DNA from: Candidatus Omnitrophota bacterium | Lineage (GTDB): Bacteria > Omnitrophota > Gorgyraeia > Zapsychrales > JANLHA01 | Assembly (NCBI GenBank): GCA_029560465.1 | Contig: JAKQKX010000082.1 | Location: forward strand, 4,947 to 68,946 | Direction of reading: 5' to 3' | Length of the DNA stretch: 64,000 nucleotides | Shown: piece after piece, positions 1 to 64,000 of the stretch | How the letters are laid out: each line of letters starts with the position of its first letter | Numbering within the stretch: position 1 is the first letter of the stretch | Translations under genes and position numbers: made by a program | The notes under the pieces: generated by a model | Seen by the model: the letters and a program-made list of their open reading frames with translations, nothing else | What the model was told of the DNA's origin: nothing | Databases searched by the model: none

Positions 1-762
1 AATGGTAAAGTCCTCCACCCCATGCAAAAACATATTCATGCGAGCGATCGTTGAGGTGGTAAGGTTCTTCTCTTGGCCAAAAATTTTGAGCGTCCGGTAA
101 TCCTGCTTCTTTTCTTTCAAATGGTTAATACATTCCAAAAGCATGCCGCCGGTGCCGCAGGCCGGGTCGTAAATAGACTCACCGGGCTTGGCATCTATAA
201 TCCGTCCCATTAGATTGACTACGGAACGCGGCGTATAAAACTCCCCCGCTTTCTTATTCGTTAAATCAGCGAAATGCTTGATCAAATATTCATACGCCTG
301 ACCAAGAATATCCGGTTCAATGTGGCCGTTAGCCAGATAGTATTGAGAGAAATGTTCAATGAGATTAATGAGAAGCTCGTCCGAAAGCCGGTCTTTATTC
401 GTCCACTGGGCGTCGCCAAAGATGCCGTAAAGAAACTTCTGGTTCGCCTTCTCAACCTCACGGAACGCGTATTGAAGCGCTTGACCGACATTCTTTGTAA
501 CCTGCCGCACATCATTCCAGTGACAGTTCTCCGGAATTATGAACCGGTGAAATTCCGGCAAACTCGCGTATTCCACATCGCCGCCCGACTCTTCTAAGGC
601 TTGTTTGTATTCGTCGTCATACACGTCTGAAATGCGCTTGAAGAACAAAAGCGGGAATATATAAACCTTGAAGTCGGCCGCGTCTACCGGGCCTTTTAGG
701 ATCCATGCGGCTTTGGAAAGATATTGCTCGAGTTGTGAAAGGGTTATTTTTCCGTTATTCAT
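1..762 (-). CDS. hsdM: Type I restriction-modification N6-adenine DNA methyltransferase subunit HsdM. N-terminal ~254 aa only; the C-terminus runs off the window start.
   Basis: My translation of the minus strand from the ATG at 760-762 reads MNNGKITLSQLEQYL...EFYTPRSVVNLM...DPACGTGGMLLE...NMFLHGVEDFTI with no stops down to nt 1. It contains the SAM-binding DPACGTGG motif and an HsdM-like N-domain. The start ATG overlaps the RadC stop (ATGA). Confidence 0.8.
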   Translation of the reverse strand, partial: MNNGKITLSQLEQYLSKAAWILKGPVDAADFKVYIFPLLFFKRISDVYDDEYKQALEESGGDVEYASLPEFHRFIIPENCHWNDVRQVTKNVGQALQYAFREVEKANQKFLYGIFGDAQWTNKDRLSDELLINLIEHFSQYYLANGHIEPDILGQAYEYLIKHFADLTNKKAGEFYTPRSVVNLMGRIIDAKPGESIYDPACGTGGMLLECINHLKEKKQDYRTLKIFGQEKNLTTSTIARMNMFLHGVEDFTI

Positions 763-1457
763 AACCCTCCCTGATCGGCAAAGCTGAAATGCTTATCGCC
801 TGCGATAATAATGTGATCCAAAAGCTTTATATCCAAGAGCTTCCCTGCATTGGACAAGTCCTGAGTGAATTTCCTGTCTTGTGCGCTTGGAGAACATTCC
901 GAGCTGGGATGGTTATGAACACAGACAATTGACTTGGCGAACTTCTGCAACGCGGCGTGGATTATTTCACGGACAATAGGAAATGCCTGATCAACGGTGC
1001 CGACCGCGGTATCAATGATGTCGATAATACGGTTATTGCTATCAAGATAAACAACCTTAAAAACCTCTGTCTTAAGGTCGCGAAGCTGAGGCATGACGAT
1101 ATCCACAACATCCTTGGCAGAGGCAATCTTCTGCTTCCCGGTGGACACATCGTCCTGTCGATAGCGCCGCCCGATTTCAAGCGCGGCCTGAATATGGGCA
1201 ATCTTGGCCCCGCCTAAACCCTTAAACTCTTTCCAGTCCCGGGCGTCGGTATGGGCCATGTTTCGGAATGTGCCGAATTTCTTTAAGATCTTGCGGGCGA
1301 GGTCAATGGCGCTGGTGCCAGCAGTACCGGTGCGAAGCAGAATGGCCAGAAGCTCTGAATTACTCAAAGCCCCTGCGCCCTTCTTGAGGAGTTTCTCTCT
1401 CGGCCTGTCATCCTCCGGCCAAGACTTTATGCCTGTAACTTTCTTTTCCTTCACCAT
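759..1457 (-). CDS. RadC-like JAB-domain protein
   Basis: 232 aa. The N-terminal region shows the RadC consensus (RPREKLL..GAGALSNSELLAILL). The C-terminal JAB/MPN metalloprotease-like motif HNHPS is present. Confidence 0.8.
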   Translation of the reverse strand: MVKEKKVTGIKSWPEDDRPREKLLKKGAGALSNSELLAILLRTGTAGTSAIDLARKILKKFGTFRNMAHTDARDWKEFKGLGGAKIAHIQAALEIGRRYRQDDVSTGKQKIASAKDVVDIVMPQLRDLKTEVFKVVYLDSNNRIIDIIDTAVGTVDQAFPIVREIIHAALQKFAKSIVCVHNHPSSECSPSAQDRKFTQDLSNAGKLLDIKLLDHIIIAGDKHFSFADQGGL

Positions 1458-1495
1458 TCTTCTCTTCTCTCGAATTAACCCGCAATTAAACTATC

Positions 1496-2023
1496 CTACG
1501 GAAGCGCAAAAGCGCGGCACTTAATGCGAATCTCTTTAAGCTCCTTCAGCACTGCCGTCAAGTCAAACGATTCACCGCGAAACGTCAAAGTCTGCGTCAA
1601 AGGATCATACGCCCTATGATGATTGCTAGGAAAATTTCTCTTCATTGACTTGAATGAATCTATTGCCAAGTCGCTGTAGACAGCCGAAGATTTCCCCTTA
1701 AACCATTTTTCTATTCGATCGTCATAGTGTTCGAAATGATTGCGGAATTTGCGATCAGAAAGAAGATTCCCTTCGTCGACTTTAAGCAACTCCCGCAATC
1801 TTTTGCCTCGTACCGCGTATTTCTTTTCCTGTGGCCATAAAATCTTCGATACGTTTCCAGTAGCCACGAGAATCGATTGAATTGAACTCCAAACTTCAAT
1901 CTGATCGAAATTTTTTGTGATCGCCGATAAACGTTTAGCCGCCAATTCTGCAATCTTTGACTGCAACACAATCTCGCCTATAAAAACCATCTCAGCAAGG
2001 GCTTTTTGTGGCCTATTATCCAT
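1496..2023 (-). CDS. Hypothetical protein with a possible HEPN-like Rx4H motif
   Basis: 175-aa ORF that is co-oriented and tightly spaced with its neighbours. The sequence LSDRKFRNHFEHYDDR contains R-x4-H, matching the HEPN nuclease Rx4-6H signature. The composition (K/E/L-rich) looks helical. No other family was recognised. Confidence 0.45.
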   Translation of the reverse strand: MDNRPQKALAEMVFIGEIVLQSKIAELAAKRLSAITKNFDQIEVWSSIQSILVATGNVSKILWPQEKKYAVRGKRLRELLKVDEGNLLSDRKFRNHFEHYDDRIEKWFKGKSSAVYSDLAIDSFKSMKRNFPSNHHRAYDPLTQTLTFRGESFDLTAVLKELKEIRIKCRAFALP

Positions 2024-2070
2024 CGTTCACTTCCTCAATTCATCTAAACTTCCGGCTACCGGATGGCCTT

Positions 2071-2760
2071 TCATAACTGATTCGGCAATCCGCCGTATAA
2101 GTCCTTTGATAATTCCGATTGCCAATATTCTTTGGTATCAATATCCATAATCGTCAGTTTGCCCGACCACCCAGCGCCGGTGTCCAGATCCCACACGTTG
2201 CAAACATGAATCGGCTCAAGCGTTCTATAAATCTCCGTTGTCGTATGGCCGATAAAAATATCATCGTATTTTGTGATCTGCGCTTCACGTCTATAATTAG
2301 CCGCTTCCCATGCGTCTTTTAATAAATCCCTATCCCACACAAGCACCTGAGCACTATTTTGTTCCAATGGCAAATCCGGCACAAAACCGGCATGAACGAA
2401 AAGCTTATTCCTGACTTCCAACCAAAGATGTCCACTTTTTAGGAAGTCAATATGCGTCTGCGGCATAGGCCCACCGTTATACGACGCCATCGTCCGGTCA
2501 CCACCTTGACTTGTCCATATCTCCGGCTTATCGCCTCGCAAGGCCCAGTCGAGCGCCCACATGTCATGATTGCCAATGATCAGATCGCAGTGCTTGATCT
2601 TTAATAACTCGTCGATACACTGCCTGACTTCCGGATACCCATCGCAAACATCACCCATCACGATCAGGCGGTCTTTCTTATAATCGAACTTTGAGCGCTC
2701 AAAGCACTGCATCATCGCCTTGTAGGCGCCGTGGATGTCCCCGATGGCGAAGGTTCTCAT
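2071..2760 (-). CDS. Calcineurin-like metallophosphoesterase (Ser/Thr phosphatase / ApaH-like)
   Basis: The motifs GDIHG, GDVCDG and GNHD occur in the canonical order of the PPP-family metallophosphatase signature. The stop overlaps the start of the upstream gene by 4 nt. Confidence 0.75.
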   Translation of the reverse strand: MRTFAIGDIHGAYKAMMQCFERSKFDYKKDRLIVMGDVCDGYPEVRQCIDELLKIKHCDLIIGNHDMWALDWALRGDKPEIWTSQGGDRTMASYNGGPMPQTHIDFLKSGHLWLEVRNKLFVHAGFVPDLPLEQNSAQVLVWDRDLLKDAWEAANYRREAQITKYDDIFIGHTTTEIYRTLEPIHVCNVWDLDTGAGWSGKLTIMDIDTKEYWQSELSKDLYGGLPNQL

Positions 2761-3548
2761 TCCTCAATCCTTCGCCGAATATCTCCAAACTTCTCAAACG
2801 CGTCTTCTCTCACATTCGCGACATAAGCGTCCGGGCCGTTTTCCTGCTCAACAAATAAAGGCCCCTTTGAGTCAACACTGGCAAAATACTCTTTGAGATT
2901 CTCTTTGACCTGTTTGCCTTCTTTCAGTTTTTTGATAAGGCCGACCACATCGTCGCAAAGCTGTGCCTTTGTCGGGCTGAATCTGATCATATAATAAACG
3001 TAATAAAGGTCTTTCCTGAGCTTAGCTTTGTTTTCCCGATCGACAAACGTCAGCAGTTTATGGAAAACAAACATCGATTCTGTCGGTATCTGGATACTCT
3101 TGCCGTTCATTTTCACCGGCATGACAGAGCCAAGTAACAAACTGAAATGCTGGATTTCATTGATCTTGATCTCTTGGCCAACGATCTTATTGATGACTTT
3201 CCGGGAAACCTTGGGGTCGGTGATAAATTCAACTTCCGCTTTGGCATCACCGGAGGCATCTTTTACAATAGGCACAAAGGGAATCAGTCTGTCCATTGAA
3301 GCGTGGCGCTCTCCGTATCCCAAACGTTGCACCCGGGAAGCAACAGTATCCTTCCCTTTAAAGTCATGATCACCAACGCCGAAATCGATGTCTCCAGTAG
3401 TCACTGCCATATTGGGGACGTCTTTCCACATGTGTTTGGCATAGATGTACGGTACCCAACCGCCAACCAGAACAAGATACGGCAAAAAATCAGCCAGATC
3501 GTCTATAACTTTGATGAGGAGCTTTTCTCCCGGGAATTCTTTAGGCAA
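2757..3548 (-). CDS. Pol-beta-fold nucleotidyltransferase (AbiEii-like, putative toxin component)
   Basis: 263 aa. The sequence VLVGGWVPY (hGG) followed by TGDIDFGV ([DE]h[DE]h) matches the minimal NTase active-site pattern. It overlaps the upstream wHTH gene by 8 nt. Confidence 0.55.
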   Translation of the reverse strand: MPKEFPGEKLLIKVIDDLADFLPYLVLVGGWVPYIYAKHMWKDVPNMAVTTGDIDFGVGDHDFKGKDTVASRVQRLGYGERHASMDRLIPFVPIVKDASGDAKAEVEFITDPKVSRKVINKIVGQEIKINEIQHFSLLLGSVMPVKMNGKSIQIPTESMFVFHKLLTFVDRENKAKLRKDLYYVYYMIRFSPTKAQLCDDVVGLIKKLKEGKQVKENLKEYFASVDSKGPLFVEQENGPDAYVANVREDAFEKFGDIRRRIEE

Positions 3549-4236
3549 TTGATTTTCCTTCCTCTTTTAATGTCTTGAATAAATACTCGGCATGATCACG
3601 GCCTCTCTGCGGAAAATGGTAGAGGTCCAAATAAAGCTGGAGATTCGAAACAACATTGTATCCTTTGATCACTTGGGTATTGAAAAATGTGGCGCTTTTA
3701 TAATACGGGTTTATTAAATAAAAATTACCGCCCGTCTTTAATTCCTTCAGATCAAGCACCTGCCGCAAGTCCAATGAAGCGCTTTTGAAATTCTTTACCG
3801 GCAGGTAACAATATATTGTCTGCGTGTTCACGTAGCTGGTAATGAGATTGGCCCCGGTATGAAGCGCCAGGGCGTATTGATTGGGCTCTTTCTTCCCTGC
3901 AAAATATTCCTTTAGCCGGGGAAGAATATCCTCTCGGGTTGAGTAATAAAGATGGGCCTCGTTAAGCTCAAACTTATAGACTTTGAGCCACTCCTCAAGA
4001 AGCTCTTCTTTGTTTTGCAATATGCTATGCGCGAGCCTGCCAGAACGGACTCCTCCGACAAACCCCTTGGCGCGAAGTTCTGATAGCACTTTTGCCGCGC
4101 GCGCGCGGCCCACGCCAAATTCTTTCTCGAAATCCCTAGCGACCCATTTCCTATCGGGTTGAGATAGCATGGCGCGAATGATTATGTTCGCCTTATCTCC
4201 TAAAAGTATTTTCATCGTAGTAACTCCTTCGTACAA
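3541..4236 (-). CDS. AbiEi-like winged-helix regulator (putative antitoxin/regulator of the NTase operon)
   Basis: 231 aa. The N-terminal segment ARDFEKEFGVGRARAAKVLSELRAKGFV looks wHTH-like. It is the first gene of the operon and sits downstream of the repeat-rich promoter. Confidence 0.5.
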   Translation of the reverse strand: MYEGVTTMKILLGDKANIIIRAMLSQPDRKWVARDFEKEFGVGRARAAKVLSELRAKGFVGGVRSGRLAHSILQNKEELLEEWLKVYKFELNEAHLYYSTREDILPRLKEYFAGKKEPNQYALALHTGANLITSYVNTQTIYCYLPVKNFKSASLDLRQVLDLKELKTGGNFYLINPYYKSATFFNTQVIKGYNVVSNLQLYLDLYHFPQRGRDHAEYLFKTLKEEGKSIA

Positions 4237-4272
4237 TCCATTACTTGACTATCTGTTAAGCCAAGGCATATT

Positions 4273-4332
4273 AAATGTCCACTTTTCCTAAATGTCCACT
4301 ATTTAGTGGACATTTCCAATTAGTGGACATTT
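4273..4332. promoter_or_regulatory. Four-copy 11-bp operator array (AAATGTCCACT x2 direct, then AGTGGACATTT x2 inverted) upstream of the wHTH gene
   Basis: The four copies are exact, at 4273-4283, 4290-4300, 4305-4315 and 4322-4332. They lie 37-97 bp upstream of the start codon at 4236. Confidence 0.6.
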
Positions 4333-4562
4333 TACCATGATGCACCTGAGAGTCAAGAGAAATATCTGATGCAGGTCAGTAAAATTATGCCCATCCATGT
4401 CCATCAAAATGCCCTTTTTGAGCCCTCCCGGACGCCTGCAGGATACCCCTAAAATCGCCTGTTTTCCGACGCTGGGAGCTTATTTTGGCCGAGGTGACCA
4501 CTTATGCCCAAACCCCAAAAGTGATGGACATGGACATCGATTTTTTTGACCACTATCACTGG

Positions 4563-4672
4563 CTCCTTGCGCCTCGCCCGACCTGCTCCCCCACCCGGCT
4601 TCCAAGGACCCATGGCGCCTGCCAGCATAAAAAATCCCTATGGCCACGCCTCTCCGGCTCTACCATAGGGAC
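4563..4672. repeat. Conserved ~105-bp element, copy A. It carries a hairpin plus T-run that would act as a terminator on the minus strand.
   Basis: I aligned 4563-4672 to 11452-11554 by eye. Shared blocks are CTCCTGCGCCTCGCCCGACC, CCGGCTTCCAAGGACCC and AGCATAAAAAATCCCTATG...CCATAGGGA. The hairpin TCCCTATGG/CCATAGGGA is followed by T6 on the minus strand. Confidence 0.6.
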
Positions 4673-4947
4673 TTGAGTTGCTAAAGCGAGCTGATCCTTA
4701 CAACGCCCCGATTACCGCCTCCGCCAAGCGCGTCATCGCATTACTATAAATCTGCCACTGGCCAGCCGAAGGTGCGCAAAAGGATACGTAGCTTCTTCGG
4801 ACTTTTTTCTGTATTTTCTGCTCTGTTTCCGCTTGTTTTATCCATTTTAGCCCTTCGTCATAGCAAAGCTTCCACGGCCGGCTAGGCCCTTACCTTTAAA
4901 ATTTATGAGTGAAATACGGAATGACCAAAATATACAACTAGTTAAAT

Positions 4948-5832
4948 CTATTGTTTTATTCTGCCTAATTTTTGCATAATTAAATCCCCAAGTTGGTTCG
5001 GGCTCTTAAATTGTAAATCCACATAACAAATTGTCGGACGTAATCCGGGGAGTTCAGTCTTGTCAAAGCGCGCGGGCAAGATATACTCCCCTTTTTCTTC
5101 TAATTCTAAGGCTTTGGCTAAGGCACTTCCTCGCTCATGGCTCGGCCAAATCTTTTCCTTATAATGCTTGGAAATAAACATAACGCAATATCGAGCGTCG
5201 CCTCTGAATACTTTGTCTAAATGCTCAACCAAATCTTTTCCCCAGAGAGTGGCTTCTTCATACTTATCATAGAAGAAACGAATATTTTTTTTCTTTAAAT
5301 AGGCGGCAACTTTCTCGACATAATCCCTATCTTCTCCTGCGAATGAAAGCGCCACTTCATAGGCATTTTCACCCGGCATATTTTCTTTGTTCTCGCCGAT
5401 TCTTTTTGCCTTGTATATGCCTCTGCCAGATATCTGGGAATCTATATCAAGCCTATATCCATCCGGCTCCAAGTATTTGTTTAGCTCATCAACAACTTGT
5501 TTTACCTCACTCGCATCACGCTCTCGCAAGACAACAGGATGGACTACCTGTTCAATAAATTTTAAGAAGATAGTTTCGGGACATTCAAATAGTTTTAAAT
5601 AATTGGATAAGAGAAAATCTTCATCCCAGTCACTATTATTAATCATGTGTTGCCAGATGTCGCCTTCTGCATTTTCAAATCTGCCATCGGTGGAAGGCAT
5701 TGAGGACAAATCCCATACCCTTTTCAGGAAACCGACAAGGTCTAATTTACCGTAAAAAGGTTTACCTCTTACAAGTAGATAATCAATAATATCTCGTCGG
5801 GTTAATTCTGTAATAATCATTTCAAAAATCAT
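4948..5832 (-). CDS. TIR-domain protein with an unrecognised ~150-aa N-terminal domain
   Basis: The C-terminal half reads EVALSFAGEDRDYVEKVAAYLKKKNIRFFYD...CVMFISKHYKEKIWPSHE. This is the bacterial TIR pattern (SFAGEDR, an FxSxxY box, and a conserved Glu). Confidence 0.7.
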   Translation of the reverse strand: MIFEMIITELTRRDIIDYLLVRGKPFYGKLDLVGFLKRVWDLSSMPSTDGRFENAEGDIWQHMINNSDWDEDFLLSNYLKLFECPETIFLKFIEQVVHPVVLRERDASEVKQVVDELNKYLEPDGYRLDIDSQISGRGIYKAKRIGENKENMPGENAYEVALSFAGEDRDYVEKVAAYLKKKNIRFFYDKYEEATLWGKDLVEHLDKVFRGDARYCVMFISKHYKEKIWPSHERGSALAKALELEEKGEYILPARFDKTELPGLRPTICYVDLQFKSPNQLGDLIMQKLGRIKQ

Positions 5833-5897
5833 TTCTTTAGGCTTTTGTTATTTCAGCCCAATCCTTGCAAATAAGTACCGTCTGATTCAAAACTGTT

Positions 5898-6794
5898 TCA
5901 GTATCTTTTTGCTGTTAGTCTGGCGGGTAGCCATATTTTGTTCAGTAAACCCAGTGTTTTATCTATATCAAAACTTTTCTGCTCATCAATTGTCAGGACA
6001 GGGAACAGCTCATCAGAAAGCCGGGATTTCATTTCCTTTATTTCTTTGTCTTTTCTTCCAAGATTCACCCGGTAATTCTTTAAATCAGTTGAAAAGCCGT
6101 CCTCTTCAAGCTTTCGCTTGAAAAGTGATAGCAATTCCTTGCTTTTAAAATCAAACCCGCTTTTAAGTAAATAGCCCAAATCATAAAAATCCCGCGATGC
6201 AATAGTCTGCCTTGTTGATGCCGCCCGGAGCTTCTCAGCGACAAGCTCATTAATCGAAAGGCACGTTATCTTGCCGGCATCAAACAATTCTTCTTTTGTG
6301 AATGGGTGCAAGAATTTATGGTTGATTTTCCTGGTTGTAAAACTAAGCATAGGATTAAACCGAAGCCCGATTTCAAGCTTGATGGATTCTTTTTTGCCAA
6401 GAACCACTGAATCATAGTCAAGGTAATAGATGTATTGGGTGGATTCGTTATGTCCTGCGCTATCCAGATTCCCGACGCTCATTGCCAGTTTCTGTAATAG
6501 CGGCTGTAATGATTTCTTTATCGGTTCGATTGCTTTTTTTCGAATTGCGCGCGTTGCCTCATCTACAGGCAGTTTTAATGTAAAGTCCAAGTCCTCGCTT
6601 AAGCGGTAATATGAATAATAAACCTTGCTTAGTGCAGTGCCGCCCTTGAATACGAGGTCTGGGCTAAGCTCATTTATTTTTGAAAGAACTATGGTTATGT
6701 AATAATCTTTTTCAAGAAGCCGCAAGGGAAACCCTGTCTGGGCTGATGTCCTTTCAAGAATTTTTAAAAATTCAGATTTATTCTCATGAAGCAT
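5898..6794 (-). CDS. AbiEii/AbiGii-family nucleotidyltransferase toxin (DUF1814)
   Basis: FKGGTALSKVY followed by SEDLDF is the DUF1814 NTase signature. The gene overlaps the upstream AbiEi gene. Confidence 0.75.
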   Translation of the reverse strand: MLHENKSEFLKILERTSAQTGFPLRLLEKDYYITIVLSKINELSPDLVFKGGTALSKVYYSYYRLSEDLDFTLKLPVDEATRAIRKKAIEPIKKSLQPLLQKLAMSVGNLDSAGHNESTQYIYYLDYDSVVLGKKESIKLEIGLRFNPMLSFTTRKINHKFLHPFTKEELFDAGKITCLSINELVAEKLRAASTRQTIASRDFYDLGYLLKSGFDFKSKELLSLFKRKLEEDGFSTDLKNYRVNLGRKDKEIKEMKSRLSDELFPVLTIDEQKSFDIDKTLGLLNKIWLPARLTAKRY

Positions 6795-7593
6795 TTTCTA
6801 TGACCATCCATTTTTTGTTTATACTGCCTTTTCTTGACTGCGAAGGATAAATGTTAATCAGGGATGTCTTTTTGACTGCTTTTAATAGCGGGCTTAACAT
6901 GCCATCACTGACCCTGCATTCTTCAAGGGCAATGCCGATTCTTTTAATGAGTGCTGTATTGGAAGATTTAACCGCGTATTTAATAAGCCTTGCAATATCT
7001 GTCTTTTTTCCCATGACATCGGATTTCAATATCTCAAACGCTTTCTTTAATCCTCCGACTGGCTCGGAAAAATAAAACAGGTCAATCAGTGTTTTTTCCC
7101 TGTCGCTGACAATAACATCAGTGTCTTTTATTTTTATCGTTTCAAAACCATAAAGGCGTTTTGGGGCAATCTTAATCATCTTGAAGCGCATGTTGCTGAC
7201 AACCTTTTCTTTTTGAGTGGAAGTGTTCAGGATATACATTGTCTGGAAAAGCTGGTCAGTAAAGCCGTAGTAGTTGTACATTGTTGAATAGCCGATATAA
7301 TAATTTTTCTTTGGGAAAAAAAGCGGCGGGATTAGGAATTCATTGATGTTGCTCCCGGCAGGGCCTGCTTCCAAAGGTGAATACAAATAGACGCCATTCT
7401 TGATTTTTTTAAGAATGCCTTTTTTGGAAAGACGGTAAAGCGTCTTTGCCCGTATTGACTTGAGATAGCCAAATAACTTGTCAAACTCTTCCTGAGTGAT
7501 TACCGTCACTTTCTCATAGGAGAGCCTTGATATGACTTCCTGCTCTCTCGGATTCAAGTATTGCATTGTATTGTTCTTTATCATTTTGCCCAT
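6784..7593 (-). CDS. AbiEi-family antitoxin / transcriptional regulator
   Basis: 269 aa with an N-terminal wHTH. It is the first gene of the pair and overlaps the AbiEii start by 11 nt. Confidence 0.65.
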   Translation of the reverse strand: MGKMIKNNTMQYLNPREQEVISRLSYEKVTVITQEEFDKLFGYLKSIRAKTLYRLSKKGILKKIKNGVYLYSPLEAGPAGSNINEFLIPPLFFPKKNYYIGYSTMYNYYGFTDQLFQTMYILNTSTQKEKVVSNMRFKMIKIAPKRLYGFETIKIKDTDVIVSDREKTLIDLFYFSEPVGGLKKAFEILKSDVMGKKTDIARLIKYAVKSSNTALIKRIGIALEECRVSDGMLSPLLKAVKKTSLINIYPSQSRKGSINKKWMVIENAS

Positions 7594-7838
7594 AAATGGA
7601 AATGCTAGGAATTTACATACAATATAAATCTTATGGTTTTATTGCTGTTTGTCAATATATTTCAGCATGTTATGCGATAACTCCCCATCTCAGCAATCCG
7701 CTTCAAGACCCCTTCCATAATACGCCTGTAGCGCGCGCATCAATACCCTTTTCGTCACAACTTTTTTTCTGAATAAATTCCGTAAATTCCGGGGACACAC
7801 AACTAAACCTTATTTAGTGTGGGTGAGTAAATTATTCT

Positions 7839-8483
7839 TCAATTATCCGATGTAAGCAATCTTCGGCGATAATCATCCGCCGCGTCCTGCCGGTCACGCC
7901 GGTACTTGTAGACTTCATCACTAATCCTTGACGCCTCGCGTTGCGCATCCATCACAGCACGATGCTGTGCCTGCCATCCGGCGTCTGGCGCCATCATCAT
8001 TTGTTGTTGGCCTTGGGGCTGTTGAGCCTGGTTCTGTTCCTGGTACGGAGTAAACGCGAAAGCAATTAAGATAACTCCAAGAGCCATGACGACAATGGTC
8101 CCGGATGCAACATAAACCGAATTCTTGGGATTCTTGCGGACATAGGCACCCAAAGGCGAAAGCTTTCCCCTCCACGGACGATAGACAGCCGTAGAAAAAC
8201 GATAGGCTTTTTCTTCAAGCGGAGTCAGTCCCACCGGTATCTCATCGCCGGGAAGCGGCGGAGGCGTTGCTTTATCTCCGGGCAAAGGCGGCGGCTGAAT
8301 ACGGCTTTTGAATAATCCCGCCAATTCCTGAATCTCTACGGCCGGTTTCCAATTATTCATTCCCTCGCACCATGCGAGCATTTGGGAAGTAATCAGGCCT
8401 TCCGTAATATTTTTTTCGATGGCCTCCTGGTCAAACGGGCCGATTTTCTGATTGTCCTTGCCAAAATAATAAACTTTGCCCAT
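7839..8483 (-). CDS. DUF4339 (GYF-like) domain membrane protein with PPLPGD repeats
   Basis: KVYYFG..GPF......GLI....LAW.EGM..WKPA matches the DUF4339 pattern. PPPLPGD is repeated and one TM helix is present. I chose the start at MGKVYY because AGGAG lies upstream of it. Confidence 0.5.
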   Translation of the reverse strand: MGKVYYFGKDNQKIGPFDQEAIEKNITEGLITSQMLAWCEGMNNWKPAVEIQELAGLFKSRIQPPPLPGDKATPPPLPGDEIPVGLTPLEEKAYRFSTAVYRPWRGKLSPLGAYVRKNPKNSVYVASGTIVVMALGVILIAFAFTPYQEQNQAQQPQGQQQMMMAPDAGWQAQHRAVMDAQREASRISDEVYKYRRDRQDAADDYRRRLLTSDN

Positions 8484-8755
8484 GTCTTCTTCTCCTTTTT
8501 TGTCGCTTCCTAAAGTTCCAGAGACGCACAACCATACCTTATTTAGCTTGGGTTACGGCGCGCATCCCCCTCATTCAAAAAACACTCCTTGTTTTTTCAC
8601 CGTAGATCATTTGTTTGCCATCTAGTAAACTCCTTAAATAAATCGACTATACGATCCAACCGTCAGCCAAAACTTTTCAAATAAATCTTTTTAATCATAA
8701 TGGGTAATTATCGTTCAAGAAAGTTTTGTAGTATAAAATTTTTGGACTGCATTGA

Positions 8756-10465
8756 TTATCCAATTATTTCTTTAATATAAGGCCCTAAATCCATATCTTT
8801 ATACGAAGTCCCTGCCCGCACAACAGGGTATAAGACTTCCTCGACATCTGTCATGACTTCAAGCAGACAGGGGCCCGAGGATTTCATAAATAAGTCAAGC
8901 CCTTCGGACAACTCGCTACGGGAAGTAATTCTTTTTGAGAATTTGTACTGGCAGTGTTTAGCCAACTCAGAAAAATTCACATCAGATTTTCTTTCAGTGG
9001 CAGAGTGCCTTTTTCCATAGGACACATCTTCAAGATTCCTTACCATGCCATCACTTCGGTTGTTAAGAAGAAGTATTTTAATCGGCAAGTCAAGTGAACC
9101 GATTGTATGCAATTCCCCCATATTCATTCTGAAACTGCCATCCCCATCAATAACGATGACAGTCGCGTCAGGATTTGCGTAATATGCGCCTATCGCGCTC
9201 GGCATCCCAAAACCCATAGTGCCAAAACTTCCGGGTGTAAGAAATGACTTTGGCTTGCTCATCCGCAGATATTGAGCCGCTAAAAGTTGATGATTGCCTA
9301 CGCCTGTTGCAATTATTGTGTTGTTATCTACAAACGTGCTCATAAGGTCGAGCACTTCCGCCTGATGAATCAATTTTCCGTCCCGGCAATAATTCAACGG
9401 CCATGTTTTTTTCAGCTGGACTGCATATTGAATCCAATCATCAATGGCTATTCTTATATTCTTGCGCTTTGCATAATCAGTCAAATCATTAAGAGCACTG
9501 GCGGCATCACCAATAAAAGAAAAATCAGGGTTACGCTCATTTCTTATTTGATGGACTTTCTGGGTATTAATATCTATATAGGCAATTTTAGCTTCAATAG
9601 CAAACCCCACCTTTTCCGCTACACGGTCATCCCAGCGAACGCCAACAGCAAAAAAGAAATCATTTTTCTGGATTATTTTATTAGCGTAAGGCGTTCCAAA
9701 CATGCCTAATAACCCTAAAGAAGATGGCGCGTTTTCGTCAACAACTCCTTTGGCCATTAAGGTATTAACAGAAGGGATATTAAAAAGAGAATTAAATTTG
9801 CGTATGGCATCGCTTCCATCTTTTGAATTAAGGCCTCCGCCTAAATATAATAATGGGCGTTTTGCTTCTGTCAGTAGTTTAAAGAAATGCTCGCACTGTT
9901 TTTCGGAGAAATGCCATTCATTGCTATACACTGTTTTAAACCTATCAAGATTGTTGCCAGCGTATTTGTTAATACTCTGTTGAAGATTGATTGGAATATC
10001 AATAACAACTGGCCCGGGCTTTCCCGATTTTGCCAAGAAATAGGCGTCTTTAATAACGGACTCAATATTGTCGATGCTGTCCACAAGAACAACCTTCTTG
10101 GCAGTAGGCCCGAAGACTGCGGATACGTCAATATGCTGAAATGAGTCAGTCCCAATTTTATGCTCGGGAACCTGCCCGGCGATTACAATCAATGGAATAC
10201 TGTCAGCAAAAGAATCAGCTACAGCAGTTAAAGTGTTGGTAATAGCAGGCCCGGAAGTCACGATAGCGACTCCGACGCTGTCGCTTGCCCGGGAATAACC
10301 GGCGGCGCTAAAAGCAGAAGACTGCTCGTTGGAGTTAACAACAATCTGAATAGAACTTTTCCCCAGCTCATCCATTACCGGAAGTATAGCTGCTCCCGTA
10401 TATCCAAAGATGTGTTTTATCCCGAGGTCTTCCAGGCTTTTAACTAAAATTTCTGCGCCGTTCAT
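8756..10465 (-). CDS. Thiamine-pyrophosphate-dependent enzyme, acetolactate synthase large-subunit-like
   Basis: GAEILVKSLEDLGIKHIFGYTGAAILPVMDEL is a TPP_enzyme_N start. The later region GDGSFRMNMGELHT resembles the TPP-binding GDG..N motif. I chose the start at MNGAEIL because an AAGGAG RBS precedes it. Confidence 0.7.
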   Translation of the reverse strand: MNGAEILVKSLEDLGIKHIFGYTGAAILPVMDELGKSSIQIVVNSNEQSSAFSAAGYSRASDSVGVAIVTSGPAITNTLTAVADSFADSIPLIVIAGQVPEHKIGTDSFQHIDVSAVFGPTAKKVVLVDSIDNIESVIKDAYFLAKSGKPGPVVIDIPINLQQSINKYAGNNLDRFKTVYSNEWHFSEKQCEHFFKLLTEAKRPLLYLGGGLNSKDGSDAIRKFNSLFNIPSVNTLMAKGVVDENAPSSLGLLGMFGTPYANKIIQKNDFFFAVGVRWDDRVAEKVGFAIEAKIAYIDINTQKVHQIRNERNPDFSFIGDAASALNDLTDYAKRKNIRIAIDDWIQYAVQLKKTWPLNYCRDGKLIHQAEVLDLMSTFVDNNTIIATGVGNHQLLAAQYLRMSKPKSFLTPGSFGTMGFGMPSAIGAYYANPDATVIVIDGDGSFRMNMGELHTIGSLDLPIKILLLNNRSDGMVRNLEDVSYGKRHSATERKSDVNFSELAKHCQYKFSKRITSRSELSEGLDLFMKSSGPCLLEVMTDVEEVLYPVVRAGTSYKDMDLGPYIKEIIG

Positions 10466-10537
10466 TGAATGCTCCTTCTTAATGAGTCCATTCGATAATT
10501 TTGATATTTTGTCCAATTTTTTTAATGATGGATTCTT

Positions 10538-10738
10538 TCATGTTTGGGCAAGCAAAACCAATAGGATTTCAAACTCAGATGGGCTCAGATAACCAAGCGT
10601 TGAATGATCCCGTTTACGGTTCTCCCAAAACTTCTCGGATTCATCTTTATCTCCTGTGTGGTCCATTTCATTGCTAAAGGGGCACAATACGTTTATTTTT
10701 GCCTGAGCCTCATCAACCTTACTTAAAATCTTTTTCAT
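10538..10738 (-). pseudogene. IS3-family transposase C-terminal remnant
   Basis: FWENRKRDHSTLGYLSPSEFE matches the extreme C-terminus of IS3 OrfB (rve) proteins (…YN..RRHS.LGYLSP.EFE). The upstream catalytic domain is absent. Confidence 0.6.
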
Positions 10739-10776
10739 ATGACCGCCACCTTACTGGCTTAAGAGTCAAGAAATTG

Positions 10777-11376
10777 CTACGAATTCAATTGTTTAAATAT
10801 TTCACCTATCCAAGCCGGGGCATAACGAATATCGTTTATAAGCTGTTTTTTATCCTCGGCTGATAACTTTTTTTTAAGCGAATTAATAATCTTCTCGTCA
10901 ATATTTCTTTGTTTCATGTAACGGAAAGCCTGAATAACCAAGCCGCTCACACGCCCGGCAGTCGCCATATTCTTTGGTGATGTCTTCTTAAACTTAATTT
11001 GCCAGTTGCCAACTTGAACCGCCCGGGTAGAGCCATTTGTTAATAAAACAATCTTTGCCGGTACTTGATCAGACAACCCCAGCAAGTTGGCCGCGTATGC
11101 TCCTGAAGGCTGAATCTTAAGATTATCTTTTTCAGCAAGCGCGGCGGTAACACGCTCAACGCTCGGCGGCGTTTCTTCAAAATCCGGATGTTTTCGTGGA
11201 TAATCATAAAGTCCACGCGCTAATCTGCGGATATCTCCAGATCGAACCAGTCGGCTCAACGCCTGATCTACAGCGGCACGATTGCCAAGATCAAGAAAAT
11301 GGCTTGGGGCAAATACCCATCCCTTTTTCTTGCCGATAATCCGGCGAAGGATTTTACTCTCAATGGATTCTGTCAT
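10777..11376 (-). CDS. AbiEi_4 / DUF6088-type antitoxin-like protein (orphan)
   Basis: 199 aa with WVFAPSHFLDLG..AVDQALSRLVRSGDIRRLARGLYDYP at the N-terminus, which is the DUF6088 pattern. No cognate NTase lies downstream; an IS remnant sits there instead. Confidence 0.55.
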   Translation of the reverse strand: MTESIESKILRRIIGKKKGWVFAPSHFLDLGNRAAVDQALSRLVRSGDIRRLARGLYDYPRKHPDFEETPPSVERVTAALAEKDNLKIQPSGAYAANLLGLSDQVPAKIVLLTNGSTRAVQVGNWQIKFKKTSPKNMATAGRVSGLVIQAFRYMKQRNIDEKIINSLKKKLSAEDKKQLINDIRYAPAWIGEIFKQLNS

Positions 11377-11451
11377 ATTTATCTCTTTTTATAGTCAGAA
11401 ATAATATATTGCACTTCTGACAGAAAGTAAAGCTGTTTTTAAGCTCCTGCG

Positions 11452-11554
11452 CCTCGCCCGACCCTCACCCCACACCGGCTTCCAAGGACCCGTAGCCATA
11501 TCTAGGAGCATAAAAAATCCCTATGACCGCACGTCTCGATACGACCATAGGGAT
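11452..11554. repeat. Conserved ~105-bp element, copy B, 10 bp downstream of the bla stop on the minus strand
   Basis: Same alignment as copy A. The hairpin ATCCCTATGACC...GGTCATAGGGAT plus T6 reads as a terminator on the minus strand. Confidence 0.6.
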
Positions 11555-11563
11555 GACTGATTA

Positions 11564-12355
11564 TTACAAAAGGTTTTGTGACTTAAAGATATTCTCTATG
11601 ATCGTCCTGGCAGTCTTGCCCGAGGGATTCTCGCCTCCGGCAATATTGCAGGCAAAAACGTAGGTCGTGCCGTCATGCTCCAAGAAGCCCACAAACCAGC
11701 CCAAATTCCATTTCCCGTCAGGCCCTGTGCCGGAGCCGGTTTTGCCGTAAAGCGTTCCTTTGGTGGTCTTCTCTACCCGCATGATATCGCGTAGTAGCAC
11801 AATATTCTTTTCAGAAAACGGAAGCTTGCCATCCAAAAGCTTGTTTAAAAGAGCGACCTGTTCATCCGCGCTGATCTTGATAGATGTGGTTTCAGGGCGC
11901 GGAAGCCAGAAGATATCGATCCCGGCAGAAATATCCTGTGAGCCATAGCTGATCTTTCCAATATACTCCTTCATCCGGGCTTCACCGATCTGCTGTGCTA
12001 AGAGCTGGTATGCGGGGACGGCCGACACCCTAAACGCTTCGCGGAGCGTTAAATCCTGATTCCATCCCTCTATGTCACGCTTCACCCCATCCCATTTATA
12101 CCACGATTCATCAGCGCCCTTTATGAGCCCAAGCTCAAGCCCGATGAGCGTATTGTAGATCTTGAATGTCGAGCACGGCGAAAGACGCCGGGCGCTAAGC
12201 TTCGGATCCGCATTGACAACCTCGCCGTTTGCCCGGTTATAAATCACCAGAGCCGCGTCATACCCCTGCAAAAAAGCTTGATCGATTTCCTGAGCAAAGG
12301 AAACCGGCCCCATAAACAAAAAACAGATGCAAAATACGGTTTTATTTATACGCAT
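11564..12355 (-). CDS. Class D (OXA-type) beta-lactamase
   Basis: An N-terminal signal peptide is followed by the STFK active-site motif, an SAV (SxV) motif, YGKTGSG (KTG), and W..G (WFVGF). Confidence 0.8.
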   Translation of the reverse strand: MRINKTVFCICFLFMGPVSFAQEIDQAFLQGYDAALVIYNRANGEVVNADPKLSARRLSPCSTFKIYNTLIGLELGLIKGADESWYKWDGVKRDIEGWNQDLTLREAFRVSAVPAYQLLAQQIGEARMKEYIGKISYGSQDISAGIDIFWLPRPETTSIKISADEQVALLNKLLDGKLPFSEKNIVLLRDIMRVEKTTKGTLYGKTGSGTGPDGKWNLGWFVGFLEHDGTTYVFACNIAGGENPSGKTARTIIENIFKSQNLL

Positions 12356-12364
12356 AAACCCTCT

Positions 12365-13129
12365 TTACTTTTCCGCTACAACAAGCATCTCAAAATCCCC
12401 TGTCGTCAGCTTGTCGTTCCTTGAGTACGCCCCGAGCTTGGCGCCGAAAATATCGATTTTTTTATACCCCAGTGTCTTTAACAGCCATGTGAGTTCACTT
12501 GGCACATAGTAGCGCTCGTTACAGGTTAATTCCTTTTTTGTCCCCGCATCGTCCTCGAACACGACGGTATTGTGGTCCCGGAACGTCATCAGATCGAAAG
12601 AACAATTTTTACACGCTGAATTGCCTTCTTGGGCCGCGGACTCATAAAATTCTTTGACGGAATGAAAAAGCGGAAATAACCCGTTCAATGTCGTGAATAT
12701 AAACTTGCCCTTATCTTTTAACGCCTTTGTCGCGTTCTTCAATATTTCGTAATTCATCTCATCCGTTTCCATCAAAGAAAAACCGCCCTCACAGAGCATG
12801 ATCGCCAGATCGAATGCGTCTTCAAAAGGAAGGTTGCGTGCGTCATGTTTCTGAAAATCGATTGTCACCCCTGCCTCTTTGGCTTTTTCCTTTGCCCTTG
12901 CAAGCTGTGAGTCGGACAAATCCACGCCAGTCACGTTATTATACCCCCTTTTCGTCAGTTCGAGCGAATGACGGCCGGTGCCGCAACCGATATCGATGAT
13001 CTTTAAGGACTTATCGCGGCCGATTTCAGCTTCAATAAAATCGCATTCGCCCACAGTCCCCTGAACAAAGCATTCCTTATCGTATTTGCGGGCGTAATTC
13101 TCAAATAATGATTCGTACCATTGTTTCAT
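12365..13129 (-). CDS. Class I SAM-dependent methyltransferase
   Basis: DIGCGTGRHS is a SAM-binding motif I. Confidence 0.7.
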   Translation of the reverse strand: MKQWYESLFENYARKYDKECFVQGTVGECDFIEAEIGRDKSLKIIDIGCGTGRHSLELTKRGYNNVTGVDLSDSQLARAKEKAKEAGVTIDFQKHDARNLPFEDAFDLAIMLCEGGFSLMETDEMNYEILKNATKALKDKGKFIFTTLNGLFPLFHSVKEFYESAAQEGNSACKNCSFDLMTFRDHNTVVFEDDAGTKKELTCNERYYVPSELTWLLKTLGYKKIDIFGAKLGAYSRNDKLTTGDFEMLVVAEK

Positions 13130-13400
13130 TTGAATTCCTTTCAGGCTATTAGCCTATGCCTCTATTCGAATATCGCCTCGGCCAAGATTGTCATCGTCTT
13201 GCTGCAATCCTGCCACCGGCCAACCGTAGGTGGATATGTACACGCGTTTTTGTAGTTCGTTATTTTTCCTTAGGTTATGCATCTATATTTTTTATATTTA
13301 TCTCCAAATGGGGATGAATGATTATGGTTTTTGTTAACTTTTAGTCTCCCGCATTGATACTTCCGACCAAAGCCCTGAGCAATATAGGATTTGCATACAA

Positions 13401-14159
13401 TTATTTGAAGGGTAAAAGGAGCATGCCGCCTACATGTTGCCACTTTGCTTTTTTAAATGTTCCGATCCCATATGTTACCGATTTAATATCAGGTCGAGTC
13501 ACAAAACTTTTAAATAAACGATCCCAAAAAGAAAAGATAGTCCCGTAGTTTGAATTTGTTTCACCCCATATTTCCGAATGGTGAATTCGATGCATCCGAG
13601 GCATAACGAAGAAATAATTTAAGAGATTATCCATTTTCTCTGAAAAAGCGATATTACTGTGGTGAAAAAGAATAACTGGCACCATGACCGTGTTATAAAT
13701 AGCCAGGAAAGTAAAATCAAGCCCCAAAAGGCCCAATACAATCAAATTCAGACAATACGAAAAGATTATTTCAAGGGGATGAAACCGTACGGCTGTGGTG
13801 GAATCCATATTGGGGTCAGTGTGATGCATTCGATGGAAACGCCAAAGAAAATAAACTTCATGGTTGAGACGATGCCAGAAGTACATCCACAAATCGAACA
13901 GAATAATGCCGATCAGAATTTTAAAAACATTATGATTCATGGATGATAAAATACCAGCAAATTCCTTGCTGAACCATTTTAGCCATAAAGCAAAATAGGT
14001 GATACCGGCCAGGATAATCATTCGATTGATTGCGGCTATCCCTAAATTGTTCAGGGAGTGTTTGATCCTATATCCGGGATTTTTAAAAAAAGGGAAAAGA
14101 TATTCCAGGGTAAAAATAAGGATGAACGAAATTAAAGCGATTGTTGAATCACGGCTCAT
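13401..14159 (-). CDS. Fatty acid hydroxylase / sterol desaturase superfamily membrane protein
   Basis: Histidine boxes HRLNH, HRMHH and HRIHH are embedded in a polytopic membrane protein. Confidence 0.7.
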   Translation of the reverse strand: MSRDSTIALISFILIFTLEYLFPFFKNPGYRIKHSLNNLGIAAINRMIILAGITYFALWLKWFSKEFAGILSSMNHNVFKILIGIILFDLWMYFWHRLNHEVYFLWRFHRMHHTDPNMDSTTAVRFHPLEIIFSYCLNLIVLGLLGLDFTFLAIYNTVMVPVILFHHSNIAFSEKMDNLLNYFFVMPRMHRIHHSEIWGETNSNYGTIFSFWDRLFKSFVTRPDIKSVTYGIGTFKKAKWQHVGGMLLLPFK

Positions 14160-14916
14160 TTAAACTCCAATCGTAAAACGTATATTTGATTCTCCACCTG
14201 GCCGCATCTTGGGAAAGGGGCGTCCCTTCTTCTTCAGACAGATAGCGGGCAATCCAACGTAAAACCGCTTCAGGCTTTCTTCCAAAATCTTCCTTAAACC
14301 ATCCGAAAATGGGCGAAATGTTTGCTATTTTAGTTTCAAAATTAAATGAATTCTTCTTCTTTTGAGCAAGAAATATTCTGCCTTGACTATCGAGCTGCTG
14401 ATCCAGTTTCTCGGCTTCATAGGCTTCATTTCTTAGGGGCGGGCAGCCTTTAGCAGCGCAGACAATGGCAAAGTGAATGCGGGGGTCTTTAAAAATGGGC
14501 CGCATAATTTTATGTTCAATATCGCTTAAAGAGGTTTTCTTGCCGTTAATGGTAACGATTTTTTTATCCCAAACGGTTGATTTAAGGACCATGCCCATCG
14601 CTAACCCGCCGGAGTGTAATTCATTGATGCTTTTTAGCGGATAATTATCACAAATGATCTTTAGCGTCCAGGCATTGTAAGCATTAATCCAAAAAGCAAG
14701 CTTCTCCTTCTCTGACTTAAGTGCATCGGGATTAACGTTAACAAGTTGGTCCAGATAATGCGCAAAATGAATATTTTTACATAAGGACTTATAGTCAACG
14801 GTTCCTTCAACGACGTGTTCATTGAGCGCGGCCGTAAAGAGATGGTGATTACTTTTGGCAAAAGATTGGCTTGTCGACAGAATAAGAAAAATCATTAAAC
14901 CAATTAATCGCTTCAT
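14149..14916 (-). CDS. DUF547 domain protein (secreted)
   Basis: A signal peptide is present. FWINAYNA and HFAIVCAAKGCPPL match the DUF547 pattern. Confidence 0.6.
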   Translation of the reverse strand: MKRLIGLMIFLILSTSQSFAKSNHHLFTAALNEHVVEGTVDYKSLCKNIHFAHYLDQLVNVNPDALKSEKEKLAFWINAYNAWTLKIICDNYPLKSINELHSGGLAMGMVLKSTVWDKKIVTINGKKTSLSDIEHKIMRPIFKDPRIHFAIVCAAKGCPPLRNEAYEAEKLDQQLDSQGRIFLAQKKKNSFNFETKIANISPIFGWFKEDFGRKPEAVLRWIARYLSEEEGTPLSQDAARWRIKYTFYDWSLNEP

Positions 14917-15584
14917 CTTATATACTCCTTCGCCAGTTTCCCGGGAGAAACGCCAGCCAGATATTTTAGGATCAAAATCCCGTTTCTGATTTGCTGTCTT
15001 ATTGGGCCATTTTTCTTAAATTTTCTTGCTGAAGTGATAACTTTTGCGGGAAAAGAATGGATTCTTGTTTTCTTACGTGCTTGGCGCAAGAAATCCACGT
15101 CCTCAAAAAGCGGCCATTCCGGAAAACCGCCCAGCTCATCAAAGAAATTGCGCCTAACGACAATACACTGATCGCCAAAACGCGTAAGGAGTGAATCGAA
15201 GCGCGTTAAATATCCGCATAATTTTAAAAACCAATTATCGCTATCGAAACGCAGACGAAAAGTGCCGATCTGGATTTTGGAATCAGAAAAAATATTATTT
15301 AAAACCACAAAGGCCTCATGAGGCAAACAAGTATCGGCATGCAGAAAAATCAATATGCTTCCCTTTGCATTCTTTGCCCCGCAATTGCACTGTATGCCTC
15401 TCCCAGGTTGAGAAAGGACAACTTGCGCCCCCGCTTTCTCGGCTATCCGTGCTGTTTGGTCGCCGCTGCCCCCATCAGCAACAATGATCTGGACAGAAGA
15501 ATTAAAAGTCCGTATCCTGTCAATGCAACCTGCAATATTTTCCGCTTCATTTAAAGTCGGAATTATGACGGAATAATCAGGCAT
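14913..15584 (-). CDS. Family 2 glycosyltransferase (TIGR04283-like)
   Basis: YSVIIPTLNEAENI is followed by DGGSGDQT and a DxD-type FLHADT motif. Confidence 0.65.
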   Translation of the reverse strand: MPDYSVIIPTLNEAENIAGCIDRIRTFNSSVQIIVADGGSGDQTARIAEKAGAQVVLSQPGRGIQCNCGAKNAKGSILIFLHADTCLPHEAFVVLNNIFSDSKIQIGTFRLRFDSDNWFLKLCGYLTRFDSLLTRFGDQCIVVRRNFFDELGGFPEWPLFEDVDFLRQARKKTRIHSFPAKVITSARKFKKNGPIRQQIRNGILILKYLAGVSPGKLAKEYIR

Positions 15585-15617
15585 TGTTTCAATAAATTAA
15601 ATTGGTATAATGAATAT

Positions 15618-16415
15618 ATGAAAAGGTTAATGTTTTGTGCTTTTGTCATTTTCTTCGGCTCAGCGGTGTGTGCTGATACGGTTACTGAAATTTTTCCTTA
15701 TCAAAAAGAAACAGACAGTGTCATCTTTATTGATAAAAAGACTAAAGAAAAACGTTCCGAATTAACCTACACGCTTAAAAAAACACTATCGCCAGGCGAA
15801 GCGGCTTTTGATTTTTATCGTACGGGTAAAGGCAAATGCGATAAATACCAGGATATTACTTGGGAAACCACGGCCCGGCTCAAAGAAAAAGAAGGTTTTC
15901 TATACTTATTGAATTCCTCTTGCGTTGCCAAAGACCCGCGAGGGAACATAATTCTTCGATACGAAAAACAATTTGATTATGACAACCGGCTTATTACTTG
16001 GCGGCAGCTTGATGCTGACGGCAAAATCGAGAAAGAAGCGCGCTATCCTATCAAAGGCAAGACCACGGATGATGTAACGCTTGTTTACTTTCTAAGAACG
16101 TATGTCGCCAACCGAAACACGCCCGGTTATCAAACCTATTATTTCCTTTCTAACGAACCGAAATTATATAAAGTCAATATCAGAGTTTTGGGTAATGAAA
16201 CGCTCGACCTTCCCATCGGGACCAAGAAAGCGATCAAGTTAAAGCTGACCGGTGACATGGGGATCGTTGATGACATACTCGATAAATATGTGCCGCATAC
16301 CTATGTCTGGTACGAAGATGCCCCGCCCCACGAATGGCTGCAGTATGAAGGCCTGGAAACCAGCATGCAATCCGCCAACGTTATTGCGTATGTGAGAGAG
16401 CGCTCTCGCAAATAA
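15618..16415 (+). CDS. DUF3108-like secreted protein
   Basis: A signal peptide is present. This is the only clearly plus-strand gene in this stretch. The family call rests on overall pattern memory only. Confidence 0.4.
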   Translation: MKRLMFCAFVIFFGSAVCADTVTEIFPYQKETDSVIFIDKKTKEKRSELTYTLKKTLSPGEAAFDFYRTGKGKCDKYQDITWETTARLKEKEGFLYLLNSSCVAKDPRGNIILRYEKQFDYDNRLITWRQLDADGKIEKEARYPIKGKTTDDVTLVYFLRTYVANRNTPGYQTYYFLSNEPKLYKVNIRVLGNETLDLPIGTKKAIKLKLTGDMGIVDDILDKYVPHTYVWYEDAPPHEWLQYEGLETSMQSANVIAYVRERSRK

Positions 16416-17442
16416 CGGAGCTGTCGGAATCAGCATTTTTCTTCCCGTCTTCGCTATAAAACACCGACGGCCCTGAAAGCACCTTCCACTCGGCCTCCTC
16501 AAGCAATCTGCGGCAATCCCCCACGCTCATCCCACGGGCTTCCTTAGTTTCCTTTTTGGTGTCACGCGGATTGGAGCCCACTTCCGCCCAGAATAGATTA
16601 GCGCCGGCTGCGGCACCGATAACATTCGGCTCATGTGTGCAGTTGCCAGGGATGTTATATCCCAATGCTAACCGCACCACGGCAAGGATATGCGCCATAC
16701 GAGCTTCGCTAACCAATCCGTATTCAGAAAGCTTCGTGTTTGGAATAGGAATTCTGCGCGCAGCCCCGCTGAAGACTGGACGTGCTTCGCGAGTGATAAT
16801 CGTCTTTTCAACTAACTCATCAATGGTGTGTTCATTACCAACAGGTTCAAGACAGGTTCCTAATAAAAGTCCTGCTTCACGGGCATTAGAAAATGTTTCC
16901 AGGCGTTTTTCGGGTCGAAGGCGGGAATCCCGGCCTTCTCCGAGGCGAAGCGCATGGTAGACGCCACAAAATCCGGCTGCCTTAATCCGTTTTGCCTCCT
17001 CGAGAGTGAAATCGCCGACATTCGCAACGAGCTTTGTTTCAGTCCGCAATGCTTTGCGCACCTCCAGCCCGGTTTCAAGAAATTTAGTGAACGGATAATC
17101 TGCGGTGCTCATCAAGAAAACAGCATTGGCTCCATCTGCCTCAAATCCTTTAGCGCGCTCAATGACTTCGCTTAAAGGCAATTCGCTTTTTTCCTTAAAG
17201 ACCCCGCTTGAGGCCGCAAAAGCGCAGAATAAACAGTTTTTGGGACACGGCGCGATATTTAAACCAATCTGCGCATGCACTTCAGCGAGATTCTCGGAAG
17301 CTATTTTACTCTTACGATAAGACGCGACTTGTATCAAAGCTGCCTCATCAGAAAAAAGCGGCACCTTGAATAATTCAGCAATTTCTTCAGAGTTTAGATC
17401 CTCATCTCCCATTGATTTCTTTATTAAATCATTGATATCCAT
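16381..17442 (-). CDS. Radical SAM protein, BioB/HydE/PylB-like
   Basis: CPKNCLFCAF is a CxxxCxxC motif. The length is about 350 aa. The C-terminus is not Cys-rich. Confidence 0.65.
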   Translation of the reverse strand: MDINDLIKKSMGDEDLNSEEIAELFKVPLFSDEAALIQVASYRKSKIASENLAEVHAQIGLNIAPCPKNCLFCAFAASSGVFKEKSELPLSEVIERAKGFEADGANAVFLMSTADYPFTKFLETGLEVRKALRTETKLVANVGDFTLEEAKRIKAAGFCGVYHALRLGEGRDSRLRPEKRLETFSNAREAGLLLGTCLEPVGNEHTIDELVEKTIITREARPVFSGAARRIPIPNTKLSEYGLVSEARMAHILAVVRLALGYNIPGNCTHEPNVIGAAAGANLFWAEVGSNPRDTKKETKEARGMSVGDCRRLLEEAEWKVLSGPSVFYSEDGKKNADSDSSVICESALSHTQ

Positions 17443-17487
17443 CTATCCTCCCATTTTTTGAATCGAACGATAATTATGGTATTTAAT

Positions 17488-17850
17488 TTACTCTTTTTTT
17501 CCAAATATCTGCGTCACAGTTTGAACCAGGTTTCCTTTATCAAATAATGGTTGCTTATGATTGAACTGAAAGAACATTTCTTCGTTAATCATAATGATCG
17601 GCGGATGCCAAGCCCCGCGCTTTAAACAATACCAGGCATTATCCAGCCAGGGTTTGATCTCGAAAATAACATTCTTACCCTCGAATTCTTTCTCAACAAG
17701 AGCGCGCAAGGTATGCGTCGTTAAGTCGCATTCTTCGCAACTGGATTTGATCTTAAAAGGCCCCCACGAACCCGCCCACTTATATTGAGTTATGATGACT
17801 GGATTATTTGAAACATTTTCCATGTAGAAATCTCCTGGTATGTTGGGCAA
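17488..17850 (-). CDS. Hypothetical small protein with a CEEC (CxxC) motif, possibly thioredoxin-fold
   Basis: 120-aa ORF. The true start may be the internal MENVSN. Confidence 0.35.
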   Translation of the reverse strand: MPNIPGDFYMENVSNNPVIITQYKWAGSWGPFKIKSSCEECDLTTHTLRALVEKEFEGKNVIFEIKPWLDNAWYCLKRGAWHPPIIMINEEMFFQFNHKQPLFDKGNLVQTVTQIFGKKE

Positions 17851-18469
17851 AATTTTTGTTTGTCTTTAATAATGTCCTAAGCGCTTTAAGGTCTTCGTAT
17901 TGGTCTATGTCACGCCATGGTTTTAACAAATACACTTTTTGATCAGCCTCCTTTGCTTTTCGCAGGCTTTCCGCAAGCACGCGTGATGTGCTCCATTGTA
18001 TTCCCAGGAAGATATTTCGCATAGATTTTTTTAGAGCCACCAGATAATATCCTCCGTCCCTTGCCGGGCCAAAAACTACATCATGCTTCGAAAGTTTTCT
18101 AAAGGCAGTCTCAATATACTCAGGAGGAAGATCGGGCGCATCGGATCCGACGATAACGGTTTTGGTGGATCCTTGATTCTTTGCGAACACAAACGCCGCA
18201 TAAAGTCTTTGTCCTAAAGAAGCACCTTTCTGCTTATAAAAAATGTAGTCTGCGGCAATCCTTTTCAAATAAACAGGATTCCCTTCAGAGTGATACGCCA
18301 TAATTTTATGGACGTTTTTATATTTGTTGATTAGCTCAACGGTGTCTTTAAGGAATGCCTTGTAAAGACCCACAGCTCTCTCTGGGGAAAGATCGTTGTT
18401 CAGGCGGGTTTTGACCTTGCCGCGTTGAGGCTCTTTAGCGAATACAATTATGAAACGTTTGTCTCTCAT
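17804..18469 (-). CDS. DUF2064 / TIGR04282-like glycosyltransferase-associated protein
   Basis: RFIIVFAKEP..GKVKTRL is followed by GSDAPDL and DGGYYL, as seen in DUF2064. I chose the start at MRDKRF, adjacent to the upstream gene's stop. Confidence 0.6.
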   Translation of the reverse strand: MRDKRFIIVFAKEPQRGKVKTRLNNDLSPERAVGLYKAFLKDTVELINKYKNVHKIMAYHSEGNPVYLKRIAADYIFYKQKGASLGQRLYAAFVFAKNQGSTKTVIVGSDAPDLPPEYIETAFRKLSKHDVVFGPARDGGYYLVALKKSMRNIFLGIQWSTSRVLAESLRKAKEADQKVYLLKPWRDIDQYEDLKALRTLLKTNKNFAQHTRRFLHGKCFK

Positions 18470-18470
18470 C

Positions 18471-19397
18471 TTAATTGTTTCTTGGCGGCCGGTAAGCAAC
18501 TGGATTTCCTGAGAAATGATAACCGTCCTCAAAGGCCTTACGCTCTAGCTTTTCCAACGCCTCGATGAAATTCTTTTTGCCGAGGTTGCTGTCCGGGACT
18601 GCGACGTCCGCGATTTTGTACCCGAATTGTTTGCGGTAATGGGCGTAGTGTTTGGTCATGACCGCCTGGATACGGTTTAACTGCGACGGCCGGCGGACCA
18701 GGTCAAGCGCCTGACGGCGCCAAGCGCTTATGAATGGCTGATCAATTTTTCCCGGAGCATTGGCCAAAGCCACCCCGATCGCGTTTGCTGTCGGAATATC
18801 GATTTCCTGGCAGATGAATTTCAGGGCATGCCAAATATCATACAATTCTTTTTTGACGTGAATCTCCTGCCGCCTCAGCCAGGCATAAGCATGTAACCGA
18901 CGGCGCCAGTCCCACCATTTCCAGGGGCTCTCGATATCAAGCGCTGGGATCAAGAAATAATCTTCCTTTAATAGCATGGCGCCAAAAACACCGGGAGGTT
19001 TGCCCAAGCGCTTATCTTTAAGGGTCGTACGATAGACACCGCATGTTGGACTGCCCTCCATAAAAGCAAAAGCCTCAACATCCGCCCTCTTGAGCGCGTC
19101 CAGGCAAACACGCACACCCTCTCGAATATTTTCCGAAACATCTCGCCCTCTTCGGTTTTTGACCTTGGCCGCGCCATTCCAATAATCATCTCCGTTGCCG
19201 CTGACCAAACGAACCGGGTCTCTGCCCACACCCAAACCGCTCATCACCTCCGGGCAAATCGGTGTCCAGATATAGTCGCTCTGGGCCCGGCCTAAAGCGC
19301 TCACGCGGTCCCACCCCTTGTGATCCCAACGGACCTTGGCGCCAAAATTACAGGCGCTGATCCCGATCCGAATTTTATCAGTTAGAATATACTTCAT
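18471..19397 (-). CDS. DUF523 + DUF1722 fusion protein
   Basis: The N-terminal IGISACNFG..VRWDHKG..CPEV pattern is typical of DUF523. The C-terminal half is helical and DUF1722-like. Confidence 0.5.
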   Translation of the reverse strand: MKYILTDKIRIGISACNFGAKVRWDHKGWDRVSALGRAQSDYIWTPICPEVMSGLGVGRDPVRLVSGNGDDYWNGAAKVKNRRGRDVSENIREGVRVCLDALKRADVEAFAFMEGSPTCGVYRTTLKDKRLGKPPGVFGAMLLKEDYFLIPALDIESPWKWWDWRRRLHAYAWLRRQEIHVKKELYDIWHALKFICQEIDIPTANAIGVALANAPGKIDQPFISAWRRQALDLVRRPSQLNRIQAVMTKHYAHYRKQFGYKIADVAVPDSNLGKKNFIEALEKLERKAFEDGYHFSGNPVAYRPPRNN

Positions 19398-19400
19398 GGA

Positions 19401-19589
19401 TTATTCCACTGCGATTTTGACTTTGACCTGATATTCAGCGAGCTTCCCGCCGCGCACTGAGCCTCGGTGTTCGACCACTTCAAAGAAATGAACGATGTGT
19501 CCGGCGCGAATAATTTCTTCAACGGCAGCTTTGACCGCTTCTGTGTAACCGTCCGGGGAGCCTCCGATAACTTCAAGCATCTTTAACAT
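19401..19589 (-). CDS. Dodecin-family flavin-binding protein
   Basis: 62 aa, MLKMLEVIGGSPDGYTEAVKAAVEEI...YQVKVKIAVE. A GGAGGGGGAAAAG sequence immediately upstream serves as the RBS. Confidence 0.6.
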   Translation of the reverse strand: MLKMLEVIGGSPDGYTEAVKAAVEEIIRAGHIVHFFEVVEHRGSVRGGKLAEYQVKVKIAVE

Positions 19590-19621
19590 CTTTTCCCCCT
19601 CCTTCAAAAATAAAACAAAAA

Positions 19622-20050
19622 TTAATTTAAGAAAATTAATACGCAGTTTAGAATCACAGCGAAACTTACCCACAGAATATACGGAACGAGTAATGCTGCG
19701 GCCCATTTTGATAACGGAAAAAATTCAATAATCGTCCAGATGATGGCTGAGCAAAGTATCGCTATTATCACAAAACCCCCGATGATAGAATGAGCGCCAA
19801 AAAAGATGACGGACCACAGGCTGTTCAGCACTCATTGAACAATAAATACGCCGAGAGCTTTTTTTACCCCTGGGGCATGAAGTCCTTTTGTCTAAACAAG
19901 AAACAGGTCAACACCCATAGACGTGTAAAGAATTATCCACACCGGAGCGAAAACCCAATTGGGCGGGTTAAAGCCGGTTTGTTAATAAACGCATACCATT
20001 CCGGGATTGCTGGACGAAAGCACTCCCCTCTGTCAAAATCAAACTATAAA
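19622..20050 (-). pseudogene. TspO/MBR tryptophan-rich sensory protein, disrupted by at least two frameshifts
   Basis: TspO segments (EWYAFINKPALTRP / PNWVFAPVWIILYTSMGV / LNSLWSVIFF...LLVPYILWVSFAVILN) lie in three different minus-strand frames. The upper boundary is approximate. Confidence 0.65.
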
Positions 20051-20126
20051 TGATCCGGTTTCTGGGGAATATTATACTCCTTTGCTGATTATTTCAACAA
20101 GGGGGTATAGACTTATTCGTGATTCT

Positions 20127-20606
20127 TTAGGACATATCTGTTAATAGGGATTCTAAATCCTCCTCGTGTTCAACTTCATCTTTTAGTATTTCTAAAATAA
20201 CATGGTAGGTGATAGGGTCTTTATCCTTCACAAACTCAAGTAGTTTTTTATATGTTTCAATCGCACATTGTTCGCCGTTAATATTTTGTTTTAACAACGC
20301 TTTTGTGCTTGGGTCGCTGGGCTCCGCGTACCCGCAATTCGTTTCTTTTAATAGATCTTCTGGCTTTAATAGCGGAGTTCCACCCAATGTTATAATCCTT
20401 TCCGCAAGCATCTGAGCGTGTTTCAATTCTTCGTTGGCGTGTTCTTCCAGCTCTCCAGCCACAATCCCCCGCATCCTGCCAGAGGCGACTTTAGCCCCCA
20501 CCCAATACTGATAATAGGCGAGCCACTCATCAGCATAAGCTTTGTTGAGCACGGTCACTAATTCTTCAACATTCACACCTACAATCGCTTTCCCTTTTGT
20601 GCCCAT
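20127..20606 (-). CDS. Ferritin-like diiron protein (bacterioferritin/Dps/rubrerythrin superfamily)
   Basis: Helical, with the motif ELEEHANEELKHAQ and a later EVEHEEDLE segment, which are ferritin-like metal ligands. A GGAGG RBS precedes MGTKGK. Confidence 0.55.
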   Translation of the reverse strand: MGTKGKAIVGVNVEELVTVLNKAYADEWLAYYQYWVGAKVASGRMRGIVAGELEEHANEELKHAQMLAERIITLGGTPLLKPEDLLKETNCGYAEPSDPSTKALLKQNINGEQCAIETYKKLLEFVKDKDPITYHVILEILKDEVEHEEDLESLLTDMS

Positions 20607-20646
20607 AATCTTTTCTCCTTCCACTGGGATCAATATTATTGATACC

Positions 20647-21339
20647 CTATTTTAATTTAAGTGTTTTAAAACAGATAAACCAATCCAGACATTTAATCCC
20701 TTCTTTTTGAGCGCCTTCAACCCGCTCTTTTGCGGTTCCGCAGCTTCCCGGAGGAGGGACAATCACATCTTCCCCTGGCTGCCAATCGGCGGGAGTAGCG
20801 ACATTATGGGTATCCACCGTCTGCATGGATATGAGCAATCGTTTGATTTCCTGAAAATTACGGCCGGTTGATAATGGATAATACATAAGCGCCCTTACTT
20901 TAGCCTTTGGATCAATAAAGAACACGGCTCTTACAGCACTCACGTTGCTCTCGCAGGGTTGAATCATACCAAACTTCTTCGCGACATCCATTGTGAGATC
21001 CGCAATCACCGGGAAATTTACTTCAACATTTTTCATGCCTTTGTATTCAATTTTTTCTTTAATAGTCCTCAGCCACGCGATATGACTGTAATGACTGTCT
21101 ATGGAAAGGCCAATCAGTTTACAATTCAACGCCGCAAACTCTTTTTCCATAGAAGCAAATGTTATGAATTCAGTCGTACATACGGGTGTAAAATCAGCCG
21201 GATGGCTGAATAAAATAACCCACTTGCCCTCATAGTCTTCAGGAAATTTAATATGCCCTTGTGTCGTATCTGCCTCAAATGACGGGGCAACATCCCCTAT
21301 CACCGGCATGTGTGTTTTCTCGCAGCAATTTTGTTCCAT
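20647..21339 (-). CDS. Peroxiredoxin (1-Cys/Prx6-like)
   Basis: FTPVCTTE is the peroxidatic-Cys motif. An AAGGAGG RBS is present. Confidence 0.8.
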   Translation of the reverse strand: MEQNCCEKTHMPVIGDVAPSFEADTTQGHIKFPEDYEGKWVILFSHPADFTPVCTTEFITFASMEKEFAALNCKLIGLSIDSHYSHIAWLRTIKEKIEYKGMKNVEVNFPVIADLTMDVAKKFGMIQPCESNVSAVRAVFFIDPKAKVRALMYYPLSTGRNFQEIKRLLISMQTVDTHNVATPADWQPGEDVIVPPPGSCGTAKERVEGAQKEGIKCLDWFICFKTLKLK

Positions 21340-21577
21340 TTTGTTTTCCTCCTTTTTGAATTTTTGATTACCTTTATTGATTTCTGTTGGCAGACCGGGT
21401 TATAAACGCTAAATGAAAAACCGCCCATAAGCGTTTGGGGAATGATTCATGCTCCATTCCCGGCAAATTCAGCAGAGTTCTCTCCCAACCTCACTAAAGA
21501 ACGTACGGATAATTATATTTAATTTTTACCTAGGTGTATGTCCTTTTTGAGGTCTTTGATTGCGGCTTTATACTAAA

Positions 21578-21592
21578 TAGTAATCATTACTA
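21578..21592. promoter_or_regulatory. Fur/PerR-box-like 7-1-7 palindrome TAGTAATCATTACTA
   Basis: The inverted repeat is near-perfect. It lies between the perR-like gene and the prx-ferritin operon, upstream of prx. Confidence 0.45.
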
Positions 21593-21611
21593 ATATAGGG
21601 ATAAAAAAATA

Positions 21612-22052
21612 TTACTTGTCTTTACATTTAGAACAAATTCCTTCTAATACCACTCTTTTACTGGTAACTGTTCCATGTTTCTGCACTTCATCAGGCACCG
21701 AAATATCATTATAAGAGTCGTTTTCAAAATCAAAAATTGTGTGGCATTTAATACATCTGAAATGGTGGTGTTGATGTAGATTTGGTTCGAAACGTTTTTG
21801 TTCACCATAACCTTCCACAAGACCAATAATACCGATTTCAGTAAATGAAAGAAGCGTTCGATAAACTGTATCAAAAGAGATATTCGTTAAGTTTTTACGT
21901 GTTCTTTTGTATAGGGCATCAGCAGTAGGATGGTCTTTGGCTTTAATGAGCTCCTCATAGATTACCTTCCTTTGAGGAGTAATCTTTAAACCATGCTCAG
22001 CGCATTTATCATAAAACAATTGTGTTAAATTTTGTTTTTCTTCTAAGTTCAT
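21612..22052 (-). CDS. Fur-family transcriptional regulator (PerR-like)
   Basis: A helix-turn-helix N-terminus is followed by HHHF.C..C and CxxC metal sites. It sits adjacent to the peroxiredoxin gene. Confidence 0.75.
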   Translation of the reverse strand: MNLEEKQNLTQLFYDKCAEHGLKITPQRKVIYEELIKAKDHPTADALYKRTRKNLTNISFDTVYRTLLSFTEIGIIGLVEGYGEQKRFEPNLHQHHHFRCIKCHTIFDFENDSYNDISVPDEVQKHGTVTSKRVVLEGICSKCKDK

Positions 22053-22289
22053 CCTGTTACTATATCGTAATGGTTCTTATTTGTCAATGACTATTTAAGC
22101 CTGTTGGCGTTTATTATCCTTTATACCAAACTATTTTAAAAAAGCGCTTGTGATTCTAATACATCTTCGAGCAACCTTGCCGGGAGGTTCGGGTTTTCCC
22201 CAAGAAAAGCCCTAACGGCCCAAGCGGATGCTTGGGGATGGATAAAAAGCATTTTCTTAAAAATGTGGCACGGCAATTAAGAGATAATT

Positions 22290-23756
22290 TTAAATATGCT
22301 TTTCGCCTTTCACTGCGCCTGCTTCCCATTTCCCAACCCCGGCCATGACATCTTTAAAACACAATTTTGCTAACTCATCAAAATTGCTTTCAAGGATGCG
22401 CTGAATACGCCCCGGCTTTGAATAGAATTCCCGCATACCCCAAGCACCAAGCCTCCCAAGATCTTCAATGCTTAAATGTTCGGTTGGAACCACGGGATGA
22501 AGAAAATCCCACTTCAACATGTCTAAATTTTCTGGATCAATCCACCCCCGTTTTATACCATCCGCCCAAATAGGCGATCCTGGAGGCGGAGTAAGATAGC
22601 CTACCCACATAACATCCGGATCAACTTGATCGGCAAATTCAAAACGCTTTTTAATGATCGCTTCAGTGTCATAATCGAACCCGATCATGATGTCTCCAAC
22701 AATGGCGATGTCATTCCTTCGTAGGATCTCGATGGTTTTAAATATTTGGTCAACCGTGATCCCTTTATCAAGTTTGCGCAACTCGTCATCGCTGGCCACT
22801 TCAATCCCAAAGACAGCCATAAATAAACCTGCCTTTTTCATCAAAGGAATGTCTTTTTCCATTCTTACCCAGTCACTTGCACACCCTAAGCTTACCCATT
22901 TCATCTGAAGATTACGCTTTATTTTCTCTTCACAAAATTCCCTCACGCGTTTTCCATTAAGATTAAAGTTGTCTTCTTGGATCACCACAACCTTGGTCCC
23001 AAATTTCTTTTCCAGCAGTTCAATCTCATCGATAACCTTTAAGGCCGACTTAAAGCGCCAAAGTTTAAAATGGTTAAGCGCCCGGGGATCATGCTCGCTC
23101 CATTCATAACAAAAAGTACAGCCGTGCGTGCATCCGCGGGAAGTTACGATTTCCGCAAACGGTTTCCAATAAGTATGCCCGACATATTTATCCATCGGGA
23201 AAAGATCATAGGCAGGCAAAGGAAGGATGTCTAAATTCTTAATAAGATCACGAATCGGGCCGAAAACAACCGAACCGTTATGCCGCGAGGATAACCCGGG
23301 GATATCGCTAAAATCTGTTTTCCCTTTGTTTAATGCTTCCATTAAATCATTAAAGGTAATTTCACCTTCACCCATAACAACAAAATCAATGGCGGAATCC
23401 TTTTGCAGTGTTTCCTTGCCGAAGAATGAATACCACAATCCGCCAACAACAATTTTTGTCTTGGGAAGAATTTTCTTTACGGCTTGGGCCGTATCATTAA
23501 AATATTTCTGAACGGCGAATCCTCCATAGGAATGCAAAACATCACCTAACACAACCACTTCAGGATTTTTCGCTTTGACCTGCTCAAGCATAGCGTCAAA
23601 GGGGATATTGAGCGCCTTGCAATCCAAAACTTCCGGTTGAATTGTCCCTTTTTCTCGGGCATACGCTGCCCAACTGGCATGCATTTGATTAGGTGCCACA
23701 TGATGGCCATGTGTTGCCCAAGAGCCTAATTGTGGTGTCAAAAAAAGTGTTTTCAT
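22290..23756 (-). CDS. Cobalamin-binding (class B) radical SAM protein
   Basis: A B12-binding-like N-domain is followed by CTHGCTFC. Confidence 0.7.
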   Translation of the reverse strand: MKTLFLTPQLGSWATHGHHVAPNQMHASWAAYAREKGTIQPEVLDCKALNIPFDAMLEQVKAKNPEVVVLGDVLHSYGGFAVQKYFNDTAQAVKKILPKTKIVVGGLWYSFFGKETLQKDSAIDFVVMGEGEITFNDLMEALNKGKTDFSDIPGLSSRHNGSVVFGPIRDLIKNLDILPLPAYDLFPMDKYVGHTYWKPFAEIVTSRGCTHGCTFCYEWSEHDPRALNHFKLWRFKSALKVIDEIELLEKKFGTKVVVIQEDNFNLNGKRVREFCEEKIKRNLQMKWVSLGCASDWVRMEKDIPLMKKAGLFMAVFGIEVASDDELRKLDKGITVDQIFKTIEILRRNDIAIVGDIMIGFDYDTEAIIKKRFEFADQVDPDVMWVGYLTPPPGSPIWADGIKRGWIDPENLDMLKWDFLHPVVPTEHLSIEDLGRLGAWGMREFYSKPGRIQRILESNFDELAKLCFKDVMAGVGKWEAGAVKGEKHI

Positions 23757-23765
23757 GTCTCTCTC

Positions 23766-24347
23766 CTATTTTAATATTCCTTTTGACCAAATATCCATAA
23801 CGGTTTCCAGCGCCTGCTGAAAACTTACTCCCTCCTGCTGTAAAACCTCAGGGTCAATAATATTATTGACCGCGCCCAAATACGCTCTTACTGCTAATGC
23901 CGGATTAACATCACGGAATTTTCTTTTTTTAATGCCGGCACCAACAAGTTTTTCTAAATCCATGACTTTCCCCGCGCGAAAATCAACAAACTCCTGCCAT
24001 AATTCCGGCAGTTCAATCTGAATATCTTTTAAGAAATGTTCAAACCATGGTGTTAATTCCTGTTGCAAAAAAAGGATATTAAGTGAAATAATCTTTAACG
24101 GATCTTTCTCTGTCTTCTCGATTTTAAGCTGATAATCATTGATCTTATTTTTTATTCTCACGACCAAGCCCTTGGCGATATCTATTTTGCTTGGGAAATG
24201 CAGGTAAATTGTGTTTTTACTCATTCGAAGATCACCGGCGATTTCATCCATGGTAACCTTGTGATACCCAAAACGGACCATGCGGGCTTGTGAGGCATTT
24301 AAGATTTTATCAATAACGGGATTAGGCGGTTTCATCATAAATTTCAA
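23766..24347 (-). CDS. TetR-family transcriptional regulator
   Basis: HKVTMDEIAGDLRMSKNTIYLHFPSK is a TetR HTH. Confidence 0.75.
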   Translation of the reverse strand: MKFMMKPPNPVIDKILNASQARMVRFGYHKVTMDEIAGDLRMSKNTIYLHFPSKIDIAKGLVVRIKNKINDYQLKIEKTEKDPLKIISLNILFLQQELTPWFEHFLKDIQIELPELWQEFVDFRAGKVMDLEKLVGAGIKKRKFRDVNPALAVRAYLGAVNNIIDPEVLQQEGVSFQQALETVMDIWSKGILK

Positions 24348-24511
24348 TAATACTTGATCAGTATTTATAGTATCTTAACAAAAGAAACCTCGCTGTCAAC
24401 AAAAAAGCCCCTGAGCAAACGTGGGGCTTTCCCGAGAAAATTATTCTGTTAAACGATTTACTTGTCGTTAATTTTTTGTCCCCAGCGGATCTTCCTTCTT
24501 TTTTAATTTGC

Positions 24512-25054
24512 TTATTTAAAGAATAGCCGGAATTTATTTGTTAAGCTTTGCAAATAGCCTTTTTGAAATTCTATAAAATACGCTTTGCTCCAAAATACCG
24601 GATGATGAGTCGCTACGATCACCTGACAACCCGTTTTAACAAGAGCATTAAGACCTTTTCGAATTTTCATTACTCCCTCAAGGTCATGTCCGTTTTCCGG
24701 CTCATCAAGAATAAAACAATCCCCCTTTTGAGGATGATACAATCGTAATACATCCCGCATCGTTTCCCCATGCGATGAAAACAAGGCACGCGTTCGGATA
24801 ACGGTACCCCGCAATCCCTTGAAATATTTATAAGCCCGATGCGGATTCATGATCTCCCCGTTAAAATAATGGTAGACAGGCTTCGGATGTCCTTTCCTCT
24901 CGCAGTCCCGGCATTTATAAATTGCCTGCAACAAGGAACTTTTGCCGGAACCGTTAGGCCCGACAATCACATTATATCCGGGCTTAAAATGAATTATTTC
25001 TCGCCCGCTTATTCTGCCTGTATGTCGAAAACATAAGCGTATTTCCTGCAGCAT
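24512..25054 (-). CDS. Minimal ABC-like P-loop ATPase (180 aa)
   Basis: Walker A is GPNGSGKS and Walker B is CFILDEPENGHD. The signature is degenerate (SSHGE). Confidence 0.55.
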   Translation of the reverse strand: MLQEIRLCFRHTGRISGREIIHFKPGYNVIVGPNGSGKSSLLQAIYKCRDCERKGHPKPVYHYFNGEIMNPHRAYKYFKGLRGTVIRTRALFSSHGETMRDVLRLYHPQKGDCFILDEPENGHDLEGVMKIRKGLNALVKTGCQVIVATHHPVFWSKAYFIEFQKGYLQSLTNKFRLFFK

Positions 25055-25072
25055 GTGGCTGAACCTTTCATT

Positions 25073-26734
25073 TTATAAGGACAATCCGATAAGCCCCGGA
25101 TTAACCAAAAGAATGATCCCTAACAAAATCATGATAATACCGCCGATGAATTTGATAACCTCCATCTGCCTTTGATTGATTTGTTTTGCCCGGAAAGTAT
25201 AAATAAAGATAAAGGTGATCACCAAAAGCGGAATCACATAAATGATATTATAATACGCTAAATACAAATAATAAGAAACCGTCTTTTCCAACCCTTTCCC
25301 CGACAGGATGCTCGTATAAATAAGGGGGAAACCTGCTGTGCATGGCAATTCAACCAAAGACGAAAGAGTGGCCAGGCCGATGGATGACGCCAACAGCATA
25401 GGAAAAGAGCCTTTTTGAATGACCTCTTTCATGGCCTGAATTTTCCTCATCAACGGGCCTTTATGTTGTTCTTGAATAGTCAGAGAAATCCCTTGTTTAA
25501 AAAAGAACAGCTCTTTGCAATTGATAAAGCCGGCCACTAACGCGATGAGGGCGATCCCGATTCTTAGCGGCGAAACAAACCCTATATATTGAAAAACATT
25601 CAGCCATGCCGCCATAAAAAGAAAATAAAAAATAAAGCACATCCCGACAAAACTAATCCCTACGACATAAAGACGCATCCGCGCCTGAGAGGTTGATATT
25701 AAAAGCGTTAGCAAGCAGGTCAGCACGAACATATTGCACGGATTAAAACTATCAGCCGCAGCAATCAATAAAGTAAAGATAGGTAACGGCAAGCGGTAGC
25801 CTGCGGATTCCAAAAAATTCGGTGAAATATTCTTGGCAAAAAAGAAAAACGAGGCTATCGCCAAGAACGAAATCGATGCAATAACAATATCTCTCATCCG
25901 GGACCGCAGTTCAAATTTTACAGGCATCCCCTTTTTTACTTTCCGGATACTGACTTTGAAGAAGGATAACGCGAGAAGCAGAACAGTCAGGGAAATTAAT
26001 AATCCCAAGAAACCATATTCAACAGACCTGCTTTCTTTCGGTTTTAATACCGCAGGCGAGCCGTTCCATTGTAAGCGCCAACCCCCAACCATAACGGCAT
26101 GTTGAAAAATAATTTTATCCTGTGAAATTTCAAACGAAATGGGCTTTACTTTAGTAAAATTAACGTCCTGTAAAGCCTCGGAGATATCTTCCGCCATAAT
26201 CAATTTTTTTAACGTTTTATCATCGCCGTTTTCGCCCTTAATAAACACCCGGTTTTTTGTCCATATATTCACGTGTCCCGGCAATTTCGTAATATCTAAT
26301 TCATTAAAACTGACGGATGTGCCGTCTTCTTTGGGGAAATCGTTGGAGTTAATGCTCAGAATTTCTTCACTGGCTTTTAAGACGTTGAACCGCCCTATGA
26401 AAGTTTTATTTTTATTAATTATAAAAAATGGCACACCGACTCTTCCGGCGGGCAAATAATTCCTAAAATAAGCATCTGTAGTCTTTTGATTGGCTTTCTG
26501 TGAACGATAAATCTCATATTCAAAGATGACTAAATTCGGATTAGCTGTCACTGCGTTTACAAACAACGCAGGATCAGTTATGGCGCAATTACCGCAACCG
26601 ATGCCCGTTATATATACAGCACAGGCAACCTTTTTATTAAGAGCCGTTTCCGCCGATGCCAAGCCTCCGGCAATAAGTACACCTAAAAAAATCCATAAAT
26701 TTATTTTATGGCAAATGGAAAAGGACATTTTCAT
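25073..26734 (-). CDS. Fused thioredoxin-like domain + DsbD/CcdA-type thiol-disulfide transporter membrane domain
   Basis: After a signal/TM segment, GIGCGNC provides a CxxC. The membrane half carries NPCNMF and ELPCTAGFP cysteines, as in CcdA/DsbD. Confidence 0.55.
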   Translation of the reverse strand: MKMSFSICHKINLWIFLGVLIAGGLASAETALNKKVACAVYITGIGCGNCAITDPALFVNAVTANPNLVIFEYEIYRSQKANQKTTDAYFRNYLPAGRVGVPFFIINKNKTFIGRFNVLKASEEILSINSNDFPKEDGTSVSFNELDITKLPGHVNIWTKNRVFIKGENGDDKTLKKLIMAEDISEALQDVNFTKVKPISFEISQDKIIFQHAVMVGGWRLQWNGSPAVLKPKESRSVEYGFLGLLISLTVLLLALSFFKVSIRKVKKGMPVKFELRSRMRDIVIASISFLAIASFFFFAKNISPNFLESAGYRLPLPIFTLLIAAADSFNPCNMFVLTCLLTLLISTSQARMRLYVVGISFVGMCFIFYFLFMAAWLNVFQYIGFVSPLRIGIALIALVAGFINCKELFFFKQGISLTIQEQHKGPLMRKIQAMKEVIQKGSFPMLLASSIGLATLSSLVELPCTAGFPLIYTSILSGKGLEKTVSYYLYLAYYNIIYVIPLLVITFIFIYTFRAKQINQRQMEVIKFIGGIIMILLGIILLVNPGLIGLSL

Positions 26735-26772
26735 AATACCTTTACGCTCCTTTCTCTAAAAACTAAACAATT

Positions 26773-27642
26773 TCAATTCCTGATTTTTTTGAGAAATATA
26801 TCCCCTACCATTGATCCGGAATGTCGGGCGATTACAGGGCACTTTACTTTCAGCAGAAAATAAACCTCTCGACTACAATCGCTTAGGGCTTCATAGTTAC
26901 CCTGGCCTTTGCTGATGATCAAATCTGCCTCCTTAAAATCTTTCAGGAATTCACTCGAGCAGTATTTCAAAATCGTTCCTGGAGCATCGACACCGCTAGA
27001 TATAACTTGAGCAACCTCATTTATCCCACACAAAATTGCATCTTCCATAAGGGCATCATTAATCGTGGGCTTATCCCGAACCACAAAAATAATTTTCCAA
27101 TTGTCGCAAAGTTCCTCAATCAAAACCCGGTCAAAAACAATTTCGCCGGCATTATCCGCTAAATAAAGAACTGTTTTCGCCGTGCCCAAATCCTTCCGGA
27201 AATCCTCATACTCAAAAATTCCTTTCTTTCCTGGAGTAAAATCATCCTGAAATAATTTTTCGATCTCTTCTTCAATATTAAGCGTGCTTTTTGCTGCATA
27301 ATCGATAATATTGCCCGCAATAGCAATCTCAACGGCGGTTAGCAATCGGTCATTTGACTGGGCCACTTTTTCTTTAAGTTTGGGGTAAAGCTTCATGGCC
27401 CGGCGATTACTTTGGTCTTTGATCCCCTTATAGAAATCTTGCTCGCCGAATCTTTTCCTGAAAAGCTGGTGCATCTCCCGCGCCATCTCGGGAGGCGTTA
27501 ACCCCAAAGAAAATTTAGGAATTAATCTAGCCACTTCATCCATTATTTCTTTATGGATAAGTTCATTCCCGGTGAATAATTTTCCCATCTCAAGCGCCTG
27601 TTTAAAAAAGCACGGGATGCATTCTACAAATGTTCTCATCAT
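26773..27642 (-). CDS. DUF89 (ARMT1-like damage-control phosphatase) family protein
   Basis: The N-terminal ECIPCF motif and the overall length fit DUF89. Confidence 0.55.
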   Translation of the reverse strand: MMRTFVECIPCFFKQALEMGKLFTGNELIHKEIMDEVARLIPKFSLGLTPPEMAREMHQLFRKRFGEQDFYKGIKDQSNRRAMKLYPKLKEKVAQSNDRLLTAVEIAIAGNIIDYAAKSTLNIEEEIEKLFQDDFTPGKKGIFEYEDFRKDLGTAKTVLYLADNAGEIVFDRVLIEELCDNWKIIFVVRDKPTINDALMEDAILCGINEVAQVISSGVDAPGTILKYCSSEFLKDFKEADLIISKGQGNYEALSDCSREVYFLLKVKCPVIARHSGSMVGDIFLKKIRN

Positions 27643-27769
27643 TATTCCTTATTTTTAAATAGCCGCAAAGCCAGCTTATTCCTGAACTTCATCTGAAAAA
27701 GCTGATCATTATCTTTCTCCAGCAAATCATCCAATTTCATCACCGATGAAATACGAAACACTATTGTAT

Positions 27770-28198
27770 TTATAAAATTAAGTTAAGAGTTGTTCTGATG
27801 GTTAACGCAACCATAATCATGATTAAAGTTGCTTTCAACATATCTTTTATTCCCAACTCCCGCGTTAAAACCATATATGTGGCAATACATGGAAAATAAA
27901 CCGCCAATATTATTGACCCGATAACAAGTTGTTTTGTCGTCAGGTTAAGCGGGCCTAACATCCCAACGGCGATGTCTTTTCTTAAAAAACCCATGATGAG
28001 CGCAGAAATCGCTTCTTTCGGAAGACCCCATAAACCGGATAATAGGGGTGCAAAAATTATGGCCAAAAATTCGATAATCTTTAAGGTGTAGAAAATATTC
28101 ACGACCAGAACCCCTAATAAAACAAAGGGCAAGGCATGAATATTTTCCCATGGAATTAAAGTCGTCGGGACAGGCATACAAATCATACCCATATACAT
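27770..28198 (-). CDS. Membrane protein, nucleoside-recognition/Gate-domain-like (FeoB C-terminal-like)
   Basis: 142 aa with 4 TM helices. The call rests on pattern similarity only. Confidence 0.35.
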   Translation of the reverse strand: MYMGMICMPVPTTLIPWENIHALPFVLLGVLVVNIFYTLKIIEFLAIIFAPLLSGLWGLPKEAISALIMGFLRKDIAVGMLGPLNLTTKQLVIGSIILAVYFPCIATYMVLTRELGIKDMLKATLIMIMVALTIRTTLNLIL

Positions 28199-28275
28199 TC
28201 CAACCGTGTGTCAAAAGTACCACAGAACGCCGATGCGGCTTATTGGAGGCCCCGATAACGGCTACTTTTATCCCT

Positions 28276-28920
28276 TTACTCCTTTAAAGCGCTAATGACA
28301 ACAAACGAACCCTTGCCATAACCATTTTTTATCGGTTCAATATCTTTAATTTTCCTCAAATCTTTAAAAATAGTCTGATTAAACTCAAATTTTTTAAATC
28401 CCGCATTTTTTAAATAAAACACAACCTCGTCAATGGAATAAAAGGTCGCAAGCTTATAAAATTCGTTTTCATTTTTATGTTTTTGGTAAATTTCCCCAAC
28501 AGGACTATTTTTGTCAATAAATCCGATTACCAAATGGCTGTTTGGTTTCAGGATCCGATATGTTTCCCTAAATGCTTTATTTATATCATCAAAAAAACAA
28601 ATCATTGTGACCATTAAAACAAAATCAAATTGAAAATCATTAAAAGGAAGATATTCTCCACTTGCATCAATAACTTTTATCCCACGCGCTTTTGCTAGCA
28701 TTCTCATTTTAGGAGAAGGCTCAACACCAAAACTAATTCCCAATGGCCCGGCAAAACGGCCGCTTCCTACTCCAACTTCAAGGCCGTTTCCTTGTTGAGG
28801 TAACAGCCCCTTGACAGCCTGAAGCTCTGACTGATAAACCCAATAGTTTTTTTCAAACCAGCCCTCATACTGATCCGCATATTCTTCAAATGGCTGAATT
28901 TTCATTCTGCCGCCCCCCAA
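28276..28920 (-). CDS. Class I SAM-dependent methyltransferase
   Basis: LEVGVGSGRF is motif I. Confidence 0.65.
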   Translation of the reverse strand: MGGGRMKIQPFEEYADQYEGWFEKNYWVYQSELQAVKGLLPQQGNGLEVGVGSGRFAGPLGISFGVEPSPKMRMLAKARGIKVIDASGEYLPFNDFQFDFVLMVTMICFFDDINKAFRETYRILKPNSHLVIGFIDKNSPVGEIYQKHKNENEFYKLATFYSIDEVVFYLKNAGFKKFEFNQTIFKDLRKIKDIEPIKNGYGKGSFVVISALKE

Positions 28921-29006
28921 TTTGTCACGTCAATACTGACAGAACCCGTTTGAGTACCCAGGGGAACAATGCTAATTCCCATAATCGGCATTTTAATTAC
29001 TTCTGT

Positions 29007-29621
29007 TTAACTTTTTTTGACAAATAACAAGGGAAACACAATATCGCTCACGCAACAGGGCAACCAAACAGCTAAAAAAAGAAAAACAAAAACACCTACA
29101 TACATCAGCCAGTTCAACGGGGCCCCGATTGCCATAATCATATGAAACAAGGATGCCCATGTGCTCAACAAAACATGCACGGCATGCGGAAACTTTGTCG
29201 ATGGTCTAAAATAAGCGATCGCGATCCCCAAAATTGCCAACGGATTAACTAACCACCATTTTTCAATGAATCCAATATGTATTTCTCTGTTAGGCATATT
29301 CAACATCACTTCACCTAAGTAAGGAATTATTGAATCACTTATAGTGGCGATGCCCACAGATCCGACATATCCAATGACAAGCAGGACCCCAATAGTACAT
29401 TCTTTTCTCTGATGACTACACATATAAAATTCATACATCGAAGCCGTTACAAGGGCACTTAAAATGACATGCAGGGGATGCAGGACATAAAAAATATTAA
29501 AAGAAATATTTTGAGGAAGTCGTTGCAGGAAGACAACGATGATAATTCCGGTAAAGGCCCCTAAAATGGTAAAAGGCGCATGAATTTTAAGTTCCCGAAA
29601 GATTTGATTAACTTTTTTCAT
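29007..29621 (-). CDS. Hypothetical polytopic membrane protein
   Basis: 204 aa, about 6 TM helices. Confidence 0.4.
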   Translation of the reverse strand: MKKVNQIFRELKIHAPFTILGAFTGIIIVVFLQRLPQNISFNIFYVLHPLHVILSALVTASMYEFYMCSHQRKECTIGVLLVIGYVGSVGIATISDSIIPYLGEVMLNMPNREIHIGFIEKWWLVNPLAILGIAIAYFRPSTKFPHAVHVLLSTWASLFHMIMAIGAPLNWLMYVGVFVFLFLAVWLPCCVSDIVFPLLFVKKS

Positions 29622-29650
29622 TTAATTGTTCCCCTGAACAGTTTTTATAT

Positions 29651-30228
29651 TTAAACAAATATTTTTTCAAAGGCCCTTTTTATTATCTTTCTGTGGACTA
29701 AAAATGGAATATACGGGATACTATTTCGATGGAAAAATTTTGCATCCTTCAGCTCATCGCTTATGCAGATGTTTTCGTTAGAAACCTCGACCGCGTAACC
29801 TATAACGATTATAGATTCATAAATCTTTGTTTTCCGAAGGTAAACGCCTGCCAACCCCTTTATTGTCCCTTTTAGCCCCGTCTCTTCTTTCAATTCCCTC
29901 AAGCAGGCTGACTCTGGACTCTCATTCGATTCAATAAATCCTCCGGGTAAAGCCCATTTATTCTTCCCAGGCTCCCGATTTCTTTTCCCAACCAGGATAG
30001 GATTTTTCCTTCGGTATTTATAACCGCGCAAACGGCAACTGATAAAGGATTTCGATAGTCTATCCAACCACATTTTCGGCAAACTAATTTTTTCCCGTTT
30101 TCAACTATCCCGGGGACTAATTCACCTTTACATAAAGGGCAGAATTTAAAGGTTCGTTTCATTATTAATTTTCCAAATCCCGTTATGCGCATTTTTATTG
30201 TAAATGTTCTTATCAATGTGCCGCGCAT
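29651..30228 (-). pseudogene. NUDIX hydrolase with N-terminal zinc ribbon, interrupted by a frameshift near 30000-30020
   Basis: The N-terminal frame reads CPLCKG..CRKCGW...NPLSVAVCAVINTEGKIL. The downstream frame reads LVGKRNREPGKNKWALPGGFIESNESPESACLRELKEETGL, which is the Nudix box. The two frames overlap. Confidence 0.6.
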
Positions 30229-30292
30229 GAATTTTCTTTATCCCCGCATGTTTTAATTTTCTGAACAAAGTCAAATAATCGATAATTAATTT

Positions 30293-30496
30293 TCAATCAA
30301 TGGCTTGTTTTATCGCTTCTTTGATGACATTTTTTCGGGGCTCCCCAGCTTCTGGGGGAAAATGATACAAATGTTTTGCCAAGGGACAATACACGACCGA
30401 AGGTCCTGTTATATTAATGATTTTACCGTTTGAGACGCTGATAAACGTCCTCAAATACCCAAAGACATGAATATGCTTATTTAAAGAATTCATCAT
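30293..30496 (-). CDS. Hypothetical small protein
   Basis: 67-aa ORF that is co-oriented with, and 5 nt downstream of, the MinD-like gene. Confidence 0.3.
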   Translation of the reverse strand: MMNSLNKHIHVFGYLRTFISVSNGKIINITGPSVVYCPLAKHLYHFPPEAGEPRKNVIKEAIKQAID

Positions 30497-30500
30497 GTCC

Positions 30501-31352
30501 TCAATCCTGGACTTTTTTCCAAATATTTCTTAACTCCTGGCTTAACGTGCCATTCGCGTACTCAACGATGCTTTTCCCTTCAACCATGGCTTCCACAACT
30601 TTTTTATCAAATCCTAACTTACCGATCAAAGGTACTGTTCTTTTCTGGCACATACTCTCGATCTGATCCGTCATAGATAAATTGAGATCGTACTTATTAA
30701 CAATAAGTTTTACCGGCGTTTTAAAATGTTGCGCGACATCCATAACCCTCTCTGCGTCGTGAAGCCCGGAAAGCGTCGGCTCCGTCACGACCACCGCGCA
30801 ATCAACACCCGATAAGGAGGCGATGACCGGACAGCCAATCCCCGGAGGCCCGTCGATAATAACATAATCTAACTGTTGCTGTTCTGCCAATTCTTTAGCC
30901 ACTTGACGTATTTTTGCTACCAATTTTCCGGAATTCTCTTCTGCGATACCAAGCTTGGCATGGATAAACGGGCCATATTGGGTATCTGACAAGAACCATT
31001 CCCCGGATGTATTCTCTTCCATCCTTATAGCATTGCAGGGACAAACACGGCTGCACAAAGCACAGCCCTCGCAAGAAAATTCCTCAATACGATAATTCGA
31101 AGTAATGGCATCATAACGGCACACGGCAAGACATCTCCCGCACCCCTGACAGGCATTTTTATTAATGACAGCTCTTTTCCCGCTTTTAAATTCATGCCGC
31201 TCTTTAATAATGGGGTGGAGTAATAAATGCAAATCTGCTGCGTCAACATCGCAATCGACCATGACTTTTTTATTGACTAAGGCGGCCAGAGACGCCGTGA
31301 CAACTGTCTTTCCGGTCCCCCCTTTCCCGCTGATAACGAGTATTTGTTTCAT
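30501..31352 (-). CDS. MinD/ParA-superfamily P-loop ATPase with inserted 2x[4Fe-4S] ferredoxin domain
   Basis: The Walker A is GKGGTGKT. The inserted segment CQGCGRCLAVC...CEGCALCSRVCP supplies the ferredoxin cysteines. Confidence 0.75.
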   Translation of the reverse strand: MKQILVISGKGGTGKTVVTASLAALVNKKVMVDCDVDAADLHLLLHPIIKERHEFKSGKRAVINKNACQGCGRCLAVCRYDAITSNYRIEEFSCEGCALCSRVCPCNAIRMEENTSGEWFLSDTQYGPFIHAKLGIAEENSGKLVAKIRQVAKELAEQQQLDYVIIDGPPGIGCPVIASLSGVDCAVVVTEPTLSGLHDAERVMDVAQHFKTPVKLIVNKYDLNLSMTDQIESMCQKRTVPLIGKLGFDKKVVEAMVEGKSIVEYANGTLSQELRNIWKKVQD

Positions 31353-31677
31353 CGTATTTCCTGTTCGAAATTTTTAAAAAGCGACAAGTCGTTCCTTTAA
31401 AATATTGTGCCTATTTATTTTTCAAAAAAGAAGCATCCCTCTGCAACCACGCAAATAATAAGTAAATATACAGGGTTTAACTTAATGCCGCTAAAGCAAG
31501 TAAATAAGGATGGAAATCATAAAAATTTCATTTAGCCATTAGATGAACTGCCCGCACAAAAAAATAAGAACTACGACTATAATGGCGCTTAAGAATTCCT
31601 AACGGAATCTTAATTACAATGCGGGAAAAGAATGGCACCCAAAATCCTATATAATCTTATAACTAACACATGTAGCC

Positions 31678-33027
31678 CTACTGTTTGTTTAAGGCATCCT
31701 GCGCTGCCATGATAATCGGATACATCGTTGGCGCGCTTGTTAAATACGGATGAGTCGCTACTTGTAATGTTTCCAATTCCGTTAAAGACATGCGTTTCTG
31801 GATGGCAATGCCGATGACATTAATTAATTGAGCGCAGGAAATCCCGCAGCTAATCTGCCCCCCTAAAATTATCCCCGACTGTTTAGAAAAAATTAATTTG
31901 ACCTTGCCTTGAGAAGCTCCCGGCAGCGAAGCGGGATGTTTATCAACACCATCAACACTTCCGACCATAATTTCAAACCCTTCTTCACGGGCGGTTTTTT
32001 CTGTTAACCCTGCGGAACCTAATACCAAACCGTCAATATATGTGGAATAAATAGCAATCGTCCCTTTGTTTTCCCTGACAACTTTTATCTGATAAAGGTT
32101 AGCGCCCGCGATTCTTGCTTCGGCGGTCGCCGTTGATGCCAGCATAACCGGGATAGCCTTTCGGGTATAAAAGTCTCTTTTACAGGAGCAATCGCCTATC
32201 GCGAAAATGTCTTTGTCGCCTGTGGTCCGCATATATTCATCAACGAGGATACCTTTACACTGCCCTATTTCCAGACCGGCACCTGTCGCTAATTCAACAT
32301 TGGGTTTGGAACCCACGCCCAGGATTATTCCGTCGAAATCCTGTTCTTCCCCGTTCGAAAACCGTACCCGCTCAACTTTATCCACACCAATAATTTCATC
32401 AACTCGTGTATTTGTTAATACCCGAACACCATTCTTTTTTAACTTAATTTCCGCCATCGCAGAAAATTCTTCATCAAAAGAATTAGCCAGCAAATGCGGC
32501 AACATTTCTACGAGGGAAACTTTTATTCCGTTTAATTTAGACAATTCATCGGCGAATTCCACACCGATAAAACCACCTCCGATAACTAAAACATTCTTAC
32601 ATTGTTTTACTTTATTTATAATATTTTTTAAATATCCAAGATCTTTATATATGGAATATACACCTTGCTTCTCAATCCCCTTAATCGGCAAGACAATCGG
32701 TGTTGAGCCGACAGCTAGAATTAATTTTTCATAATAATATTTATCTTGATTGACCGTCTCGACAACTTTATTTTTTCTGTCAATTTTAAGGGCTTTATCT
32801 ACAACAATCTTGACATTATTTTTTTCTAGTGACGCCATCCCCAACTTGTTTTCTTCGGGGTTATTTAAACTCGCGAACATGTAGGGAATCCCGCAAGGGA
32901 TCACTCCGTCGGCAATATCTTTCATCAATAACACGTTTTTGGAAGGATAATATTCTTTAACAGTTAGTGCGCTGACGACCCCCGCCGGCCCTCCGCCGAC
33001 AATAAGAACATCAATTTTGTTTCCCAT
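31678..33027 (-). CDS. FAD-dependent pyridine nucleotide-disulfide oxidoreductase (NADH oxidase/CoA-disulfide reductase-like)
   Basis: VLIVGGGPAGV and VLVIGGGFIGVE are Rossmann motifs. GDC is present. Confidence 0.75.
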   Translation of the reverse strand: MGNKIDVLIVGGGPAGVVSALTVKEYYPSKNVLLMKDIADGVIPCGIPYMFASLNNPEENKLGMASLEKNNVKIVVDKALKIDRKNKVVETVNQDKYYYEKLILAVGSTPIVLPIKGIEKQGVYSIYKDLGYLKNIINKVKQCKNVLVIGGGFIGVEFADELSKLNGIKVSLVEMLPHLLANSFDEEFSAMAEIKLKKNGVRVLTNTRVDEIIGVDKVERVRFSNGEEQDFDGIILGVGSKPNVELATGAGLEIGQCKGILVDEYMRTTGDKDIFAIGDCSCKRDFYTRKAIPVMLASTATAEARIAGANLYQIKVVRENKGTIAIYSTYIDGLVLGSAGLTEKTAREEGFEIMVGSVDGVDKHPASLPGASQGKVKLIFSKQSGIILGGQISCGISCAQLINVIGIAIQKRMSLTELETLQVATHPYLTSAPTMYPIIMAAQDALNKQ

Positions 33028-33055
33028 TGGCTAACCTTTCTTTTTGTTGTTGCCT

Positions 33056-33928
33056 TTAGAGTTTGTAAGTTTGGCAAATATGCTCAAACAGCCGAACAAA
33101 TTTTTCTTTATAGGAAGGATCTTCCTGGACAATCGGAATTCCCGTTGAATACAAAACCGCGATTTTTTTGCTGAAAGGGATCCTCATTAAGATCGGAATC
33201 CCTTCCCTTTCACAGTATTTTTCTACGCCTGAATCGCCCAAGTCCGCCCTATTAATAACGACTCCAAATGGAATTTGTAATTTGCGTAACACTTCAACCG
33301 CCAGGATCAAATCATTCAATCCAAAAGGCGTGGGTTCCGTGACCAGGATGCAATAATCACTTCCTTTGACCGTAGTTATAACAGGACATGAAGTCCCGGG
33401 AGGGGCATCAATAATGACTGTTTTCGTTGGATTAATATGTTGTTTAACCTGCCGAATAAGCGGCGGGGACATGGCTTCTCCGATATTAAGACGGCCGTGA
33501 ATAAATTGGATATCATAGCTCTGCCCGATTCCTATCCGGCCGATCTCCTTATCAACTTCTTTAATAGCCCCTTGCGGACAAAGCAGACGACACGCTCCGC
33601 AGCCATGGCATAAATTTTGGAAAAGTAACCAGTGCCCTTTTTTATCGTCTTTGGCAGGAAATACTGCAAGCGCGTTATAAGCGCATACATCACGGCACTG
33701 GCCACAATAATTACATTTACCCTCATCCACTTCCGGTATGGGGATATAAGCTTTTTTCTCTTCCGAGATGATAGGTTTTAAAAATAAATGAGCGTTGGGC
33801 TCTTCCACATCACAGTCGAGGAATTGAACATCCTTGAGTGAAAGCGCGAAATTCACGGCCACCGTAGTTTTCCCGGTGCCGCCTTTCCCGCTAGCAATGG
33901 AAATAATCATTTTTTTGCCTTTTAACAT
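33056..33928 (-). CDS. MinD/ParA-superfamily P-loop ATPase with inserted 4Fe-4S ferredoxin domain (paralog)
   Basis: The Walker A is GKGGTGKT. The inserted segment CNYCGQCRDVC...CHGCGACRLLCP supplies the ferredoxin cysteines. Confidence 0.75.
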   Translation of the reverse strand: MLKGKKMIISIASGKGGTGKTTVAVNFALSLKDVQFLDCDVEEPNAHLFLKPIISEEKKAYIPIPEVDEGKCNYCGQCRDVCAYNALAVFPAKDDKKGHWLLFQNLCHGCGACRLLCPQGAIKEVDKEIGRIGIGQSYDIQFIHGRLNIGEAMSPPLIRQVKQHINPTKTVIIDAPPGTSCPVITTVKGSDYCILVTEPTPFGLNDLILAVEVLRKLQIPFGVVINRADLGDSGVEKYCEREGIPILMRIPFSKKIAVLYSTGIPIVQEDPSYKEKFVRLFEHICQTYKL

Positions 33929-34142
33929 GTCGAACGATAATTATTTTCTGAATTTAGTTTTGGAATTTTCTATGTTACACAATAACCAAAGTAAAGGTAA
34001 AACGACTTTTGCAAATTCCAATTGCAAGAATTCTTTTCAAAAATAGGCAGGGACTTATTAAGAATAAAAATTTTTTCTTGTTTTTAATCGTAATTAAATA
34101 TTGTTTCTAATTCTTCAGAATCCCTTTATCCAAAATATTTCT

Positions 34143-34310
34143 TTATTCCCTTCGCATTTCAGTACCGCATTTAGGGCATTTCATAGAAGAACATGGCGAT
34201 CCGGCCTGATGGGGGACCTTTGTCCCGCAGCTCAGGCAGATACAGTTACCGCGTGGCCCCGCGCCTTGGCGATTTCCACCCATTCCGCCTTGACCCTGTC
34301 CGTTAGGCAT
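34143..34310 (-). CDS. Small zinc-ribbon protein (55 aa)
   Basis: My translation is MPNGQGQGGMGGNRQGAGPRGNCICLSCGTKVPHQAGSPCSSMKCPKCGTEMRRE, giving CxC..C...C..CPKC. The plus-strand ORF listed over this interval is probably spurious. Confidence 0.45.
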   Translation of the reverse strand: MPNGQGQGGMGGNRQGAGPRGNCICLSCGTKVPHQAGSPCSSMKCPKCGTEMRRE

Positions 34311-34323
34311 TTAAACTCCTCCT

Positions 34324-34497
34324 TTATGTGGGAAGCGATAACGCTTCGCTGGGACATTCATTAACACATGCACAGCATTCTATGCAGGCATCGCTAATAG
34401 ACGCCTTGCTGTTTTCAACTTTTATTGCATCAACAGGACAAATATCCTTGCAGGTGCCGCAACCGTCACATTTATTTATATCCACGTTTACTGCCAT
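34324..34497 (-). CDS. 2x[4Fe-4S] ferredoxin (57 aa)
   Basis: MAVNVDINKCDGCGTCKDICP...CIECCACVNECP gives two CxxCxxCxxxCP motifs. Confidence 0.7.
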   Translation of the reverse strand: MAVNVDINKCDGCGTCKDICPVDAIKVENSKASISDACIECCACVNECPSEALSLPT

Positions 34498-34531
34498 CAC
34501 GACTCCTTGATATTTATTTCTAAAATAATTA

Positions 34532-34966
34532 TTAATTTTTATAATATGAAATGCCTCGATGAAGAAACTGCGACTCAACTCTTCCCGGGTTAAAATATTT
34601 CGCGCAGGATTCCTGCGCTTTTTGTTCGTCAAAATCTTTACAACAATAAACATCAATGGAAATAAAATTCTTCTGGCTCAAGGTATGAATAACTACCGAG
34701 CTTTCAATTAAAGGCACCCATCCGGAAAGGCCGGCCTTATCGGGAAATTTTTTTTCGTCACTGCGAAAAATGCTCGGAGGCGCCTGTTTTTCCATTTTAA
34801 GCTCCTCCACAATAGTGTCGAGAAATCGATAACACAAATCCAAATCGTCGCAGGCACCTGGTTTACAATCATAAAAATCTAAAAGGAGCTCGTAACCAAA
34901 AGCTTTTTCTCTAATTTTGAAACCAGATTCCGCTTCTTTTGTGTCTGGAGTTTTTAATGCTGCCAT
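34532..34966 (-). CDS. S-adenosylmethionine decarboxylase-family (SpeH-like) pyruvoyl proenzyme
   Basis: GYELLLDFYDC is followed by GWVPLIESSVVIHT and IDVYCC, matching small AdoMetDC proenzymes with the cleavage Ser in ESS. Confidence 0.55.
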   Translation of the reverse strand: MAALKTPDTKEAESGFKIREKAFGYELLLDFYDCKPGACDDLDLCYRFLDTIVEELKMEKQAPPSIFRSDEKKFPDKAGLSGWVPLIESSVVIHTLSQKNFISIDVYCCKDFDEQKAQESCAKYFNPGRVESQFLHRGISYYKN

Positions 34967-34983
34967 CTTTTCCCCTTTTTGTG

Positions 34984-35352
34984 TTATCGATTAAACCCGG
35001 ACTTTTTTGCAGCATCGGGTGCATCAGCTTTTTTAAGCTTCCCGTTTTTAAAATTTTCAATTGTTTCAGCAGCGGTCCCTGAAGCGCCAATATAAATATC
35101 AATTCCTGCGGCTTGCAGCGTCTGAAAAGCATTCGGCCCGACGTGCCCGGTCACAACGGCTTTGACGCCTACCGTTGCCATTAACTGCCCTGCCTGAATT
35201 CCCGCGCCACCACTGGCATTAGCGCTCACATTGTCTTTTATCTCAAATTCTAAAGTTTCCGTGTCGACAAACAAAAAATATTTACATCGGCCAAAGCGCG
35301 GATCTACTTTTGAATCAAGATTCCCGCCTTCTGAAGTAACACATATTTTCAT
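34984..35352 (-). CDS. NifB/NifX/NafY-type FeMo-cofactor-binding domain protein
   Basis: MKICVTSEGGNLDSKVDPRFGRCKYFLFVD is followed by GAGIQA and VVTGHVGPNAFQ. Confidence 0.65.
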   Translation of the reverse strand: MKICVTSEGGNLDSKVDPRFGRCKYFLFVDTETLEFEIKDNVSANASGGAGIQAGQLMATVGVKAVVTGHVGPNAFQTLQAAGIDIYIGASGTAAETIENFKNGKLKKADAPDAAKKSGFNR

Positions 35353-35366
35353 AATTCCGGACCTCC

Positions 35367-35765
35367 TTAATGGTCGCACTCCTCTTTATGGGGGTGATCA
35401 CATTCGTCTTTTTCCAGCCCATAACCTTTGCCGGCACCGGGGTTGCAAAGGCTTTCACCGCCTTCTAAGGTGTCTTGTTGAAGTTGATCAATGACAGTAT
35501 CTATCTTCCCACTGATCCCCAGAATCGTTTTAATATTGTATCCATCAAAAAATGATGTTGCCCGCATACCCATGCCCCCGGCGATGATGCAACTTACTCC
35601 TTTTTGATGTAAAAATTCAGGGATAGCGCCCGGTTGGTGCCCCGGATTCGCGACCGGTGTCCTCTTAATAACTTTGCCGTTTTCAACGTCGACAAGAGTA
35701 AAAGAAGGACATCTGCCAAAATGAGCAGACACAAATTCTCCATCTGTAGAAATAGCGACCCGCAT
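35367..35765 (-). CDS. NifB/NifX/NafY-type domain protein (paralog) with a C-terminal Cys/His-rich tail
   Basis: MRVAISTDGEFVSAHFGRCPSFTLVDV is followed by a CIIAGGMG segment. The tail reads ECDHPHKEECDH. Confidence 0.6.
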   Translation of the reverse strand: MRVAISTDGEFVSAHFGRCPSFTLVDVENGKVIKRTPVANPGHQPGAIPEFLHQKGVSCIIAGGMGMRATSFFDGYNIKTILGISGKIDTVIDQLQQDTLEGGESLCNPGAGKGYGLEKDECDHPHKEECDH

Positions 35766-35834
35766 TTAAACTCCTTTTTCAAAATAAACTGGAGAGGGAA
35801 TAAATTTTATTTTTATTCCCCCTCGCGATAACGT

Positions 35835-36227
35835 TTACGCATCCTTCTCTATGTTGGCTTTTTCTAAAGTCTCAATACGAATTTGGATATCCTCAAGTTG
35901 CTTCTTTAAAAAGTCAGCTTGATTCTTTAAGAGATATGCTTCCTGTTTAGGCGTCATCTCAGACGTGTAGGGATATGCTCCGCCAAAAGCCGGCATCTCC
36001 ATTGAGGCTCCTTGCCAACCAGGAAGGCCGGTAGCATAAAACCAATTCCTGCGACCTCTGCCACCGCCGCGGCCCAAAGATCCTCTGCCTTGGCCCAAAG
36101 CACCTCTTCCAGGCAGGGGATTCGTATAACCGGGCATAGAATATCCGGCGCAGAAACCGGCTCCTCTTCCTGTCATCGGGCCTGTCCCCACAGGTCCAGT
36201 ATCATCTCCTCGTGGCATATCAAACAC
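35835..36227 (-). CDS. DUF5320-like Gly/Arg-rich protein
   Basis: MPRGDDTGPVGTGPMTGRGAGFCAGY is a DUF5320-type N-terminus. The C-terminal region is a coiled coil. Confidence 0.5.
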   Translation of the reverse strand: MFDMPRGDDTGPVGTGPMTGRGAGFCAGYSMPGYTNPLPGRGALGQGRGSLGRGGGRGRRNWFYATGLPGWQGASMEMPAFGGAYPYTSEMTPKQEAYLLKNQADFLKKQLEDIQIRIETLEKANIEKDA

Positions 36228-36413
36228 CCCCTTTCGTTTCCCTTCATCAATTTCAGCAGTTGTTGAATTTAATTTAACGACACAATATCCAAGCCCCTTT
36301 CCGCTTAACGATCTTTTTCCAAAGGGGCCTGTCCGTCAAAACCTGGCATGGACATCACCTCCCATTTATAATAATGGAAATCATTCCCATGATTGGCAAA
36401 AAAAATATAAACC

Positions 36414-36884
36414 TTATCTCTTAGCACATATTTTACATAGACCATAAAACTGAATTAGGTGATTAGTTATTTTAAATTCATATTTTTGACAAAGACCTTT
36501 TTCCGTTTCATTAAGCAATTTTACCTCTTCATCAATAAAATCCGTGTAGTCAATAACACGTTTACAACTAGTGCATATCAAATGATGGTGGTGCTGTGCT
36601 CCTTTAGGCCCTTCAGCCAATTCATAACGTGCTCTTTTGTCTCCGAAATCAAACTTGAAAATAAGACCTAAATTAGCCAATACATCTAATGTCCGATAAA
36701 TAGTTGTTAATCCGATGTTGGGGTATTTCGGATGCAGCTTCATGTAAATATCTTCAGCACTCAAATGGCCTTCGGATTTAGATAAAATATCAAGAATCGC
36801 CTCTCGTCCGGAAGTCAGTCGGTATCCACAACCCCTAAATTTTATATTCCACCATCCATGTCTGCGGCAGTTATTTTTTACCAT
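36414..36884 (-). CDS. Fur-family metalloregulator
   Basis: An HTH is followed by HHHHLIC..C and CxxC metal sites. Confidence 0.7.
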   Translation of the reverse strand: MVKNNCRRHGWWNIKFRGCGYRLTSGREAILDILSKSEGHLSAEDIYMKLHPKYPNIGLTTIYRTLDVLANLGLIFKFDFGDKRARYELAEGPKGAQHHHHLICTSCKRVIDYTDFIDEEVKLLNETEKGLCQKYEFKITNHLIQFYGLCKICAKR

Positions 36885-37278
36885 ACATTATCCTATATGA
36901 AAATGGTTTCCATTAGCAAATATATGTTATAAAACAACACTTGTCAACAATTTTTTACATTAATTAAGGGTCAATGTGGCCGGAGGTATGCCAAAGTGGG
37001 TTGAAACTCTTTGAAAAAGAAGGTCAGACGTCTCCTGAAACAGGGTTCTCAAAGACTCTATTTTTAAAAAGGAGGAAGAATCCACGACGCATGCAGGAAA
37101 CTGATAACAAGACAATACTCCGGGAGTCTGTGCGGCTTTGCGACAGATCCTGTAAAATTTAAGGTCTCGACGAGACGTTAACGTTGGTTTATCGGTTGAG
37201 ATGGACCACGGCCAGTGCTTTGGACATTGAGCCCGGCAACTCCCCTTGTAGCTACACCTCAAGGCTTGGGGTCCCTTT

Positions 37279-38736
37279 TCAATCTCCCGTGTGGTCAAGC
37301 CTTAAGATTCTCCACTCAATCCAATCCAGCGGCACCCGGCCTCTATATGTGCGAACACTCGTCAGAATACGTTCAGGGTTCCCCAGCGTTTCCAAGGGTA
37401 TCCTTATAGTTATTTCACGTGATTTTCGGTCAACCTCAATGATCTCGGCCTTTAGCGATTTCCCCTGGTCATACACCCGGTAGGATTCAGTTTTTAACAG
37501 CACGTGCAACTTCGGCATATTGGAAAAAGGAGAATCTGCTCGATAGCCGAAAACGTACAAGGAAGCCGTTATCTTACTGTCAATAGGCCTCGATAGGCGC
37601 AAGGTAAAAACGAGAGTTTTATTTTCAAGAGAGAGGAATTCTTCTTCTATTCCAACAAAATCCACCCGTTCTTCTTCAATAAGTTCTTCGGGGAGTTCAT
37701 TAAGGTAATCTTGGGCATGCTGAACCAGGCTATTTTTTATCCCTCTTTCCTTTAAGAGTATCTGGGGAAAATCGCCGTATAATTCATTGCGGCGCAGAAA
37801 AGAAAGAAGATATTTCGAATTAGATATATATTGGGAACGATGTGCCATGATCGCGTTCCTATTATTCTCGATCTCTTGCGTTGTCAAATCAACGACGCTC
37901 CAGCGAATCTCTTTATTGAGAGCAGCAGGCGGCATAAGTGCGGCTTGCGGCTTATAGCCCTTTAGTTTGGGCCAATTTTTAAAATGGATCAGGTAAGGAT
38001 ATAAGGTTGGTTTAATTTCATCCTCAAGTTCCCATAGAGCAATCTGAGTAAAAAGATACAAAGCCCTGTGGTCCGGGTTATGATCGGCAGGATGGGACAA
38101 GAACACCTTGGTCGGGTTGAATTCACGCAGAATATTCTTCAGGTCTTTGACTATTTCATCGCCTTTATAAGGCGCTCCTGGCCTAAAGGCATTTGAGTAA
38201 GGGACCGCGTTGACCCGGGAGAGCATACTTTTAGCCGCTGGCCGGTCATCCCCCCAATGTCTGCGCCAGAGCGTCAGTGTCCGGAAGTCCGGATACCCCA
38301 AAAAAATCATTTGTTGCGGTGTCAGCCCCAAAAATTTCCCCGCATGAAGAGCTTCCTCGCGACGAGTCTCTCCCATGATTCGGACTGCTTTAGGTTTGAT
38401 GACAGGGTGTTTCCGGTAAACTAAAAAAGACCATTGGTTGTTATCTCCATAAGTCAGGAAAACCACCTTGAGAGGCAATTTCATGCTCAAGGATTTTTGA
38501 ATGATACCACCGCAACCCAAGACTTCATCATCGGGATGAGGAGCTAAGATTATGATGCGGTCATCCGGGGTTAATGAGATCTCCGGTGAAGTTAACTCCT
38601 GTTTGTTTTCTTGCGCGGTCGCGGCAAACGGCAAAAGGAAATTTAGAGAAAGGATAGGGAGGAATATCCCTGTCAGTAATATCCACCGATAATTAAAGTT
38701 TTTTCCCAAAGACATACGAAGTGACCTCGCCGGCAA
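37279..38736 (-). CDS. PIG-L/LmbE-family deacetylase with signal peptide and C-terminal extension
   Basis: ILAPHPDDEVLGCGG is the LmbE motif. Confidence 0.65.
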   Translation of the reverse strand: MPARSLRMSLGKNFNYRWILLTGIFLPILSLNFLLPFAATAQENKQELTSPEISLTPDDRIIILAPHPDDEVLGCGGIIQKSLSMKLPLKVVFLTYGDNNQWSFLVYRKHPVIKPKAVRIMGETRREEALHAGKFLGLTPQQMIFLGYPDFRTLTLWRRHWGDDRPAAKSMLSRVNAVPYSNAFRPGAPYKGDEIVKDLKNILREFNPTKVFLSHPADHNPDHRALYLFTQIALWELEDEIKPTLYPYLIHFKNWPKLKGYKPQAALMPPAALNKEIRWSVVDLTTQEIENNRNAIMAHRSQYISNSKYLLSFLRRNELYGDFPQILLKERGIKNSLVQHAQDYLNELPEELIEEERVDFVGIEEEFLSLENKTLVFTLRLSRPIDSKITASLYVFGYRADSPFSNMPKLHVLLKTESYRVYDQGKSLKAEIIEVDRKSREITIRIPLETLGNPERILTSVRTYRGRVPLDWIEWRILRLDHTGD

Positions 38737-39334
38737 TAACAGATTTTAAATAAGATCGTTTTCGGGCGTATAAGATATCGAATCCCATTTTCAGAAAGAA
38801 ATTTTTTGCTTTTTCTGAGAACGTGCTGAGCTGGACACCTTTTATCTGCTGCTGTTTCAAAAAGTTGATGTAAACTTCTATCAGCCGTCCGCCGATATCC
38901 TGTCCGCGGCAGCTTTTATCTATGTTGATGTGTAGCGTTGCCGGGAATTCCTTAGAATAATCGGGGACCAAAAATTCGCCCTTGAAGAAACCCAAAACAC
39001 ACCGGAAGAAAAAATTTAAATTTGTTTTATTTAAAAAGGCCTTCCTGTAAAACACCTTGACCAGCAAGGATGGAAGGATCCTTCTTTTGATGATGCGTTT
39101 CATGCGCGGGATATGAATTGAACCGATTAAATACCCGACAACTTTGGAGCCGTCCGTGGCCACAAAGCATGAATGCGGTTCAAAATCCGTGAAATATAAA
39201 GACAAAAAATCAGCTAAGAGCTCATCGTCTTTGAAAATCAGCCCGCGATCTGACTCCAGGAAGGCCGTCTCACAGCACAGCCGCCGGACGTCCGCCCTAT
39301 CCTGGATAGAAAATTTTCGAATATTATACGTCAT
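38693..39334 (-). CDS. GNAT-family N-acetyltransferase
   Basis: The central region shows an acetyl-CoA-binding pattern (Q/RxxGxG/A-like: CRGQDIGGRLIE). Confidence 0.55.
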   Translation of the reverse strand: MTYNIRKFSIQDRADVRRLCCETAFLESDRGLIFKDDELLADFLSLYFTDFEPHSCFVATDGSKVVGYLIGSIHIPRMKRIIKRRILPSLLVKVFYRKAFLNKTNLNFFFRCVLGFFKGEFLVPDYSKEFPATLHINIDKSCRGQDIGGRLIEVYINFLKQQQIKGVQLSTFSEKAKNFFLKMGFDILYARKRSYLKSVIAGEVTSYVFGKKL

Positions 39335-39397
39335 GATTTCTGGAGAACGGTTACAATCCTTTGCGATGTTTCCAGAACCAGGCTGCGGTAGCGTTGG

Positions 39398-40186
39398 TTA
39401 ATTGATAAAAACATCCCCGCGCAAGGTCCCGAATTTTGTAAAACATATGTGTGACGTCATTAAAATTGTCAGCAGAACACTGAACAGAGTACTCACGACA
39501 ATAGCGATCATGATCATCAACTGATATTTGATGGCGACTTCGGGGGTGGCTCCACCGAGAATAACACCCGTCATCATCCCGGGAAGGGCCACGATTCCGA
39601 TCGTCGCCATAGACGCGAGTGTCGGTTTAAGCGCGAGCCGGACACTTTCCTGTATATAAGGGCGGGCGGCTTCGCTTTGGGTTGCCCCGAGCGAAAGCAC
39701 ATAGAGGTATTTTTTTGTGTCTTTCCTGATGCTCCTGTAGAAAGTGTCTATGCCTACAATGTTGCCTCTTAAGGAATTCCCCAGAAGCATCCCCCCTAGC
39801 ACAATCAGGTACCGGGCGTCAAAGACGTCGTTTATCCTGATGACAAAGAAATTAAGATAAAAAAGTATTGAAAGAGTTGTCAGCGCAAACGAGGCAAACA
39901 CCGGCAAGAAAATTTTTCCCGGTTTCATGGCGGAGCCTCGGATGGCTGAAAAGACCGCGACAAGGATCATGATAACAAGCCAGGCTAAGTTCAAGACGGC
40001 ATTATTCCAGAAGAAAAGGTATTTTAGGAACACGCCGATCAGGAGCAGTTGAACCGACATCCTCGCCACAGAACTTAACAGGGGTTTGATAACACCAAGG
40101 TTATAAGCACGGCTCAAGATGACAGGGAGAGCGAGCAAGAGAAAAACCAAAGATAAGGCGGGCAAGGAAATATTTATTGTTTCCAT
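39398..40186 (-). CDS. fetB: ABC-type iron-export permease, FetB/YbbM (UPF0014) family
   Basis: 262-aa polytopic protein that overlaps the FetA-like ATPase gene. Confidence 0.55.
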   Translation of the reverse strand: METINISLPALSLVFLLLALPVILSRAYNLGVIKPLLSSVARMSVQLLLIGVFLKYLFFWNNAVLNLAWLVIMILVAVFSAIRGSAMKPGKIFLPVFASFALTTLSILFYLNFFVIRINDVFDARYLIVLGGMLLGNSLRGNIVGIDTFYRSIRKDTKKYLYVLSLGATQSEAARPYIQESVRLALKPTLASMATIGIVALPGMMTGVILGGATPEVAIKYQLMIMIAIVVSTLFSVLLTILMTSHICFTKFGTLRGDVFIN

Positions 40187-40833
40187 TCTGTGGCCTCCAG
40201 GTCAAAGACCCGTACGGAAGGGCTGTCCAGCCAGACAGGATCATGGGATATGCTAAGAACTGTCCAGTCAGCGCGCCCTGTGAAAAAAGTTGCCACTTTC
40301 CTTTTTAGATTTTTGTCCAGCGCGGAAGTGGCTTCATCCAGGAAGAAGACATCTCTTTTAAGCAGAACGGAGACAAGGAGCGCGGCTCTTTGTCTCTCCC
40401 CGCCCGATAAATCGGAGGCGCCCTTCTCCAGCGTGTCCGGGCTTAATTCGAAGAAATCCAGCAGTTCTTTGATCGTTTTATTGCTGAAATCCAAAGAACG
40501 ATTGGCCTCGAACCCGGACACAAGCGCGAACCAATCCGCGATTTTATAATTCCCGATACTGACGTCCTGATCGACGAACGCAACCTTCCGGCGGATGTCC
40601 CACACGCTGTCCTCGTTGAGCGGGAGCCGGTCAAAAAGCACATGACCGCTTTGCGGCAGGATAAATCCAAGGGCGAGAGCGAAAAGTGAAGATTTGCCGA
40701 GCCCTGAGGTGCCCCGGATAACGACTTTTTCTCCTCGCCGAATGCCCAAGGAAAAATTTTTAAAAATTGTTTTAAAGCCGAAATTCAAACTTATTTGTTT
40801 ATATTCGATCATGTTAAAATTCCGTATTCCCAA
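40174..40833 (-). CDS. fetA: ABC transporter ATP-binding protein, FetA/YbbL-like
   Basis: Walker A is GTSGLGKSS, the signature is LSGGERQR and Walker B is FFLDEATSALD. Confidence 0.6.
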   Translation of the reverse strand: MGIRNFNMIEYKQISLNFGFKTIFKNFSLGIRRGEKVVIRGTSGLGKSSLFALALGFILPQSGHVLFDRLPLNEDSVWDIRRKVAFVDQDVSIGNYKIADWFALVSGFEANRSLDFSNKTIKELLDFFELSPDTLEKGASDLSGGERQRAALLVSVLLKRDVFFLDEATSALDKNLKRKVATFFTGRADWTVLSISHDPVWLDSPSVRVFDLEATEWKQ

Positions 40834-40866
40834 CCCCTGATGATAAGCAAGATCATTTAAGGCGTT

Positions 40867-41694
40867 TTACGCTCTTAGAGCGTAATAATATCCTTTTTTT
40901 GTTGTAATTTCAACCGGAGAACCGAACAGCTTGCTGATATTCCCACTCGTCAAAACAGAGTCCTTGGCTCCGTCTTGATAAAGTTTCCCTCCCTTCATCA
41001 GGATGACCCGTTTGATCTCGGGGATGATATCGGAAAGGTTTTGGGTCACCAGAATCACGCTCGTCCCCGATTTTGTAATTTTCCGTATCATGTCAGTGAA
41101 TTTATACATAGCATGAAGGTCAAGGTTGTTGGTGGGTTCGTCCAGGATCAGCGCCTTCGGGGCGTGGACCAAAGCCCTGGCGATTAAGAAACGCCGTGCT
41201 TCGCCTGAAGACATTTCATTCATATTCCTGTGCTGCAGGGGCCTGATCTCCAGAAAGTCAATGGCTTCTTGGGCCTTTTTCTTCATCTTGGGAGTCAGGC
41301 GTTCCTTATATAATCCTATACTGCTGAAAAAACCGGACAGGACAACGTCGAGGCCCGAGGTGTCTCTGGTGCAGGCGGCTTGAAGGTCATTGGAAACAAT
41401 CCCCAGTAACTTTCTTAGTTCAAAGACATTCCACTGATCCTGCCCCCATATCCAGAAGGAACAGCTTTTATCCGCATGGATGGGATAATATTCCTTGGTG
41501 ATGACTTTGATCAATGACGATTTGCCGGCGCCATTGGGCCCCAAGATGGCCATGTTATCTCCTTCATAAATCTTAAGCGACAGGGAATCGAGGACCTTCC
41601 TCCCTCCTTTAACAACCGTCAGGCGGTTAAACTCTAATAAAGGCGGTTTTTCGTTTTTCATGCGTGTTTTTTTTGTCCCGTTTATTTGATCCAA
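40867..41694 (-). CDS. ABC transporter ATP-binding protein
   Basis: Walker A is GPNGAGKSS, the signature is SSGEARR and Walker B is LILDEPTNNLD. Confidence 0.7.
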   Translation of the reverse strand: MDQINGTKKTRMKNEKPPLLEFNRLTVVKGGRKVLDSLSLKIYEGDNMAILGPNGAGKSSLIKVITKEYYPIHADKSCSFWIWGQDQWNVFELRKLLGIVSNDLQAACTRDTSGLDVVLSGFFSSIGLYKERLTPKMKKKAQEAIDFLEIRPLQHRNMNEMSSGEARRFLIARALVHAPKALILDEPTNNLDLHAMYKFTDMIRKITKSGTSVILVTQNLSDIIPEIKRVILMKGGKLYQDGAKDSVLTSGNISKLFGSPVEITTKKGYYYALRA

Positions 41695-41700
41695 GGGCCT

Positions 41701-43158
41701 TTAATGTCCGTGCCCGCGTGCTTTGTCAACCAGATGGTCGGTCAGGCGCAGCCACTCCAGGAGGAGTTTTTTGAGCTCGACAATATGGATGATCTTGTTG
41801 AACTTATTGACGTCAACCGTGTTGACCGCGTCGATATAATCGTTCAGGGAAATTTTTCCGAATGAATAATTCCGCGTTTCGTCCGTTAAAACGGCTTCGG
41901 ATAATTTGATTTTCTCGTCTGTCAGGCGGATGAGCTCTTTTTCCCGCGATATCTTTAAGTGCAGGTTCCTTAAGTCCGTGTATAATTCCAGATATTTGTT
42001 CTGGTGGGTCAGCCGGGTTTTTTGCAGGTCAATCTCGGCGGTTTTATGTTCCGCGCGGTCCTTCTGGCCCGGGAAGGGCCATTCCAGGGACACCCCGGCG
42101 TAAACCATATTATCTTCGTCTTTGATCCCCCATCGGGTCCCTTCCACGGTATAGCCAAGGAGCAGGTTTGTCGAGGGCAGAAGGTCATCTGCGTTTTTCT
42201 TGACATCAAGGGTGCTTTTTTCTTCTAACAGCTTGAGGATCGCATATGTCCGGCTAGAGGTGGTAAATTGCCTGTACCCTTCCTCAAAATCTACTTCGAA
42301 ATCATGGAATCCGGAGGGGTCCTGAGGGACCCATTCAATCTTGTCATCAGCGCGTATGGCGGTTATAACAAGATTCGTGTGATTGTTATAGGCTTCTTTC
42401 AATGAAATCATGTTTTCTTCTTTGGCGATAACAAGCAGCTGGACCTTGTTAACGTCGACAGGGAGGGCGATCTTACTGGCGGCCCTACGGTTCATATTAT
42501 CCAGCAACTGTTTGTTCTGCTCATAAGAGGATTTCCCTATCTTCAGGTTTTCATAGGCCGAATACCAATTATAGTAGATGTTAATAAGGCTGGCCAGATA
42601 ATCCTCATAGGCTTCGGTAATTTGATAGCGGATGACATCGATCTCAATGCCCGTGATTTTATCCTGCAGCCGGGTGGCGTGGCCGAACGCGTTTTCCGCA
42701 ATCGGCTGGGAGATCAGGAAATCCATCCGGGATTTCTCCGTCGTCGAACTGACAGACGGGATATTTTCATACGACACGGAAACATGCGTGCCGCTCCCGG
42801 GAAAAAGCTTGTCCAGGCCCACTGCCACTTCAGGGTCCTCCCTTTTTTGGTTCAGAATAAAATCATATTGCCCTTTGACAGACAAAATAATATCCCGTCC
42901 CGGCAGAAGCAAATCCCTGCGGTACTGGAGTTTTAATTCATCAATCAGTATCTGCTCAAAGACGGTGTCATTCTTGCTGGCAAGCCGGATAAAATCCCCG
43001 ATGGTTAACACCCTGGCCTCAGGGCTTTCTAAATCCGCCGTTGTCGCCATGCCGGGGCCGGCGGCCGAACCGCCCCCAGAGAAGCCAAGCAGGCATCCCG
43101 CCAGGAACAGGGCAGTGACAGCCCGGGTTATTCTTAAATCAGAAATTATTTTTTTCAT
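41701..43158 (-). CDS. TolC-family outer membrane efflux protein
   Basis: A signal peptide with a lipobox-like GC is present. The OEP repeat architecture is visible. The gene overlaps the RND gene by 4 nt. Confidence 0.65.
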   Translation of the reverse strand: MKKIISDLRITRAVTALFLAGCLLGFSGGGSAAGPGMATTADLESPEARVLTIGDFIRLASKNDTVFEQILIDELKLQYRRDLLLPGRDIILSVKGQYDFILNQKREDPEVAVGLDKLFPGSGTHVSVSYENIPSVSSTTEKSRMDFLISQPIAENAFGHATRLQDKITGIEIDVIRYQITEAYEDYLASLINIYYNWYSAYENLKIGKSSYEQNKQLLDNMNRRAASKIALPVDVNKVQLLVIAKEENMISLKEAYNNHTNLVITAIRADDKIEWVPQDPSGFHDFEVDFEEGYRQFTTSSRTYAILKLLEEKSTLDVKKNADDLLPSTNLLLGYTVEGTRWGIKDEDNMVYAGVSLEWPFPGQKDRAEHKTAEIDLQKTRLTHQNKYLELYTDLRNLHLKISREKELIRLTDEKIKLSEAVLTDETRNYSFGKISLNDYIDAVNTVDVNKFNKIIHIVELKKLLLEWLRLTDHLVDKARGHGH

Positions 43159-46100
43159 TTTAAAAACCCCAGGGCTGATTTGAGCATGACCCTGCTTTCC
43201 TGCATAAAACTATAAATACAAGGGACCAGCAGAAGAGTGATGAACGTTCCGAAGCATAATCCCCAGGCCATCGCGAGCATCATGTCCGCGAGCATTGCGT
43301 CGTAACCGGCCACGCCGTAGGCGGTGGGGAACAGCCCGGCCACCGTTGTTAAGGTTGTCAGGAGCACCGCGCGCAGACGGGTCTGGGCGGTCCGGCTTAT
43401 CAGGGTGTTTATTTCGGAAGAATTCATGCATTTGATTTTCGCGAATTCTTCATCCAGCCTGGAAAGCATAATGATGGAGTCGTTGATGACAACCCCCGCC
43501 AGCCCCAAAGCCCCGATGGCGGCGAAAAAGCCGAAAAGAATTTTGCCGTGGAACCAGAAAGCTAAAATAATCCCCACCAGGCCGAAGGGAATCGCCAGCA
43601 TGATAATCAGCGGTCTGGTCAATGAATTAAATAGAGTCGCTAAAACTGAAAAAATCAGAAAAAGGACCAGGATAATCCCTTTGCGCAGGTCCCCTTGCGA
43701 TTCGCGTGTGTCCTGGATTTCACCGATAAAAGCGATGGTTGTTGAAGGATGGTCAGCCGTGACATGAGGAAAGACATTATTTTCAAGATTGACGGCGATT
43801 TCCAGAGGGGTTAAGCCTGTTTTAGGCTTGATGTCCGCGTAAACGGTGGTGGTGCGTTTCCGGTCACGGCGGGAAATGGAAATCGGCGTCGTGGTCTGCT
43901 GGACGTTGACTAGGTCCCCCAAAGGTACGAGGTAATTGTTGCGGTTCTCAACGGGCACTTTGAGGATGTCGTTGATATCCTTTTTGGCTTCATCAATGAT
44001 TGACAGCCTCACGTCGATTTCCTCGTCGCCTTTGGGCAATTCATACAGGACCGTGCCCTCCAGGGCGGCGCGGAAAGCGTTTGATATATCCCCGGCGCTT
44101 ATATCGAGCCGTTTGATCCTTTCTCTCTTAAGATCGATTTTATATTCCGGGATTGGCATAGGCCGCTCGATGTCGACATTGATCAGGGCCTGGTGCATTT
44201 TCATGAGTTCAGCGAGTTTGTGGGCGGCCTGCTCCCTCAGGCCGTCGTCGTTTTCCTGAACGATAATTTCAATCGCGCTGCCGCTTGATTGGCCCCAGCG
44301 GCTTTTCTGGATGGTCATCTCCTTGAGGCCTTTGATTTTGTCGATGTCTTTTTTCCACAGGGCGATCAGCTGGTCAGCCGACTGGGCCCTTTTTTCCTTG
44401 GGGACAATTTCAATGACCGCCCGGAAACGGTTTTCTTCAACCCCGCTTCCACGCCGGCTGCGGGCGATTTCGGTCCTCACGCCGATGACTTCCCTGCCCA
44501 AGAACGGCTTGATGATCTCTTCGATCTCGCGCGTTAAGGCGGCGGTGTCATAACGGTCATAGTCGTCGAGCGCTTCGCCGCTGACCATCACCTCCCTCGT
44601 TTCTTCGTTCGGGAACATGACGAATTTCATTTTCTGGGTCATGATCAACCACGACATTCCCAAAAGGAGAATGAATATTGATAGGACCACCATTTTATAC
44701 GGCAAGATTTTAACAAGGAGGCCGCCGTAAGCATCCTCGACTTTCTCGAACCAGTGCGCGCGGGTCTCGGCGATCGTGTGCTTCTTCCTTCGCCAATAAT
44801 TATTAAGGTGCGGGATTTCAAAATGCATGTGTCCCGGTAAAATAATTAACGCTTCCAGCAAGCTTGAACCCAGCATCAAAAAAATAATGGGCGGGATGAA
44901 CCGGTTGATCTGCCCAAAGCGGCCGGTGAAGAAAAACAGGGGGACAAAGGCGATACAGGTCGTCATGACGCTGGCCATGACCGGCAAGAAAACACTGGCC
45001 GTCCCTTTGACCGCCGCATCGTGCGAGCTCATCCCCTGCGCGCGGAGCCGCGCGATATTCTCGGTCACGACAATCGCGTCATCAACCACCATCCCCATGA
45101 CGATAATGACCGCGGCCAGCGTGATGTTGTTGATAGAATAATCCAGTAAAAAGGCGGCTAACAACGTGAAGCAGATCGTGAAAGGGATTCCCATGGCGAC
45201 CCAGAAACCCGATTTTTTGTCCAGGAACAAGAAAAGGAAAAACAGGATCAGGAAAAAACCGATCGAGCCGTTGACGGCGATGATGGACAGGCGGTTGCGC
45301 AGGTCGGTTGCCTCATCATCCATCACAGTGATCGCGACCGGGCTGTTTTGAAGGAAGTTCCTTTGGAAACGTTCGATTTCACGCAAGACAGCCGAGATGG
45401 AATTCAAGATGCCGTAAGACGTGTTTTTGACGACGTTGAGGATAACGGCTTCATGGCCGTTGACTTTGATGATTTCCTTCTTGGTGTTGAACCCGGATTG
45501 CAATTGAGCAATGTCTTTTAACGGGATCGCTTTGCCCTCAAATCCGGCTTGAATAATCAAATGATCGAGTTTCTCGATTGTGTCCAGCTGGGAATTCAAG
45601 GTGACCTTGGGTTCATTTTTGGTTTCAATGTTCCCGGCCGGTTGGCGCACATGATTGTCTTTCACCGTGTGCATGACCTGGCTGATGGGAATTTCATATT
45701 CGATCAATTTGGCCGGGTCCACTTTGATCTGGATTTCTTCCTGCAGGTAGCCGGACTTATTGAAACTGTTGATCTGCGGAAGATTCAGCAACTGGTTTTC
45801 CAGGGCGTGCGCGTATTCCTGGAGGAGTTTGCGGTCAGCCGTGTCCATGAGGTGTTTCCCCGTGTGGTAGAGGGCGACGTCCATGATGGCCATCTTAGCG
45901 GTCTTAAAGACACGCACGGTCGGGTCATCCCGCACGTCATCCGGCAAATCAACATCGAGGACCGCGTTGCGGATTTCGGTGATCACTTCATCCTTGTCAG
46001 GATAATCCTTCTCGATCTCAACAGTTATATTGGTTGTCCCTTCGGTGGCGCTGCTGGTGACGCGGTATACGCCGTCAATGCCCTGAATTTCGTCCTCGAT

Positions 46101-46304
46101 AGGCTTGGTGACGAAATGCTCGACTTCTTCGGCTGTCGCGCCGGGATAGCTGGCGGAAATGCGCACGCGGTCAAAAGTGACATCGGGCATTTCTTCTTTC
46201 TTGATGTTCTGCCAGCTGAGTATCCCGCCTATGATGACGGTCAGAAAGATAAGATTCGTCAGAAGGTGGCGACGAATGAAATATTGTATGAGTTTTTCAA
46301 GCAT
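43155..46304 (-). CDS. RND efflux transporter permease (AcrB/HAE1-like)
   Basis: 1049 aa with 12 TM helices and two large periplasmic loops. The N-terminus is typical of AcrB. Confidence 0.8.
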   Translation of the reverse strand: MLEKLIQYFIRRHLLTNLIFLTVIIGGILSWQNIKKEEMPDVTFDRVRISASYPGATAEEVEHFVTKPIEDEIQGIDGVYRVTSSATEGTTNITVEIEKDYPDKDEVITEIRNAVLDVDLPDDVRDDPTVRVFKTAKMAIMDVALYHTGKHLMDTADRKLLQEYAHALENQLLNLPQINSFNKSGYLQEEIQIKVDPAKLIEYEIPISQVMHTVKDNHVRQPAGNIETKNEPKVTLNSQLDTIEKLDHLIIQAGFEGKAIPLKDIAQLQSGFNTKKEIIKVNGHEAVILNVVKNTSYGILNSISAVLREIERFQRNFLQNSPVAITVMDDEATDLRNRLSIIAVNGSIGFFLILFFLFLFLDKKSGFWVAMGIPFTICFTLLAAFLLDYSINNITLAAVIIVMGMVVDDAIVVTENIARLRAQGMSSHDAAVKGTASVFLPVMASVMTTCIAFVPLFFFTGRFGQINRFIPPIIFLMLGSSLLEALIILPGHMHFEIPHLNNYWRRKKHTIAETRAHWFEKVEDAYGGLLVKILPYKMVVLSIFILLLGMSWLIMTQKMKFVMFPNEETREVMVSGEALDDYDRYDTAALTREIEEIIKPFLGREVIGVRTEIARSRRGSGVEENRFRAVIEIVPKEKRAQSADQLIALWKKDIDKIKGLKEMTIQKSRWGQSSGSAIEIIVQENDDGLREQAAHKLAELMKMHQALINVDIERPMPIPEYKIDLKRERIKRLDISAGDISNAFRAALEGTVLYELPKGDEEIDVRLSIIDEAKKDINDILKVPVENRNNYLVPLGDLVNVQQTTTPISISRRDRKRTTTVYADIKPKTGLTPLEIAVNLENNVFPHVTADHPSTTIAFIGEIQDTRESQGDLRKGIILVLFLIFSVLATLFNSLTRPLIIMLAIPFGLVGIILAFWFHGKILFGFFAAIGALGLAGVVINDSIIMLSRLDEEFAKIKCMNSSEINTLISRTAQTRLRAVLLTTLTTVAGLFPTAYGVAGYDAMLADMMLAMAWGLCFGTFITLLLVPCIYSFMQESRVMLKSALGFLK

Positions 46305-46391
46305 AAACCATCAATATGTGTTAAGACGTGTTTTATCAAGATCCAATTTTACAGTTTTTTCTCTTCCAGAAAGGCAAGCTTTGCCCGGCCT

Positions 46392-48053
46392 TTATGATTC
46401 CAGGAGTTTCGCGGTCACGAATTTTTTATACATCCGGCGGTCGAACCCCCCTGTTATAACCCCTTCTTTATCGGTCACGGGCAGAAAACCCAATCGGCAA
46501 TTGTCCATGTAGTTTTTGGCCTCCCATAAACTGGTCTCCAGGAAGACCGCGTGGGGGAACCGTTCTTTCAAATCGGCGGCTAACAGCAGCGGGTTGGCTT
46601 TTTCAAACAAAAGGGAATTCTTTATGCCGTCAATATTAATCACGCCGCTTAATTTCCCCTGCCTGTCCACGACGGGATATTGCGTGTAAGGGCTTTGGGC
46701 GAAAATTTCCAGGATCTCTTGAGCCGGTGTGTTCTCATGAATGAGCGGGTAATGGGTGTCCATGAGTTCCCGGACTGATGTGGCGCGCACGATGTCTTCT
46801 TCCGTGATGTTTTTGCCGGCTTCCTTGGCTTTCACGACCGCGTATCTCACGCAGGGCGGCCCGAGCAGCTGCACGACAAAAGTTGTCATCGTAATGATGA
46901 CAATCACCATGTTGCCCATGTCCTTGTCCAGAGACTGCGCAGCCACCAGGGAAAGCCCTATGGCCACACCGGCCTGGCTGAACAGGCATAACGGCAAGTA
47001 TTTCCTGACGACCGTGCCCGCGCGGGATATTTGGGCGCCCCAGTAGGCCCCGACCATTTTTCCTCCTGTCCGCCCCAGCAGATAAAGGACAAACACAAGA
47101 GACATGATGGGGGTGAAGGCTTGCAGGTTCAGCCGGGCGCCCACCATCACGAAAAATAAGATAAAGATCGGCGGGCTGAAATCCTGAATGATGCTGAATA
47201 CCTGCTTGCTCATCGCAGAGAGACGGTTGGCGACAATCATCCCCAGCGTCATCGCGGCCAGGAGCATGCTGACGTTGACCGCCATGGAAAAGCCGAGCAC
47301 GAATAAAACCATGCCGATGAGAAAGACGAGCATCCTCTCTTTCTGCTGGTAATGGTTGATGATCGTGACAAGGACCCATCCTGAAACGCTTCCCAAAATA
47401 AATGCGCCGCCGATTTCATAAAGGGGCTGAAAAAAAGCAGCGAAGGAAGCGTTTTGCGAAGTCCCTATCAGGTGAGTCACGACACTTGACGCGACCGCGA
47501 ACAGAATGATCGCCAGGACGTCATCTAACGCCACGATGCCGAAAACCATTGTCGTTAGAGGGCCTTTTGCTTTATATTCCCATAAAACATCCGTGGTGGC
47601 GGCTGGGGCCGTCGCCGAAGAAATAGCCCCTAAAAGCAAAGCCAGAGACCAGACCATCTTCGTGTCCTTGAAGAACAAAGTGCCGATCCCGCCGATCAGC
47701 AAAGTCACCAGGACAAAGGCGAACAGCCCTTCAAAAAGCAGGATAATCATGAATTGTTTTCCGTACTTTTTTAATGTTTCCCGGTTCAGTTCCCCGCCGA
47801 TCATGAAACCGATCAGCCCCAGGGCGAAATAACTGAAGGGCATGAGGGTCTGGAGCATTGGCGCATTAATGACCCCGATAACGCTTGGCCCCAACAGAAA
47901 GCCGATGAGGATATAACCCACTACCTGGGGGACCTTGATTTTTTGGAACAGACGGCCTCCGATTGTCCCGCCGAATAAGGCCAGGCCGAGCACAAGCAGC
48001 ATGTTCAGATGAAAATGGGAAATGTTGGTGATCAGAGAATTGAATTTTTCCAT
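46392..48053 (-). CDS. Cation:proton antiporter (CPA2/Kef-type) with C-terminal CBS pair
   Basis: A Na+/H+ exchanger-like TM domain is followed by a CBS-like region. Confidence 0.65.
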   Translation of the reverse strand: MEKFNSLITNISHFHLNMLLVLGLALFGGTIGGRLFQKIKVPQVVGYILIGFLLGPSVIGVINAPMLQTLMPFSYFALGLIGFMIGGELNRETLKKYGKQFMIILLFEGLFAFVLVTLLIGGIGTLFFKDTKMVWSLALLLGAISSATAPAATTDVLWEYKAKGPLTTMVFGIVALDDVLAIILFAVASSVVTHLIGTSQNASFAAFFQPLYEIGGAFILGSVSGWVLVTIINHYQQKERMLVFLIGMVLFVLGFSMAVNVSMLLAAMTLGMIVANRLSAMSKQVFSIIQDFSPPIFILFFVMVGARLNLQAFTPIMSLVFVLYLLGRTGGKMVGAYWGAQISRAGTVVRKYLPLCLFSQAGVAIGLSLVAAQSLDKDMGNMVIVIITMTTFVVQLLGPPCVRYAVVKAKEAGKNITEEDIVRATSVRELMDTHYPLIHENTPAQEILEIFAQSPYTQYPVVDRQGKLSGVINIDGIKNSLLFEKANPLLLAADLKERFPHAVFLETSLWEAKNYMDNCRLGFLPVTDKEGVITGGFDRRMYKKFVTAKLLES

Positions 48054-48143
48054 AAGTATTCCCGGTTTATCCTTTCATAAAACAGCATAAATTATTCCCG
48101 GGGGTCGTCCCTTCTTCAACTCCCCAGAGGGTTTCCATAGGGG

Positions 48144-48887
48144 TTAATCGCGTTTGCTGAACTCAAAAATTCCTATCAGTAACATAACAGACGCAAAGAT
48201 TATAAGAAATAAAAAATCGATCATTAAAGGGAATGTTTGTATCCCCAAAGTGGCCCACCGCAGGAGGTCAACCCCGTACGTTAAGGGGTTGATCAGGACA
48301 ATACAATTGACCCAAGGAGGAAGGTTGTCTAGGGGGAAGACCGCGCCGCTTAAAAAAAACATGGGCATAATAATGAAATTAGATATGACACCAAATCCCT
48401 CAAAAGAAGTCATCCGCGCGGCGATAACAATCCCCAGGCTGGTGCAGACAAACGCGATCAGGAACATAAACGGTAAAAGCAAGGAAAGCTGGGCCACGGA
48501 AATATTTATTTTTATAAGCGGGGCGAACGCCATGACGAACAGGCCTTCAATAAACGCGACCGTTGAGCCGCTTAAGGCTTTCCCTATGACGATTGAGCTG
48601 CGCGGTATGGGGGCCACCAGGATTTCGCGAAGAAAACCAAATTCCCTGTCCCAGATGATACTGATGGTTGATATCATGGCCGCGAAAATGAGGTTCATGG
48701 CGATAATCCCGGGGAAAATAAAGTGGGGGTAAGAAACCCCAGGGACATGAAAAGAGGCCTTTAATCCCGTGCCCATGATCAGCAGCCACATCACGGGCCT
48801 GGAGATAGAGCCTAAAAGCCTCACCTTATCACGGAAATGACGGGTAATATCTCTTATCCAGATCATCCGTATCGCGGCACAATCCAT
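48144..48887 (-). CDS. ABC-2 type transporter permease
   Basis: 247 aa with 6 TM helices. It lies immediately downstream of the ABC ATPase. Confidence 0.65.
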   Translation of the reverse strand: MDCAAIRMIWIRDITRHFRDKVRLLGSISRPVMWLLIMGTGLKASFHVPGVSYPHFIFPGIIAMNLIFAAMISTISIIWDREFGFLREILVAPIPRSSIVIGKALSGSTVAFIEGLFVMAFAPLIKINISVAQLSLLLPFMFLIAFVCTSLGIVIAARMTSFEGFGVISNFIIMPMFFLSGAVFPLDNLPPWVNCIVLINPLTYGVDLLRWATLGIQTFPLMIDFLFLIIFASVMLLIGIFEFSKRD

Positions 48888-48889
48888 AA

Positions 48890-49690
48890 TTACCTCAATT
48901 TCTGCCTGGCTCGGAAAAATGTCCCTAGCGATTCTTTCCCGTTGGCTTCTTCTTCCCTGATCCCCCGGCCTGTCACATTCAGGAAGACTTCATTCAAAGA
49001 AGACACGTTATATTTATTTTTTAAGCTGTCCGGAGTGTCCAAGTCAACGATTTTACCGTGATCCATGATTCCGACTCTTTGGCATATTTCCGCTTCGTCC
49101 ATGTAATGCGTCGTTAGAAAAACGGTGATTTTTTCTTTCCGTGCGAGATTTAATATATAATCCCAAATGTACTGTCTTGTTTGCGGGTCGAGCCCTGTGG
49201 TGGGCTCATCTAAAAATAGGATCTTGGGGCTGTGCATCAGGCCCCGGGCGATTTCCAACCTGCGCTTCATGCCTCCTGAAAACGTGCGCACCACAGAATC
49301 CCTTTTGGGGCATAATCCGACCATATTTAACACCTCATCAATGCGTGTTTTTCTTCTCCTAGAGGTGATATGATAAATCATCCCGTGAAAATTTAAGTTC
49401 TCATAAGCCGTGAGCCGTTCATCAAGGCTGGGATCCTGAAAAATAATCCCGATAGACTTTCGAACGTCTGTAGGGGAATCCGTGACATTAAAACCATTCA
49501 CGTCCGCCCTGCCGCTGGTTGGGACCATAAGGGTGCACAGGATGTTAATGGTCGTTGTTTTCCCGGCGCCGTTTGGACCTAAAAAACCGAATAATTCCCC
49601 TTTCTTAACATCAAACGAGATCCCGTCCACGGCCCGAACGCCACTGAAATGTTTTGATAAATTTTTGACGCTTATGGTTATTTCATTCAT
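48890..49690 (-). CDS. ABC transporter ATP-binding protein (DrrA-like)
   Basis: Walker A is GPNGAGKTT, the signature is FSGGMKRR and Walker B is LFLDEPTTGLD. Confidence 0.75.
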   Translation of the reverse strand: MNEITISVKNLSKHFSGVRAVDGISFDVKKGELFGFLGPNGAGKTTTINILCTLMVPTSGRADVNGFNVTDSPTDVRKSIGIIFQDPSLDERLTAYENLNFHGMIYHITSRRRKTRIDEVLNMVGLCPKRDSVVRTFSGGMKRRLEIARGLMHSPKILFLDEPTTGLDPQTRQYIWDYILNLARKEKITVFLTTHYMDEAEICQRVGIMDHGKIVDLDTPDSLKNKYNVSSLNEVFLNVTGRGIREEEANGKESLGTFFRARQKLR

Positions 49691-49789
49691 ATATTGTTCA
49701 TCTATTCATATGCTGGATTTATATCCTGCGGGAAGGAGCGGGGTCACCCCTAGTGATGGCGATAAGGATCCAATTCATGAACAGATTCT

Positions 49790-49924
49790 TTATCCCTTAT
49801 TTTCGCATTTATTGCACAGCTCAGGGTTCTTGGCGGAAATTCGCACACCGAAAATTCTTGAGGCGATCAGGCGGTATAAAAATCCTTCCAGGGGGACTTT
49901 GCATTTTTTACATTTCTTAGTCAT
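49790..49924 (-). CDS. Small Cys-rich hypothetical protein (44 aa)
   Basis: My translation is MTKKCKKCKVPLEGFLYRLIASRIFGVRISAKNPELCNKCENKG, giving CxxC...CxxC. Confidence 0.3.
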   Translation of the reverse strand: MTKKCKKCKVPLEGFLYRLIASRIFGVRISAKNPELCNKCENKG

Positions 49925-49950
49925 AGCGTTTTCTCCTCAATAACTGATTT

Positions 49951-51453
49951 TTATCTTTTCCGGCCCAGGATGGAGCCTAACACCCCGCGGACAATTTGAC
50001 GGCCGAGAGAACTTCCAATGGAGCGCATGGTGCTTTTGGCGAAAGCGGTCCCAAGGGTATCCCTGGGGCGGCCAGGGCTTCGACACTGGGCCGGTTTCTG
50101 GCCGCGGGGTTGCGGCAGTCGGTACTTTTGCTGCCGCGGGGCGGGGAGCTGTGGCGACTGAGCGGCTTTTTGTGCCGTCCGTTTCTTTATCACTTCAAAC
50201 GCTGATTCCCGATCAACAGTTTTTTCATAGTTGCCGAAATGAATCGAGTTCTTAATAATTTCCTGCCGTTCATCGGGCATGATAGTGCCCAGGCGGCCCT
50301 GGGGCGGGCACACGAAAGCTCGCTCAACAACCGCCGGAGTCCCGTTTTCTTCCAAGAAAGAGATGAGGGCTTCTCCTACTCCCAGTTCAGTGATCACTTT
50401 TTCAATGATAAGTTGAGGATTAGCGCGAAACGTCTGTGCCATCATTTTAACCGCTTTTTGTTCCTGAGGCGTAAAGGCCCGTAAGGCATGCTGCACGCGG
50501 TTGCCTAATTGGGCCAAAACTTTATCCGGAATATCTTTCGGGTTCTGAGTGACAAAATAAACGCCGACTCCTTTAGAACGGATCAGCCTCACGACTTGTT
50601 CGATCTTATCCATTAAAACCGGCGGGGCTTCCTCAAAAAGGAGATGCGCTTCATCAAAAAAGAAAACCATTTTAGGCTTATCCAAATCTCCCACTTCCGG
50701 CAGGCATTCAAAGAGTTCCGCCAGAAGCCAAAGCAGAAAAGTGACATAGACTTTGGGCCGGTTAATCAGTTGATCCGCCGTTAGAATATTAATGACGCCT
50801 CTGCCATCCGAATGCGTTTGGATGAGGTCAAAAATATCCAGCATCGGTTCGCCGAAAAATTGATCTCCGGCCTGGGTCTCCAATTCCAACACCCCGCGCT
50901 GGATGGCGCCGATGGACGCTTTAGAAATATTCCCATATTCCGTGGTGAATGCCGAAGCGTTATCACCCACATACTGAACAATGGCGCGTAAATCTTTCAG
51001 GTCTAAAAGCAACAACCCGTTGTCATCGGCAATCTTAAAAATTAAAGTCAAGACTCCGGTCTGCACTTCATTGAGATTAAAAAGCCGGCCGATAAGAAAC
51101 GGCCCCATATCGGAAACCGTCGCCCGTACCGGATGGCCGTTTTTCCCGAAAACATCCCAAAAAGCCACAGGATATTCCCGGAAAGAATGCTCGGAAAGAT
51201 TGATGAGTTTAACCCGGTCCAGAATTTTTTGCTTCTCGCTTCCCTTCTGGCTGATTCCTGATAAGTCCCCTTTTACATCAGAGAGAAACACGGGAATGCC
51301 ATTTTCGCTTAGGCTTTCGGCGATTCTTTGTAAGGTAACGGTCTTGCCTGTCCCCGTAGCCCCGGCAATCAAACCATGGCGGTTCGCCATGTGCGGAAGC
51401 AAATAAAATTCCGCATTCTGCAAATTTTTAGCAATCAGCATCGGTTTTTTCAT
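49951..51453 (-). CDS. HerA-like / DUF853 (YjgR-type) P-loop ATPase
   Basis: Walker A is GATGTGKT. The Walker B region is [10 protein letters not shown]. The C-terminal region is a basic tail. Confidence 0.65.
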
Positions 51454-51477
51454 TTCCGAGGACCCTTCTTCATGTTT

Positions 51478-52125
51478 TTATTTCGGCATGTTCTTGATAA
51501 AGGCATCAGCCTCGGCAATGGAGGTATTCATCCTCTCGATCAACTGCTCAATCTGGGATTGAATGCTTATCGCCTCCCCTTTCAAAGAACCAATCGCTGC
51601 CGCATTCAGGTTGTGCTTGAGATACAGCACATGGTCTTTGAGCTGCGTAAGCACGGGCTTCATGGACTCCTCTGAGGCACGCACAGCCTTTAATAATTGC
51701 GAATAACGGGATTTGGTTTCCGTGAGATTGCGTTTACTGTCGGCGGCAAAAGTCGGGTTACTGTATTGTTTAATCTCTTTTTCCCACTCGCTGAACATGG
51801 ATCCTGCTATGTTCTCCATGTTTTGAATACGGTTATGCACGACATCGGATTGGGACGCGGCGTCATCGTAGGCGGCTTTAAATTTGTTATACATATCTTC
51901 CAACCTGTCTCCTTGAAAACCGTATAACTCCTTCAGTTGAGTCATCGCATCCTTGAATTCTTGCTGCGCTTTTTGTTCGTCCTTACGCAGGGAAGTAACA
52001 GCTTTTGTTAGAAGCTGGCGTTTCTCATAACCAAACACTTTCTCCATTGTCGTGTTATAGACCGTTTGACACCCTGACGACAGTATCCCTAAAAGAAGAA
52101 AAAGCCACAGCATTTTTTGTCTCAT
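51478..52125 (-). CDS. DUF2959-like lipoprotein
   Basis: A signal peptide with a GC lipobox is followed by a helical region. Confidence 0.4.
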   Translation of the reverse strand: MRQKMLWLFLLLGILSSGCQTVYNTTMEKVFGYEKRQLLTKAVTSLRKDEQKAQQEFKDAMTQLKELYGFQGDRLEDMYNKFKAAYDDAASQSDVVHNRIQNMENIAGSMFSEWEKEIKQYSNPTFAADSKRNLTETKSRYSQLLKAVRASEESMKPVLTQLKDHVLYLKHNLNAAAIGSLKGEAISIQSQIEQLIERMNTSIAEADAFIKNMPK

Positions 52126-52419
52126 TTTTAAAAAAGCCTTTCTATGGTATGTCTGAATTTTGTATTAAATGGCATCAGTCATGATTGATTGTCCATCCGG
52201 CGTCTACTGTGCAGGAACACTTATCAATTATCGCTATTTGCGAGTGATTTTTCCATAATTATTTATATTAACAATAAATATCCGCTTTTTGCTGACTCTG
52301 CATCGTCGGGACCAATCCTTCGGCCACTGGCAAATTGCCATATAGTGCTTTTCATTTATTTTAATTATTGTATATTAATAATAAACACTTTTAACGTTGA
52401 TAAATGAGGGCAAATCATC

Positions 52420-53259
52420 ATGAGTAAGCAATGTCCGTTATGCCACGCGGAAAACATAAAAGAATCTTTTGAAAAAAATTTAATTTTCTATTACCGTTGC
52501 CCATCATGCCGTTTTTTGTTTTCCGGCCAGGATCAAAATCCGAATTTGGAGAATACGGCCATCGAACACTATGAACCTGCCTATGTCCGTTATCTGGAAG
52601 ATTCTCCCGAAGACGAGATTAATTTCAGCAAGACACTGGCATGGATTGAACAATTTAAGCCTTTAAATGGCCTGCGCGTGCTTGACGTCGGCACAGGCAC
52701 GGGAAAGTTTGTGCGTTATCTTAGGCGGAACTCGGTTGACGCTTTTGGACTCGAGCCTTCTGTGGCTTTATTTAACCGGTATCTTGCCCGGGAGCCGTTC
52801 TTTTTTCTGACTGACCTTCAGGGATTGCCTTCGGCAACTTCCCCGGAGCTTAAATATGACGCGGTCATTATCTCCGATGTGATCGAGCATGTCCGGGACC
52901 CGCACCCCTTCTTTTCCGGCCTGGACCGCGTTTTAAAGCCAGGAGCGGTCGTGTACATCTGCACGCCGAATGCGGGCAGTTCCCTGGCGCGTCTCTGCGG
53001 GAAAAATTGGCATTATATCAACAAATATCATTTTTCATTTTTTTCCCGCGAAACATTACAGGGCATCACGGCGCAATATGGGTTAAAAGAATTAGGTTTC
53101 ACGCATTGCGCACGTTTTAGGTCCATCGGGTATATCTTTCAGTATTTCGCTGACTTCGTGGCCGGCGACAGCAAATTCCGTATCCCCGCTTCGTGGTACC
53201 AGCGTGGCCTCCCCCTGAATCTGCACGATTTAATGCAGGTGATCTACCAACACGCTTAA
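52420..53259 (+). CDS. Class I SAM-dependent methyltransferase with N-terminal zinc ribbon
   Basis: CPLCHA...CPSCRF gives two CxxC pairs, and LDVGTGTGKF is motif I. Confidence 0.7.
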   Translation: MSKQCPLCHAENIKESFEKNLIFYYRCPSCRFLFSGQDQNPNLENTAIEHYEPAYVRYLEDSPEDEINFSKTLAWIEQFKPLNGLRVLDVGTGTGKFVRYLRRNSVDAFGLEPSVALFNRYLAREPFFFLTDLQGLPSATSPELKYDAVIISDVIEHVRDPHPFFSGLDRVLKPGAVVYICTPNAGSSLARLCGKNWHYINKYHFSFFSRETLQGITAQYGLKELGFTHCARFRSIGYIFQYFADFVAGDSKFRIPASWYQRGLPLNLHDLMQVIYQHA

Positions 53260-55148
53260 AAATTTTGTCCCCGTCCCATCCGTTTCATTCTCTGGTGCCA
53301 GGCGATGAGGATGAGCAGGTTCCATATTTGCTTGGCGTTGTTCGTCGTCCCGGCGAAATGTTCGTCGCACATTTGCAGGGCCGCCTGGTGATTCAGGCCG
53401 GCCTCGCGGATATTTTCGGCGGTCAGAATATCACGGATTAGGCCTTTAAAATCATTTTTGATCCAGAGCGCCAAAGGGACAAAAAACGGGCGTTTCTTGC
53501 CCCGGATGATGCGTTGAGGAAGATAGGGGCGCATCCCTTGCCTCAGGATGAATTTCGGTTTTAATTTATAGGGCCAGGGTATACTGTTGACGCACGCGAT
53601 AAAATCATCATCCAGATACGGCATTTTAAATTGCAAGCGCGTGCCTTGCCCCACGGCGTTTAATTTCATAAGCCAACGCTCGCTTAAAATTTTAATATAA
53701 GCCGTTAAAACCTGGTTGACGAATGTGCGGGCATGGGCGTGCTGCTGCGATTCCAGCACTTCTTGATAGACCTCCGCGCCGTCTAAGCACAGACGCGCGC
53801 GCATGTCCTCCGGGTATAAGGGATTTTGATATGGAGGCGGGAATGGGCCCCACCAGGCTGCGTCACGCAGGGCGGGTGGATACCCGACGCCGCCGAGAAA
53901 CTGCTTGAAGCGGGCATCAAACGCGCAGTAGCGATAGGATACCGGCAGAAAACGTATTGCCGCCTCGAAATATTTTCTAAACAATTCCGGAACGCGCGCG
54001 TAGATCTCGGTGATCCGGTGGGCAAGGAATGACGGGTACCCCATGAAAAGCTCGTCCGGGCCGTCCCCCAGAAAGACATCATCCACGAGATTCTCGGCTA
54101 CCGGTGACAGGACCCCCCCGCAAATAATATCGTCATCGGAAAACGGGTCATCCACCTTTTCGATCCAATTTTTCAGAAACGCAAGGGCTTTCTGCGGGGT
54201 GAATAAGATTTCGTGGTGCTGGGTTTGAAAGAAGGACGCGACGAGCCCGGCTCGGGACGCCTCATTGAACGATTTCTCGTCAAATACAGCGGTAAATGTC
54301 TGCACGCGTGTCTCCGGACTGATGTGCTTGAGAACCGCCGCTAGGGAGCTTGAGTCAAGCCCGCCGCTTAAAAACAATCCAACCCGGGAACCGGCTGATA
54401 AGCGCCGTTTCGTGCTTTGACACAGGGACTGGAAGACGTTTTGGCCATGCCACGCCTCTTGCTTGCGGGGGGGGGCTTCCTGTTCTTGAAATTGAATATC
54501 CCAGTAGGCCCTCAAGCCCGTTATGTTTTGCTCGAAACAGAGGAAGGTCCCGGAAGCCAGGCGATGAACCCCTTCTAAAAGGGTATTCGGGCTAGGGACA
54601 AACCCGTAGGCAAAATATTTCGGCAAGACGGGCAGATGCAGCGGCGGCAGGAGTCCGGATATCTTAATGATGGTTTCCATGTCTTCGGAAAAAAATAAAC
54701 ACCCCTTATGTTGGGAATAATAAATTTTCCTAGGGTGGAGTTTCCCGTTGAGCAAGTAGAAAGTGCGCTGGTGGATGTCTCGCAGCGCCATGGAAAAATC
54801 CCCGTTTAACCGGGTGAAACAATGGTGATTGAATTTCTGAAACAGGCGCGTTATTAACCAAGCCGCGTCTTCAGCCGCGGGAACGCGATCTTCTTCCGGC
54901 AAAAGTATCAGGAGTTCTTTATGGTTGTAAAGGCTGCCGTTGAACAAAACAGAATATCCCGGGATTTCGGCCCCCTCCCCTTTTTTTCCTGCGGATGGTC
55001 GCGGGGCAAAACCCATAAACAGCCCATCCGTGGAGCTGTTGAGAAGACAGGGTTGGCCCGCAGGAACGGCGAGCCTTTTGAGACGATGTATGATGTCTGG
55101 AGAGAGTGGCCGCTCCCAGGAAACGGCTCCGTAAAAGCCGGGCATCAT
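53256..55148 (-). CDS. Asparagine synthetase B-like amidotransferase (N-terminal nucleophile Cys absent)
   Basis: The PP-loop motif is SGGLDSSS. The protein starts MMPGFYG rather than MCG. Confidence 0.7.
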   Translation of the reverse strand: MMPGFYGAVSWERPLSPDIIHRLKRLAVPAGQPCLLNSSTDGLFMGFAPRPSAGKKGEGAEIPGYSVLFNGSLYNHKELLILLPEEDRVPAAEDAAWLITRLFQKFNHHCFTRLNGDFSMALRDIHQRTFYLLNGKLHPRKIYYSQHKGCLFFSEDMETIIKISGLLPPLHLPVLPKYFAYGFVPSPNTLLEGVHRLASGTFLCFEQNITGLRAYWDIQFQEQEAPPRKQEAWHGQNVFQSLCQSTKRRLSAGSRVGLFLSGGLDSSSLAAVLKHISPETRVQTFTAVFDEKSFNEASRAGLVASFFQTQHHEILFTPQKALAFLKNWIEKVDDPFSDDDIICGGVLSPVAENLVDDVFLGDGPDELFMGYPSFLAHRITEIYARVPELFRKYFEAAIRFLPVSYRYCAFDARFKQFLGGVGYPPALRDAAWWGPFPPPYQNPLYPEDMRARLCLDGAEVYQEVLESQQHAHARTFVNQVLTAYIKILSERWLMKLNAVGQGTRLQFKMPYLDDDFIACVNSIPWPYKLKPKFILRQGMRPYLPQRIIRGKKRPFFVPLALWIKNDFKGLIRDILTAENIREAGLNHQAALQMCDEHFAGTTNNAKQIWNLLILIAWHQRMKRMGRGQNF

Positions 55149-56599
55149 AGGCGCTCCTTATGGCTTGAAACGTGTTTCTCTTTTGAGAGCAGAAAGCAAA
55201 GCACTTCCATAATCATTTTGAAACTCCAGGTCCAGTTGAACAGATAAAAAAGCGAGTAATTTTTAATATGGGCCAAAAGAAACGCCGGCCTGAAAAAAAA
55301 TTGCCGGTAAAATCTTTTTTGAAAAATTTTTAATTCCTGATCCGTTAAGCGGCTGACATTGATAATCGGCCGGAGATAATGGTGTGGAGCGGCGGACGGC
55401 TTGAGGGACGTGCTATAACGTTGATAATCCTGCGAGCCGGGATAAAGCGTAAAGTTGTGCACTTTGATGAAATCCGGCTGCAACTGAAAAGCGAGCCTGA
55501 TGCTTTCATCCACGTCCGCACGGGTTTCCTGGGGATTCCCCACCATAAACAGCGCGCAGGTCGCGATGCCTTCGGCCCGTGCGTTCTGGAAGGTTTCCTT
55601 TGCTTGCGAATTCCAGTTGCTCTCGTGTCTGCTCTTATGCAACAGCCGGATAATCCCTTCTGCCCCGGATTCAACACCGAAAAGGATTAAAACGCATCCG
55701 GCTTGTTTCATATCATGAAGCAAACCAGGGGTCACCTCGTCAATCCGGGCATGACAGGCCCAGTGGATATTCAATCTTTTTTTACGAAGTTCGGCGCAGA
55801 TTGAACGCACGTGTTCAGGGTTTCCCGTGAAATCATCATCTTCGAATGAAATGATGTTGACCCCCAGGTTCTGCAAACTTTCAATTTCTTTGACGACGTG
55901 GCCGGCCGACCGCAACCGGAGGCTTTTCCCGAAACTTTTTCTGACTGAAGGCGAGCAGAAGGAACAGCCGTGCCGGCACCCCCGCGAAGTGGAGATGTAA
56001 CCCGGCAATATTTTTTTAGGAAGGCGTAAAGGGTACCTGTAGGGGTAGCTTCTTAAATCCTCTTTGGTCCAGCTCGGGAAAGGCAGCTTATCAAGTTCAG
56101 AAACCAGGCACACATCCTTGTTGACGGCGGGCGCGTCATGATACGGAAGAACGTTGCCCCCCCCGGTTTTATGAACATGGATCATGAGACGGCTCAATTC
56201 CAGTTCAAATTCCCCTCGCAAGATCACGTCAAAAACGTCTCTGGCGGCTGAATAAAACGGGTAGCGTTCACTAACATCAGACCCCACGGCGATGATCAGC
56301 AAGCCCTTATGCCGTTCCCGCATGTTTTGGCATAAAGTCAGCCCCCTTTCACTGGCTGGAGAAGCGATCTCAACGCATACTGTTTGGGCCGGCCATTGCG
56401 CGATAATATTTAAGATGCTTCGATCCGGAACGGAGGCGACAAGGCTGTCAATGATCCGGACTTTAAAATGGCCGCTTTGCTCCAGCAAGGCTTGCGCGTA
56501 TTTCAACGCCAGTGGCGGCGGGTAATGCAACGGATGGTCGATTTTTTTCCTTTGCGCGTACCCGGCGCGGATTAACAGGATATGATGGTTCATATTCAT
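55145..56599 (-). CDS. Cobalamin-binding (class B) radical SAM protein
   Basis: The N-terminal domain is B12-binding-like, followed by CRHGCSFC. Confidence 0.7.
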   Translation of the reverse strand: MNMNHHILLIRAGYAQRKKIDHPLHYPPPLALKYAQALLEQSGHFKVRIIDSLVASVPDRSILNIIAQWPAQTVCVEIASPASERGLTLCQNMRERHKGLLIIAVGSDVSERYPFYSAARDVFDVILRGEFELELSRLMIHVHKTGGGNVLPYHDAPAVNKDVCLVSELDKLPFPSWTKEDLRSYPYRYPLRLPKKILPGYISTSRGCRHGCSFCSPSVRKSFGKSLRLRSAGHVVKEIESLQNLGVNIISFEDDDFTGNPEHVRSICAELRKKRLNIHWACHARIDEVTPGLLHDMKQAGCVLILFGVESGAEGIIRLLHKSRHESNWNSQAKETFQNARAEGIATCALFMVGNPQETRADVDESIRLAFQLQPDFIKVHNFTLYPGSQDYQRYSTSLKPSAAPHHYLRPIINVSRLTDQELKIFQKRFYRQFFFRPAFLLAHIKNYSLFYLFNWTWSFKMIMEVLCFLLSKEKHVSSHKERL

Positions 56600-56605
56600 A
56601 AAGGC

Positions 56606-58261
56606 CTAGCTGGTCCTGGGTTTTCGTGGGGTCGCTGCGCACGTCCGCCGGCCCAAATGCCGTTCCCATTGACGGCCAACAACCGCCGCCGTCAGCGGGA
56701 TGAGCGGCAGGACATACCTGGGCAAGTTGTACGTGCTGATAAAAACAAGGGCAAAATAAACCAAGCTTATAAATGAGTAAAATTTTTCTGTCCGGTCGTT
56801 CCCAAAAACAAAAAAAGCCGGGAACAGAAGTGCGGTCCCTGCCAAAGTCCACCTGAGGAATTGCACGCTTTGATGGAAGGCCGGCGAAGGGCTGTACACG
56901 ACTTCCATCGGGTATATCCGTGATAATAACGAAAAATGATCAAACCGGTTAAAATGTTCGATTAATAGGCATTTGACATACACGCCGGAATCGCCGGTCA
57001 TCACGCCGGCCAGGAAAATGAAAGACAATAAGCTTAAGACGATGCCTCCATATTGGAAGAAAAGCCTTTGGGCCTCCCTTCTCCTTTCTTTTAAGAAAAT
57101 GAACAAGGCGCAGATACTCAATAGGATAAAGAGAATCCCATAGAACCTTGTCATGGTCGTGCTCGCAGCGAACAGCAGAAAAACAGCGTTATTTTTTCTT
57201 AAAAGGAAGATATAGGCCAAGAGGATTTGCCATATAAAAAAATGTTCTATAGAAATAAAAATAGCGGGTTCTTTTAAGACAACGAACAAATACGCGAGCA
57301 TGAGCCCCGCACAGGTTAAAAAGCGTATTTTGGATTGGGGCGGATGCCCTTGAGCCATCACGGCGCTGAACATCATGACAATGAAACTAAGGGACAGCAG
57401 TGACAATGCGGCAAGGTTTTCTCCAAAAAGCAGCGTGGCAAATACGGAAACGTAAGGATACAGCGGGGGGTCCGTAAAAACATACCCGAATTTGTTGGAG
57501 TATTCCAGGTCCCAATAGGGCAGGAGATGGGTCCTGAGGCTGTTGGCCAGGCCGAAAACTTCAAGGGCATCTGACTGCTGGCCAAGCGGGATCGCCAGGA
57601 TCATGTCTTTGTCGTATTGATATGCGACGGGCGCCCCATTGAGGATGACTGGGCGGAAGGTTAGCCCAAACAGGACAGCCACCAGGATCAAACCGCAATA
57701 CGGGGTGGCGTGTTTCAAGGAGAGGATCAATTTTTTGTTAGGATATTGTTTTTGACCGTGCCTTTTACGGGATAACGAGACCAGTTCAAACACGGTAGAA
57801 AGCATCAGGAGGCCCAAAAAGTTGATCCTGTCCAGGCCGGTGGCGGGCCGTATGATTTTATAAATCGTGGTCACGAGAATACAAATGAGAATGCTCGAGA
57901 GGAAGGAAACCCCCAGGAAGACAGGCAAGTCGTTTTGCAACCTTCTGAAATGCAGGGAGAAAATCCATCCCGGAATCACATAAAGCATCAGAAACCCGGC
58001 TCCGAATACCAGGAAACTGATTGTGGTCGCGGCCGCGTTACCCTTATGGGGGCTGAAAATATGGACCTCCTGAAATCCGCAATGATAAAACAGACTCAGC
58101 AGGTATGTCCCCAGGAGATATATTCCGATGGCCAAACCCGCAGCGCCTGTGACGCATCTGATATTTTGGATTTCAATCCGCAGATTGCGAATTTTTATCG
58201 GTATTGTTGATTTCATGGCATTAAAACACGGTTTTGTTTCATTATTAAATTTTTTGATCAC
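56606..58261 (-). CDS. Polytopic membrane protein, possibly GT-C-fold glycosyltransferase
   Basis: 551 aa with at least 12 TM helices. It is adjacent to a GT39-like gene. Confidence 0.4.
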   Translation of the reverse strand: MIKKFNNETKPCFNAMKSTIPIKIRNLRIEIQNIRCVTGAAGLAIGIYLLGTYLLSLFYHCGFQEVHIFSPHKGNAAATTISFLVFGAGFLMLYVIPGWIFSLHFRRLQNDLPVFLGVSFLSSILICILVTTIYKIIRPATGLDRINFLGLLMLSTVFELVSLSRKRHGQKQYPNKKLILSLKHATPYCGLILVAVLFGLTFRPVILNGAPVAYQYDKDMILAIPLGQQSDALEVFGLANSLRTHLLPYWDLEYSNKFGYVFTDPPLYPYVSVFATLLFGENLAALSLLSLSFIVMMFSAVMAQGHPPQSKIRFLTCAGLMLAYLFVVLKEPAIFISIEHFFIWQILLAYIFLLRKNNAVFLLFAASTTMTRFYGILFILLSICALFIFLKERRREAQRLFFQYGGIVLSLLSFIFLAGVMTGDSGVYVKCLLIEHFNRFDHFSLLSRIYPMEVVYSPSPAFHQSVQFLRWTLAGTALLFPAFFVFGNDRTEKFYSFISLVYFALVFISTYNLPRYVLPLIPLTAAVVGRQWERHLGRRTCAATPRKPRTS

Positions 58262-59591
58262 GACAGTGGCTTTCTTCCGGGAAGTGTTCCAGAAGATATC
58301 TCCGGACCTTTTGCGCCATCAGGATATCCCCATCTTGCCGGTATTGCTGCTCCGTCAGGCACAGCGCGCGCACTTTCAACCCCGGGTTCGGGACCCAGCC
58401 GTTCGCCGGAAACGATATAAAAGAAAAAGCGTTCAGGATAAAATAAAAAATCAGGAACGGCACCCCATAACGGGCCCGGGGAAAACGTTCCAAGAATTCT
58501 GCAAGCATCGCAGATCCCAGGATAAGCCCCGGCAGGACTAAAACAATGGCCCACCAGAAATTATCCAGGTGGAAATGATACCCCCCCCCTGTCCTGGGCC
58601 GCACAAGCGAAAAAAACAGGAAATTAGAATAAAAGATCCAGATTAATAAATTTAATAAATTATTTTTAGTATTACGGAACAAGAAATAGACGGCTCCCCC
58701 AAGGCAGATCAGGCCCAGGACCCAGTTGAAAAAAGGATATTCAATCGAGCAAATTTTGAATATGTAGTCACTGGCGAACTCAGGCAAATTAAAGACAAAT
58801 ATTTCTCCGAGGAAAAGGGCCGCGGGAACCAGGCTGATGGAAAAGAATTCGGCCCGGCTGCTCTTGACCGAATAGTCCACCCAAGCGTGTTGGACATTCC
58901 AGAGCACATATGGGGACACGCATAAGAAGATAAGAATATGCAAGATAAGAAAATCGTTCATGGAGAACCGTTTGGGGTTTGCGGGATCGATAAAAAGGTA
59001 ATACAGGATAATGGGCCAGAGCGTTATGATGTTTAATTTCACCAGGAGCCCCAGCCCCATGGAAAACCCGGCTCCCCAAAGGTAAAACTTCCCCCGGCTG
59101 ATACGCGCTTGCCCGGCGAAAAATAAGATGCAGACAATGAAAAATAACAATATCCCGTCCGGTTTTAGCAAACGGGAAAATCCTATGAAAAATTGGCTGA
59201 ACGCCGCGAAAAAAAGCGCCCACTGGGCTGTTGGGGTGTTCACGTGTTTTTTAACAAGCAGGTACAGGACCCCTAATGTTAAAGTCCCGAACAAGACCCC
59301 AGGGAAACGCATCGCGAGGGTATTCTCCCCTCCCGCCGATAAACTCCATTGGAGTAAGTACTGGACCAATGGGGGATTGTGAGTCAGCTCACTGCCGGCC
59401 GGCATTGATGTTGCCCCGCTGAAGGATGGCACACTTCTTAATATCTCTTCTTCATCCAGGACGCGCGGAACCGTTGTGGATCCATAAAGCCGCAGTAAAA
59501 ATCCTGAAGTGAGGCAGAGGATCAGAATCGTCCGTTCAGAGTTGTTTTTTATCCGTTTCATGGATGATAAAAATTTTTTTGTAAAATCCAT
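58245..59591 (-). CDS. GT39/ArnT-like (PMT family) membrane glycosyltransferase
   Basis: The N-terminal section looks like the PMT_2 family (RLYGSTTVP...RFPGVLFGTLTL). Confidence 0.55.
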   Translation of the reverse strand: MDFTKKFLSSMKRIKNNSERTILILCLTSGFLLRLYGSTTVPRVLDEEEILRSVPSFSGATSMPAGSELTHNPPLVQYLLQWSLSAGGENTLAMRFPGVLFGTLTLGVLYLLVKKHVNTPTAQWALFFAAFSQFFIGFSRLLKPDGILLFFIVCILFFAGQARISRGKFYLWGAGFSMGLGLLVKLNIITLWPIILYYLFIDPANPKRFSMNDFLILHILIFLCVSPYVLWNVQHAWVDYSVKSSRAEFFSISLVPAALFLGEIFVFNLPEFASDYIFKICSIEYPFFNWVLGLICLGGAVYFLFRNTKNNLLNLLIWIFYSNFLFFSLVRPRTGGGYHFHLDNFWWAIVLVLPGLILGSAMLAEFLERFPRARYGVPFLIFYFILNAFSFISFPANGWVPNPGLKVRALCLTEQQYRQDGDILMAQKVRRYLLEHFPEESHCRDQKI

Positions 59592-59616
59592 GTCTGGCTT
59601 CTGCCCCGTTATGGTT

Positions 59617-60621
59617 TTAACGCCCGCCGGCCCGTTTTAGCATATTCATGGCCCCAGAAAAATTAAAGGATGCCGCTAAGTTCATCTCCACGGTAGAGGC
59701 GCACCAGCAGTCACAGCACGGGCTCACCCTCATCTGGGTGACGGCTTTCTTGACTCCGACCTGGCGGATATCCGCGTTTTGGGACTGTTTCGATTTCGAA
59801 AGGAACTGGCGGCTGCAATTTGTCATTAACCCGTCCGGTTCGATGCGGAAATGCACTTTCCCGGCCGAACACGCAATGGCGGTCGGCTTGGGCCAGCGCG
59901 CGAGGTGGTCTAACCCGGCGAGTGAATTTAAAATATGCGGGTTGCCCTTTCTTTTCGCGGTTATGATTTTATGGATGGCCGCCTGATAATCTTCCGGTAT
60001 CGGGGCGAGCGGGTTTTCTTTCTTGCTTTCCAGGAGACAGAGAGAAACAGGTTGAAACGCGACTTTGACGTTATACTGCCGGGCGGTCTTAAGGATATCG
60101 TCAACGTGCCCGGTATTCATTCTTGTCAATACGGTATTGAACGCCGGCACACAACCCTCCCGTATCAGGGATTCTACGGCCTTCAGGACAAGGTCGTGCG
60201 TGCCGCGGCCGCGGATGGCGTCATGAATCGCTTGCGGGCCGTCAAAACTTAAAGTGATGCGGTCCGCTTTTTTGAGCACTGGTATCCGCGTTTGCGCGAT
60301 AAGCCCATTGGTGTTAATCGATACATAGATTTTTCTCCGTGCGGCATGGTCCAGGATCTCTCCCAAATCAGGGCGTAATAATGGCTCGCCGCCTGTTAAA
60401 GATATTACCGCCGTGCCCATGGTCGCCAGGTCATCCATGATGGCCATGATTTCCTGAAGGCGGAGTTCCTGCTCATGCGGGTATGACCAGTTTTCGCAAT
60501 ACTGACACCGGGCGTTGCATTGATATGTGATAGCCCAGCTGACGACGATCGGGATATTCTGCCTATAAATTTGGGCGCGCAGGAAATTTTTCGCTATGGA
60601 AATGATTGTGCTTTTATTCAT
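59617..60621 (-). CDS. Radical SAM protein with C-terminal SPASM/twitch-like Cys cluster
   Basis: CNARCQYC is followed by C-terminal cysteines (CSAG..C...CCDCWC). Confidence 0.65.
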   Translation of the reverse strand: MNKSTIISIAKNFLRAQIYRQNIPIVVSWAITYQCNARCQYCENWSYPHEQELRLQEIMAIMDDLATMGTAVISLTGGEPLLRPDLGEILDHAARRKIYVSINTNGLIAQTRIPVLKKADRITLSFDGPQAIHDAIRGRGTHDLVLKAVESLIREGCVPAFNTVLTRMNTGHVDDILKTARQYNVKVAFQPVSLCLLESKKENPLAPIPEDYQAAIHKIITAKRKGNPHILNSLAGLDHLARWPKPTAIACSAGKVHFRIEPDGLMTNCSRQFLSKSKQSQNADIRQVGVKKAVTQMRVSPCCDCWCASTVEMNLAASFNFSGAMNMLKRAGGR

Positions 60622-62128
60622 AACGGGGCGCCCCGGGTCGCAGCAGCTCTTTTCTTATTTTTATAAGTTCACGGTATATCCCAGGATTCAAAACATAAAA
60701 AACAAAATAACGGCGGGCATGATCCCAGAGGAAAGACGGCCGCAATAGGAATTTTTTATAAAACAAAAATTGGGCGGATTTAAACTCCTGGTCTTCCATA
60801 TGACTGGGGTTAATCCTGGGGACGCTGTAATGATATAATTCCGAAGAATGATTGTCTGGGAATTTTTCCCGGAACGTCGTGTAATACCGGGACCCTGGAA
60901 ACGGCGTGAAATACGCCACCTGAATAATGTCAGGATTGAGCCCCCGCACAAAATGAATGTCATTTTTCAAATCTTCATACGTCTCTCCGGGACAGCCGAC
61001 CATGAAGAGGCACACAGCGCCGATGCCCTGCGCCTGGGTTAGAGCCACCGCCTTTCGGGTTTTCTCCGGCCATGAATCAGGGGCTGAAGTTTTCCCGATG
61101 GCGTTCAGGATGTCCCTACTTACGGTTTCCACGCCATAACGCAATAACAGGCAACCGCTTTCCCGCATCAGGCGTAACAGCGGCTCGTCAACCTCATCAA
61201 CCCGCGCGTGCGCGATCCAGTGGATTTTTAACGCGCGGCGCAGAATCTCTTCACAGATGGACTGGACATGAGCCCGGGAATTGGTGAAATTGTCATCGTC
61301 AAAGCTGATCACGTTCGCGCCCATGTTTAAAAGGTGTTCGATCTCATCCGCCACGTTCGTGGCCGAGCGCAGGCGGATCTCGGCCCCATAGCTTTCCCGC
61401 ATGATTTGAGAACAAAAAATGCACCGGTGTGGGCATCCGCGGCTGCTTAAGAGGTGTCCCCAGACGATGTGTTGGGCCAGTTTTAGCGGATAGACAAAAT
61501 GGTAGCCCTGGAGTTCTTCCGGATTATACGGGGGGAACGGCAGGGCGTCCAGGTCGCGGACAATCCAGGGGTGACTCACGTTTGCGGGGTTTTCATAGAA
61601 GTGTTTCAGGTCTCCGGAGGAATGCCCCGCGGCAAATTTTTGGATAATATCCACGACCGCCTGCTCCGCTTCGCCGGCCAGGACAATATGGAATTGGGGG
61701 TATTTCGCCCTGAAGGCCTCTGCGTCGGCGCTTGGGGCCTGGCCGATGGCAATAAATATAATGGCCCCATCCCGTGCAGCGCAAAGGTCCCGGGAGAATG
61801 TCCCGGTCACGGTTTCATTGAGGGACGACACGTCAAAAATAACGGCGCGTGGGTTGCTCCGACTCCAGAGCTCCTGGATCCCGGCCAGGGTTATGTCGGA
61901 AATATGCTGGTCGACCAGGGTTACTGAAAACCGAGCCTCCTTTTTGAGGCTGGCTTCCACATATTTCAGGATGTACGGGGGCCGGTGCCCGATAGGATGA
62001 TTCGAATGCCTGTAAACGTCGGGAACGAGCCGCAACAACATAATCCCGCATGGAGGATCATATCTGGATGATGGCGTGGTTAAGTTCATGTTTTTGGGAT
62101 TAAGCAAAACGTTGGCATTCTTTTTCAA
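60614..62128 (-). CDS. Cobalamin-binding (class B) radical SAM protein
   Basis: The N-terminal domain is B12-binding-like, followed by SSRGCPHRCIFCSQ. Confidence 0.7.
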   Translation of the reverse strand: MKKNANVLLNPKNMNLTTPSSRYDPPCGIMLLRLVPDVYRHSNHPIGHRPPYILKYVEASLKKEARFSVTLVDQHISDITLAGIQELWSRSNPRAVIFDVSSLNETVTGTFSRDLCAARDGAIIFIAIGQAPSADAEAFRAKYPQFHIVLAGEAEQAVVDIIQKFAAGHSSGDLKHFYENPANVSHPWIVRDLDALPFPPYNPEELQGYHFVYPLKLAQHIVWGHLLSSRGCPHRCIFCSQIMRESYGAEIRLRSATNVADEIEHLLNMGANVISFDDDNFTNSRAHVQSICEEILRRALKIHWIAHARVDEVDEPLLRLMRESGCLLLRYGVETVSRDILNAIGKTSAPDSWPEKTRKAVALTQAQGIGAVCLFMVGCPGETYEDLKNDIHFVRGLNPDIIQVAYFTPFPGSRYYTTFREKFPDNHSSELYHYSVPRINPSHMEDQEFKSAQFLFYKKFLLRPSFLWDHARRYFVFYVLNPGIYRELIKIRKELLRPGAPRYE

Positions 62129-63344
62129 AAATTTCCGCTATAAAATTTATTTCTGTTTCATTTAAATGATGATAAACCGGGAGAATCAGGATCATGTCCG
62201 CAATCCGTTCGGCTTGGGGACAGTGTTTCAGGGCATCCCTGAAAATCTTTAAACGGTTGCAGTTGTAAGTATCAAGGGTTTTCGTGCTGATCCCGTGCTG
62301 AAGTAATTTTTTTATTAAAACAGGCCGCCGGGGAACCAAGATCGGGTAATTCCAGTAGGTGTGTTCCCCTTCCGGCGCGGTCTGGGGGATCTGGACTCCC
62401 GGGATTTGGTGAAACCGGGCGTTGAAAATCCTGGCGTTCCAGAGTCTCCTCTGCTGGATCTGCTCGCTGACCGTAAATTTATGGATTCCCACCGCAGCCT
62501 GAAAATTTGTGTATTTATGGCGCGGGACAGCTTTCAGGGGGCGATCTTTTTCTTCGATGAAATAATCCATCAGGTCAAGGCCGGCCCAAAAACAGAGGAA
62601 CTGAACCGGGAAGACCAAGAGCCCATAAAAAAGGCCTGAGCTCATCACCAGCATGGCCGTGTTTTTAAGAAGATCGGCCATGGCGCTCGTCCAAGAGGGG
62701 CACCGCATTTCCTGTTCATAAATACGCGTCAGCCTGGCATAGAGTTCTTCGTCGTTCGTCAGGATCATCCCTCCGCCGAAGGTGGGGATGTCTTTTGTAG
62801 CCCCGAGGCTGAAACAGGACACGTCTCCCCATGTGCCGACGTACCGGGATTGATAGCGTGTCTCCCAGGCGTTGGCGCAATCTTCAATGACAAACAGGTT
62901 ATGCTTCCGGGCCAGGGCCAGGATCGCGTCCATGGGACAGGCGTTTCCAAACAGGTGAACGGCGACAATGGCTTTGGTTTTGGGGGTAATGTTGGGTTCG
63001 ATCAGGCGTTCATCCATGTGCAGGGTCTGGCTGTTAATATCAATAAAGACCGGCTTGATGCCCTTGCATTGTAATATTTTTGGAAAAGCCGGCATGTTAA
63101 AAGCCGGGAGAATCACTTCGTCCCCGCTTTTAATATCCAAAGCGTCCAGGATGAGCGCGAAAGCGGAGCGGCATGACCCGGTGGCCAAAGCGTGCTTTAT
63201 GCCATAGACTCCGGCAAAACGGGCTTCAAATTCTTTTATGTACGCTCCCGTCAGAAAACGTTTTGTCCCGGCTAAACAAATAGTACGCCAGAGGTCGTGA
63301 AGCGTGTTGCTGGATTTTTGGCGGGGGATCGGTTTAAATATCAT
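62100..63344 (-). CDS. DegT/DnrJ/EryC1/StrS-family PLP-dependent sugar aminotransferase
   Basis: SLGATKDIPTFGGGMILTN is the PLP-lysine region, and the overall DegT pattern is present. Confidence 0.7.
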   Translation of the reverse strand: MIFKPIPRQKSSNTLHDLWRTICLAGTKRFLTGAYIKEFEARFAGVYGIKHALATGSCRSAFALILDALDIKSGDEVILPAFNMPAFPKILQCKGIKPVFIDINSQTLHMDERLIEPNITPKTKAIVAVHLFGNACPMDAILALARKHNLFVIEDCANAWETRYQSRYVGTWGDVSCFSLGATKDIPTFGGGMILTNDEELYARLTRIYEQEMRCPSWTSAMADLLKNTAMLVMSSGLFYGLLVFPVQFLCFWAGLDLMDYFIEEKDRPLKAVPRHKYTNFQAAVGIHKFTVSEQIQQRRLWNARIFNARFHQIPGVQIPQTAPEGEHTYWNYPILVPRRPVLIKKLLQHGISTKTLDTYNCNRLKIFRDALKHCPQAERIADMILILPVYHHLNETEINFIAEIFEKECQRFA

Positions 63345-63364
63345 GTTTTATGGGCGGTAAGTTA

Positions 63365-64000
63365 TTATTTTTTATTAAGCGTATAATTCCCGCATTCCCG
63401 GCATTTCCGGACTTGTGTATCAGGGTTCTCATTAAAGGCTTCGAAGCCGTTTTCCGGCAGGGAGTAATCCTCCTGTTTCCATAACATATCAACGAGCGCA
63501 AGGACCTTACGTTTTAATTCCAGGAATGAACCGATTTTTAGTAAATGGTTCCATAAGAAACGGGGCCTCGCGTAATAAGAAATATAAGCCCAACGGGTCA
63601 GTTGATCGACCTCCTGGTTTGTCAGTTCGGTCCAAGGGCGGGGCAATTCCCTGTCTGTTTCTTTCCCAAGGATCCATTCCCGCCAATAGTCTTTTTGTTC
63701 TTTAGCCACCAGATCTTTCCAAAGCGGGGTCAAGGGCTTGGCCAGGCATTTGGAAAACTGCACGTAATCCAGGTCGAGTTTTTTAGCGAACGCGACCGTT
63801 TCCCTGACCGTTTCCCGGGTGTCTCCCGGCGCGCCAATCAAAAAGAAACCCAAAGTCCGGATTCCCAGAGAGGAACAGGCGGCAATAGTGTCCCGGACAT
63901 TTTGCAGGGAGACCTCTTTATGAACCCTGTCTAAGATATCCTGGCACCCGGACTCCAAGCCGAAATAAATCCTCCGGCAACCCGCCTGCTTCATGGCAGA
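63365..64000 (-). CDS. Cobalamin-binding radical SAM protein, C-terminal part only (the start lies beyond the window end)
   Basis: The ORF is open to the window edge. The C-terminal region is like those of the other class B rSAM paralogs (…YFGLESG…). Confidence 0.55.
   Translation of the reverse strand, partial: SAMKQAGCRRIYFGLESGCQDILDRVHKEVSLQNVRDTIAACSSLGIRTLGFFLIGAPGDTRETVRETVAFAKKLDLDYVQFSKCLAKPLTPLWKDLVAKEQKDYWREWILGKETDRELPRPWTELTNQEVDQLTRWAYISYYARPRFLWNHLLKIGSFLELKRKVLALVDMLWKQEDYSLPENGFEAFNENPDTQVRKCRECGNYTLNKK

Follow-up and report, generated by a model that had tools for sequence, protein, structure and literature searches.

The region described here lies at a recombination hot spot in the genome of a Candidatus Omnitrophota bacterium and is made up, mosaic-like, of three units. 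In it, a predicted AbiE-like gene pair (a wHTH gene and a nucleotidyltransferase, NTase) is followed by a metallophosphoesterase gene (MPE) that recurs in other loci as a third gene, translationally coupled to AbiE-type NTase genes, while a gene for a 175-aa protein travels with radC–hsdM and not with the wHTH–NTase–MPE trio. For the region as a whole, we moderately favour the explanation that the coupled phosphatase re-arms the toxin of the AbiE-like pair, with the 175-aa gene as a separate element belonging with radC–hsdM. The window referred to throughout is the whole 64,000-nt stretch that was analysed (GCA_029560465.1, JAKQKX010000082.1:4947-68946).

All four ORFs that a sequence-only reading had joined into one system lie on the minus strand, at the coordinates it gave and with every motif it quoted (Table 1). 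Its overlapping stop and start codons were found at two junctions, wHTH/NTase (8 nt) and NTase/MPE (4 nt, ATGA), and were missing from the third, where a 47-nt spacer, with an RBS of its own for the 175-aa gene, follows MPE. A gap of 38 nt separates the 175-aa gene from radC, and the ATG of hsdM overlaps the radC stop codon. A terminator scan predicted no terminators between the four genes. The wHTH ORF spans 3541–4236 if a TTG is used; the RBS and homologues favour the ATG start.

Table 1 Features at the module slot and its flanks in the window
Coordinates	Strand	Feature	Remarks
1..762	-	HsdM N-terminal part (type I R-M methylase)	Leaves the window
759..1457	-	RadC, UPF0758_N + JAB domain	Pfam RadC 1.6e-38
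1496..2023	-	HEPN-like 175-aa gene, independent, heading the radC-hsd block	R94-N-H-F-E-H99
2071..2760	-	NinI/lambda-type PPP-family metallophosphoesterase (MPE), putative Ser/Thr protein phosphatase, 229 aa	Facultative third gene
2757..3548	-	Pol-beta-fold NTase (NTP_transf_8), putative toxin, 263 aa	PF12281
3541..4215	-	wHTH antitoxin-like gene (AbiEi_2), 224 aa	Start = ATG 4215
4273..4332	-	Putative operator, four 11-nt half-sites (AAATGTCCACT)	Overlaps the -10
4329..4356	-	Promoter-like site: TTGACT, 16-nt spacer, extended -10 TG-TAAAAT	Score 10/12 with TG extension
4385..4618	-	Conserved non-coding element, ~230 nt, upstream edge of variable module slot	74-98% identity
4629..4670	-	Terminator-like hairpin CCCTATGG ... 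CCATAGGG + T6, ends the upstream transcription unit	Read from sequence

Pfam bore out the first three domain assignments (AbiEi_2, NTP_transf_8 and Metallophos, each above its cut-off), and the two neighbours were verified as RadC (NCBIfam PRK00024, 233.8 bits against a cut-off of 180) and HsdM (methyltransferase motif DPACGTGGML in the translation). The defence-island setting proposed earlier is also real: besides the type I R-M system, an AbiJ-TIR gene and another AbiEi/AbiEii pair, this one canonical, lie nearby. PADLOC-DB v2 models matched none of the NTase, the phosphoesterase and the 175-aa protein; the sole PADLOC match in the cluster was a weak one of the wHTH protein to PDC-M05A (E 0.007) and, as had been supposed, PADLOC holds no matching known multi-gene system.

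By their family matches, the first two genes are an AbiE-like pair of an AbiEi_2 wHTH protein and an NTP_transf_8 NTase, in keeping with the earlier reading. The NTase, from a family that NCBI names ‘GSU2403 family’, matched only PF12281 in Pfam (35.7 bits against a cut-off of 26.3, E 1.2e-8) and neither the AbiEii family PF08843/DUF1814 nor the PADLOC AbiEii models; an hhalign alignment with AbiEii gave a local match only (probability 69%, E 4e-5, residues 136–204). It contains the motifs LVGGW and GDIDF, and its TTGDID stretch resembles the TTLDID of a bona fide AbiEii. Across 58 homologues, residue 51 (T in 49, S in 9), D53, D55, E/D107 and K179-D180 were invariant and K164 was present in 55; GG29-30 was invariant too, but is uninformative as the loci were collected by a pattern containing GG.

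The wHTH protein matched Pfam PF09952 AbiEi_2 over residues 73–218 (28.9 bits against a cut-off of 21, E 1.7e-6), with weak wHTH-type Pfam matches across its N-terminus and no match to any PADLOC AbiEi model. Its gene was directly upstream of the NTase gene in essentially all 74 NTase-anchored genome loci, down to ~22% NTase identity. It was also kept where the NTase had been deleted (L099, L144-148), and L039, L041 and L044 are among the loci with a deleted or truncated NTase in which it is still present, which is the pattern expected if a toxin gene decays. A TTGACT ... TGGTAAAAT arrangement, as at the promoter-like site of the window, was found 5′ of the wHTH gene in most related loci. The putative operator over this promoter comprises two direct and two inverted half-sites with 17-nt spacing; these were conserved in loci whose wHTH proteins are at least ~70% identical, and in a clade with ~50% identical wHTH proteins they become ATGTTCACT/AGTGAACA in an unchanged layout. 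Direct and inverted repeats over the promoter suggest that the wHTH–NTase pair is autoregulated.

Further upstream, the ~230-nt element was found in at least 12 other loci ahead of different modules, namely AbiEi_2/NTase, AbiEi_4/AbiEii, DUF6088/AbiEii and HTH_3/DUF4062. Its predicted fold is closed by a 14-bp long-range inverted repeat, with weak covariation (four sequences). The terminator-like hairpin beyond it is kept in L168 and L176; the terminator scan missed it, presumably on account of a 19-nt loop longer than the scan allows.

The third gene was identified by its matches as a homologue of NinI/lambda-type Ser/Thr phosphatases. It matched Pfam Metallophos (1.9e-10, 41.9 bits against a cut-off of 21.5), PHROG 246 ‘NinI-like serine-threonine phosphatase’ (6.4e-45) and, full-length over residues 4–207, the lambda phosphatase structure 1G5B (8.9e-11). 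The metal-binding motifs GDIHG, GDVCDG and GNHD, with H123 and H172, were invariant in nine orthologues, and the arginine of GDxxDRG is absent (GDVCDGY). MPE fell below the equivalog cut-offs for ApaH (70.2 bits against 176 for PRK00166) and PrpA/B (66 bits against 326 for PRK11439), with ApaH profiles matching weakly. Enzymes of the MPE superfamily are promiscuous. A weak match of PHROG 8238 ‘RNA ligase’ to the N-terminus was also seen.

An AbiE-type NTase gene, from either of two Pfam families, lay directly upstream of MPE in 45 of the 69 MPE-anchored loci (73 in total) in which the upstream gene could be assessed: PF12281 NTases in 31, the PF08843 AbiEii cluster c3 in 13 and cluster c11 in one. 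The two genes overlapped by 4 nt in 24/31 of the PF12281 loci and 9/13 of the c3 loci. Given the genes present in these loci, ~7 such adjacencies were expected (binomial P 5e-28, uncorrected and ignoring phylogeny). The MPE-anchored loci all share at least 68% identity, and independent events number far below 45. The wHTH–NTase–MPE trio had many different surroundings and was seen in MAGs that are labelled as belonging to three phyla, and it also occurred without the ~230-nt hot-spot element, including with an NTase clade at ~40% identity. A second, unrelated phosphoesterase family (Metallophos_2, ~180 aa) shows the same 4-nt overlap with another AbiEii clade. MPE is nevertheless dispensable to NTase loci, a facultative third gene: of 21 close NTase-anchored genome loci, 10 have it intact, 6 carry a decayed copy and 5 lack it, and in the 53 more distant ones it was never found.

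Swapping of cassettes at a single hot spot may account for part of this association, since MPE genes 95–97% identical to each other stand behind different NTase families and share 59 nt that span the NTase/MPE junction. Taken further, MPE could be a functionally unrelated resident at the hot-spot edge, beside which toxin–antitoxin cassettes are swapped in. This would agree with the exchange boundary 59 nt upstream of the MPE start, with the conserved ~230-nt element at the other edge of the slot, with radC often being the next gene after MPE and with the decay or absence of MPE in half of the close NTase loci. We consider it unlikely, as ATGA overlaps with two NTase families in 33 loci are unexpected for a passive neighbour, the genes downstream of MPE vary as much as those upstream, the trio recurs away from the hot-spot element and with varied flanks, and the second phosphoesterase family is likewise coupled. 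The fallback of the sequence-only reading, a canonical AbiE pair with unrelated neighbours, fares no better: the NTase is not of the canonical AbiEii family, and MPE is recurrent and coupled. A three-gene arrangement of AbiE plus phosphatase is plausible, and none of the AbiE/MenAT papers that we consulted mentions a translationally coupled third-gene phosphatase.

What such a phosphatase might do is indicated by work on AbiEii and MenT toxins. AbiEii T65, MenT3 S78 and MenT1 T39 are auto-phosphorylated upon antitoxin binding, which abolishes NTase activity; activity is restored in vitro by a Ser/Thr phosphatase, and an in vivo role for a phosphatase is stated as open (bioRxiv 10.64898/2026.01.19.700257; PMC11375011). 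The S/T phospho-acceptor position is reported to be strictly conserved across the NTase superfamily (PMC11375011). The NTase of the window keeps an AbiEii/MenT-type active site, including the invariant Thr/Ser two residues before DxD.

The order and overlaps of the genes, their motifs and family matches, the co-occurrence statistics and the boundaries of the mosaic were observed directly. We propose that the wHTH protein neutralizes the NTase and also binds the four-site operator that overlies the promoter of its own gene. Toxicity, tRNA target, NTase phosphorylation and phosphatase substrate are here inferred by analogy with a different NTase family, PF08843. On that analogy, the NTase would add nucleotides to tRNA 3′ ends, blocking translation, and would be silenced by antitoxin-induced auto-phosphorylation of the Thr before DxD. 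The phosphatase would strip the inhibitory phosphate, so that stored toxin is re-armed once the antitoxin stops acting. Antitoxin-driven auto-phosphorylation would thus be the ‘off’ state and its continuous reversal by the operon-encoded phosphatase the ‘on’ state, with the toxin pool firing when the antitoxin is lost or sequestered.

MPE might instead act as a second antitoxin, a reversal enzyme that trims NTase-added nucleotides off tRNA 3′ ends or removes NMP groups so that cells recover. Phosphoesterases of the second family follow AbiEii, Fic and RhuM, all NMP-transfer-type toxins, behind the same DUF6088 antitoxin, a pattern that suits a generic role in undoing modifications; many members of the MPE superfamily are also phosphodiesterases, the ApaH-type profile matches of MPE, if weak, point the same way, and the MenT literature lists 3′ ribonucleases that reverse the NTase modification as a mode of control. 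The best, full-length matches of MPE are, however, to protein Ser/Thr phosphatases (NinI/lambda PP, 6.4e-45; 1G5B), and a co-expressed reversal enzyme would leave the toxin permanently ineffective, so that we regard this role as rather improbable.

Bacterial Pnkp joins a P-loop kinase and a lambda-phosphatase-like MPE domain, and a small P-loop kinase gene (AAA_18, SKI or AAA_33) lies directly 3′ of MPE in L005 and in eight MPE-anchored loci. By this pairing, and with the weak N-terminal ‘RNA ligase’ match, MPE and kinase could be a Pnkp-type RNA end-healing system (2′,3′-cyclic phosphatase plus 5′ kinase) repairing ribotoxin-damaged tRNAs, with the NTase rebuilding 3′ ends. We judge this very unlikely: only a minority of loci have the kinase, the window not among them, a ligase or Hen1 partner is absent, and the NTase goes together with a wHTH antitoxin-like regulator and shows toxin-like decay patterns.

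We return to the re-arming phosphatase as the preferred reading, in which the 175-aa gene has no part. The Rx4H motif reported in its product is genuine: within RNHFEH, R94 and H99 were invariant in 77 family members, down to ~30% identity, N95 and E98 were at least 90% conserved, and D101 was invariant, with the neighbouring Tyr/Phe not conserved. This agrees with the usual R-[NDH]-x-x-x-H form of the HEPN Rx4-6H motif, which in HEPN proteins lies where helix 3 of a four-helix up-and-down bundle ends. The profile search that the sequence-only reading had proposed for this protein matched no described HEPN family, with none of the 77 members hit by Pfam HEPN models; the family had no Pfam, PADLOC or relevant NCBIfam match at all, and no PDB sequence match. 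The protein is predicted to have a core formed by a helical bundle, in which the motif falls on a kinked helix, and a C-terminal extension of a β-hairpin and a helix. It is probably a HEPN protein from a large family without models, the fold match being non-specific.

Several observations place this gene outside the trio. It was found in 0/74 NTase-anchored genome loci, and behind MPE in 2/73 MPE-anchored loci, both from the strain of the window itself and 100% identical to the window; the four genes thus do not co-occur elsewhere, contrary to the view that they are one system and as the sequence-only reading had itself named for its refutation. Its homologues stand alone or behind unrelated modules, and close ones directly precede radC-hsdR/S/M, with upstream modules of four other kinds. 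Nucleotide identity of 85–90% to other genomes begins ~20 nt inside the 175-aa ORF and continues through radC and hsdM (89.7% between the hsdM genes of the window and L176), which assigns the 175-aa gene to the downstream block; a comparison with L090 shows the gene as a segment of ~600 bp inserted cleanly between MPE and radC. HEPN/MNT toxins carry an Rx4HxY motif, whose Tyr is AMPylated. That the window holds one four-gene system resembling such HEPN/MNT type VII pairs, its NTase nucleotidylating the HEPN toxin and MPE de-modifying it, is highly improbable: the genes are co-oriented with no terminator predicted between them, and L168-170 have the analogous order DUF6088-AbiEii-Metallophos_2-HEPN-like, but the 175-aa gene accompanies the NTase only in this strain, occurs alone or behind modules lacking an NTase, is linked at the nucleotide level to radC-hsd and has its own spacer and RBS, while the AMPylated-Tyr position is the invariant D101 and the NTase is AbiEii-like, not MNT.

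The 175-aa protein would be a small, probably HEPN-type RNase that serves as an RNA-targeting back-up to restriction, the RNase activity being inferred. Only tentatively do we combine both proposals, that some AbiE/MenAT-like modules carry their own NinI/lambda-type phosphatase reversing toxin auto-phosphorylation and that the 175-aa protein founds a HEPN family. If true, the coupled phosphatase would supply the ‘re-activation’ arm that type VII NTase toxin control has been missing, and the HEPN family would be a large, unmodelled one attached to radC–type I R-M operons.

Among known systems, the window resembles HEPN/MNT type VII TA in having NTase and HEPN-like genes in one co-oriented cluster, but the two genes are found together in this strain alone, the NTase is of another type than MNT and the Tyr position of Rx4HxY is Asp. 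HEPN domains are tightly associated with R-M systems (PMC3710099). The R-M-linked HEPN RNases (PrrC/RloC, AbiU2, AbiJ, ApeA and more) and the integron-cassette HEPN (PDB 3JRT) catalogued there resemble the 175-aa protein in its invariant R-N-x-x-E-H and in its predicted core, a helical bundle whose kinked helix bears the motif, and the 175-aa gene likewise heads a type I R-M gene block. It differs in lacking a profile match to Pfam HEPN or PDB sequences and in its predicted C-terminal β-hairpin and helix, with a non-specific fold match; unlike PrrC/RloC, it has no ABC-ATPase domain and its gene is upstream of radC-hsd, not within hsd.

MPE aligns over its full length with lambda NinI (1G5B) and E. 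coli PrpA/PrpB, being of similar size (~220–230 aa) and sharing the GDxHG, GDxxD, GNH[DE], H and GH metal-binding motifs. It is, however, only ~25–30% identical to them, does not reach the NCBIfam equivalog cut-offs for PrpA/PrpB or ApaH, has the GDxxDRG Arg replaced (GDVCDGY) and is encoded inside a putative toxin–antitoxin operon. The closest parallel to that operon is AbiE/MenAT (AbiEi–AbiEii; COG5340–DUF1814; reclassified type VII), a two-gene operon in which a wHTH antitoxin gene comes first and an overlapping NTase gene follows. In the window, the putative antitoxin likewise belongs to a Pfam family of AbiEi proteins (AbiEi_2), the promoter is overlain by inverted and direct repeats, and there is an NTase with GG ... 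[ST]-x-D-x-D, a third acidic residue, K and KD motifs and a Ser/Thr at the position of the known phospho-acceptor. In contrast to AbiE/MenAT, its NTase belongs to PF12281 and not PF08843/DUF1814, linked by a local profile match only, PADLOC AbiE models match neither the wHTH protein nor the NTase, and the operon adds a translationally coupled phosphatase as its third gene.

Five co-oriented ORFs occupy the minus strand between 759 and 4236. A sequence-only reading had proposed that the first four, encoding a winged helix-turn-helix (wHTH) protein, a nucleotidyltransferase (NTase), a metallophosphoesterase (MPE) and a 175-aa HEPN-like protein, form a single toxin–antitoxin (TA) or abortive-infection system beside RadC and HsdM. 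Every motif quoted in that reading was found in the translated ORFs and its domain calls for the first three genes were borne out, with the wHTH protein matching Pfam AbiEi_2 above cut-off; the functions given here to all genes of this uncultured Omnitrophota are predicted from sequence and context. The overlapping stop and start codons that it described are present at the wHTH/NTase (8 nt) and NTase/MPE (ATGA) junctions, but not between MPE and the 175-aa gene, where a 47-nt spacer contains the ribosome-binding site (RBS) of the latter.

Features of the region, with recurrent genes and elements of related loci (L-numbers, from other genomes and metagenomes gathered in homologue scans)
Feature	Position in the window, or loci	Strand	Basis or remark
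wHTH protein, 224 aa	3541–4236 from TTG; start moved to ATG 4215	minus	RBS and all homologues
NTase, 263 aa	2757–3548	minus	Pfam NTP_transf_8 above cut-off
MPE, 229 aa	2071–2760	minus	Pfam Metallophos above cut-off
175-aa protein	1496–2023	minus	ORF with own RBS
RadC	759–1457	minus	ORF
HsdM N-terminus	begins on radC stop codon, leaves window	minus	translation
Promoter-like site	4329–4356		
Conserved non-coding element, ~230 nt	4385–4618; partial copy 11443–11491		74–98% identical across genomes
Same element, other loci	L012, L015, L016, L088, L090–L092, L097, L105, L117, L168–L171, L176		
Second AbiEi	6784–7593	minus	PADLOC 1.5e-48
Second AbiEii	5898–6794	minus	6.6e-39
AbiJ_NTD3–TIR protein	4948–5832	minus	Pfam 9.8e-53 and 4.3e-18
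Orphan DUF6088/AbiEi-type antitoxin gene	10777–11376	minus	region 10538–11376
Fic fragment, 30 residues	10658–10747		region 10538–11376
Metallophos_2 phosphoesterase	L097, L131, L168–L170 (and L111, L112, L176)		
Decayed MPE	L009/L013, L016, L017, L019, L020, L023		
P-loop kinase-like gene	L005/L006 7485–8039; L094, L116, L118, L129, L131, L133, L135, L139, L156		
~148-aa protein	L014 2435–2869, L015 2872–3318, L105, L139, L143, L147		

A scan anchored on the NTase (one genome per species, with the NTase alignment as query) gave 74 loci, which were then searched with all five window proteins. The wHTH gene lies directly upstream of the NTase gene in essentially all of them, at NTase identities down to ~22%, and MPE is confined to the close NTase clade (at least 61% identity, 21 loci), where it is intact in 10, a frameshifted or truncated remnant in 6 and absent from 5. 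The 175-aa gene was present in none of the 74. In an MPE-anchored metagenome scan, which gave 80 loci, it followed MPE in 2 of the 73 that could be assessed for it, both 100% identical to the window, and its homologues otherwise stand alone or behind unrelated genes. The sequence-only reading had named a lack of co-occurrence in other genomes as what would refute it; because the gene is absent or rare at both kinds of locus, the four genes are not a genuine single system. An HEPN/MNT-like four-gene model was considered and rejected.

The wHTH–NTase pair has the features of a TA module. Four AAATGTCCACT half-sites (two direct, two inverted) come after its promoter-like site with a spacing of 17 nt. 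Related loci carry the identical layout ahead of the wHTH gene, and in a clade whose wHTH protein is ~50% identical the half-site becomes ATGTTCACT with the layout unchanged; such co-variation with the wHTH clade would be expected of an autoregulatory operator, and we regard the site as a putative operator. The sole Rfam match in window positions 1–12000 was a chance-level miRNA on the operator palindrome, and no family was found. Across 58 NTase homologues, [T/S]51-x-D53-x-D55, E/D107 and K179-D180 are invariant and K164 nearly so; GG29-30 is also invariant, but carries no weight, as the pattern used to collect the loci contained it. In several loci the wHTH gene is kept where the NTase has been lost or truncated, which is the usual pattern of TA-pair decay. 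Profile comparison of the NTase with AbiEii gave a local match across the K and (K/R)D-x-Y motifs at 69% probability. As the NTase is not PF08843 in Pfam and none of the PADLOC AbiE models matches the pair, we class it as AbiE-like, not AbiE. PADLOC also returned no match for the NTase, MPE or 175-aa protein individually, a PDB sequence search with the NTase found nothing, a plasmid collection contained no match to it, and the literature searched for PF12281, PF09952 and GSU2403 included no study of the pair, an apparent 'AbiEi_2' mention being a citation superscript.

The gene directly upstream of MPE and on the same strand was a PF12281 NTase in 31 of the 69 MPE-anchored loci in which that side was readable, after genes had been called and clustered in all 80. 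In 13 it was a bona fide PF08843 AbiEii (2.7e-39) preceded by an AbiEi_4 gene, and in one another AbiEii; five further loci kept the wHTH gene and an NTase remnant. A 4-nt stop/start overlap with MPE recurred in 24 of the 31 PF12281 loci and 9 of the 13 PF08843 loci. Given the genes that these loci contain, ~7 NTase–MPE adjacencies would be expected, in a test that ignores the relatedness of the loci. The wHTH–NTase–MPE trio was found with many different flanks, with an NTase clade at ~40% identity, and in metagenome-assembled genomes labelled Omnitrophota, Planctomycetia and Elusimicrobiota. Metallophos_2 (~180 aa), a second phosphoesterase family whose coupling is independent of that of MPE, has a 4-nt overlap with the stop of yet another AbiEii clade, behind a DUF6088 antitoxin, and occupies the same position after Fic or RhuM genes with the same antitoxin upstream.

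Behind intact wHTH–NTase genes, MPE has decayed independently through frameshifts, an internal deletion or reduction to N- or C-terminal stubs, suggesting that some hosts can dispense with it or select against it. A gene for a small P-loop kinase-like protein (AAA_18, SKI, AAA_33; ~175–190 aa) directly follows MPE in ~9 loci and, in L118, comes after it with one gene in between; a kinase–phosphatase pair beside an NTase recalls Pnkp-type RNA end-healing. A ~148-aa protein (MEY[NT][LV]KHKNLIAKLFKKAGMLEEA...) with no Pfam match also recurs beside MPE or AbiEii genes.

Comparison with L090, laid out as AbiEi_4–AbiEii–MPE–RadC–Hsd, revealed a mosaic. The two sequences share 90% identity over MPE and the 59 nt ahead of its start; similarity is absent over the 175-aa gene and returns 13 nt before radC. 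The last ~59 nt of the two NTase genes (PF12281 in the window, 2760–2819; PF08843 in L090, 4945–5001) are ~90% identical in nucleotides up to the shared ATGA junction, which places a cassette-exchange boundary inside the 3′ end of the toxin gene. Twelve or more other loci have the ~230-nt element upstream of modules that differ, always ahead of the variable module, whatever its kind. A 14-bp long-range inverted repeat (GTCCATGTCCATCA / TGATGGACATGGAT) closes its predicted fold, with weak covariation over four sequences; the element had no Rfam match and may mark a recombination boundary or encode a structured RNA. The order of this hot spot is a conserved left-flank element, an exchangeable toxin module, an optional phosphatase, an optional HEPN-like gene and radC–hsd. 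In L016, a 155-aa protein (MPMIKCTDEQAYLIELCL...) fills the slot ahead of radC. From the L090 comparison and the ~230-nt element, the region is a slot whose occupants, namely toxin modules, phosphoesterases and the 175-aa gene, are reassorted partly independently of one another. Such assortment inflates raw NTase–MPE adjacency counts, and we therefore retain the rival explanation that MPE is an unrelated neighbour of the pair; with the overlap recurring behind two toxin families and the separate Metallophos_2 coupling on the other side, we consider it unlikely.

The 175-aa protein belongs to a family of 755 clusters at 90% identity and 2,587 at 50%. Pfam, PADLOC and NCBIfam gave no relevant match over 77 diverse members, and neither a PDB sequence search with the family nor Foldseek against the PDB found a significant one. 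R94, H99 and D101 are invariant, and E17, Q21, N95, E98 and R137 nearly so. An initial shallow alignment yielded an AF2 model that was poor near the Rx4H motif (pLDDT 72.7); with a deeper one, the fold was modelled confidently (pLDDT 91.9) as a helical bundle in which the motif falls on a kink and after which come a small beta-hairpin and a C-terminal helix. On balance, the protein is likely to belong to HEPN. The family is not mainly phage-borne, since a viral-contig scan gave only two matches. Close homologues (80–89% identical) lie directly before radC–hsdR/S/M and are preceded by upstream modules of four other kinds, another lineage has a homologue before hsdR, and 85–90% nucleotide identity begins ~20 nt inside the ORF and extends via radC into hsdM. 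HEPN genes attached to restriction–modification (R-M) operons are a described theme (PMC3710099), and the 175-aa gene is best seen as an R-M-attached HEPN gene that has not been described before. This very large, unannotated putative HEPN family, now set apart from the wHTH–NTase–MPE module, is a second point of interest.

Elsewhere in the window lies a second, canonical AbiEi/AbiEii pair, followed by an AbiJ_NTD3–TIR gene; no phosphoesterase stands behind either (4948–7593). Further on, an orphan DUF6088/AbiEi-type antitoxin gene precedes a Fic fragment, whose short ORF ends in residues resembling a transposase C-terminus. The two appear to be what is left of a decayed DUF6088–Fic module, of the kind that L111 and L112 have intact.

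The best matches of MPE are protein Ser/Thr phosphatases: it matched PHROG 246 ('NinI-like serine-threonine phosphatase') at 6.4e-45 and lambda phosphatase 1G5B at 8.9e-11 over its full length, and all of its metal ligands are invariant among orthologues. It scores far under the NCBIfam ApaH and PrpA/B equivalog cut-offs, and ApaH orthology was rejected on that score. In the plasmid collection no relative exceeds 29% identity; two were inspected, and neither adjoins an AbiE gene.

In known type VII systems, the antitoxin silences the NTase toxins MenT1, MenT3 and AbiEii by inducing them to phosphorylate themselves on an active-site Ser/Thr, and AbiEii regains activity in vitro through a Ser/Thr phosphatase; the role of phosphatases in vivo is an open question, for which these papers, from one group (work of 2024–2026), point to unidentified cellular phosphatases (PMC11375011; bioRxiv 10.64898/2026.01.19.700257). 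The phospho-acceptor is strictly conserved across the superfamily (PMC11375011). In our NTase, T/S51 lies two residues ahead of DxD, like TTLDID in the AbiEii of MPE-anchored loci. Read most economically, the phosphatase encoded in the operon would be the re-activating arm of an antitoxin-driven phospho-switch on the NTase, although MPE enzymes have promiscuous activities and loss of the gene is frequent. Were the phosphatase link false, the locus would be an ordinary AbiE-like pair within a defence island. The interest now lies in AbiE-like modules that come in a three-gene form, with a lambda-type phosphatase of their own: a phosphatase gene that overlaps the stop of NTase toxin genes of two Pfam families offers a concrete, testable three-gene construct, and bears directly on how the phosphorylated toxin is re-activated in type VII systems.

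Follow-up and report, generated by a model that had tools for sequence, protein, structure and literature searches.

The locus and its two 105-bp repeats

The stretch of DNA analysed here, referred to as the window, is 64 kb long. It contains two direct repeats of ~105 bp each, 6.9 kb apart: copy A at positions 4563-4672 and copy B at 11446-11556 of the + strand. The genes neighbouring both copies all lie on the minus strand, and on that strand each copy reads as a hairpin, a run of six Ts, a short variable spacer and a GC-rich stretch. Between the copies (4884-11444, minus strand) Pfam, PADLOC and NCBIfam searches identified genes for a TIR/AbiJ protein, AbiEii, AbiEi, a GYF protein, an acetolactate-synthase-like protein and an orphan DUF6088 AbiEi; neither a recombinase nor a transposase was found among them. 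The DUF6088 AbiEi antitoxin gene (10777-11376, PADLOC E=5e-73) has no AbiEii partner in the window. It is followed by the gene similar to the acetolactate synthase large subunit (8756-10516; 500 bits against a cut-off of 538 bits), an odd passenger for a defence island. On the + strand, GC skew stays negative over the first ~37 kb and is flat to slightly positive from there on; GC content increases from ~40% to ~50% (positions 1-37000 versus 37000-64000), with genes still on the minus strand.

A class-D beta-lactamase-like (or BlaR1-sensor-like) gene, here called bla, occupies 11564-12355 next to copy B; its NCBIfam score of 221 bits is below the 250-bit cut-off. The same cargo recurs between att junction and terminator (both described below) in loci L031, L041, L046 (two copies) and L048 of our comparison set, in which all sequences are MAG or metagenome contigs.

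The existence of two copies had been predicted from the sequence of the window, and it was confirmed at the predicted positions. The copies are ~84% identical overall, with ungapped matching blocks of 49 nt (84%) and 31 nt (87%), and the 17-mer CCGGCTTCCAAGGACCC is found exactly at 4595 and 11475 only (0.14 occurrences expected by chance). An nhmmer profile search of both strands did not find a third copy in the 64 kb. The gene contexts given in the original prediction are also correct: the stem of copy B ends 9-10 nt beyond the bla stop codon (11564-11566), and copy A lies 275 nt past the TIR/AbiJ gene.

The hairpins as predicted intrinsic terminators

Hairpin A (4635-4672, minus strand, T-run at 4629-4634) has a stem of 13+3 bp and a predicted folding energy of -56 kcal/mol for its 131-nt context; it is situated 26 nt past the stop codon (4698-4700) of a remnant of a serine recombinase gene. 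Hairpin B (11517-11554, minus strand, or 11511-11554 with the T-run), which follows the bla gene, folds into a 16-bp stem and then T6, and the terminator scan likewise reported 16 pairs followed by TTTTT at 11554-11517. Folding thus agrees with the predicted hairpin and T6 of each copy, and the scan with those of copy B. A hairpin with a T-run is present in 30 out of 34 related loci, and in nearly all of the 34 it is located 2-37 nt upstream of the conserved module described in the next section; loci L019 and L029 are without a hairpin.

The original prediction had also stated that stem differences between the copies preserve pairing, and had proposed a covariance analysis. Pairing is preserved between copies A and B as well as across the hairpin family. 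In an alignment of hairpins from 22 loci, 85.7% of cells are paired versus 34-43% in slid controls, eight pairs are altered on both sides, and none of 500 shuffles reached the observed score. Many G-U pairs in this alignment are valid only on minus-sense RNA. The RNA models therefore show a GC-containing stem-loop and U-run shortly past a co-oriented stop codon, with covarying stems, as in intrinsic terminators at large; in terms of these models, the hairpin with its T-run is an ordinary Rho-independent terminator of the upstream gene, carried by the minus-strand RNA.

Alignments of the family revealed that the type of hairpin sequence tracks the upstream gene. The type seen after bla genes occurs in window copy B, L031, L046 (both copies) and L048. 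The type associated with the recombinase occurs in window copy A, L041, L017 and L025: in L025 it is 3′ of an intact recombinase gene, and in L041 and L017 it is 3′ of att-type junctions. The hairpins are all related in sequence (CCCTATGG...CCATAGGG), since each moves along with its gene within elements that are themselves related.

A conserved non-coding module downstream of the terminators

The GC-rich tail makes up the initial ~50 nt of a longer module of ~230 nt that is conserved and non-coding; we named this module ELEM. In copy A the tail (4563-4611, minus strand) starts with the edge GGGTCC at 4611-4606, as defined by alignments, and continues into a full-length ELEM (4386-4613, core 4522-4613; nhmmer E=3.6e-61) with an A-tract and with ATGTCCA repeats (4525-4537) that recur in inverted orientation at ~4388-4410. 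In copy B a truncated ELEM (11445-11494, minus strand) matches only positions 2-51 of the nhmmer model. Thus, conservation of copy A extends left past 4563 to ~4386, or to 4273 if a cluster of repeats is counted, whereas that of copy B ends abruptly at 11445. The predicted conservation beyond the hairpin is therefore real and needs an explanation separate from the terminator, although the boundary originally placed at 4563 was wrong.

An exact two-block pattern was searched in 185,579 species genomes and in metagenomes. It retrieved 12 true loci in the species genomes, with one copy each, and 21 metagenome loci; a copy count outside the window had been proposed with the original prediction, and its outcome disposes of the possibility that only two copies exist with no conservation elsewhere. 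The 12 loci come mostly from Omnitrophota MAGs, and the few labelled otherwise are mainly short contigs. The pattern-found loci share with copy A the ~180 nt of conservation beyond the tail, to window position 4386. In total, ELEM is single-copy in >35 related Omnitrophota loci, with one full copy per locus, and its GGGTCC 5′ edge is sharp in every context, including intact elements. Contigs L003, L005, L010 and L002 carry ELEM in bins labelled Planctomycetia, Patescibacteria and Elusimicrobiota. Mis-binning is likely, since three of these contigs are only 2.6-4.2 kb long; transfer across phyla is an alternative to be kept in mind.

The pattern fixes bases at 23 positions, so part of the apparent invariance of ELEM arises because the search required those bases. 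Loci L041, L044, L046 and L048 were reached independently, via RadC neighbours. In these loci GGAAGCCGG varies and the rest of the core holds, with a core divergence of 3-18% versus 20-33% at four-fold degenerate sites of RadC. Between L044 and L046 the divergence is 3% in the core versus 47% in the middle of ELEM. The long-range inverted repeat of ELEM is 96% complementary across 26 sequences and covaries at two positions, in one clade. No clear repeat was found in the tail, and a sigma-70 scan revealed no promoter-like site within 4386-4613.

A small protein encoded by the tail or by ELEM was considered and rejected: no reading frame stays open in every sequence, start and stop codons are not constant, and there are single-base indels in the ELEM of L003, L014, L016 and L023. 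The ORFs called on ELEM are 37-102 aa long, and 85 ORF clusters derived from ELEM were found among 5.8 billion proteins.

A large serine recombinase and att-type junctions at miaB

Most loci contain a further conserved piece of ~100 nt, U, upstream of the hairpin. Its nature becomes apparent in locus L025, where the order is a large serine recombinase (LSR) gene ending inside U, then hairpin, ELEM and an AbiE module. The L025 recombinase has 581 aa and Resolvase, Recombinase and Zn_ribbon_recom domains; among LSR homologues with a source name, nearly all are labelled Omnitrophota. An LSR of this domain composition was found at one end of the element in L025 and L053-L058, while the window holds only a 61-codon remnant: the last 61 codons and stop of the gene, at 4698-4883 on the minus strand (codons 4701-4883), adjoining hairpin A. 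The translation of 4883-4701 is 64% identical to residues 521-581 of the L025 LSR (tblastn E=1e-19).

Two copies of U are present in the window, both on the minus strand. One, in the region 4750-4790 (U profile E=4.9e-24), lies inside the LSR remnant and contains a putative attP-type core at ~4750-4790 with the crossover near 4766/4765. The other, U′ (13164-13254, with the junction at ~13224; U profile E=4.8e-19), is located upstream of a methyltransferase gene and the bla gene; it is an attL-type junction that joins a miaB-like 5′ half (..KRVYISTYG) to a recombinase 3′-end half, the latter having a weak tblastn match to LSR residues 554-577. In copies of U other than the one within 4883-4701, only the last ~26 residues of the LSR match, with a miaB-like start on the other side. 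A copy of U was thus classified as attL-type if its left half is miaB-like, as at 13164-13254, and as attP-type if that half is recombinase sequence, as at ~4750-4790.

The connection to miaB comes from other loci. In L053-L057 the LSR gene directly abuts a MiaB gene (UPF0004/Radical_SAM), and attR reads ..KSPKKLRVLLRTFG/CQMNEYDSE.. (frame LRTFG/CQMN; a slash marks the junction); therefore, the overlapping frame of the LSR 3′ end supplies MiaB with a new N-terminus. The recombinase at attR stops early, after ..CAPSDAR. In L015 the first 32 nt of U are common to the miaB gene of L002. On the strength of this match and the attR readings, U was taken to be an att junction. The core common to attB (miaB), attP (LSR 3′ end), attL and attR is ..TTGCGCACCTTCGG/..; it is located in U and is absent from the hairpin and tail of the 105-bp repeats. 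Junctions of attL type were seen in many loci and attR in L053-L057; no single contig showed the two ends of an intact element together. An intact LSR, an attR and miaB were not found in the window. Pfam searches with frameshift-corrected U peptides as the MiaB N-terminus gave no match, because the peptides are too short; the link of the U frame to the MiaB N-terminus was made via the attR sequences and the L002 gene. ELEM as a fragment of a MiaB pseudogene was also considered and discarded, as neither the window nor the loci showed similarity to MiaB by tblastn.

These sequences suggest the following course of integration. The attP would be located ~80 nt upstream of the stop codon of the LSR gene; in the integrated state, the last ~26 codons of the LSR, the terminator and ELEM would be found at attL, while the LSR body would abut MiaB at attR, with the element supplying MiaB with its new N-terminus. 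With attP inside the 3′ end of the gene, integration would thus swap the last ~26 codons of the LSR.

Mini-ORFs ending in ..T(F/Y)GWP(V/L)xxL and a stop codon overlap the recombinase 3′ end in another frame, at 4744-4845 (minus strand, 33 codons, resembling the replacement MiaB N-terminus) and 13164-13300 of the window and at 6340-6440 of L031. In intact elements this frame runs on into MiaB (..RTFG/CQMN..) as the replacement N-terminus. In L002 (oriented) a 107-codon remnant of the recombinase C-terminus (3822-4124) with a third, partial att-type sequence (4035-4084) sits in the 5-kb stretch between U and the intact miaB, which suggests nested or serial insertions there too. The recombinase of L058 is not beside miaB and its junction reads ..CACCTTCGG/ATGACGATTGG, a sequence suggestive of a different target or partner site.

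Two probable decayed elements in tandem in the window

The att-type junctions at ~4766 and ~13224 together with the LSR remnant therefore point to two decayed LSR elements in tandem. We consider it probable that the 105-bp element is a terminator plus the edge of ELEM, originating from an LSR-mobilised family of Omnitrophota elements that insert at the 5′ end of miaB, and that two tandem decayed members are present here. On the minus strand the outer element would run from U′ through the methyltransferase gene, bla, terminator B, ELEM-B and the AbiE and TIR genes to the LSR remnant. The inner one would follow with U at ~4766, terminator A, ELEM-A, AbiEi_2/NTase genes, a metallophosphatase gene, a gene for a 175-aa protein, radC and hsdM. 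Each would be built on the same plan (att junction, optional cargo, terminator, ELEM, AbiE-type module), and U at ~4766 would be the attP-type junction expected between tandem elements. Derivation of the two copies from two related elements, and not from local duplication, would explain why they are only 84% identical and why copy B is nearer to other lineages than to copy A.

A single unit is found in relatives L031, L041 and L048. Locus L046 carries two stacked units independently, and its outer ELEM has a different internal deletion. The deletion junction of ELEM-B in the window falls in GGAGC (11447-11443), where ELEM-B passes directly into the promoter region of the gene for DUF6088 AbiEi. 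In L048 and L041 GGAGC occurs at the end of the tail and again just upstream of the DUF6088 promoter (...GGGAGCTTAAAAATAGCTT...). ELEM-B may thus have lost everything past nt 50 by a microhomology deletion of ~340 bp between two GGAGC pentamers. In both cases of stacking (window and L046) the spare ELEM copy is without the core and the copy beside the TA slot is intact. In L018 (oriented, ~39-140) ~130 nt are missing from the interior of ELEM, between two direct TTTTTGACCAT repeats, another sign of its decay by repeat-mediated deletion.

Several features of the layout call for comment. A simple element model does not predict that a methyltransferase gene and bla should lie between U′ and hairpin B. 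In relatives, ~14 kb past radC were covered without reaching the far end of the inner element, which either is heavily decayed or does not include radC and the type I R-M genes. ELEM directly follows the att junction in loci of the window type and is upstream of the xis-int operon in intact elements, from which we infer a deletion or rearrangement connecting the two layouts. The duplication breaks short-read assemblies: L035 and L037-L039, independent metagenome contigs of this genome or of one nearly identical to it, all terminate at the repeated ELEM/hairpin or close by (L035 matches window 11380-14485 with 99.9% identity).

Alternative explanations

The original prediction had offered attachment sites as one of its candidates, and att-type junctions are indeed involved, at ~4750-4790 and 13164-13254; the 105-bp repeats themselves are not such sites. 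An explanation in which the two copies are attL and attR of one 6.9-kb island, with a crossover within the tail, would account for direct repeats bracketing defence-type cargo and for relatives such as L031 that have one copy where the window has two; even the mosaic pattern, with hairpin B resembling the L031 hairpin and tail A the L031 tail, fits a crossover near GGGTCCTTGGAAGCCGG. However, there is no recombinase between the copies, which are only 84% identical; the inner end of copy B is a GGAGC microhomology deletion of a once-complete ELEM; L046 repeats the stacking with a different deletion; and the junctions linked to the recombinase are found elsewhere, 30-130 nt outside hairpin A and, past bla and the methyltransferase gene, ~1.6 kb outside hairpin B. 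We thus regard a single island flanked by these repeats as unlikely. Far less probable still is a dispersed family of short repeats (REP, MITE or transposon-end hairpins) landing after genes by chance. Such families also consist of short, hairpin-bearing sequences, and two copies 6.9 kb apart might have been taken for one, as the original prediction did in naming a REP/MITE-like family and a transposon-end subterminal hairpin. Neither reading survived: each of the 12 species genomes has one exact-pattern copy, the profile search gave no further copy in the window or in any locus, no transposase is nearby, and phage, plasmid and viral collections contain no ELEM match. Terminal inverted repeats and target duplications are also missing: GGGTCC... 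at one end does not recur in inverted form as ...CCATAGGGA at the other, and no duplication is seen in the flanks.

Two other explanations concern ELEM itself. It could be a gene for a structured or base-pairing ncRNA, the hairpin being its own terminator or a part of it; a sharp and constant 5′ edge, conservation exceeding that of synonymous sites, a long-range helix with two covarying pairs and a plus-sense fold with z=-2.0 would all be in line with this. Nonetheless, ELEM has no Rfam match at any threshold (the whole window has none at the gathering score, and matches with E<=10 near the element are chance-level eukaryotic miRNAs and snoRNAs only). Folding of the 281-column consensus gave a weak structure (-20 kcal/mol) in which almost all predicted pairs are invariant, and the minus-sense fold has z=-0.5. 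Moreover, no promoter-like site exists inside ELEM or at a fixed distance upstream, where sequences vary by context; the covarying positions belong to hexamer repeats that recur in the adjacent operator cluster; and L019 and L029 have no hairpin at all. An ncRNA gene is therefore improbable in our estimate. We give similarly little credit to the view that ELEM is functionless and is conserved by frequent regional exchange, hitch-hiking or gene conversion at a hypervariable locus. Mosaic histories such as that of L044 and L046, and flanking slots that are often swapped, agree with it; it is countered by the presence of ELEM with the same edge in intact elements, next to different neighbours and at ~75% overall identity, by the preservation of the repeat architecture, and by the loss of the core from both stacked spare copies while the copy beside the TA slot is intact. 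An LSR-mobilised element family with ELEM as one of its modules remains our preferred reading.

A number of specific candidates were also rejected. Integron attC sites are not supported, as neither copy has RYYYAAC/GTTRRRY boxes and there is no tyrosine integrase in 1-16.4 kb or in the annotated loci. The sequence ATGTCCAC resembles high-GC DnaA boxes; a chromosomal oriC was dismissed, there being no switch of GC skew or gene orientation at ELEM. The dnaA gene was not among ten ORFs tested between 31 and 51 kb, and L042/L043, which have dnaA near radC, have no ELEM. In L042/L043, radC and a type I R-M system are followed ~10 kb further on by dnaA (20073-20708), so that the radC region of these Omnitrophota without ELEM is close to the origin. 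Motifs for dif/Xer, parS, sigma-54, ECF and sigma-70 were looked for in the core by inspection and none fit. Among the titles and abstracts listed by literature searches on Omnitrophota defence islands and on DUF6088/AbiEi, none mentions this element.

Possible role of ELEM

In intact elements ELEM was detected with nhmmer E-values from 4e-21 to 8e-16 and with the same GGGTCC edge, between a primase-helicase gene and the xis-int operon. In L053 it begins 145 nt 3′ of the primase-helicase gene, and in L053-L056 it is directly upstream of an operon consisting of a small ORF, an HTH_17 gene and the recombinase gene. Repeats of TGTC(A/C)A type, in both orientations, surround the A-tract and continue into palindromic sets at the downstream promoter; seven of the 12 ATGTCCA sites of the window are within 263 bp (4275-4537). 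Locus L058, with a primase of a different, Toprim type, has a different repeat array at the position of ELEM: six TGTAGTT/AACTACA repeats and a T-tract at 4628-4760. Clustered short repeats and an A-tract near a rep/primase gene are what is seen in iteron-type origins. We infer from this arrangement of sequences that ELEM is probably a protein-binding DNA array, either a replication origin or an operator of the excision-integration operon.

Downstream of ELEM-A four ATGTCCAC half-sites, two forward and two reverse, form an inverted-repeat cluster (4273-4332, minus strand) overlapping a sigma-70-like promoter (4356-4329; TTGACT-16-TAAAAT with TG) of the AbiEi_2/NTP_transf_8 (NTase) operon. The cluster at 4273-4356 is probably an antitoxin operator; it persists in relatives with other downstream modules. 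The ELEM repeats as auxiliary operators for the downstream AbiEi antitoxin were considered and rejected, as whether a locus has TGTCCA or TGTCAA repeats bears no relation, across loci, to its antitoxin family or to the type of downstream regulator.

More speculatively, ELEM and the att-type junction might form a minimal cis kit by which remnants lacking a recombinase are moved in trans by intact sisters, and the placement of attP might make the C-terminus of the recombinase differ between the free and integrated states. We offer this as a conceivable though doubtful extension. If it is true, the kit lets defence-laden remnants be excised, replicated and moved in trans, and the change of C-terminus is a built-in switch of directionality or stability, analogous to integration-dependent immunity in mycobacteriophages; attP within the element's own gene together with trans-mobilisable remnants would then be a new regulatory twist on serine-recombinase elements.

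The 105-bp repeat is thus an informative scar left by mobile elements rather than a repeat family of a new kind. What looks like a conserved tail behind a terminator can be the edge of a mobile-element module, and reading this one led to a family of serine-recombinase integrative elements that had not been described before, in the Omnitrophota, a phylum for which almost all knowledge comes from metagenomes. The family carries TA, defence and class-D beta-lactamase-like genes and occupies the 5′ end of miaB; the att junction and ELEM provide short specific markers for finding its members and stacked remnants in MAGs.

Comparison with known systems

With REP/MITE repeats and integron attC sites the 105-bp element has in common that it is short, bears a hairpin and follows genes in a cassette-like region; in contrast to them, ELEM is single-copy and comes without GTTRRRY/RYYYAAC boxes, IntI, terminal inverted repeats or target duplications.

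Iteron-type origins are located 3′ of rep or primase genes in SaPI/PICI satellites and plasmids, and multi-site operators control phage switches. ELEM resembles both in being ~230-340 bp of non-coding DNA with clustered short repeats in both orientations and an A/T tract, in its location between replication genes and the excision-integration operon, and in that a different primase type goes with a different repeat (L058). The likeness is one of sequence layout, and the cognate replication genes are absent from the window. To our knowledge, the GC-rich 50-nt edge of ELEM has no counterpart.

Tandem accretion of integrative elements and of non-autonomous derivatives is known from CIMEs and from tandem islands at tRNA genes. 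The window is similar in having two related elements head to tail with an internal attP-like junction, derivatives without a recombinase and internal deletions; its elements differ in using a serine recombinase and in targeting miaB.

A further parallel is offered by integrative elements and prophages that depend on a large serine recombinase for their mobility, for example phiC31, Bxb1, TP901-1, SCCmec and Tn4451-type elements. Shared features are a recombinase of ~560-580 aa with Resolvase, Recombinase and Zn-ribbon domains, a short att core beside the recombinase gene, a specific host gene as the presumed target, and a cargo of TA, defence and resistance genes. In the Omnitrophota family, unlike in these, attP appears to be inside the 3′ end of the recombinase gene itself, so that recombination, as read from the sequences, would swap the last ~26 codons; the overlapping frame would give miaB a new N-terminus, and the hosts are Omnitrophota.

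What the first reader, a model, noticed from the sequence alone, without database searches (positions are those of the whole stretch)
4563..11554. AT-rich island of about 7 kb bracketed by the two repeat copies
Between the repeat copies the sequence is conspicuously more AT-rich than the flanks. It carries a TIR protein, an AbiEi/AbiEii pair, a DUF4339 protein, a TPP enzyme, an IS3 transposase remnant and an orphan AbiEi_4 antitoxin. Direct imperfect repeats at both ends, combined with an IS scar, suggest a horizontally acquired defence cassette or a decayed mobile element.
Basis: partly seen in the sequence, partly recalled or inferred. Interest (0 to 1): 0.55.

Follow-up and report, generated by a model that had tools for sequence, protein, structure and literature searches.

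The report
Decayed mobile element between packaging signals
The 7-kb stretch is the worn-down remainder of a mobile element carrying anti-phage genes, and the two repeats that bracket it are copies of a short DNA signal also found just ahead of the DNA-packaging genes of a family of uncultivated phages, so the region probably consists of two phage-parasitising elements sitting in tandem.

Summary
The repeats and the gene list are real. The AT-richness is weak: 42.0% GC against 45.2%, and 22% of equal-sized windows are as low. The repeats are not the ends of an island. Each is a terminator hairpin plus a ~45-nt GC-rich core. That core occurs in 48 metagenome loci. In 41 of 49 related phage contigs it sits about 1.9-2.0 kb upstream of a lambda-type large terminase gene. 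I therefore read it as a cos-like packaging signal.

The true recombination junctions are elsewhere. One is a large-serine-recombinase (LSR) attL-type junction at ~13,223, where gene order with related Omnitrophota genomes ends. The other is an intact attP-type site at ~4,766, inside a 61-codon LSR remnant.

The best model has two related LSR elements in tandem. E1 (13,223-4,766) is decayed: truncated LSR, a Fic gene cut by an IS3 scar, and a packaging signal reduced to its core. Its intact ORFs include AbiEi/AbiEii, AbiJ_NTD3-TIR, an acetolactate-synthase-like enzyme and an OXA-like gene. E2 (4,765 to beyond position 1) keeps the complete signal.

The closest analogue is P4/P2, which share a cos site with adjacent defence hotspots. 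Packaging function and helper dependence are inferred, not shown.

The parts
13165..13242 (-). attL-type junction (host half | P' half) of an LSR-integrated element. The crossover lies at about 13224|13223. The P' half encodes ..GRWQDCSKTMTILAEAIFE*.
   Evidence: tblastn to LSR C-termini gives E=0.001-0.009. In the alignment of 7 such junctions, homology starts at ..ACCT(A/T)(C/T)GG| and the left sides are unrelated. Gene order with L072 and L073 ends here.
12365..13129 (-). SAM-dependent methyltransferase, cargo of 'slot 1' between attL and the hairpin.
   Evidence: Pfam Methyltransf_25, E=2e-21. L021 has LSR, then an MTase homologue, then the hairpin and core. There is no homologue in the syntenic loci L072 and L073.
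11564..12355 (-). Class D beta-lactamase-like gene, slot 1 cargo.
   Evidence: Pfam Transpeptidase, E=4e-31. NCBIfam bla_class_D_main scores 220.6 bits, below the 250 cut-off. The gene sits in the same slot in L037, L046 and L056 at ~83% nt identity.
11517..11554 (-). Hairpin R, an intrinsic-terminator-shaped stem-loop followed by a T run.
   Evidence: Terminator scan finds 16 pairs. Fold energy is -20.5 kcal/mol, z=-4.5.
11443..11491 (-). GC-rich core, copy R (GGGTCCTTGGAAG..GGTCGGGCGAGGCGCAGGAGC). It is truncated: it is fused directly to the DUF6088 promoter region and lacks CAGTGAT and the repeat-motif unit.
   Evidence: nhmmer E=8e-14. It is the only one of 37 versions without CAGTGAT. Microhomology GGCGC.GGAGC is seen in L021, L049 and L037.
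10777..11376 (-). DUF6088/AbiEi-type antitoxin-like gene. Its Fic partner is lost.
   Evidence: Pfam DUF6088, E=5e-45. PADLOC AbiEi, E=5e-73. DUF6088-Fic pairs occur in L021 and L037.
10538..10738 (-). Chimeric 66-aa ORF: the Fic N-terminus (24 aa, 10667-10738) fused to a probable IS3/rve C-terminal remnant (~10541-10640).
   Evidence: The sequence compares with the intact L021 Fic, MKEILSKVDEAQAKINALRPFSNEM... Fic Pfam hit for L021 is E=4e-23, and the rve_2 hit here is E=0.053.
8756..10516 (-). Acetolactate-synthase-like TPP enzyme (cargo).
   Evidence: Pfam TPP_enzyme N, M and C domains. NCBIfam acolac_lg scores 500.6 bits against a cut-off of 538.
7839..8531 (-). GYF_2 domain protein with a proline-rich stretch and a hydrophobic stretch.
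   Evidence: Pfam GYF_2, E=1e-14. The proline-rich and hydrophobic stretches are read by eye from the translation.
5898..7593 (-). AbiEi (6784-7593) and AbiEii (5898-6794), an overlapping gene pair.
   Evidence: PADLOC AbiEi E=1.5e-48 and AbiEii E=6.6e-39. Pfam AbiEii, E=2e-30.
4948..5832 (-). AbiJ_NTD3-TIR protein.
   Evidence: Pfam AbiJ_NTD3 E=1e-52 and TIR_2 E=4e-18. PADLOC PDC-S66, E=8e-16.
4698..4883 (-). 3' remnant (61 codons plus stop) of a large serine recombinase gene. It contains an unrecombined attP-type site, with the crossover at about 4766|4765. This marks the E1/E2 border.
   Evidence: tblastn to L033 LSR residues 521-581 gives 64% identity, E=1e-20. Compared with L027, sequence diverges right after CCTTCGG.
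4635..4671 (-). Hairpin L, terminator-shaped and followed by a T run.
   Evidence: Fold energy is -25.4 kcal/mol, z=-5.4.
4568..4611 (-). GC-rich core, copy L (cos-like core).
   Evidence: nhmmer E=1e-12. It aligns with phage contigs.
4270..4567 (-). Repeat-motif unit following the core. It holds CAGTGAT (4555-4561), GATGTCCATGTCCATC (4523-4538), an inverted copy (4391-4405) and four AAATGTCCACT repeats (4273-4332).
   Evidence: (I1). The unit is conserved in L021, L033, L046, L049 and L056. The first ~60 nt are shared with phages.
1..4236 (-). Visible part of element E2: AbiEi_2 (3541-4236), NTP_transf_8 (2757-3548), metallophosphatase (2071-2760), a 175-aa unknown (1496-2023), RadC (759-1457) and the start of HsdM (1-762), which runs off the window.
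   Evidence: Pfam. L011 is the same strain and continues with two HsdM genes. The same backbone occurs in L041, L046, L056 and L029.

Best explanation
Window positions 1 to about 13,223 form a composite mobile region integrated by a large serine recombinase (LSR). It consists of two related elements in tandem.

The canonical single element in relatives, read on the minus strand, runs as follows. First attL, then 'slot 1' cargo, then a terminator hairpin. Next come a ~45-nt GC-rich core and a unit of TGTCCAT/TGTCCAC repeats, followed by 'slot 2' cargo of AbiE-like two-gene modules. The backbone then follows: metallophosphatase, a 175-aa unknown, RadC and type I R-M genes. The element ends with the LSR gene and attR.

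The hairpin, core and repeat unit most likely form a cos-like packaging signal copied from a family of phages with lambda-type (GpA) terminase. That would let a helper phage package these terminase-less elements, as P4 uses P2's cos.

- E1 (13,223-4,766) is dead as a mobile element. Its LSR is cut to 61 codons, its Fic gene is truncated next to an IS3 scar, and its signal is reduced to the core by a ~330-nt microhomology deletion. Its remaining cargo ORFs are intact: AbiEi/AbiEii, AbiJ_NTD3-TIR, DUF6088, an ALS-like enzyme, GYF, an OXA-like gene and an MTase. Whether they still function was not tested.
- E2 (4,765 to beyond position 1) keeps the full signal.

The tandem probably arose when a circular second element recombined with a resident one at the homologous signal module, or when a heterodimer integrated.

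Shown: the anatomy, the homologies, the junction positions and the break in gene order.
Inferred: the packaging function, helper dependence and the order of events.
For: 1. The core is widespread, and its upstream context varies.
- There are 48 metagenome matches against about 0.5 expected by my own estimate.
- The 5' boundary is sharp. Upstream genes include OXA, MTase, LSR, TIR, prim-pol and a 295-aa unknown.

2. The core is tied to phage packaging genes.
- In phage contigs it lies between a prim-pol/D5 primase gene and a ParB-MTase gene. Next come TerL with GpA_ATPase and GpA_nuclease domains (E=2e-78 and 4e-63) and a lambda-family portal gene (E=1e-109).
- In 41 of 49 related phage loci it lies on the terL strand 1.87-2.15 kb upstream, with one at 2.7 kb. 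Five of the eight misses lack enough upstream sequence.
- Copy L aligns with phage sequence over about 105 nt, copy R over about 47 nt only.
- The downstream motif subtypes are shared by phages and terminase-less elements.
- A phage contig with the matching subtype, L080, comes from the same sample (3300010355) as the window strain's contig L011.

3. The LSR junctions lie elsewhere.
- The 61-codon LSR remnant at 4883-4701 matches at E=1e-20.
- In L027 the LSR 3' end is fused to the start of host miaB, with divergence right after CCTTCGG.
- Seven host|P' junctions, including window 13,232-13,167, and five intact attP sites, including window 4,830-4,691, align accordingly.

4. Gene order supports an insertion.
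- L072 and L073 keep DUF2064, rSAM, DUF3108, GT2, DUF547 and FA_hydroxylase at 62-81% aa identity. They then run straight into a P-type ATPase, with no MTase or OXA.

5. Related elements show the single-element layout.
- L056 and L046 have OXA, hairpin, core, unit, slot 2 and RadC with a single signal.
- L033 and L041 have LSR, attP, hairpin, core and unit, matching window 4877-4388 at 83%.

6. The hairpin folds strongly in all ten versions tested despite divergent inner stems.

7. P4 and P2 share only their cos site, and their defence hotspots are directly adjacent to it (PMC9122126).
Against: - No experiment or read-end data shows that the core is cut or packaged. No GenBank phage carries it, so cos ends are unverified.
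- The core also sits next to primase genes, and the unit is iteron-like, so an origin or regulatory role is not excluded.
- No replication gene or helper-interference gene is visible in the window-type elements.
- The left end (attR and its LSR) lies outside the window. The element could therefore still be a large defective prophage.
- The 13.2-kb junction could alternatively be a second heavily eroded LSR remnant, since its left half has weak similarity to attP.
- The search pattern itself fixed 22 nt of the core, so conservation among the 48 metagenome loci is overstated. The phage loci were found independently through TerL.
- Some phage loci encode serine recombinases too, which blurs the line between satellite and defective prophage.
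Confidence: 0.6

Rival explanations
1. One reading: 4563-11554 is a discrete island that inserted between conserved chromosomal flanks, and the ~110-nt imperfect direct repeats are its ends (att sites or duplicated target).
For: - Two direct repeats bracket the block.
- Related elements L056 and L046 have one repeat copy and lack the block.
- An IS scar and an LSR remnant lie inside it.
Against: - The flanks are themselves accessory. Gene order with related genomes ends at ~13.3 kb.
- The left flank is the backbone of the same element family.
- The repeat is an internal module found in dozens of elements and phages.
- The LSR crossover sites map to ~4,766 and ~13,223, not to the repeats.
- Copy R is closer to L049 (88%) than to copy L (77-84%).
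Confidence: 0.08
2. The GC core plus the TGTCCAT/TGTCCAC repeats is a replication origin or a regulatory (late-promoter or operator) region shared by the phages and the elements. It would not be a packaging signal. The elements would then borrow replication or transcription factors from the phage.
For: - The core lies 150-600 nt downstream of prim-pol/D5 primase-helicase genes in phages and in L023, L027, L039, L031 and L038.
- The unit has iteron-like direct and inverted repeats.
- Staphylococcal pathogenicity islands (SaPIs) and P4 place iteron origins next to their primase (my own knowledge).
Against: - The distance to terL is fixed across phages whose upstream genes differ. Only 7 of 70 loci keep that primase, while 49 keep ParB-MTase.
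- A ~45-nt GC-rich invariant block is unusual for an origin, which is normally AT-rich.
- The window-type elements show no primase in any sequence held.
- The known precedent for a 'sole homologous region between satellite and helper' is cos.
Confidence: 0.2
3. The region is the remains of one or two defective prophages of that phage family, with structural genes deleted. It would not be made of dedicated satellite-type elements.
For: - The phages share the core, and some share a primase and serine recombinases.
- E1 is demonstrably decayed.
Against: - The same terminase-less backbone recurs at 78-90% nt identity in at least five contigs from different samples: the window, L041, L046, L056 and L029. 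The backbone runs signal, slot 2, metallophosphatase, 175-aa unknown, RadC, type I R-M.
- No TerL, portal or capsid fragment is found in the window or those loci.
Confidence: 0.2
4. The repeats are an ordinary dispersed host repeat (REP- or terminator-type) that happens to occur twice.
For: Each copy includes a terminator-shaped hairpin downstream of a gene.
Against: - There are only two copies in 64 kb.
- The core occurs in phage contigs at a fixed place.
- It occurs in elements inserted at different host sites.
Confidence: 0.03

Closest known systems
P4-like satellites and their P2-like helpers (shared cos site with adjacent defence hotspots; Rousset et al. 2022, PMC9122126)
   Same: - A short packaging-signal region is the only sequence shared between terminase-encoding phages and terminase-less integrative elements.
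- Highly variable defence cargo (R-M, Abi/TA-type modules) sits directly next to it.
- Some relatives carry a prim-pol/D5-type primase.
   Different: - Integration uses a large serine recombinase whose attP lies inside its own 3' end. P4 uses a tyrosine integrase.
- The presumed helper has a lambda-type GpA terminase, not a P2-type one.
- Variable slots lie on both sides of the signal.
- No psu, sid or delta-type capsid-remodelling or helper-control genes are recognised.
- The host is probably Omnitrophota from anaerobic digesters.
- Nothing has been shown experimentally.
cos-packaged staphylococcal pathogenicity islands (SaPIs) such as SaPIbov5 (Carpena et al. 2016, PMC5052747)
   Same: These are chromosomal islands that carry the helper phage's cos site and are packaged by the helper terminase.
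   Different: Different lineage, integrase type and gene set. SaPIs have a defined repressor, primase-rep and ccm modules that are not seen here.
Lambda cos (cosQ-cosN-cosB immediately upstream of Nu1 and A) (my own knowledge)
   Same: - Position just upstream of the packaging operon of a GpA-family terminase.
- A GC-rich core followed, on the terminase side, by repeated short motifs.
   Different: - No sequence similarity was established.
- Nick sites, IHF site and small-terminase binding are unknown.
- A ParB-MTase gene lies between the site and terL.
Satellites with serine recombinases: phage-inducible chromosomal island-like elements (PLEs) and marine virion-encapsidated integrative mobile elements (VEIMEs), module 3 (Eppley et al. 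2022, PMC9618062)
   Same: Phage-parasitising integrative elements that use serine recombinases and carry R-M or Abi-like cargo.
   Different: No gene-level relationship was tested. Those elements were defined from virions, whereas this one is defined only from genome context.
AbiE (AbiEi/AbiEii) type IV toxin-antitoxin / abortive infection systems
   Same: An overlapping AbiEi-AbiEii pair at 5898-7593. AbiE-like pairs (AbiEi_2 with NTP_transf_8, and DUF6088 with Fic in relatives) fill slot 2.
   Different: This describes only the cargo, not the structure of the region.

Membership tests
LSR-integrated mobile element | A large serine recombinase gene (Resolvase, Recombinase and Zn_ribbon_recom domains) belonging to the element. 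| tested here: inconclusive
   Only a 61-codon 3' remnant lies in the window. Full genes occur in the related elements L033, L041, L021 and L027. The LSR that made the 13.2-kb junction would lie left of the window.
LSR-integrated mobile element | Hybrid att junctions: homology to attP stops at a defined crossover, with an unrelated host half. | tested here: met
   One search aligns 7 host|P' junctions, including window 13232-13167, and 5 intact attP sites. Searches show one P|host junction (L027, at miaB).
LSR-integrated mobile element | An unoccupied site in related genomes. | tested here: met
   L072 and L073 keep six collinear genes up to FA_hydroxylase and then a P-type ATPase, with no element. 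This holds at the level of gene order only. The exact attB sequence was not identified.
Phage satellite (P4-like, or like phage-inducible chromosomal islands, in the broad sense) | Lacks terminase, portal and capsid genes but carries the helper's packaging signal. | tested here: inconclusive
   There are no TerL, portal or orf375 hits in the window or the related element loci. The core and about 60 nt beyond it are shared with phage contigs at a fixed place upstream of terL. The left part of the element is unseen, and the packaging role is unproven.
Phage satellite (P4-like, or like phage-inducible chromosomal islands, in the broad sense) | Its own replication module (primase or rep plus origin). 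| tested here: not met
   None is found in window 1-13223 or in L041, L046 or L056. Other core-bearing elements do have one (L023, L027, L039, L031, L038).
Phage satellite (P4-like, or like phage-inducible chromosomal islands, in the broad sense) | Induction and packaging by a helper phage. | not testable with these tools
   This needs virion DNA or an experiment. The only relevant result is co-occurrence of a matching phage contig (L080) in sample 3300010355.
cos site of a GpA-terminase phage | Located at the start of the packaging module. | tested here: met
   In 41 of 49 phage loci the core lies on the same strand, 1.87-2.15 kb upstream of terL and directly before the first gene of the module.
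cos site of a GpA-terminase phage | Staggered nicks that give cohesive ends within the site. | not testable with these tools
   Contig L080 starts inside the core and L079 starts 45 nt upstream. Assembly breaks at shared repeats would explain this equally well.
Genomic island defined by deviant composition | GC content or oligonucleotide usage outside the range of the host. | tested here: not met
   GC is at the 22nd percentile. The tetranucleotide z-score is 1.46, and 7% of host windows are as deviant.
IS-bounded composite transposon | Two IS copies or ends flanking the cargo. | tested here: not met
   There is a single ~100-nt probable IS3 remnant and no second copy or inverted repeats.
Island integrated at a tRNA or tmRNA gene | A repeat derived from the 3' end of a tRNA or tmRNA gene. 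| tested here: not met
   There is no tRNA or tmRNA in the window and no Rfam match. Among 16 related loci there is one unrelated tRNA.
AbiE abortive-infection / TA system (cargo) | Adjacent AbiEi antitoxin and AbiEii nucleotidyltransferase genes. | tested here: met
   PADLOC gives AbiEi E=1.5e-48 and AbiEii E=6.6e-39. The genes overlap by 11 nt.

The most novel reading that the evidence does not exclude
The hairpin-core-repeat module marks an undescribed family of phage satellites in Omnitrophota and other bacteria of anaerobic digesters, sediments and groundwater.
- They integrate with a large serine recombinase whose attP lies inside its own 3' end.
- They mimic the cos site of phages with lambda-type terminase.
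- They use both sides of that site as hotspots for defence cargo (AbiE-like pairs, TIR, type I R-M) and other cargo such as OXA-like beta-lactamases.
- They can accumulate in tandem by recombining at the shared signal.
Probability: 0.4. Interest if true: 0.65.

Novelty: new member of a known kind. Interest (0 to 1): 0.5.

Why it matters
If the core is a cos signal, this gives a sequence handle for finding satellite-helper pairs in uncultivated bacteria. The handle is a ~45-nt motif placed at a fixed distance from terL. Phage satellites are so far known mainly from Proteobacteria and Firmicutes.

It would also show that the arrangement of defence hotspots next to cos, described for P2 and P4, recurs in an unrelated recombinase and terminase background. 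That would support the idea that packaging sites are general points of cargo exchange.

The elements also carry an OXA-like beta-lactamase gene, which would then sit on phage-mobilisable DNA.

For annotation there is a practical lesson. In this genome composition does not reveal the island. The att junctions and comparison with related loci do.

Tried and rejected
- tRNA or tmRNA attachment site: no tRNA in the window, and one unrelated tRNA in 16 related loci.
- Known RNA family: no Rfam hit at gathering thresholds. Only noise appears at E up to 10 over 4200-4960.
- Scan of species-representative genomes for the core: 8 hits, all in high-GC Solirubrobacterales or other Actinomycetes. I read these as coincidental and did not follow them up.
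- Idea that the GC core is the LSR att site: rejected. In L027 the LSR crossover lies inside the LSR 3' end, and the core is internal, between the primase and LSR genes.
- Integron-like attC cassettes: considered because of the conserved hairpin base with a variable centre. There is no IntI, the blocks are multi-gene, and the motif is tied to phage terminase genes.
- Coding potential of the core: 1-nt indels between versions argue against an ORF.
- Remnant of the P-type ATPase expected beside FA_hydroxylase: none in the window.
- Confirming the IS3 scar with the IS3 transposase of L071: uninformative, because that copy lacks the C-terminus.
- GenBank phages: no nucleotide match to the signal. 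The nearest TerL is only 42% identical.
- Literature search for the core sequence: no paper. The search on Omnitrophota, prophage and satellite returned nothing relevant.
- Extending the contig leftwards through RadC: no longer contig is on record.

Full report
**Observation**

The two repeat copies exist, at 4565-4674 and 11445-11555, in direct orientation. They share 90 identical positions over 117 gapped columns, and ungapped blocks reach 84-87%. Three exact shared words of 16-19 nt occur nowhere else in the 64 kb, against 0.04-0.5 expected by chance.

- AbiJ_NTD3-TIR
- an overlapping AbiEi/AbiEii pair
- a GYF_2 (ex-DUF4339) protein
- an acetolactate-synthase-like TPP enzyme
- DUF6088/AbiEi_4

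The 'IS3 remnant' is a C-terminal rve-type motif in a 66-aa ORF (rve_2 E=0.053). The first 24 residues of that ORF are the N-terminus of a Fic protein. In relatives an intact 246-aa Fic gene follows DUF6088. The 'orphan antitoxin' has therefore lost a Fic partner.

The compositional claim is weak.
- The region is 42.0% GC against 45.2% for the window, and 22% of equal-sized windows are as low or lower.
- The tetranucleotide distance to the host part gives z=1.46.
- The more AT-rich 20-36 kb stretch encodes ordinary genes.

**What the repeats are**

On the gene strand each copy starts with a strong hairpin followed by a T run (-20.5 and -25.4 kcal/mol). A GC-rich core follows: GGGTCCTTGGAAG-N15-GGTCGGGCGAGGCGCA.

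A metagenome scan for that core returned 48 loci, against about 0.5 expected by my own estimate.
- The 5' edge of the core is sharp. The gene upstream varies: OXA-like, methyltransferase, LSR, TIR, prim-pol/D5 primase, or a 295-aa unknown.
- Downstream, all related versions continue with ..CAGTGAT, an A-rich stretch and a tandem TGTCNNTGTCNN motif. The only exceptions are one chance hit (L058) and the window's own copy R.
- In the window's subfamily the whole ~450-nt module is conserved whatever the neighbouring genes are. It consists of the hairpin, the core, GATGTCCATGTCCATC, an inverted copy of that motif, and four AAATGTCCACT repeats.
- Ten hairpin versions all fold well, with a conserved stem base and divergent inner stems.

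**Link to phages**

Three IMG/VR contigs carry the core between a prim-pol/D5 primase gene and a packaging module. The module consists of ParB_N with an N6/N4 methylase, a small ORF, a large terminase with lambda GpA ATPase and nuclease domains, and a lambda-family portal.

I then fetched 70 phage loci through that terminase alone and searched them with a profile of the core.
- 41 of the 49 loci with upstream sequence have the core. It is on the terL strand, 1.87-2.15 kb upstream, with one at 2.7 kb.
- Five of the eight misses have less than 2 kb upstream.
- Copy L aligns with these phages over about 105 nt, from GGGTCC to CACTTTTGGG. Copy R aligns only over the ~47-nt core.
- The motif subtypes (GATGTCCATGTCCAT, GATGTCAATGTCAAT, GTGTCGTGGTCGT) occur in both phages and terminase-less elements.
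- A phage contig with the window's subtype (L080) comes from JGI sample 3300010355, which also yielded contig L011 of the window's strain.

The module is a short GC-rich block with one-sided repeats, placed at the head of the packaging operon of a lambda-type terminase. It is also the only sequence shared with elements that lack terminase. Together these are the signature of a cos site borrowed by satellites. That is the situation documented for P2 and P4, whose defence hotspots lie directly next to cos (PMC9122126).

This step is an inference. No GenBank phage carries the sequence, and no end-mapping was possible.

**Where the recombination junctions really are**

Window 4883-4701 encodes the last 61 residues of a large serine recombinase, at 64% identity to the L033 LSR (E=1e-20). 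It lies between the TIR stop codon and hairpin L.

In L027 a full LSR of this clade sits at the edge of an element. Its last codons are replaced by sequence that runs into the start of host miaB, and the nucleotide sequences part right after CCTTCGG. The crossover site of these recombinases is therefore inside their own 3' end, not in the GC core.

Aligning all such sites gives three classes:
- Five unrecombined attP sites: window 4830-4691, L021, L033, L041 and L057.
- One P|host junction: L027.
- Seven host|P' junctions: window 13232-13167, L046, L056, L061, L029, L045 and L037. In these, homology begins at ..ACCT(A/T)(C/T)GG| and the left sides are unrelated and AT-rich.

The window therefore has an attL-type junction at about 13224|13223 and an internal intact attP at about 4766|4765.

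**Gene order in related genomes**

Homologues of the FA_hydroxylase gene (13401-14159) led to two related genome assemblies, L072 and L073. The L072 assembly (GCA_015232535.1) is labelled Candidatus Omnitrophica.

Both keep the run DUF2064, radical SAM, DUF3108, GT2, DUF547 and FA_hydroxylase, at 62-81% amino-acid identity. About 30 nt later they continue into a P-type ATPase, with no methyltransferase, OXA-like gene or island.

**Architecture**

Related elements share a common layout:
1. attL
2. slot 1, which is empty or holds an MTase, an OXA-like gene, or up to 6.6 kb in L057
3. hairpin, core and repeat unit
4. slot 2, which holds DUF6088-Fic or other AbiE-like pairs
5. metallophosphatase, the 175-aa unknown, RadC and type I R-M genes
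6. LSR and attR

L056 and L046 are single elements with OXA, one signal and the RadC backbone. L033 and L041 show LSR, attP, hairpin, core and unit, collinear with window 4877-4388.

The window reads as two such elements in tandem.
- **E1 (13,223-4,766):** attL, MTase, OXA, hairpin R, core R, DUF6088, Fic remnant, IS3 remnant, TPP enzyme, GYF, AbiEi/AbiEii, TIR, and the LSR remnant with attP.
- **E2 (4,765 to beyond position 1):** hairpin L, core L, the repeat unit, AbiEi_2, NTP_transf_8, metallophosphatase, the 175-aa unknown, RadC and HsdM. It continues in L011 with two HsdM genes.

Copy R ends ..GGCGCAGGAGC|TTAAAAACAGC. Relatives have GGCGC(T/C)GGAGCTTAAAAACAGC just before DUF6088, after the repeat unit. 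A ~330-nt deletion between these microhomologies explains the missing unit.

How the tandem arose is inferred. One route is homologous recombination of a circular second element with a resident one at the shared module. The other is integration of a heterodimer. Either leaves an intact attP inside.

**Rivals**

An origin or regulatory role for the module is not excluded, because it is iteron-like and lies next to primase genes in some members. A defective-prophage origin is also possible, because some phage loci also encode serine recombinases. However, the same terminase-less backbone recurs in at least five contigs from different samples. A host dispersed repeat, a tRNA-type att site and an integron-type cassette were tested or considered and rejected.

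**Verdict**

The finding is real as a mobile, defence-laden and partly decayed region.

It is best filed as a new member of a known kind: a satellite-like, recombinase-integrated element that shares a packaging signal with phages and carries defence cargo next to that signal. Packaging and helper dependence remain to be shown.

I am most confident in the LSR element and the positions of its junctions. I am less sure of the cos reading and of the tandem E1/E2 history. Confidence in the combined explanation is about 0.6.

Noticed in passing
window 11564-12355 (also L037, L046, L056): A class D beta-lactamase-like gene occupies the same cargo slot of the LSR element in four different contigs at ~83% nt identity. 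Its NCBIfam bla_class_D_main score is 220.6 bits, below the 250 cut-off. It would be a resistance-type gene on a possibly phage-mobilisable element.
   Followed up: partly
window 4698-4883; L027 9150-9200 (coordinates in the orientation used): The attP of this LSR clade lies inside the 3' end of the recombinase gene, so integration replaces its last ~20 codons. In L027 the element sits right at the start codon of miaB.
   Followed up: partly
window 8784-8808 and 4529-4641: Metagenome contigs of the same strain from several independent assemblies all break at these two places. This suggests co-existing variants. Contigs L015, L022 and L026 join a different core variant (GGGGGCTTGGGTGAG) to the same E2 flank.
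   Followed up: partly
window 7778-7824 and 8507-8553: A 47-nt direct repeat (79% identity) lies on either side of the GYF_2 gene. Its meaning is unknown.
   Followed up: no
window 20000-36000: This is the most AT-rich part of the window (38-42% GC). It encodes ordinary genes: peroxiredoxin, B12/radical SAM, ARMT1-like, MinD/Fer4 NTPases and a pyridine nucleotide-disulphide oxidoreductase. Low GC is therefore not a marker of foreign DNA in this genome.
   Followed up: partly
window 4568-4611 and all related cores: The gene-sense strand of the core has four or more G3-5 tracts with short loops in most versions (for example GGGGGTGTCGGGTGAGGGTCGGG). This is a G-quadruplex-type pattern, and its relevance is unknown.
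   Followed up: no
L037 ~4420-4548 (oriented as); L025, L029, L030, L045 upstream of the hairpin: A short, widely seen motif (..GTCATCCTGAGC..GCGAAGGATC..) appears as a ~130-nt insertion inside the cos-like unit of L037. It also appears just upstream of the hairpin in four other loci. It may be a small mobile repeat.
   Followed up: no
L020, L024, L028, L043, L052, L054, L059, L064, L067 and others (14 loci): In a second group of core-bearing loci, a conserved 295-aa protein with no significant Pfam match ends 32-55 nt before the core. Some have an HTH gene plus a different LSR clade or R-M genes after it. Whether these are phages or satellites was not determined.
   Followed up: partly
L099, L088, L100, L076, L078, L131, L105, L086 (left ends): Several of the terminase-bearing phage loci encode a serine recombinase about 2.5 kb upstream of the core on the opposite strand. 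It is 31-36% identical to the element LSRs in the catalytic domain.
   Followed up: no
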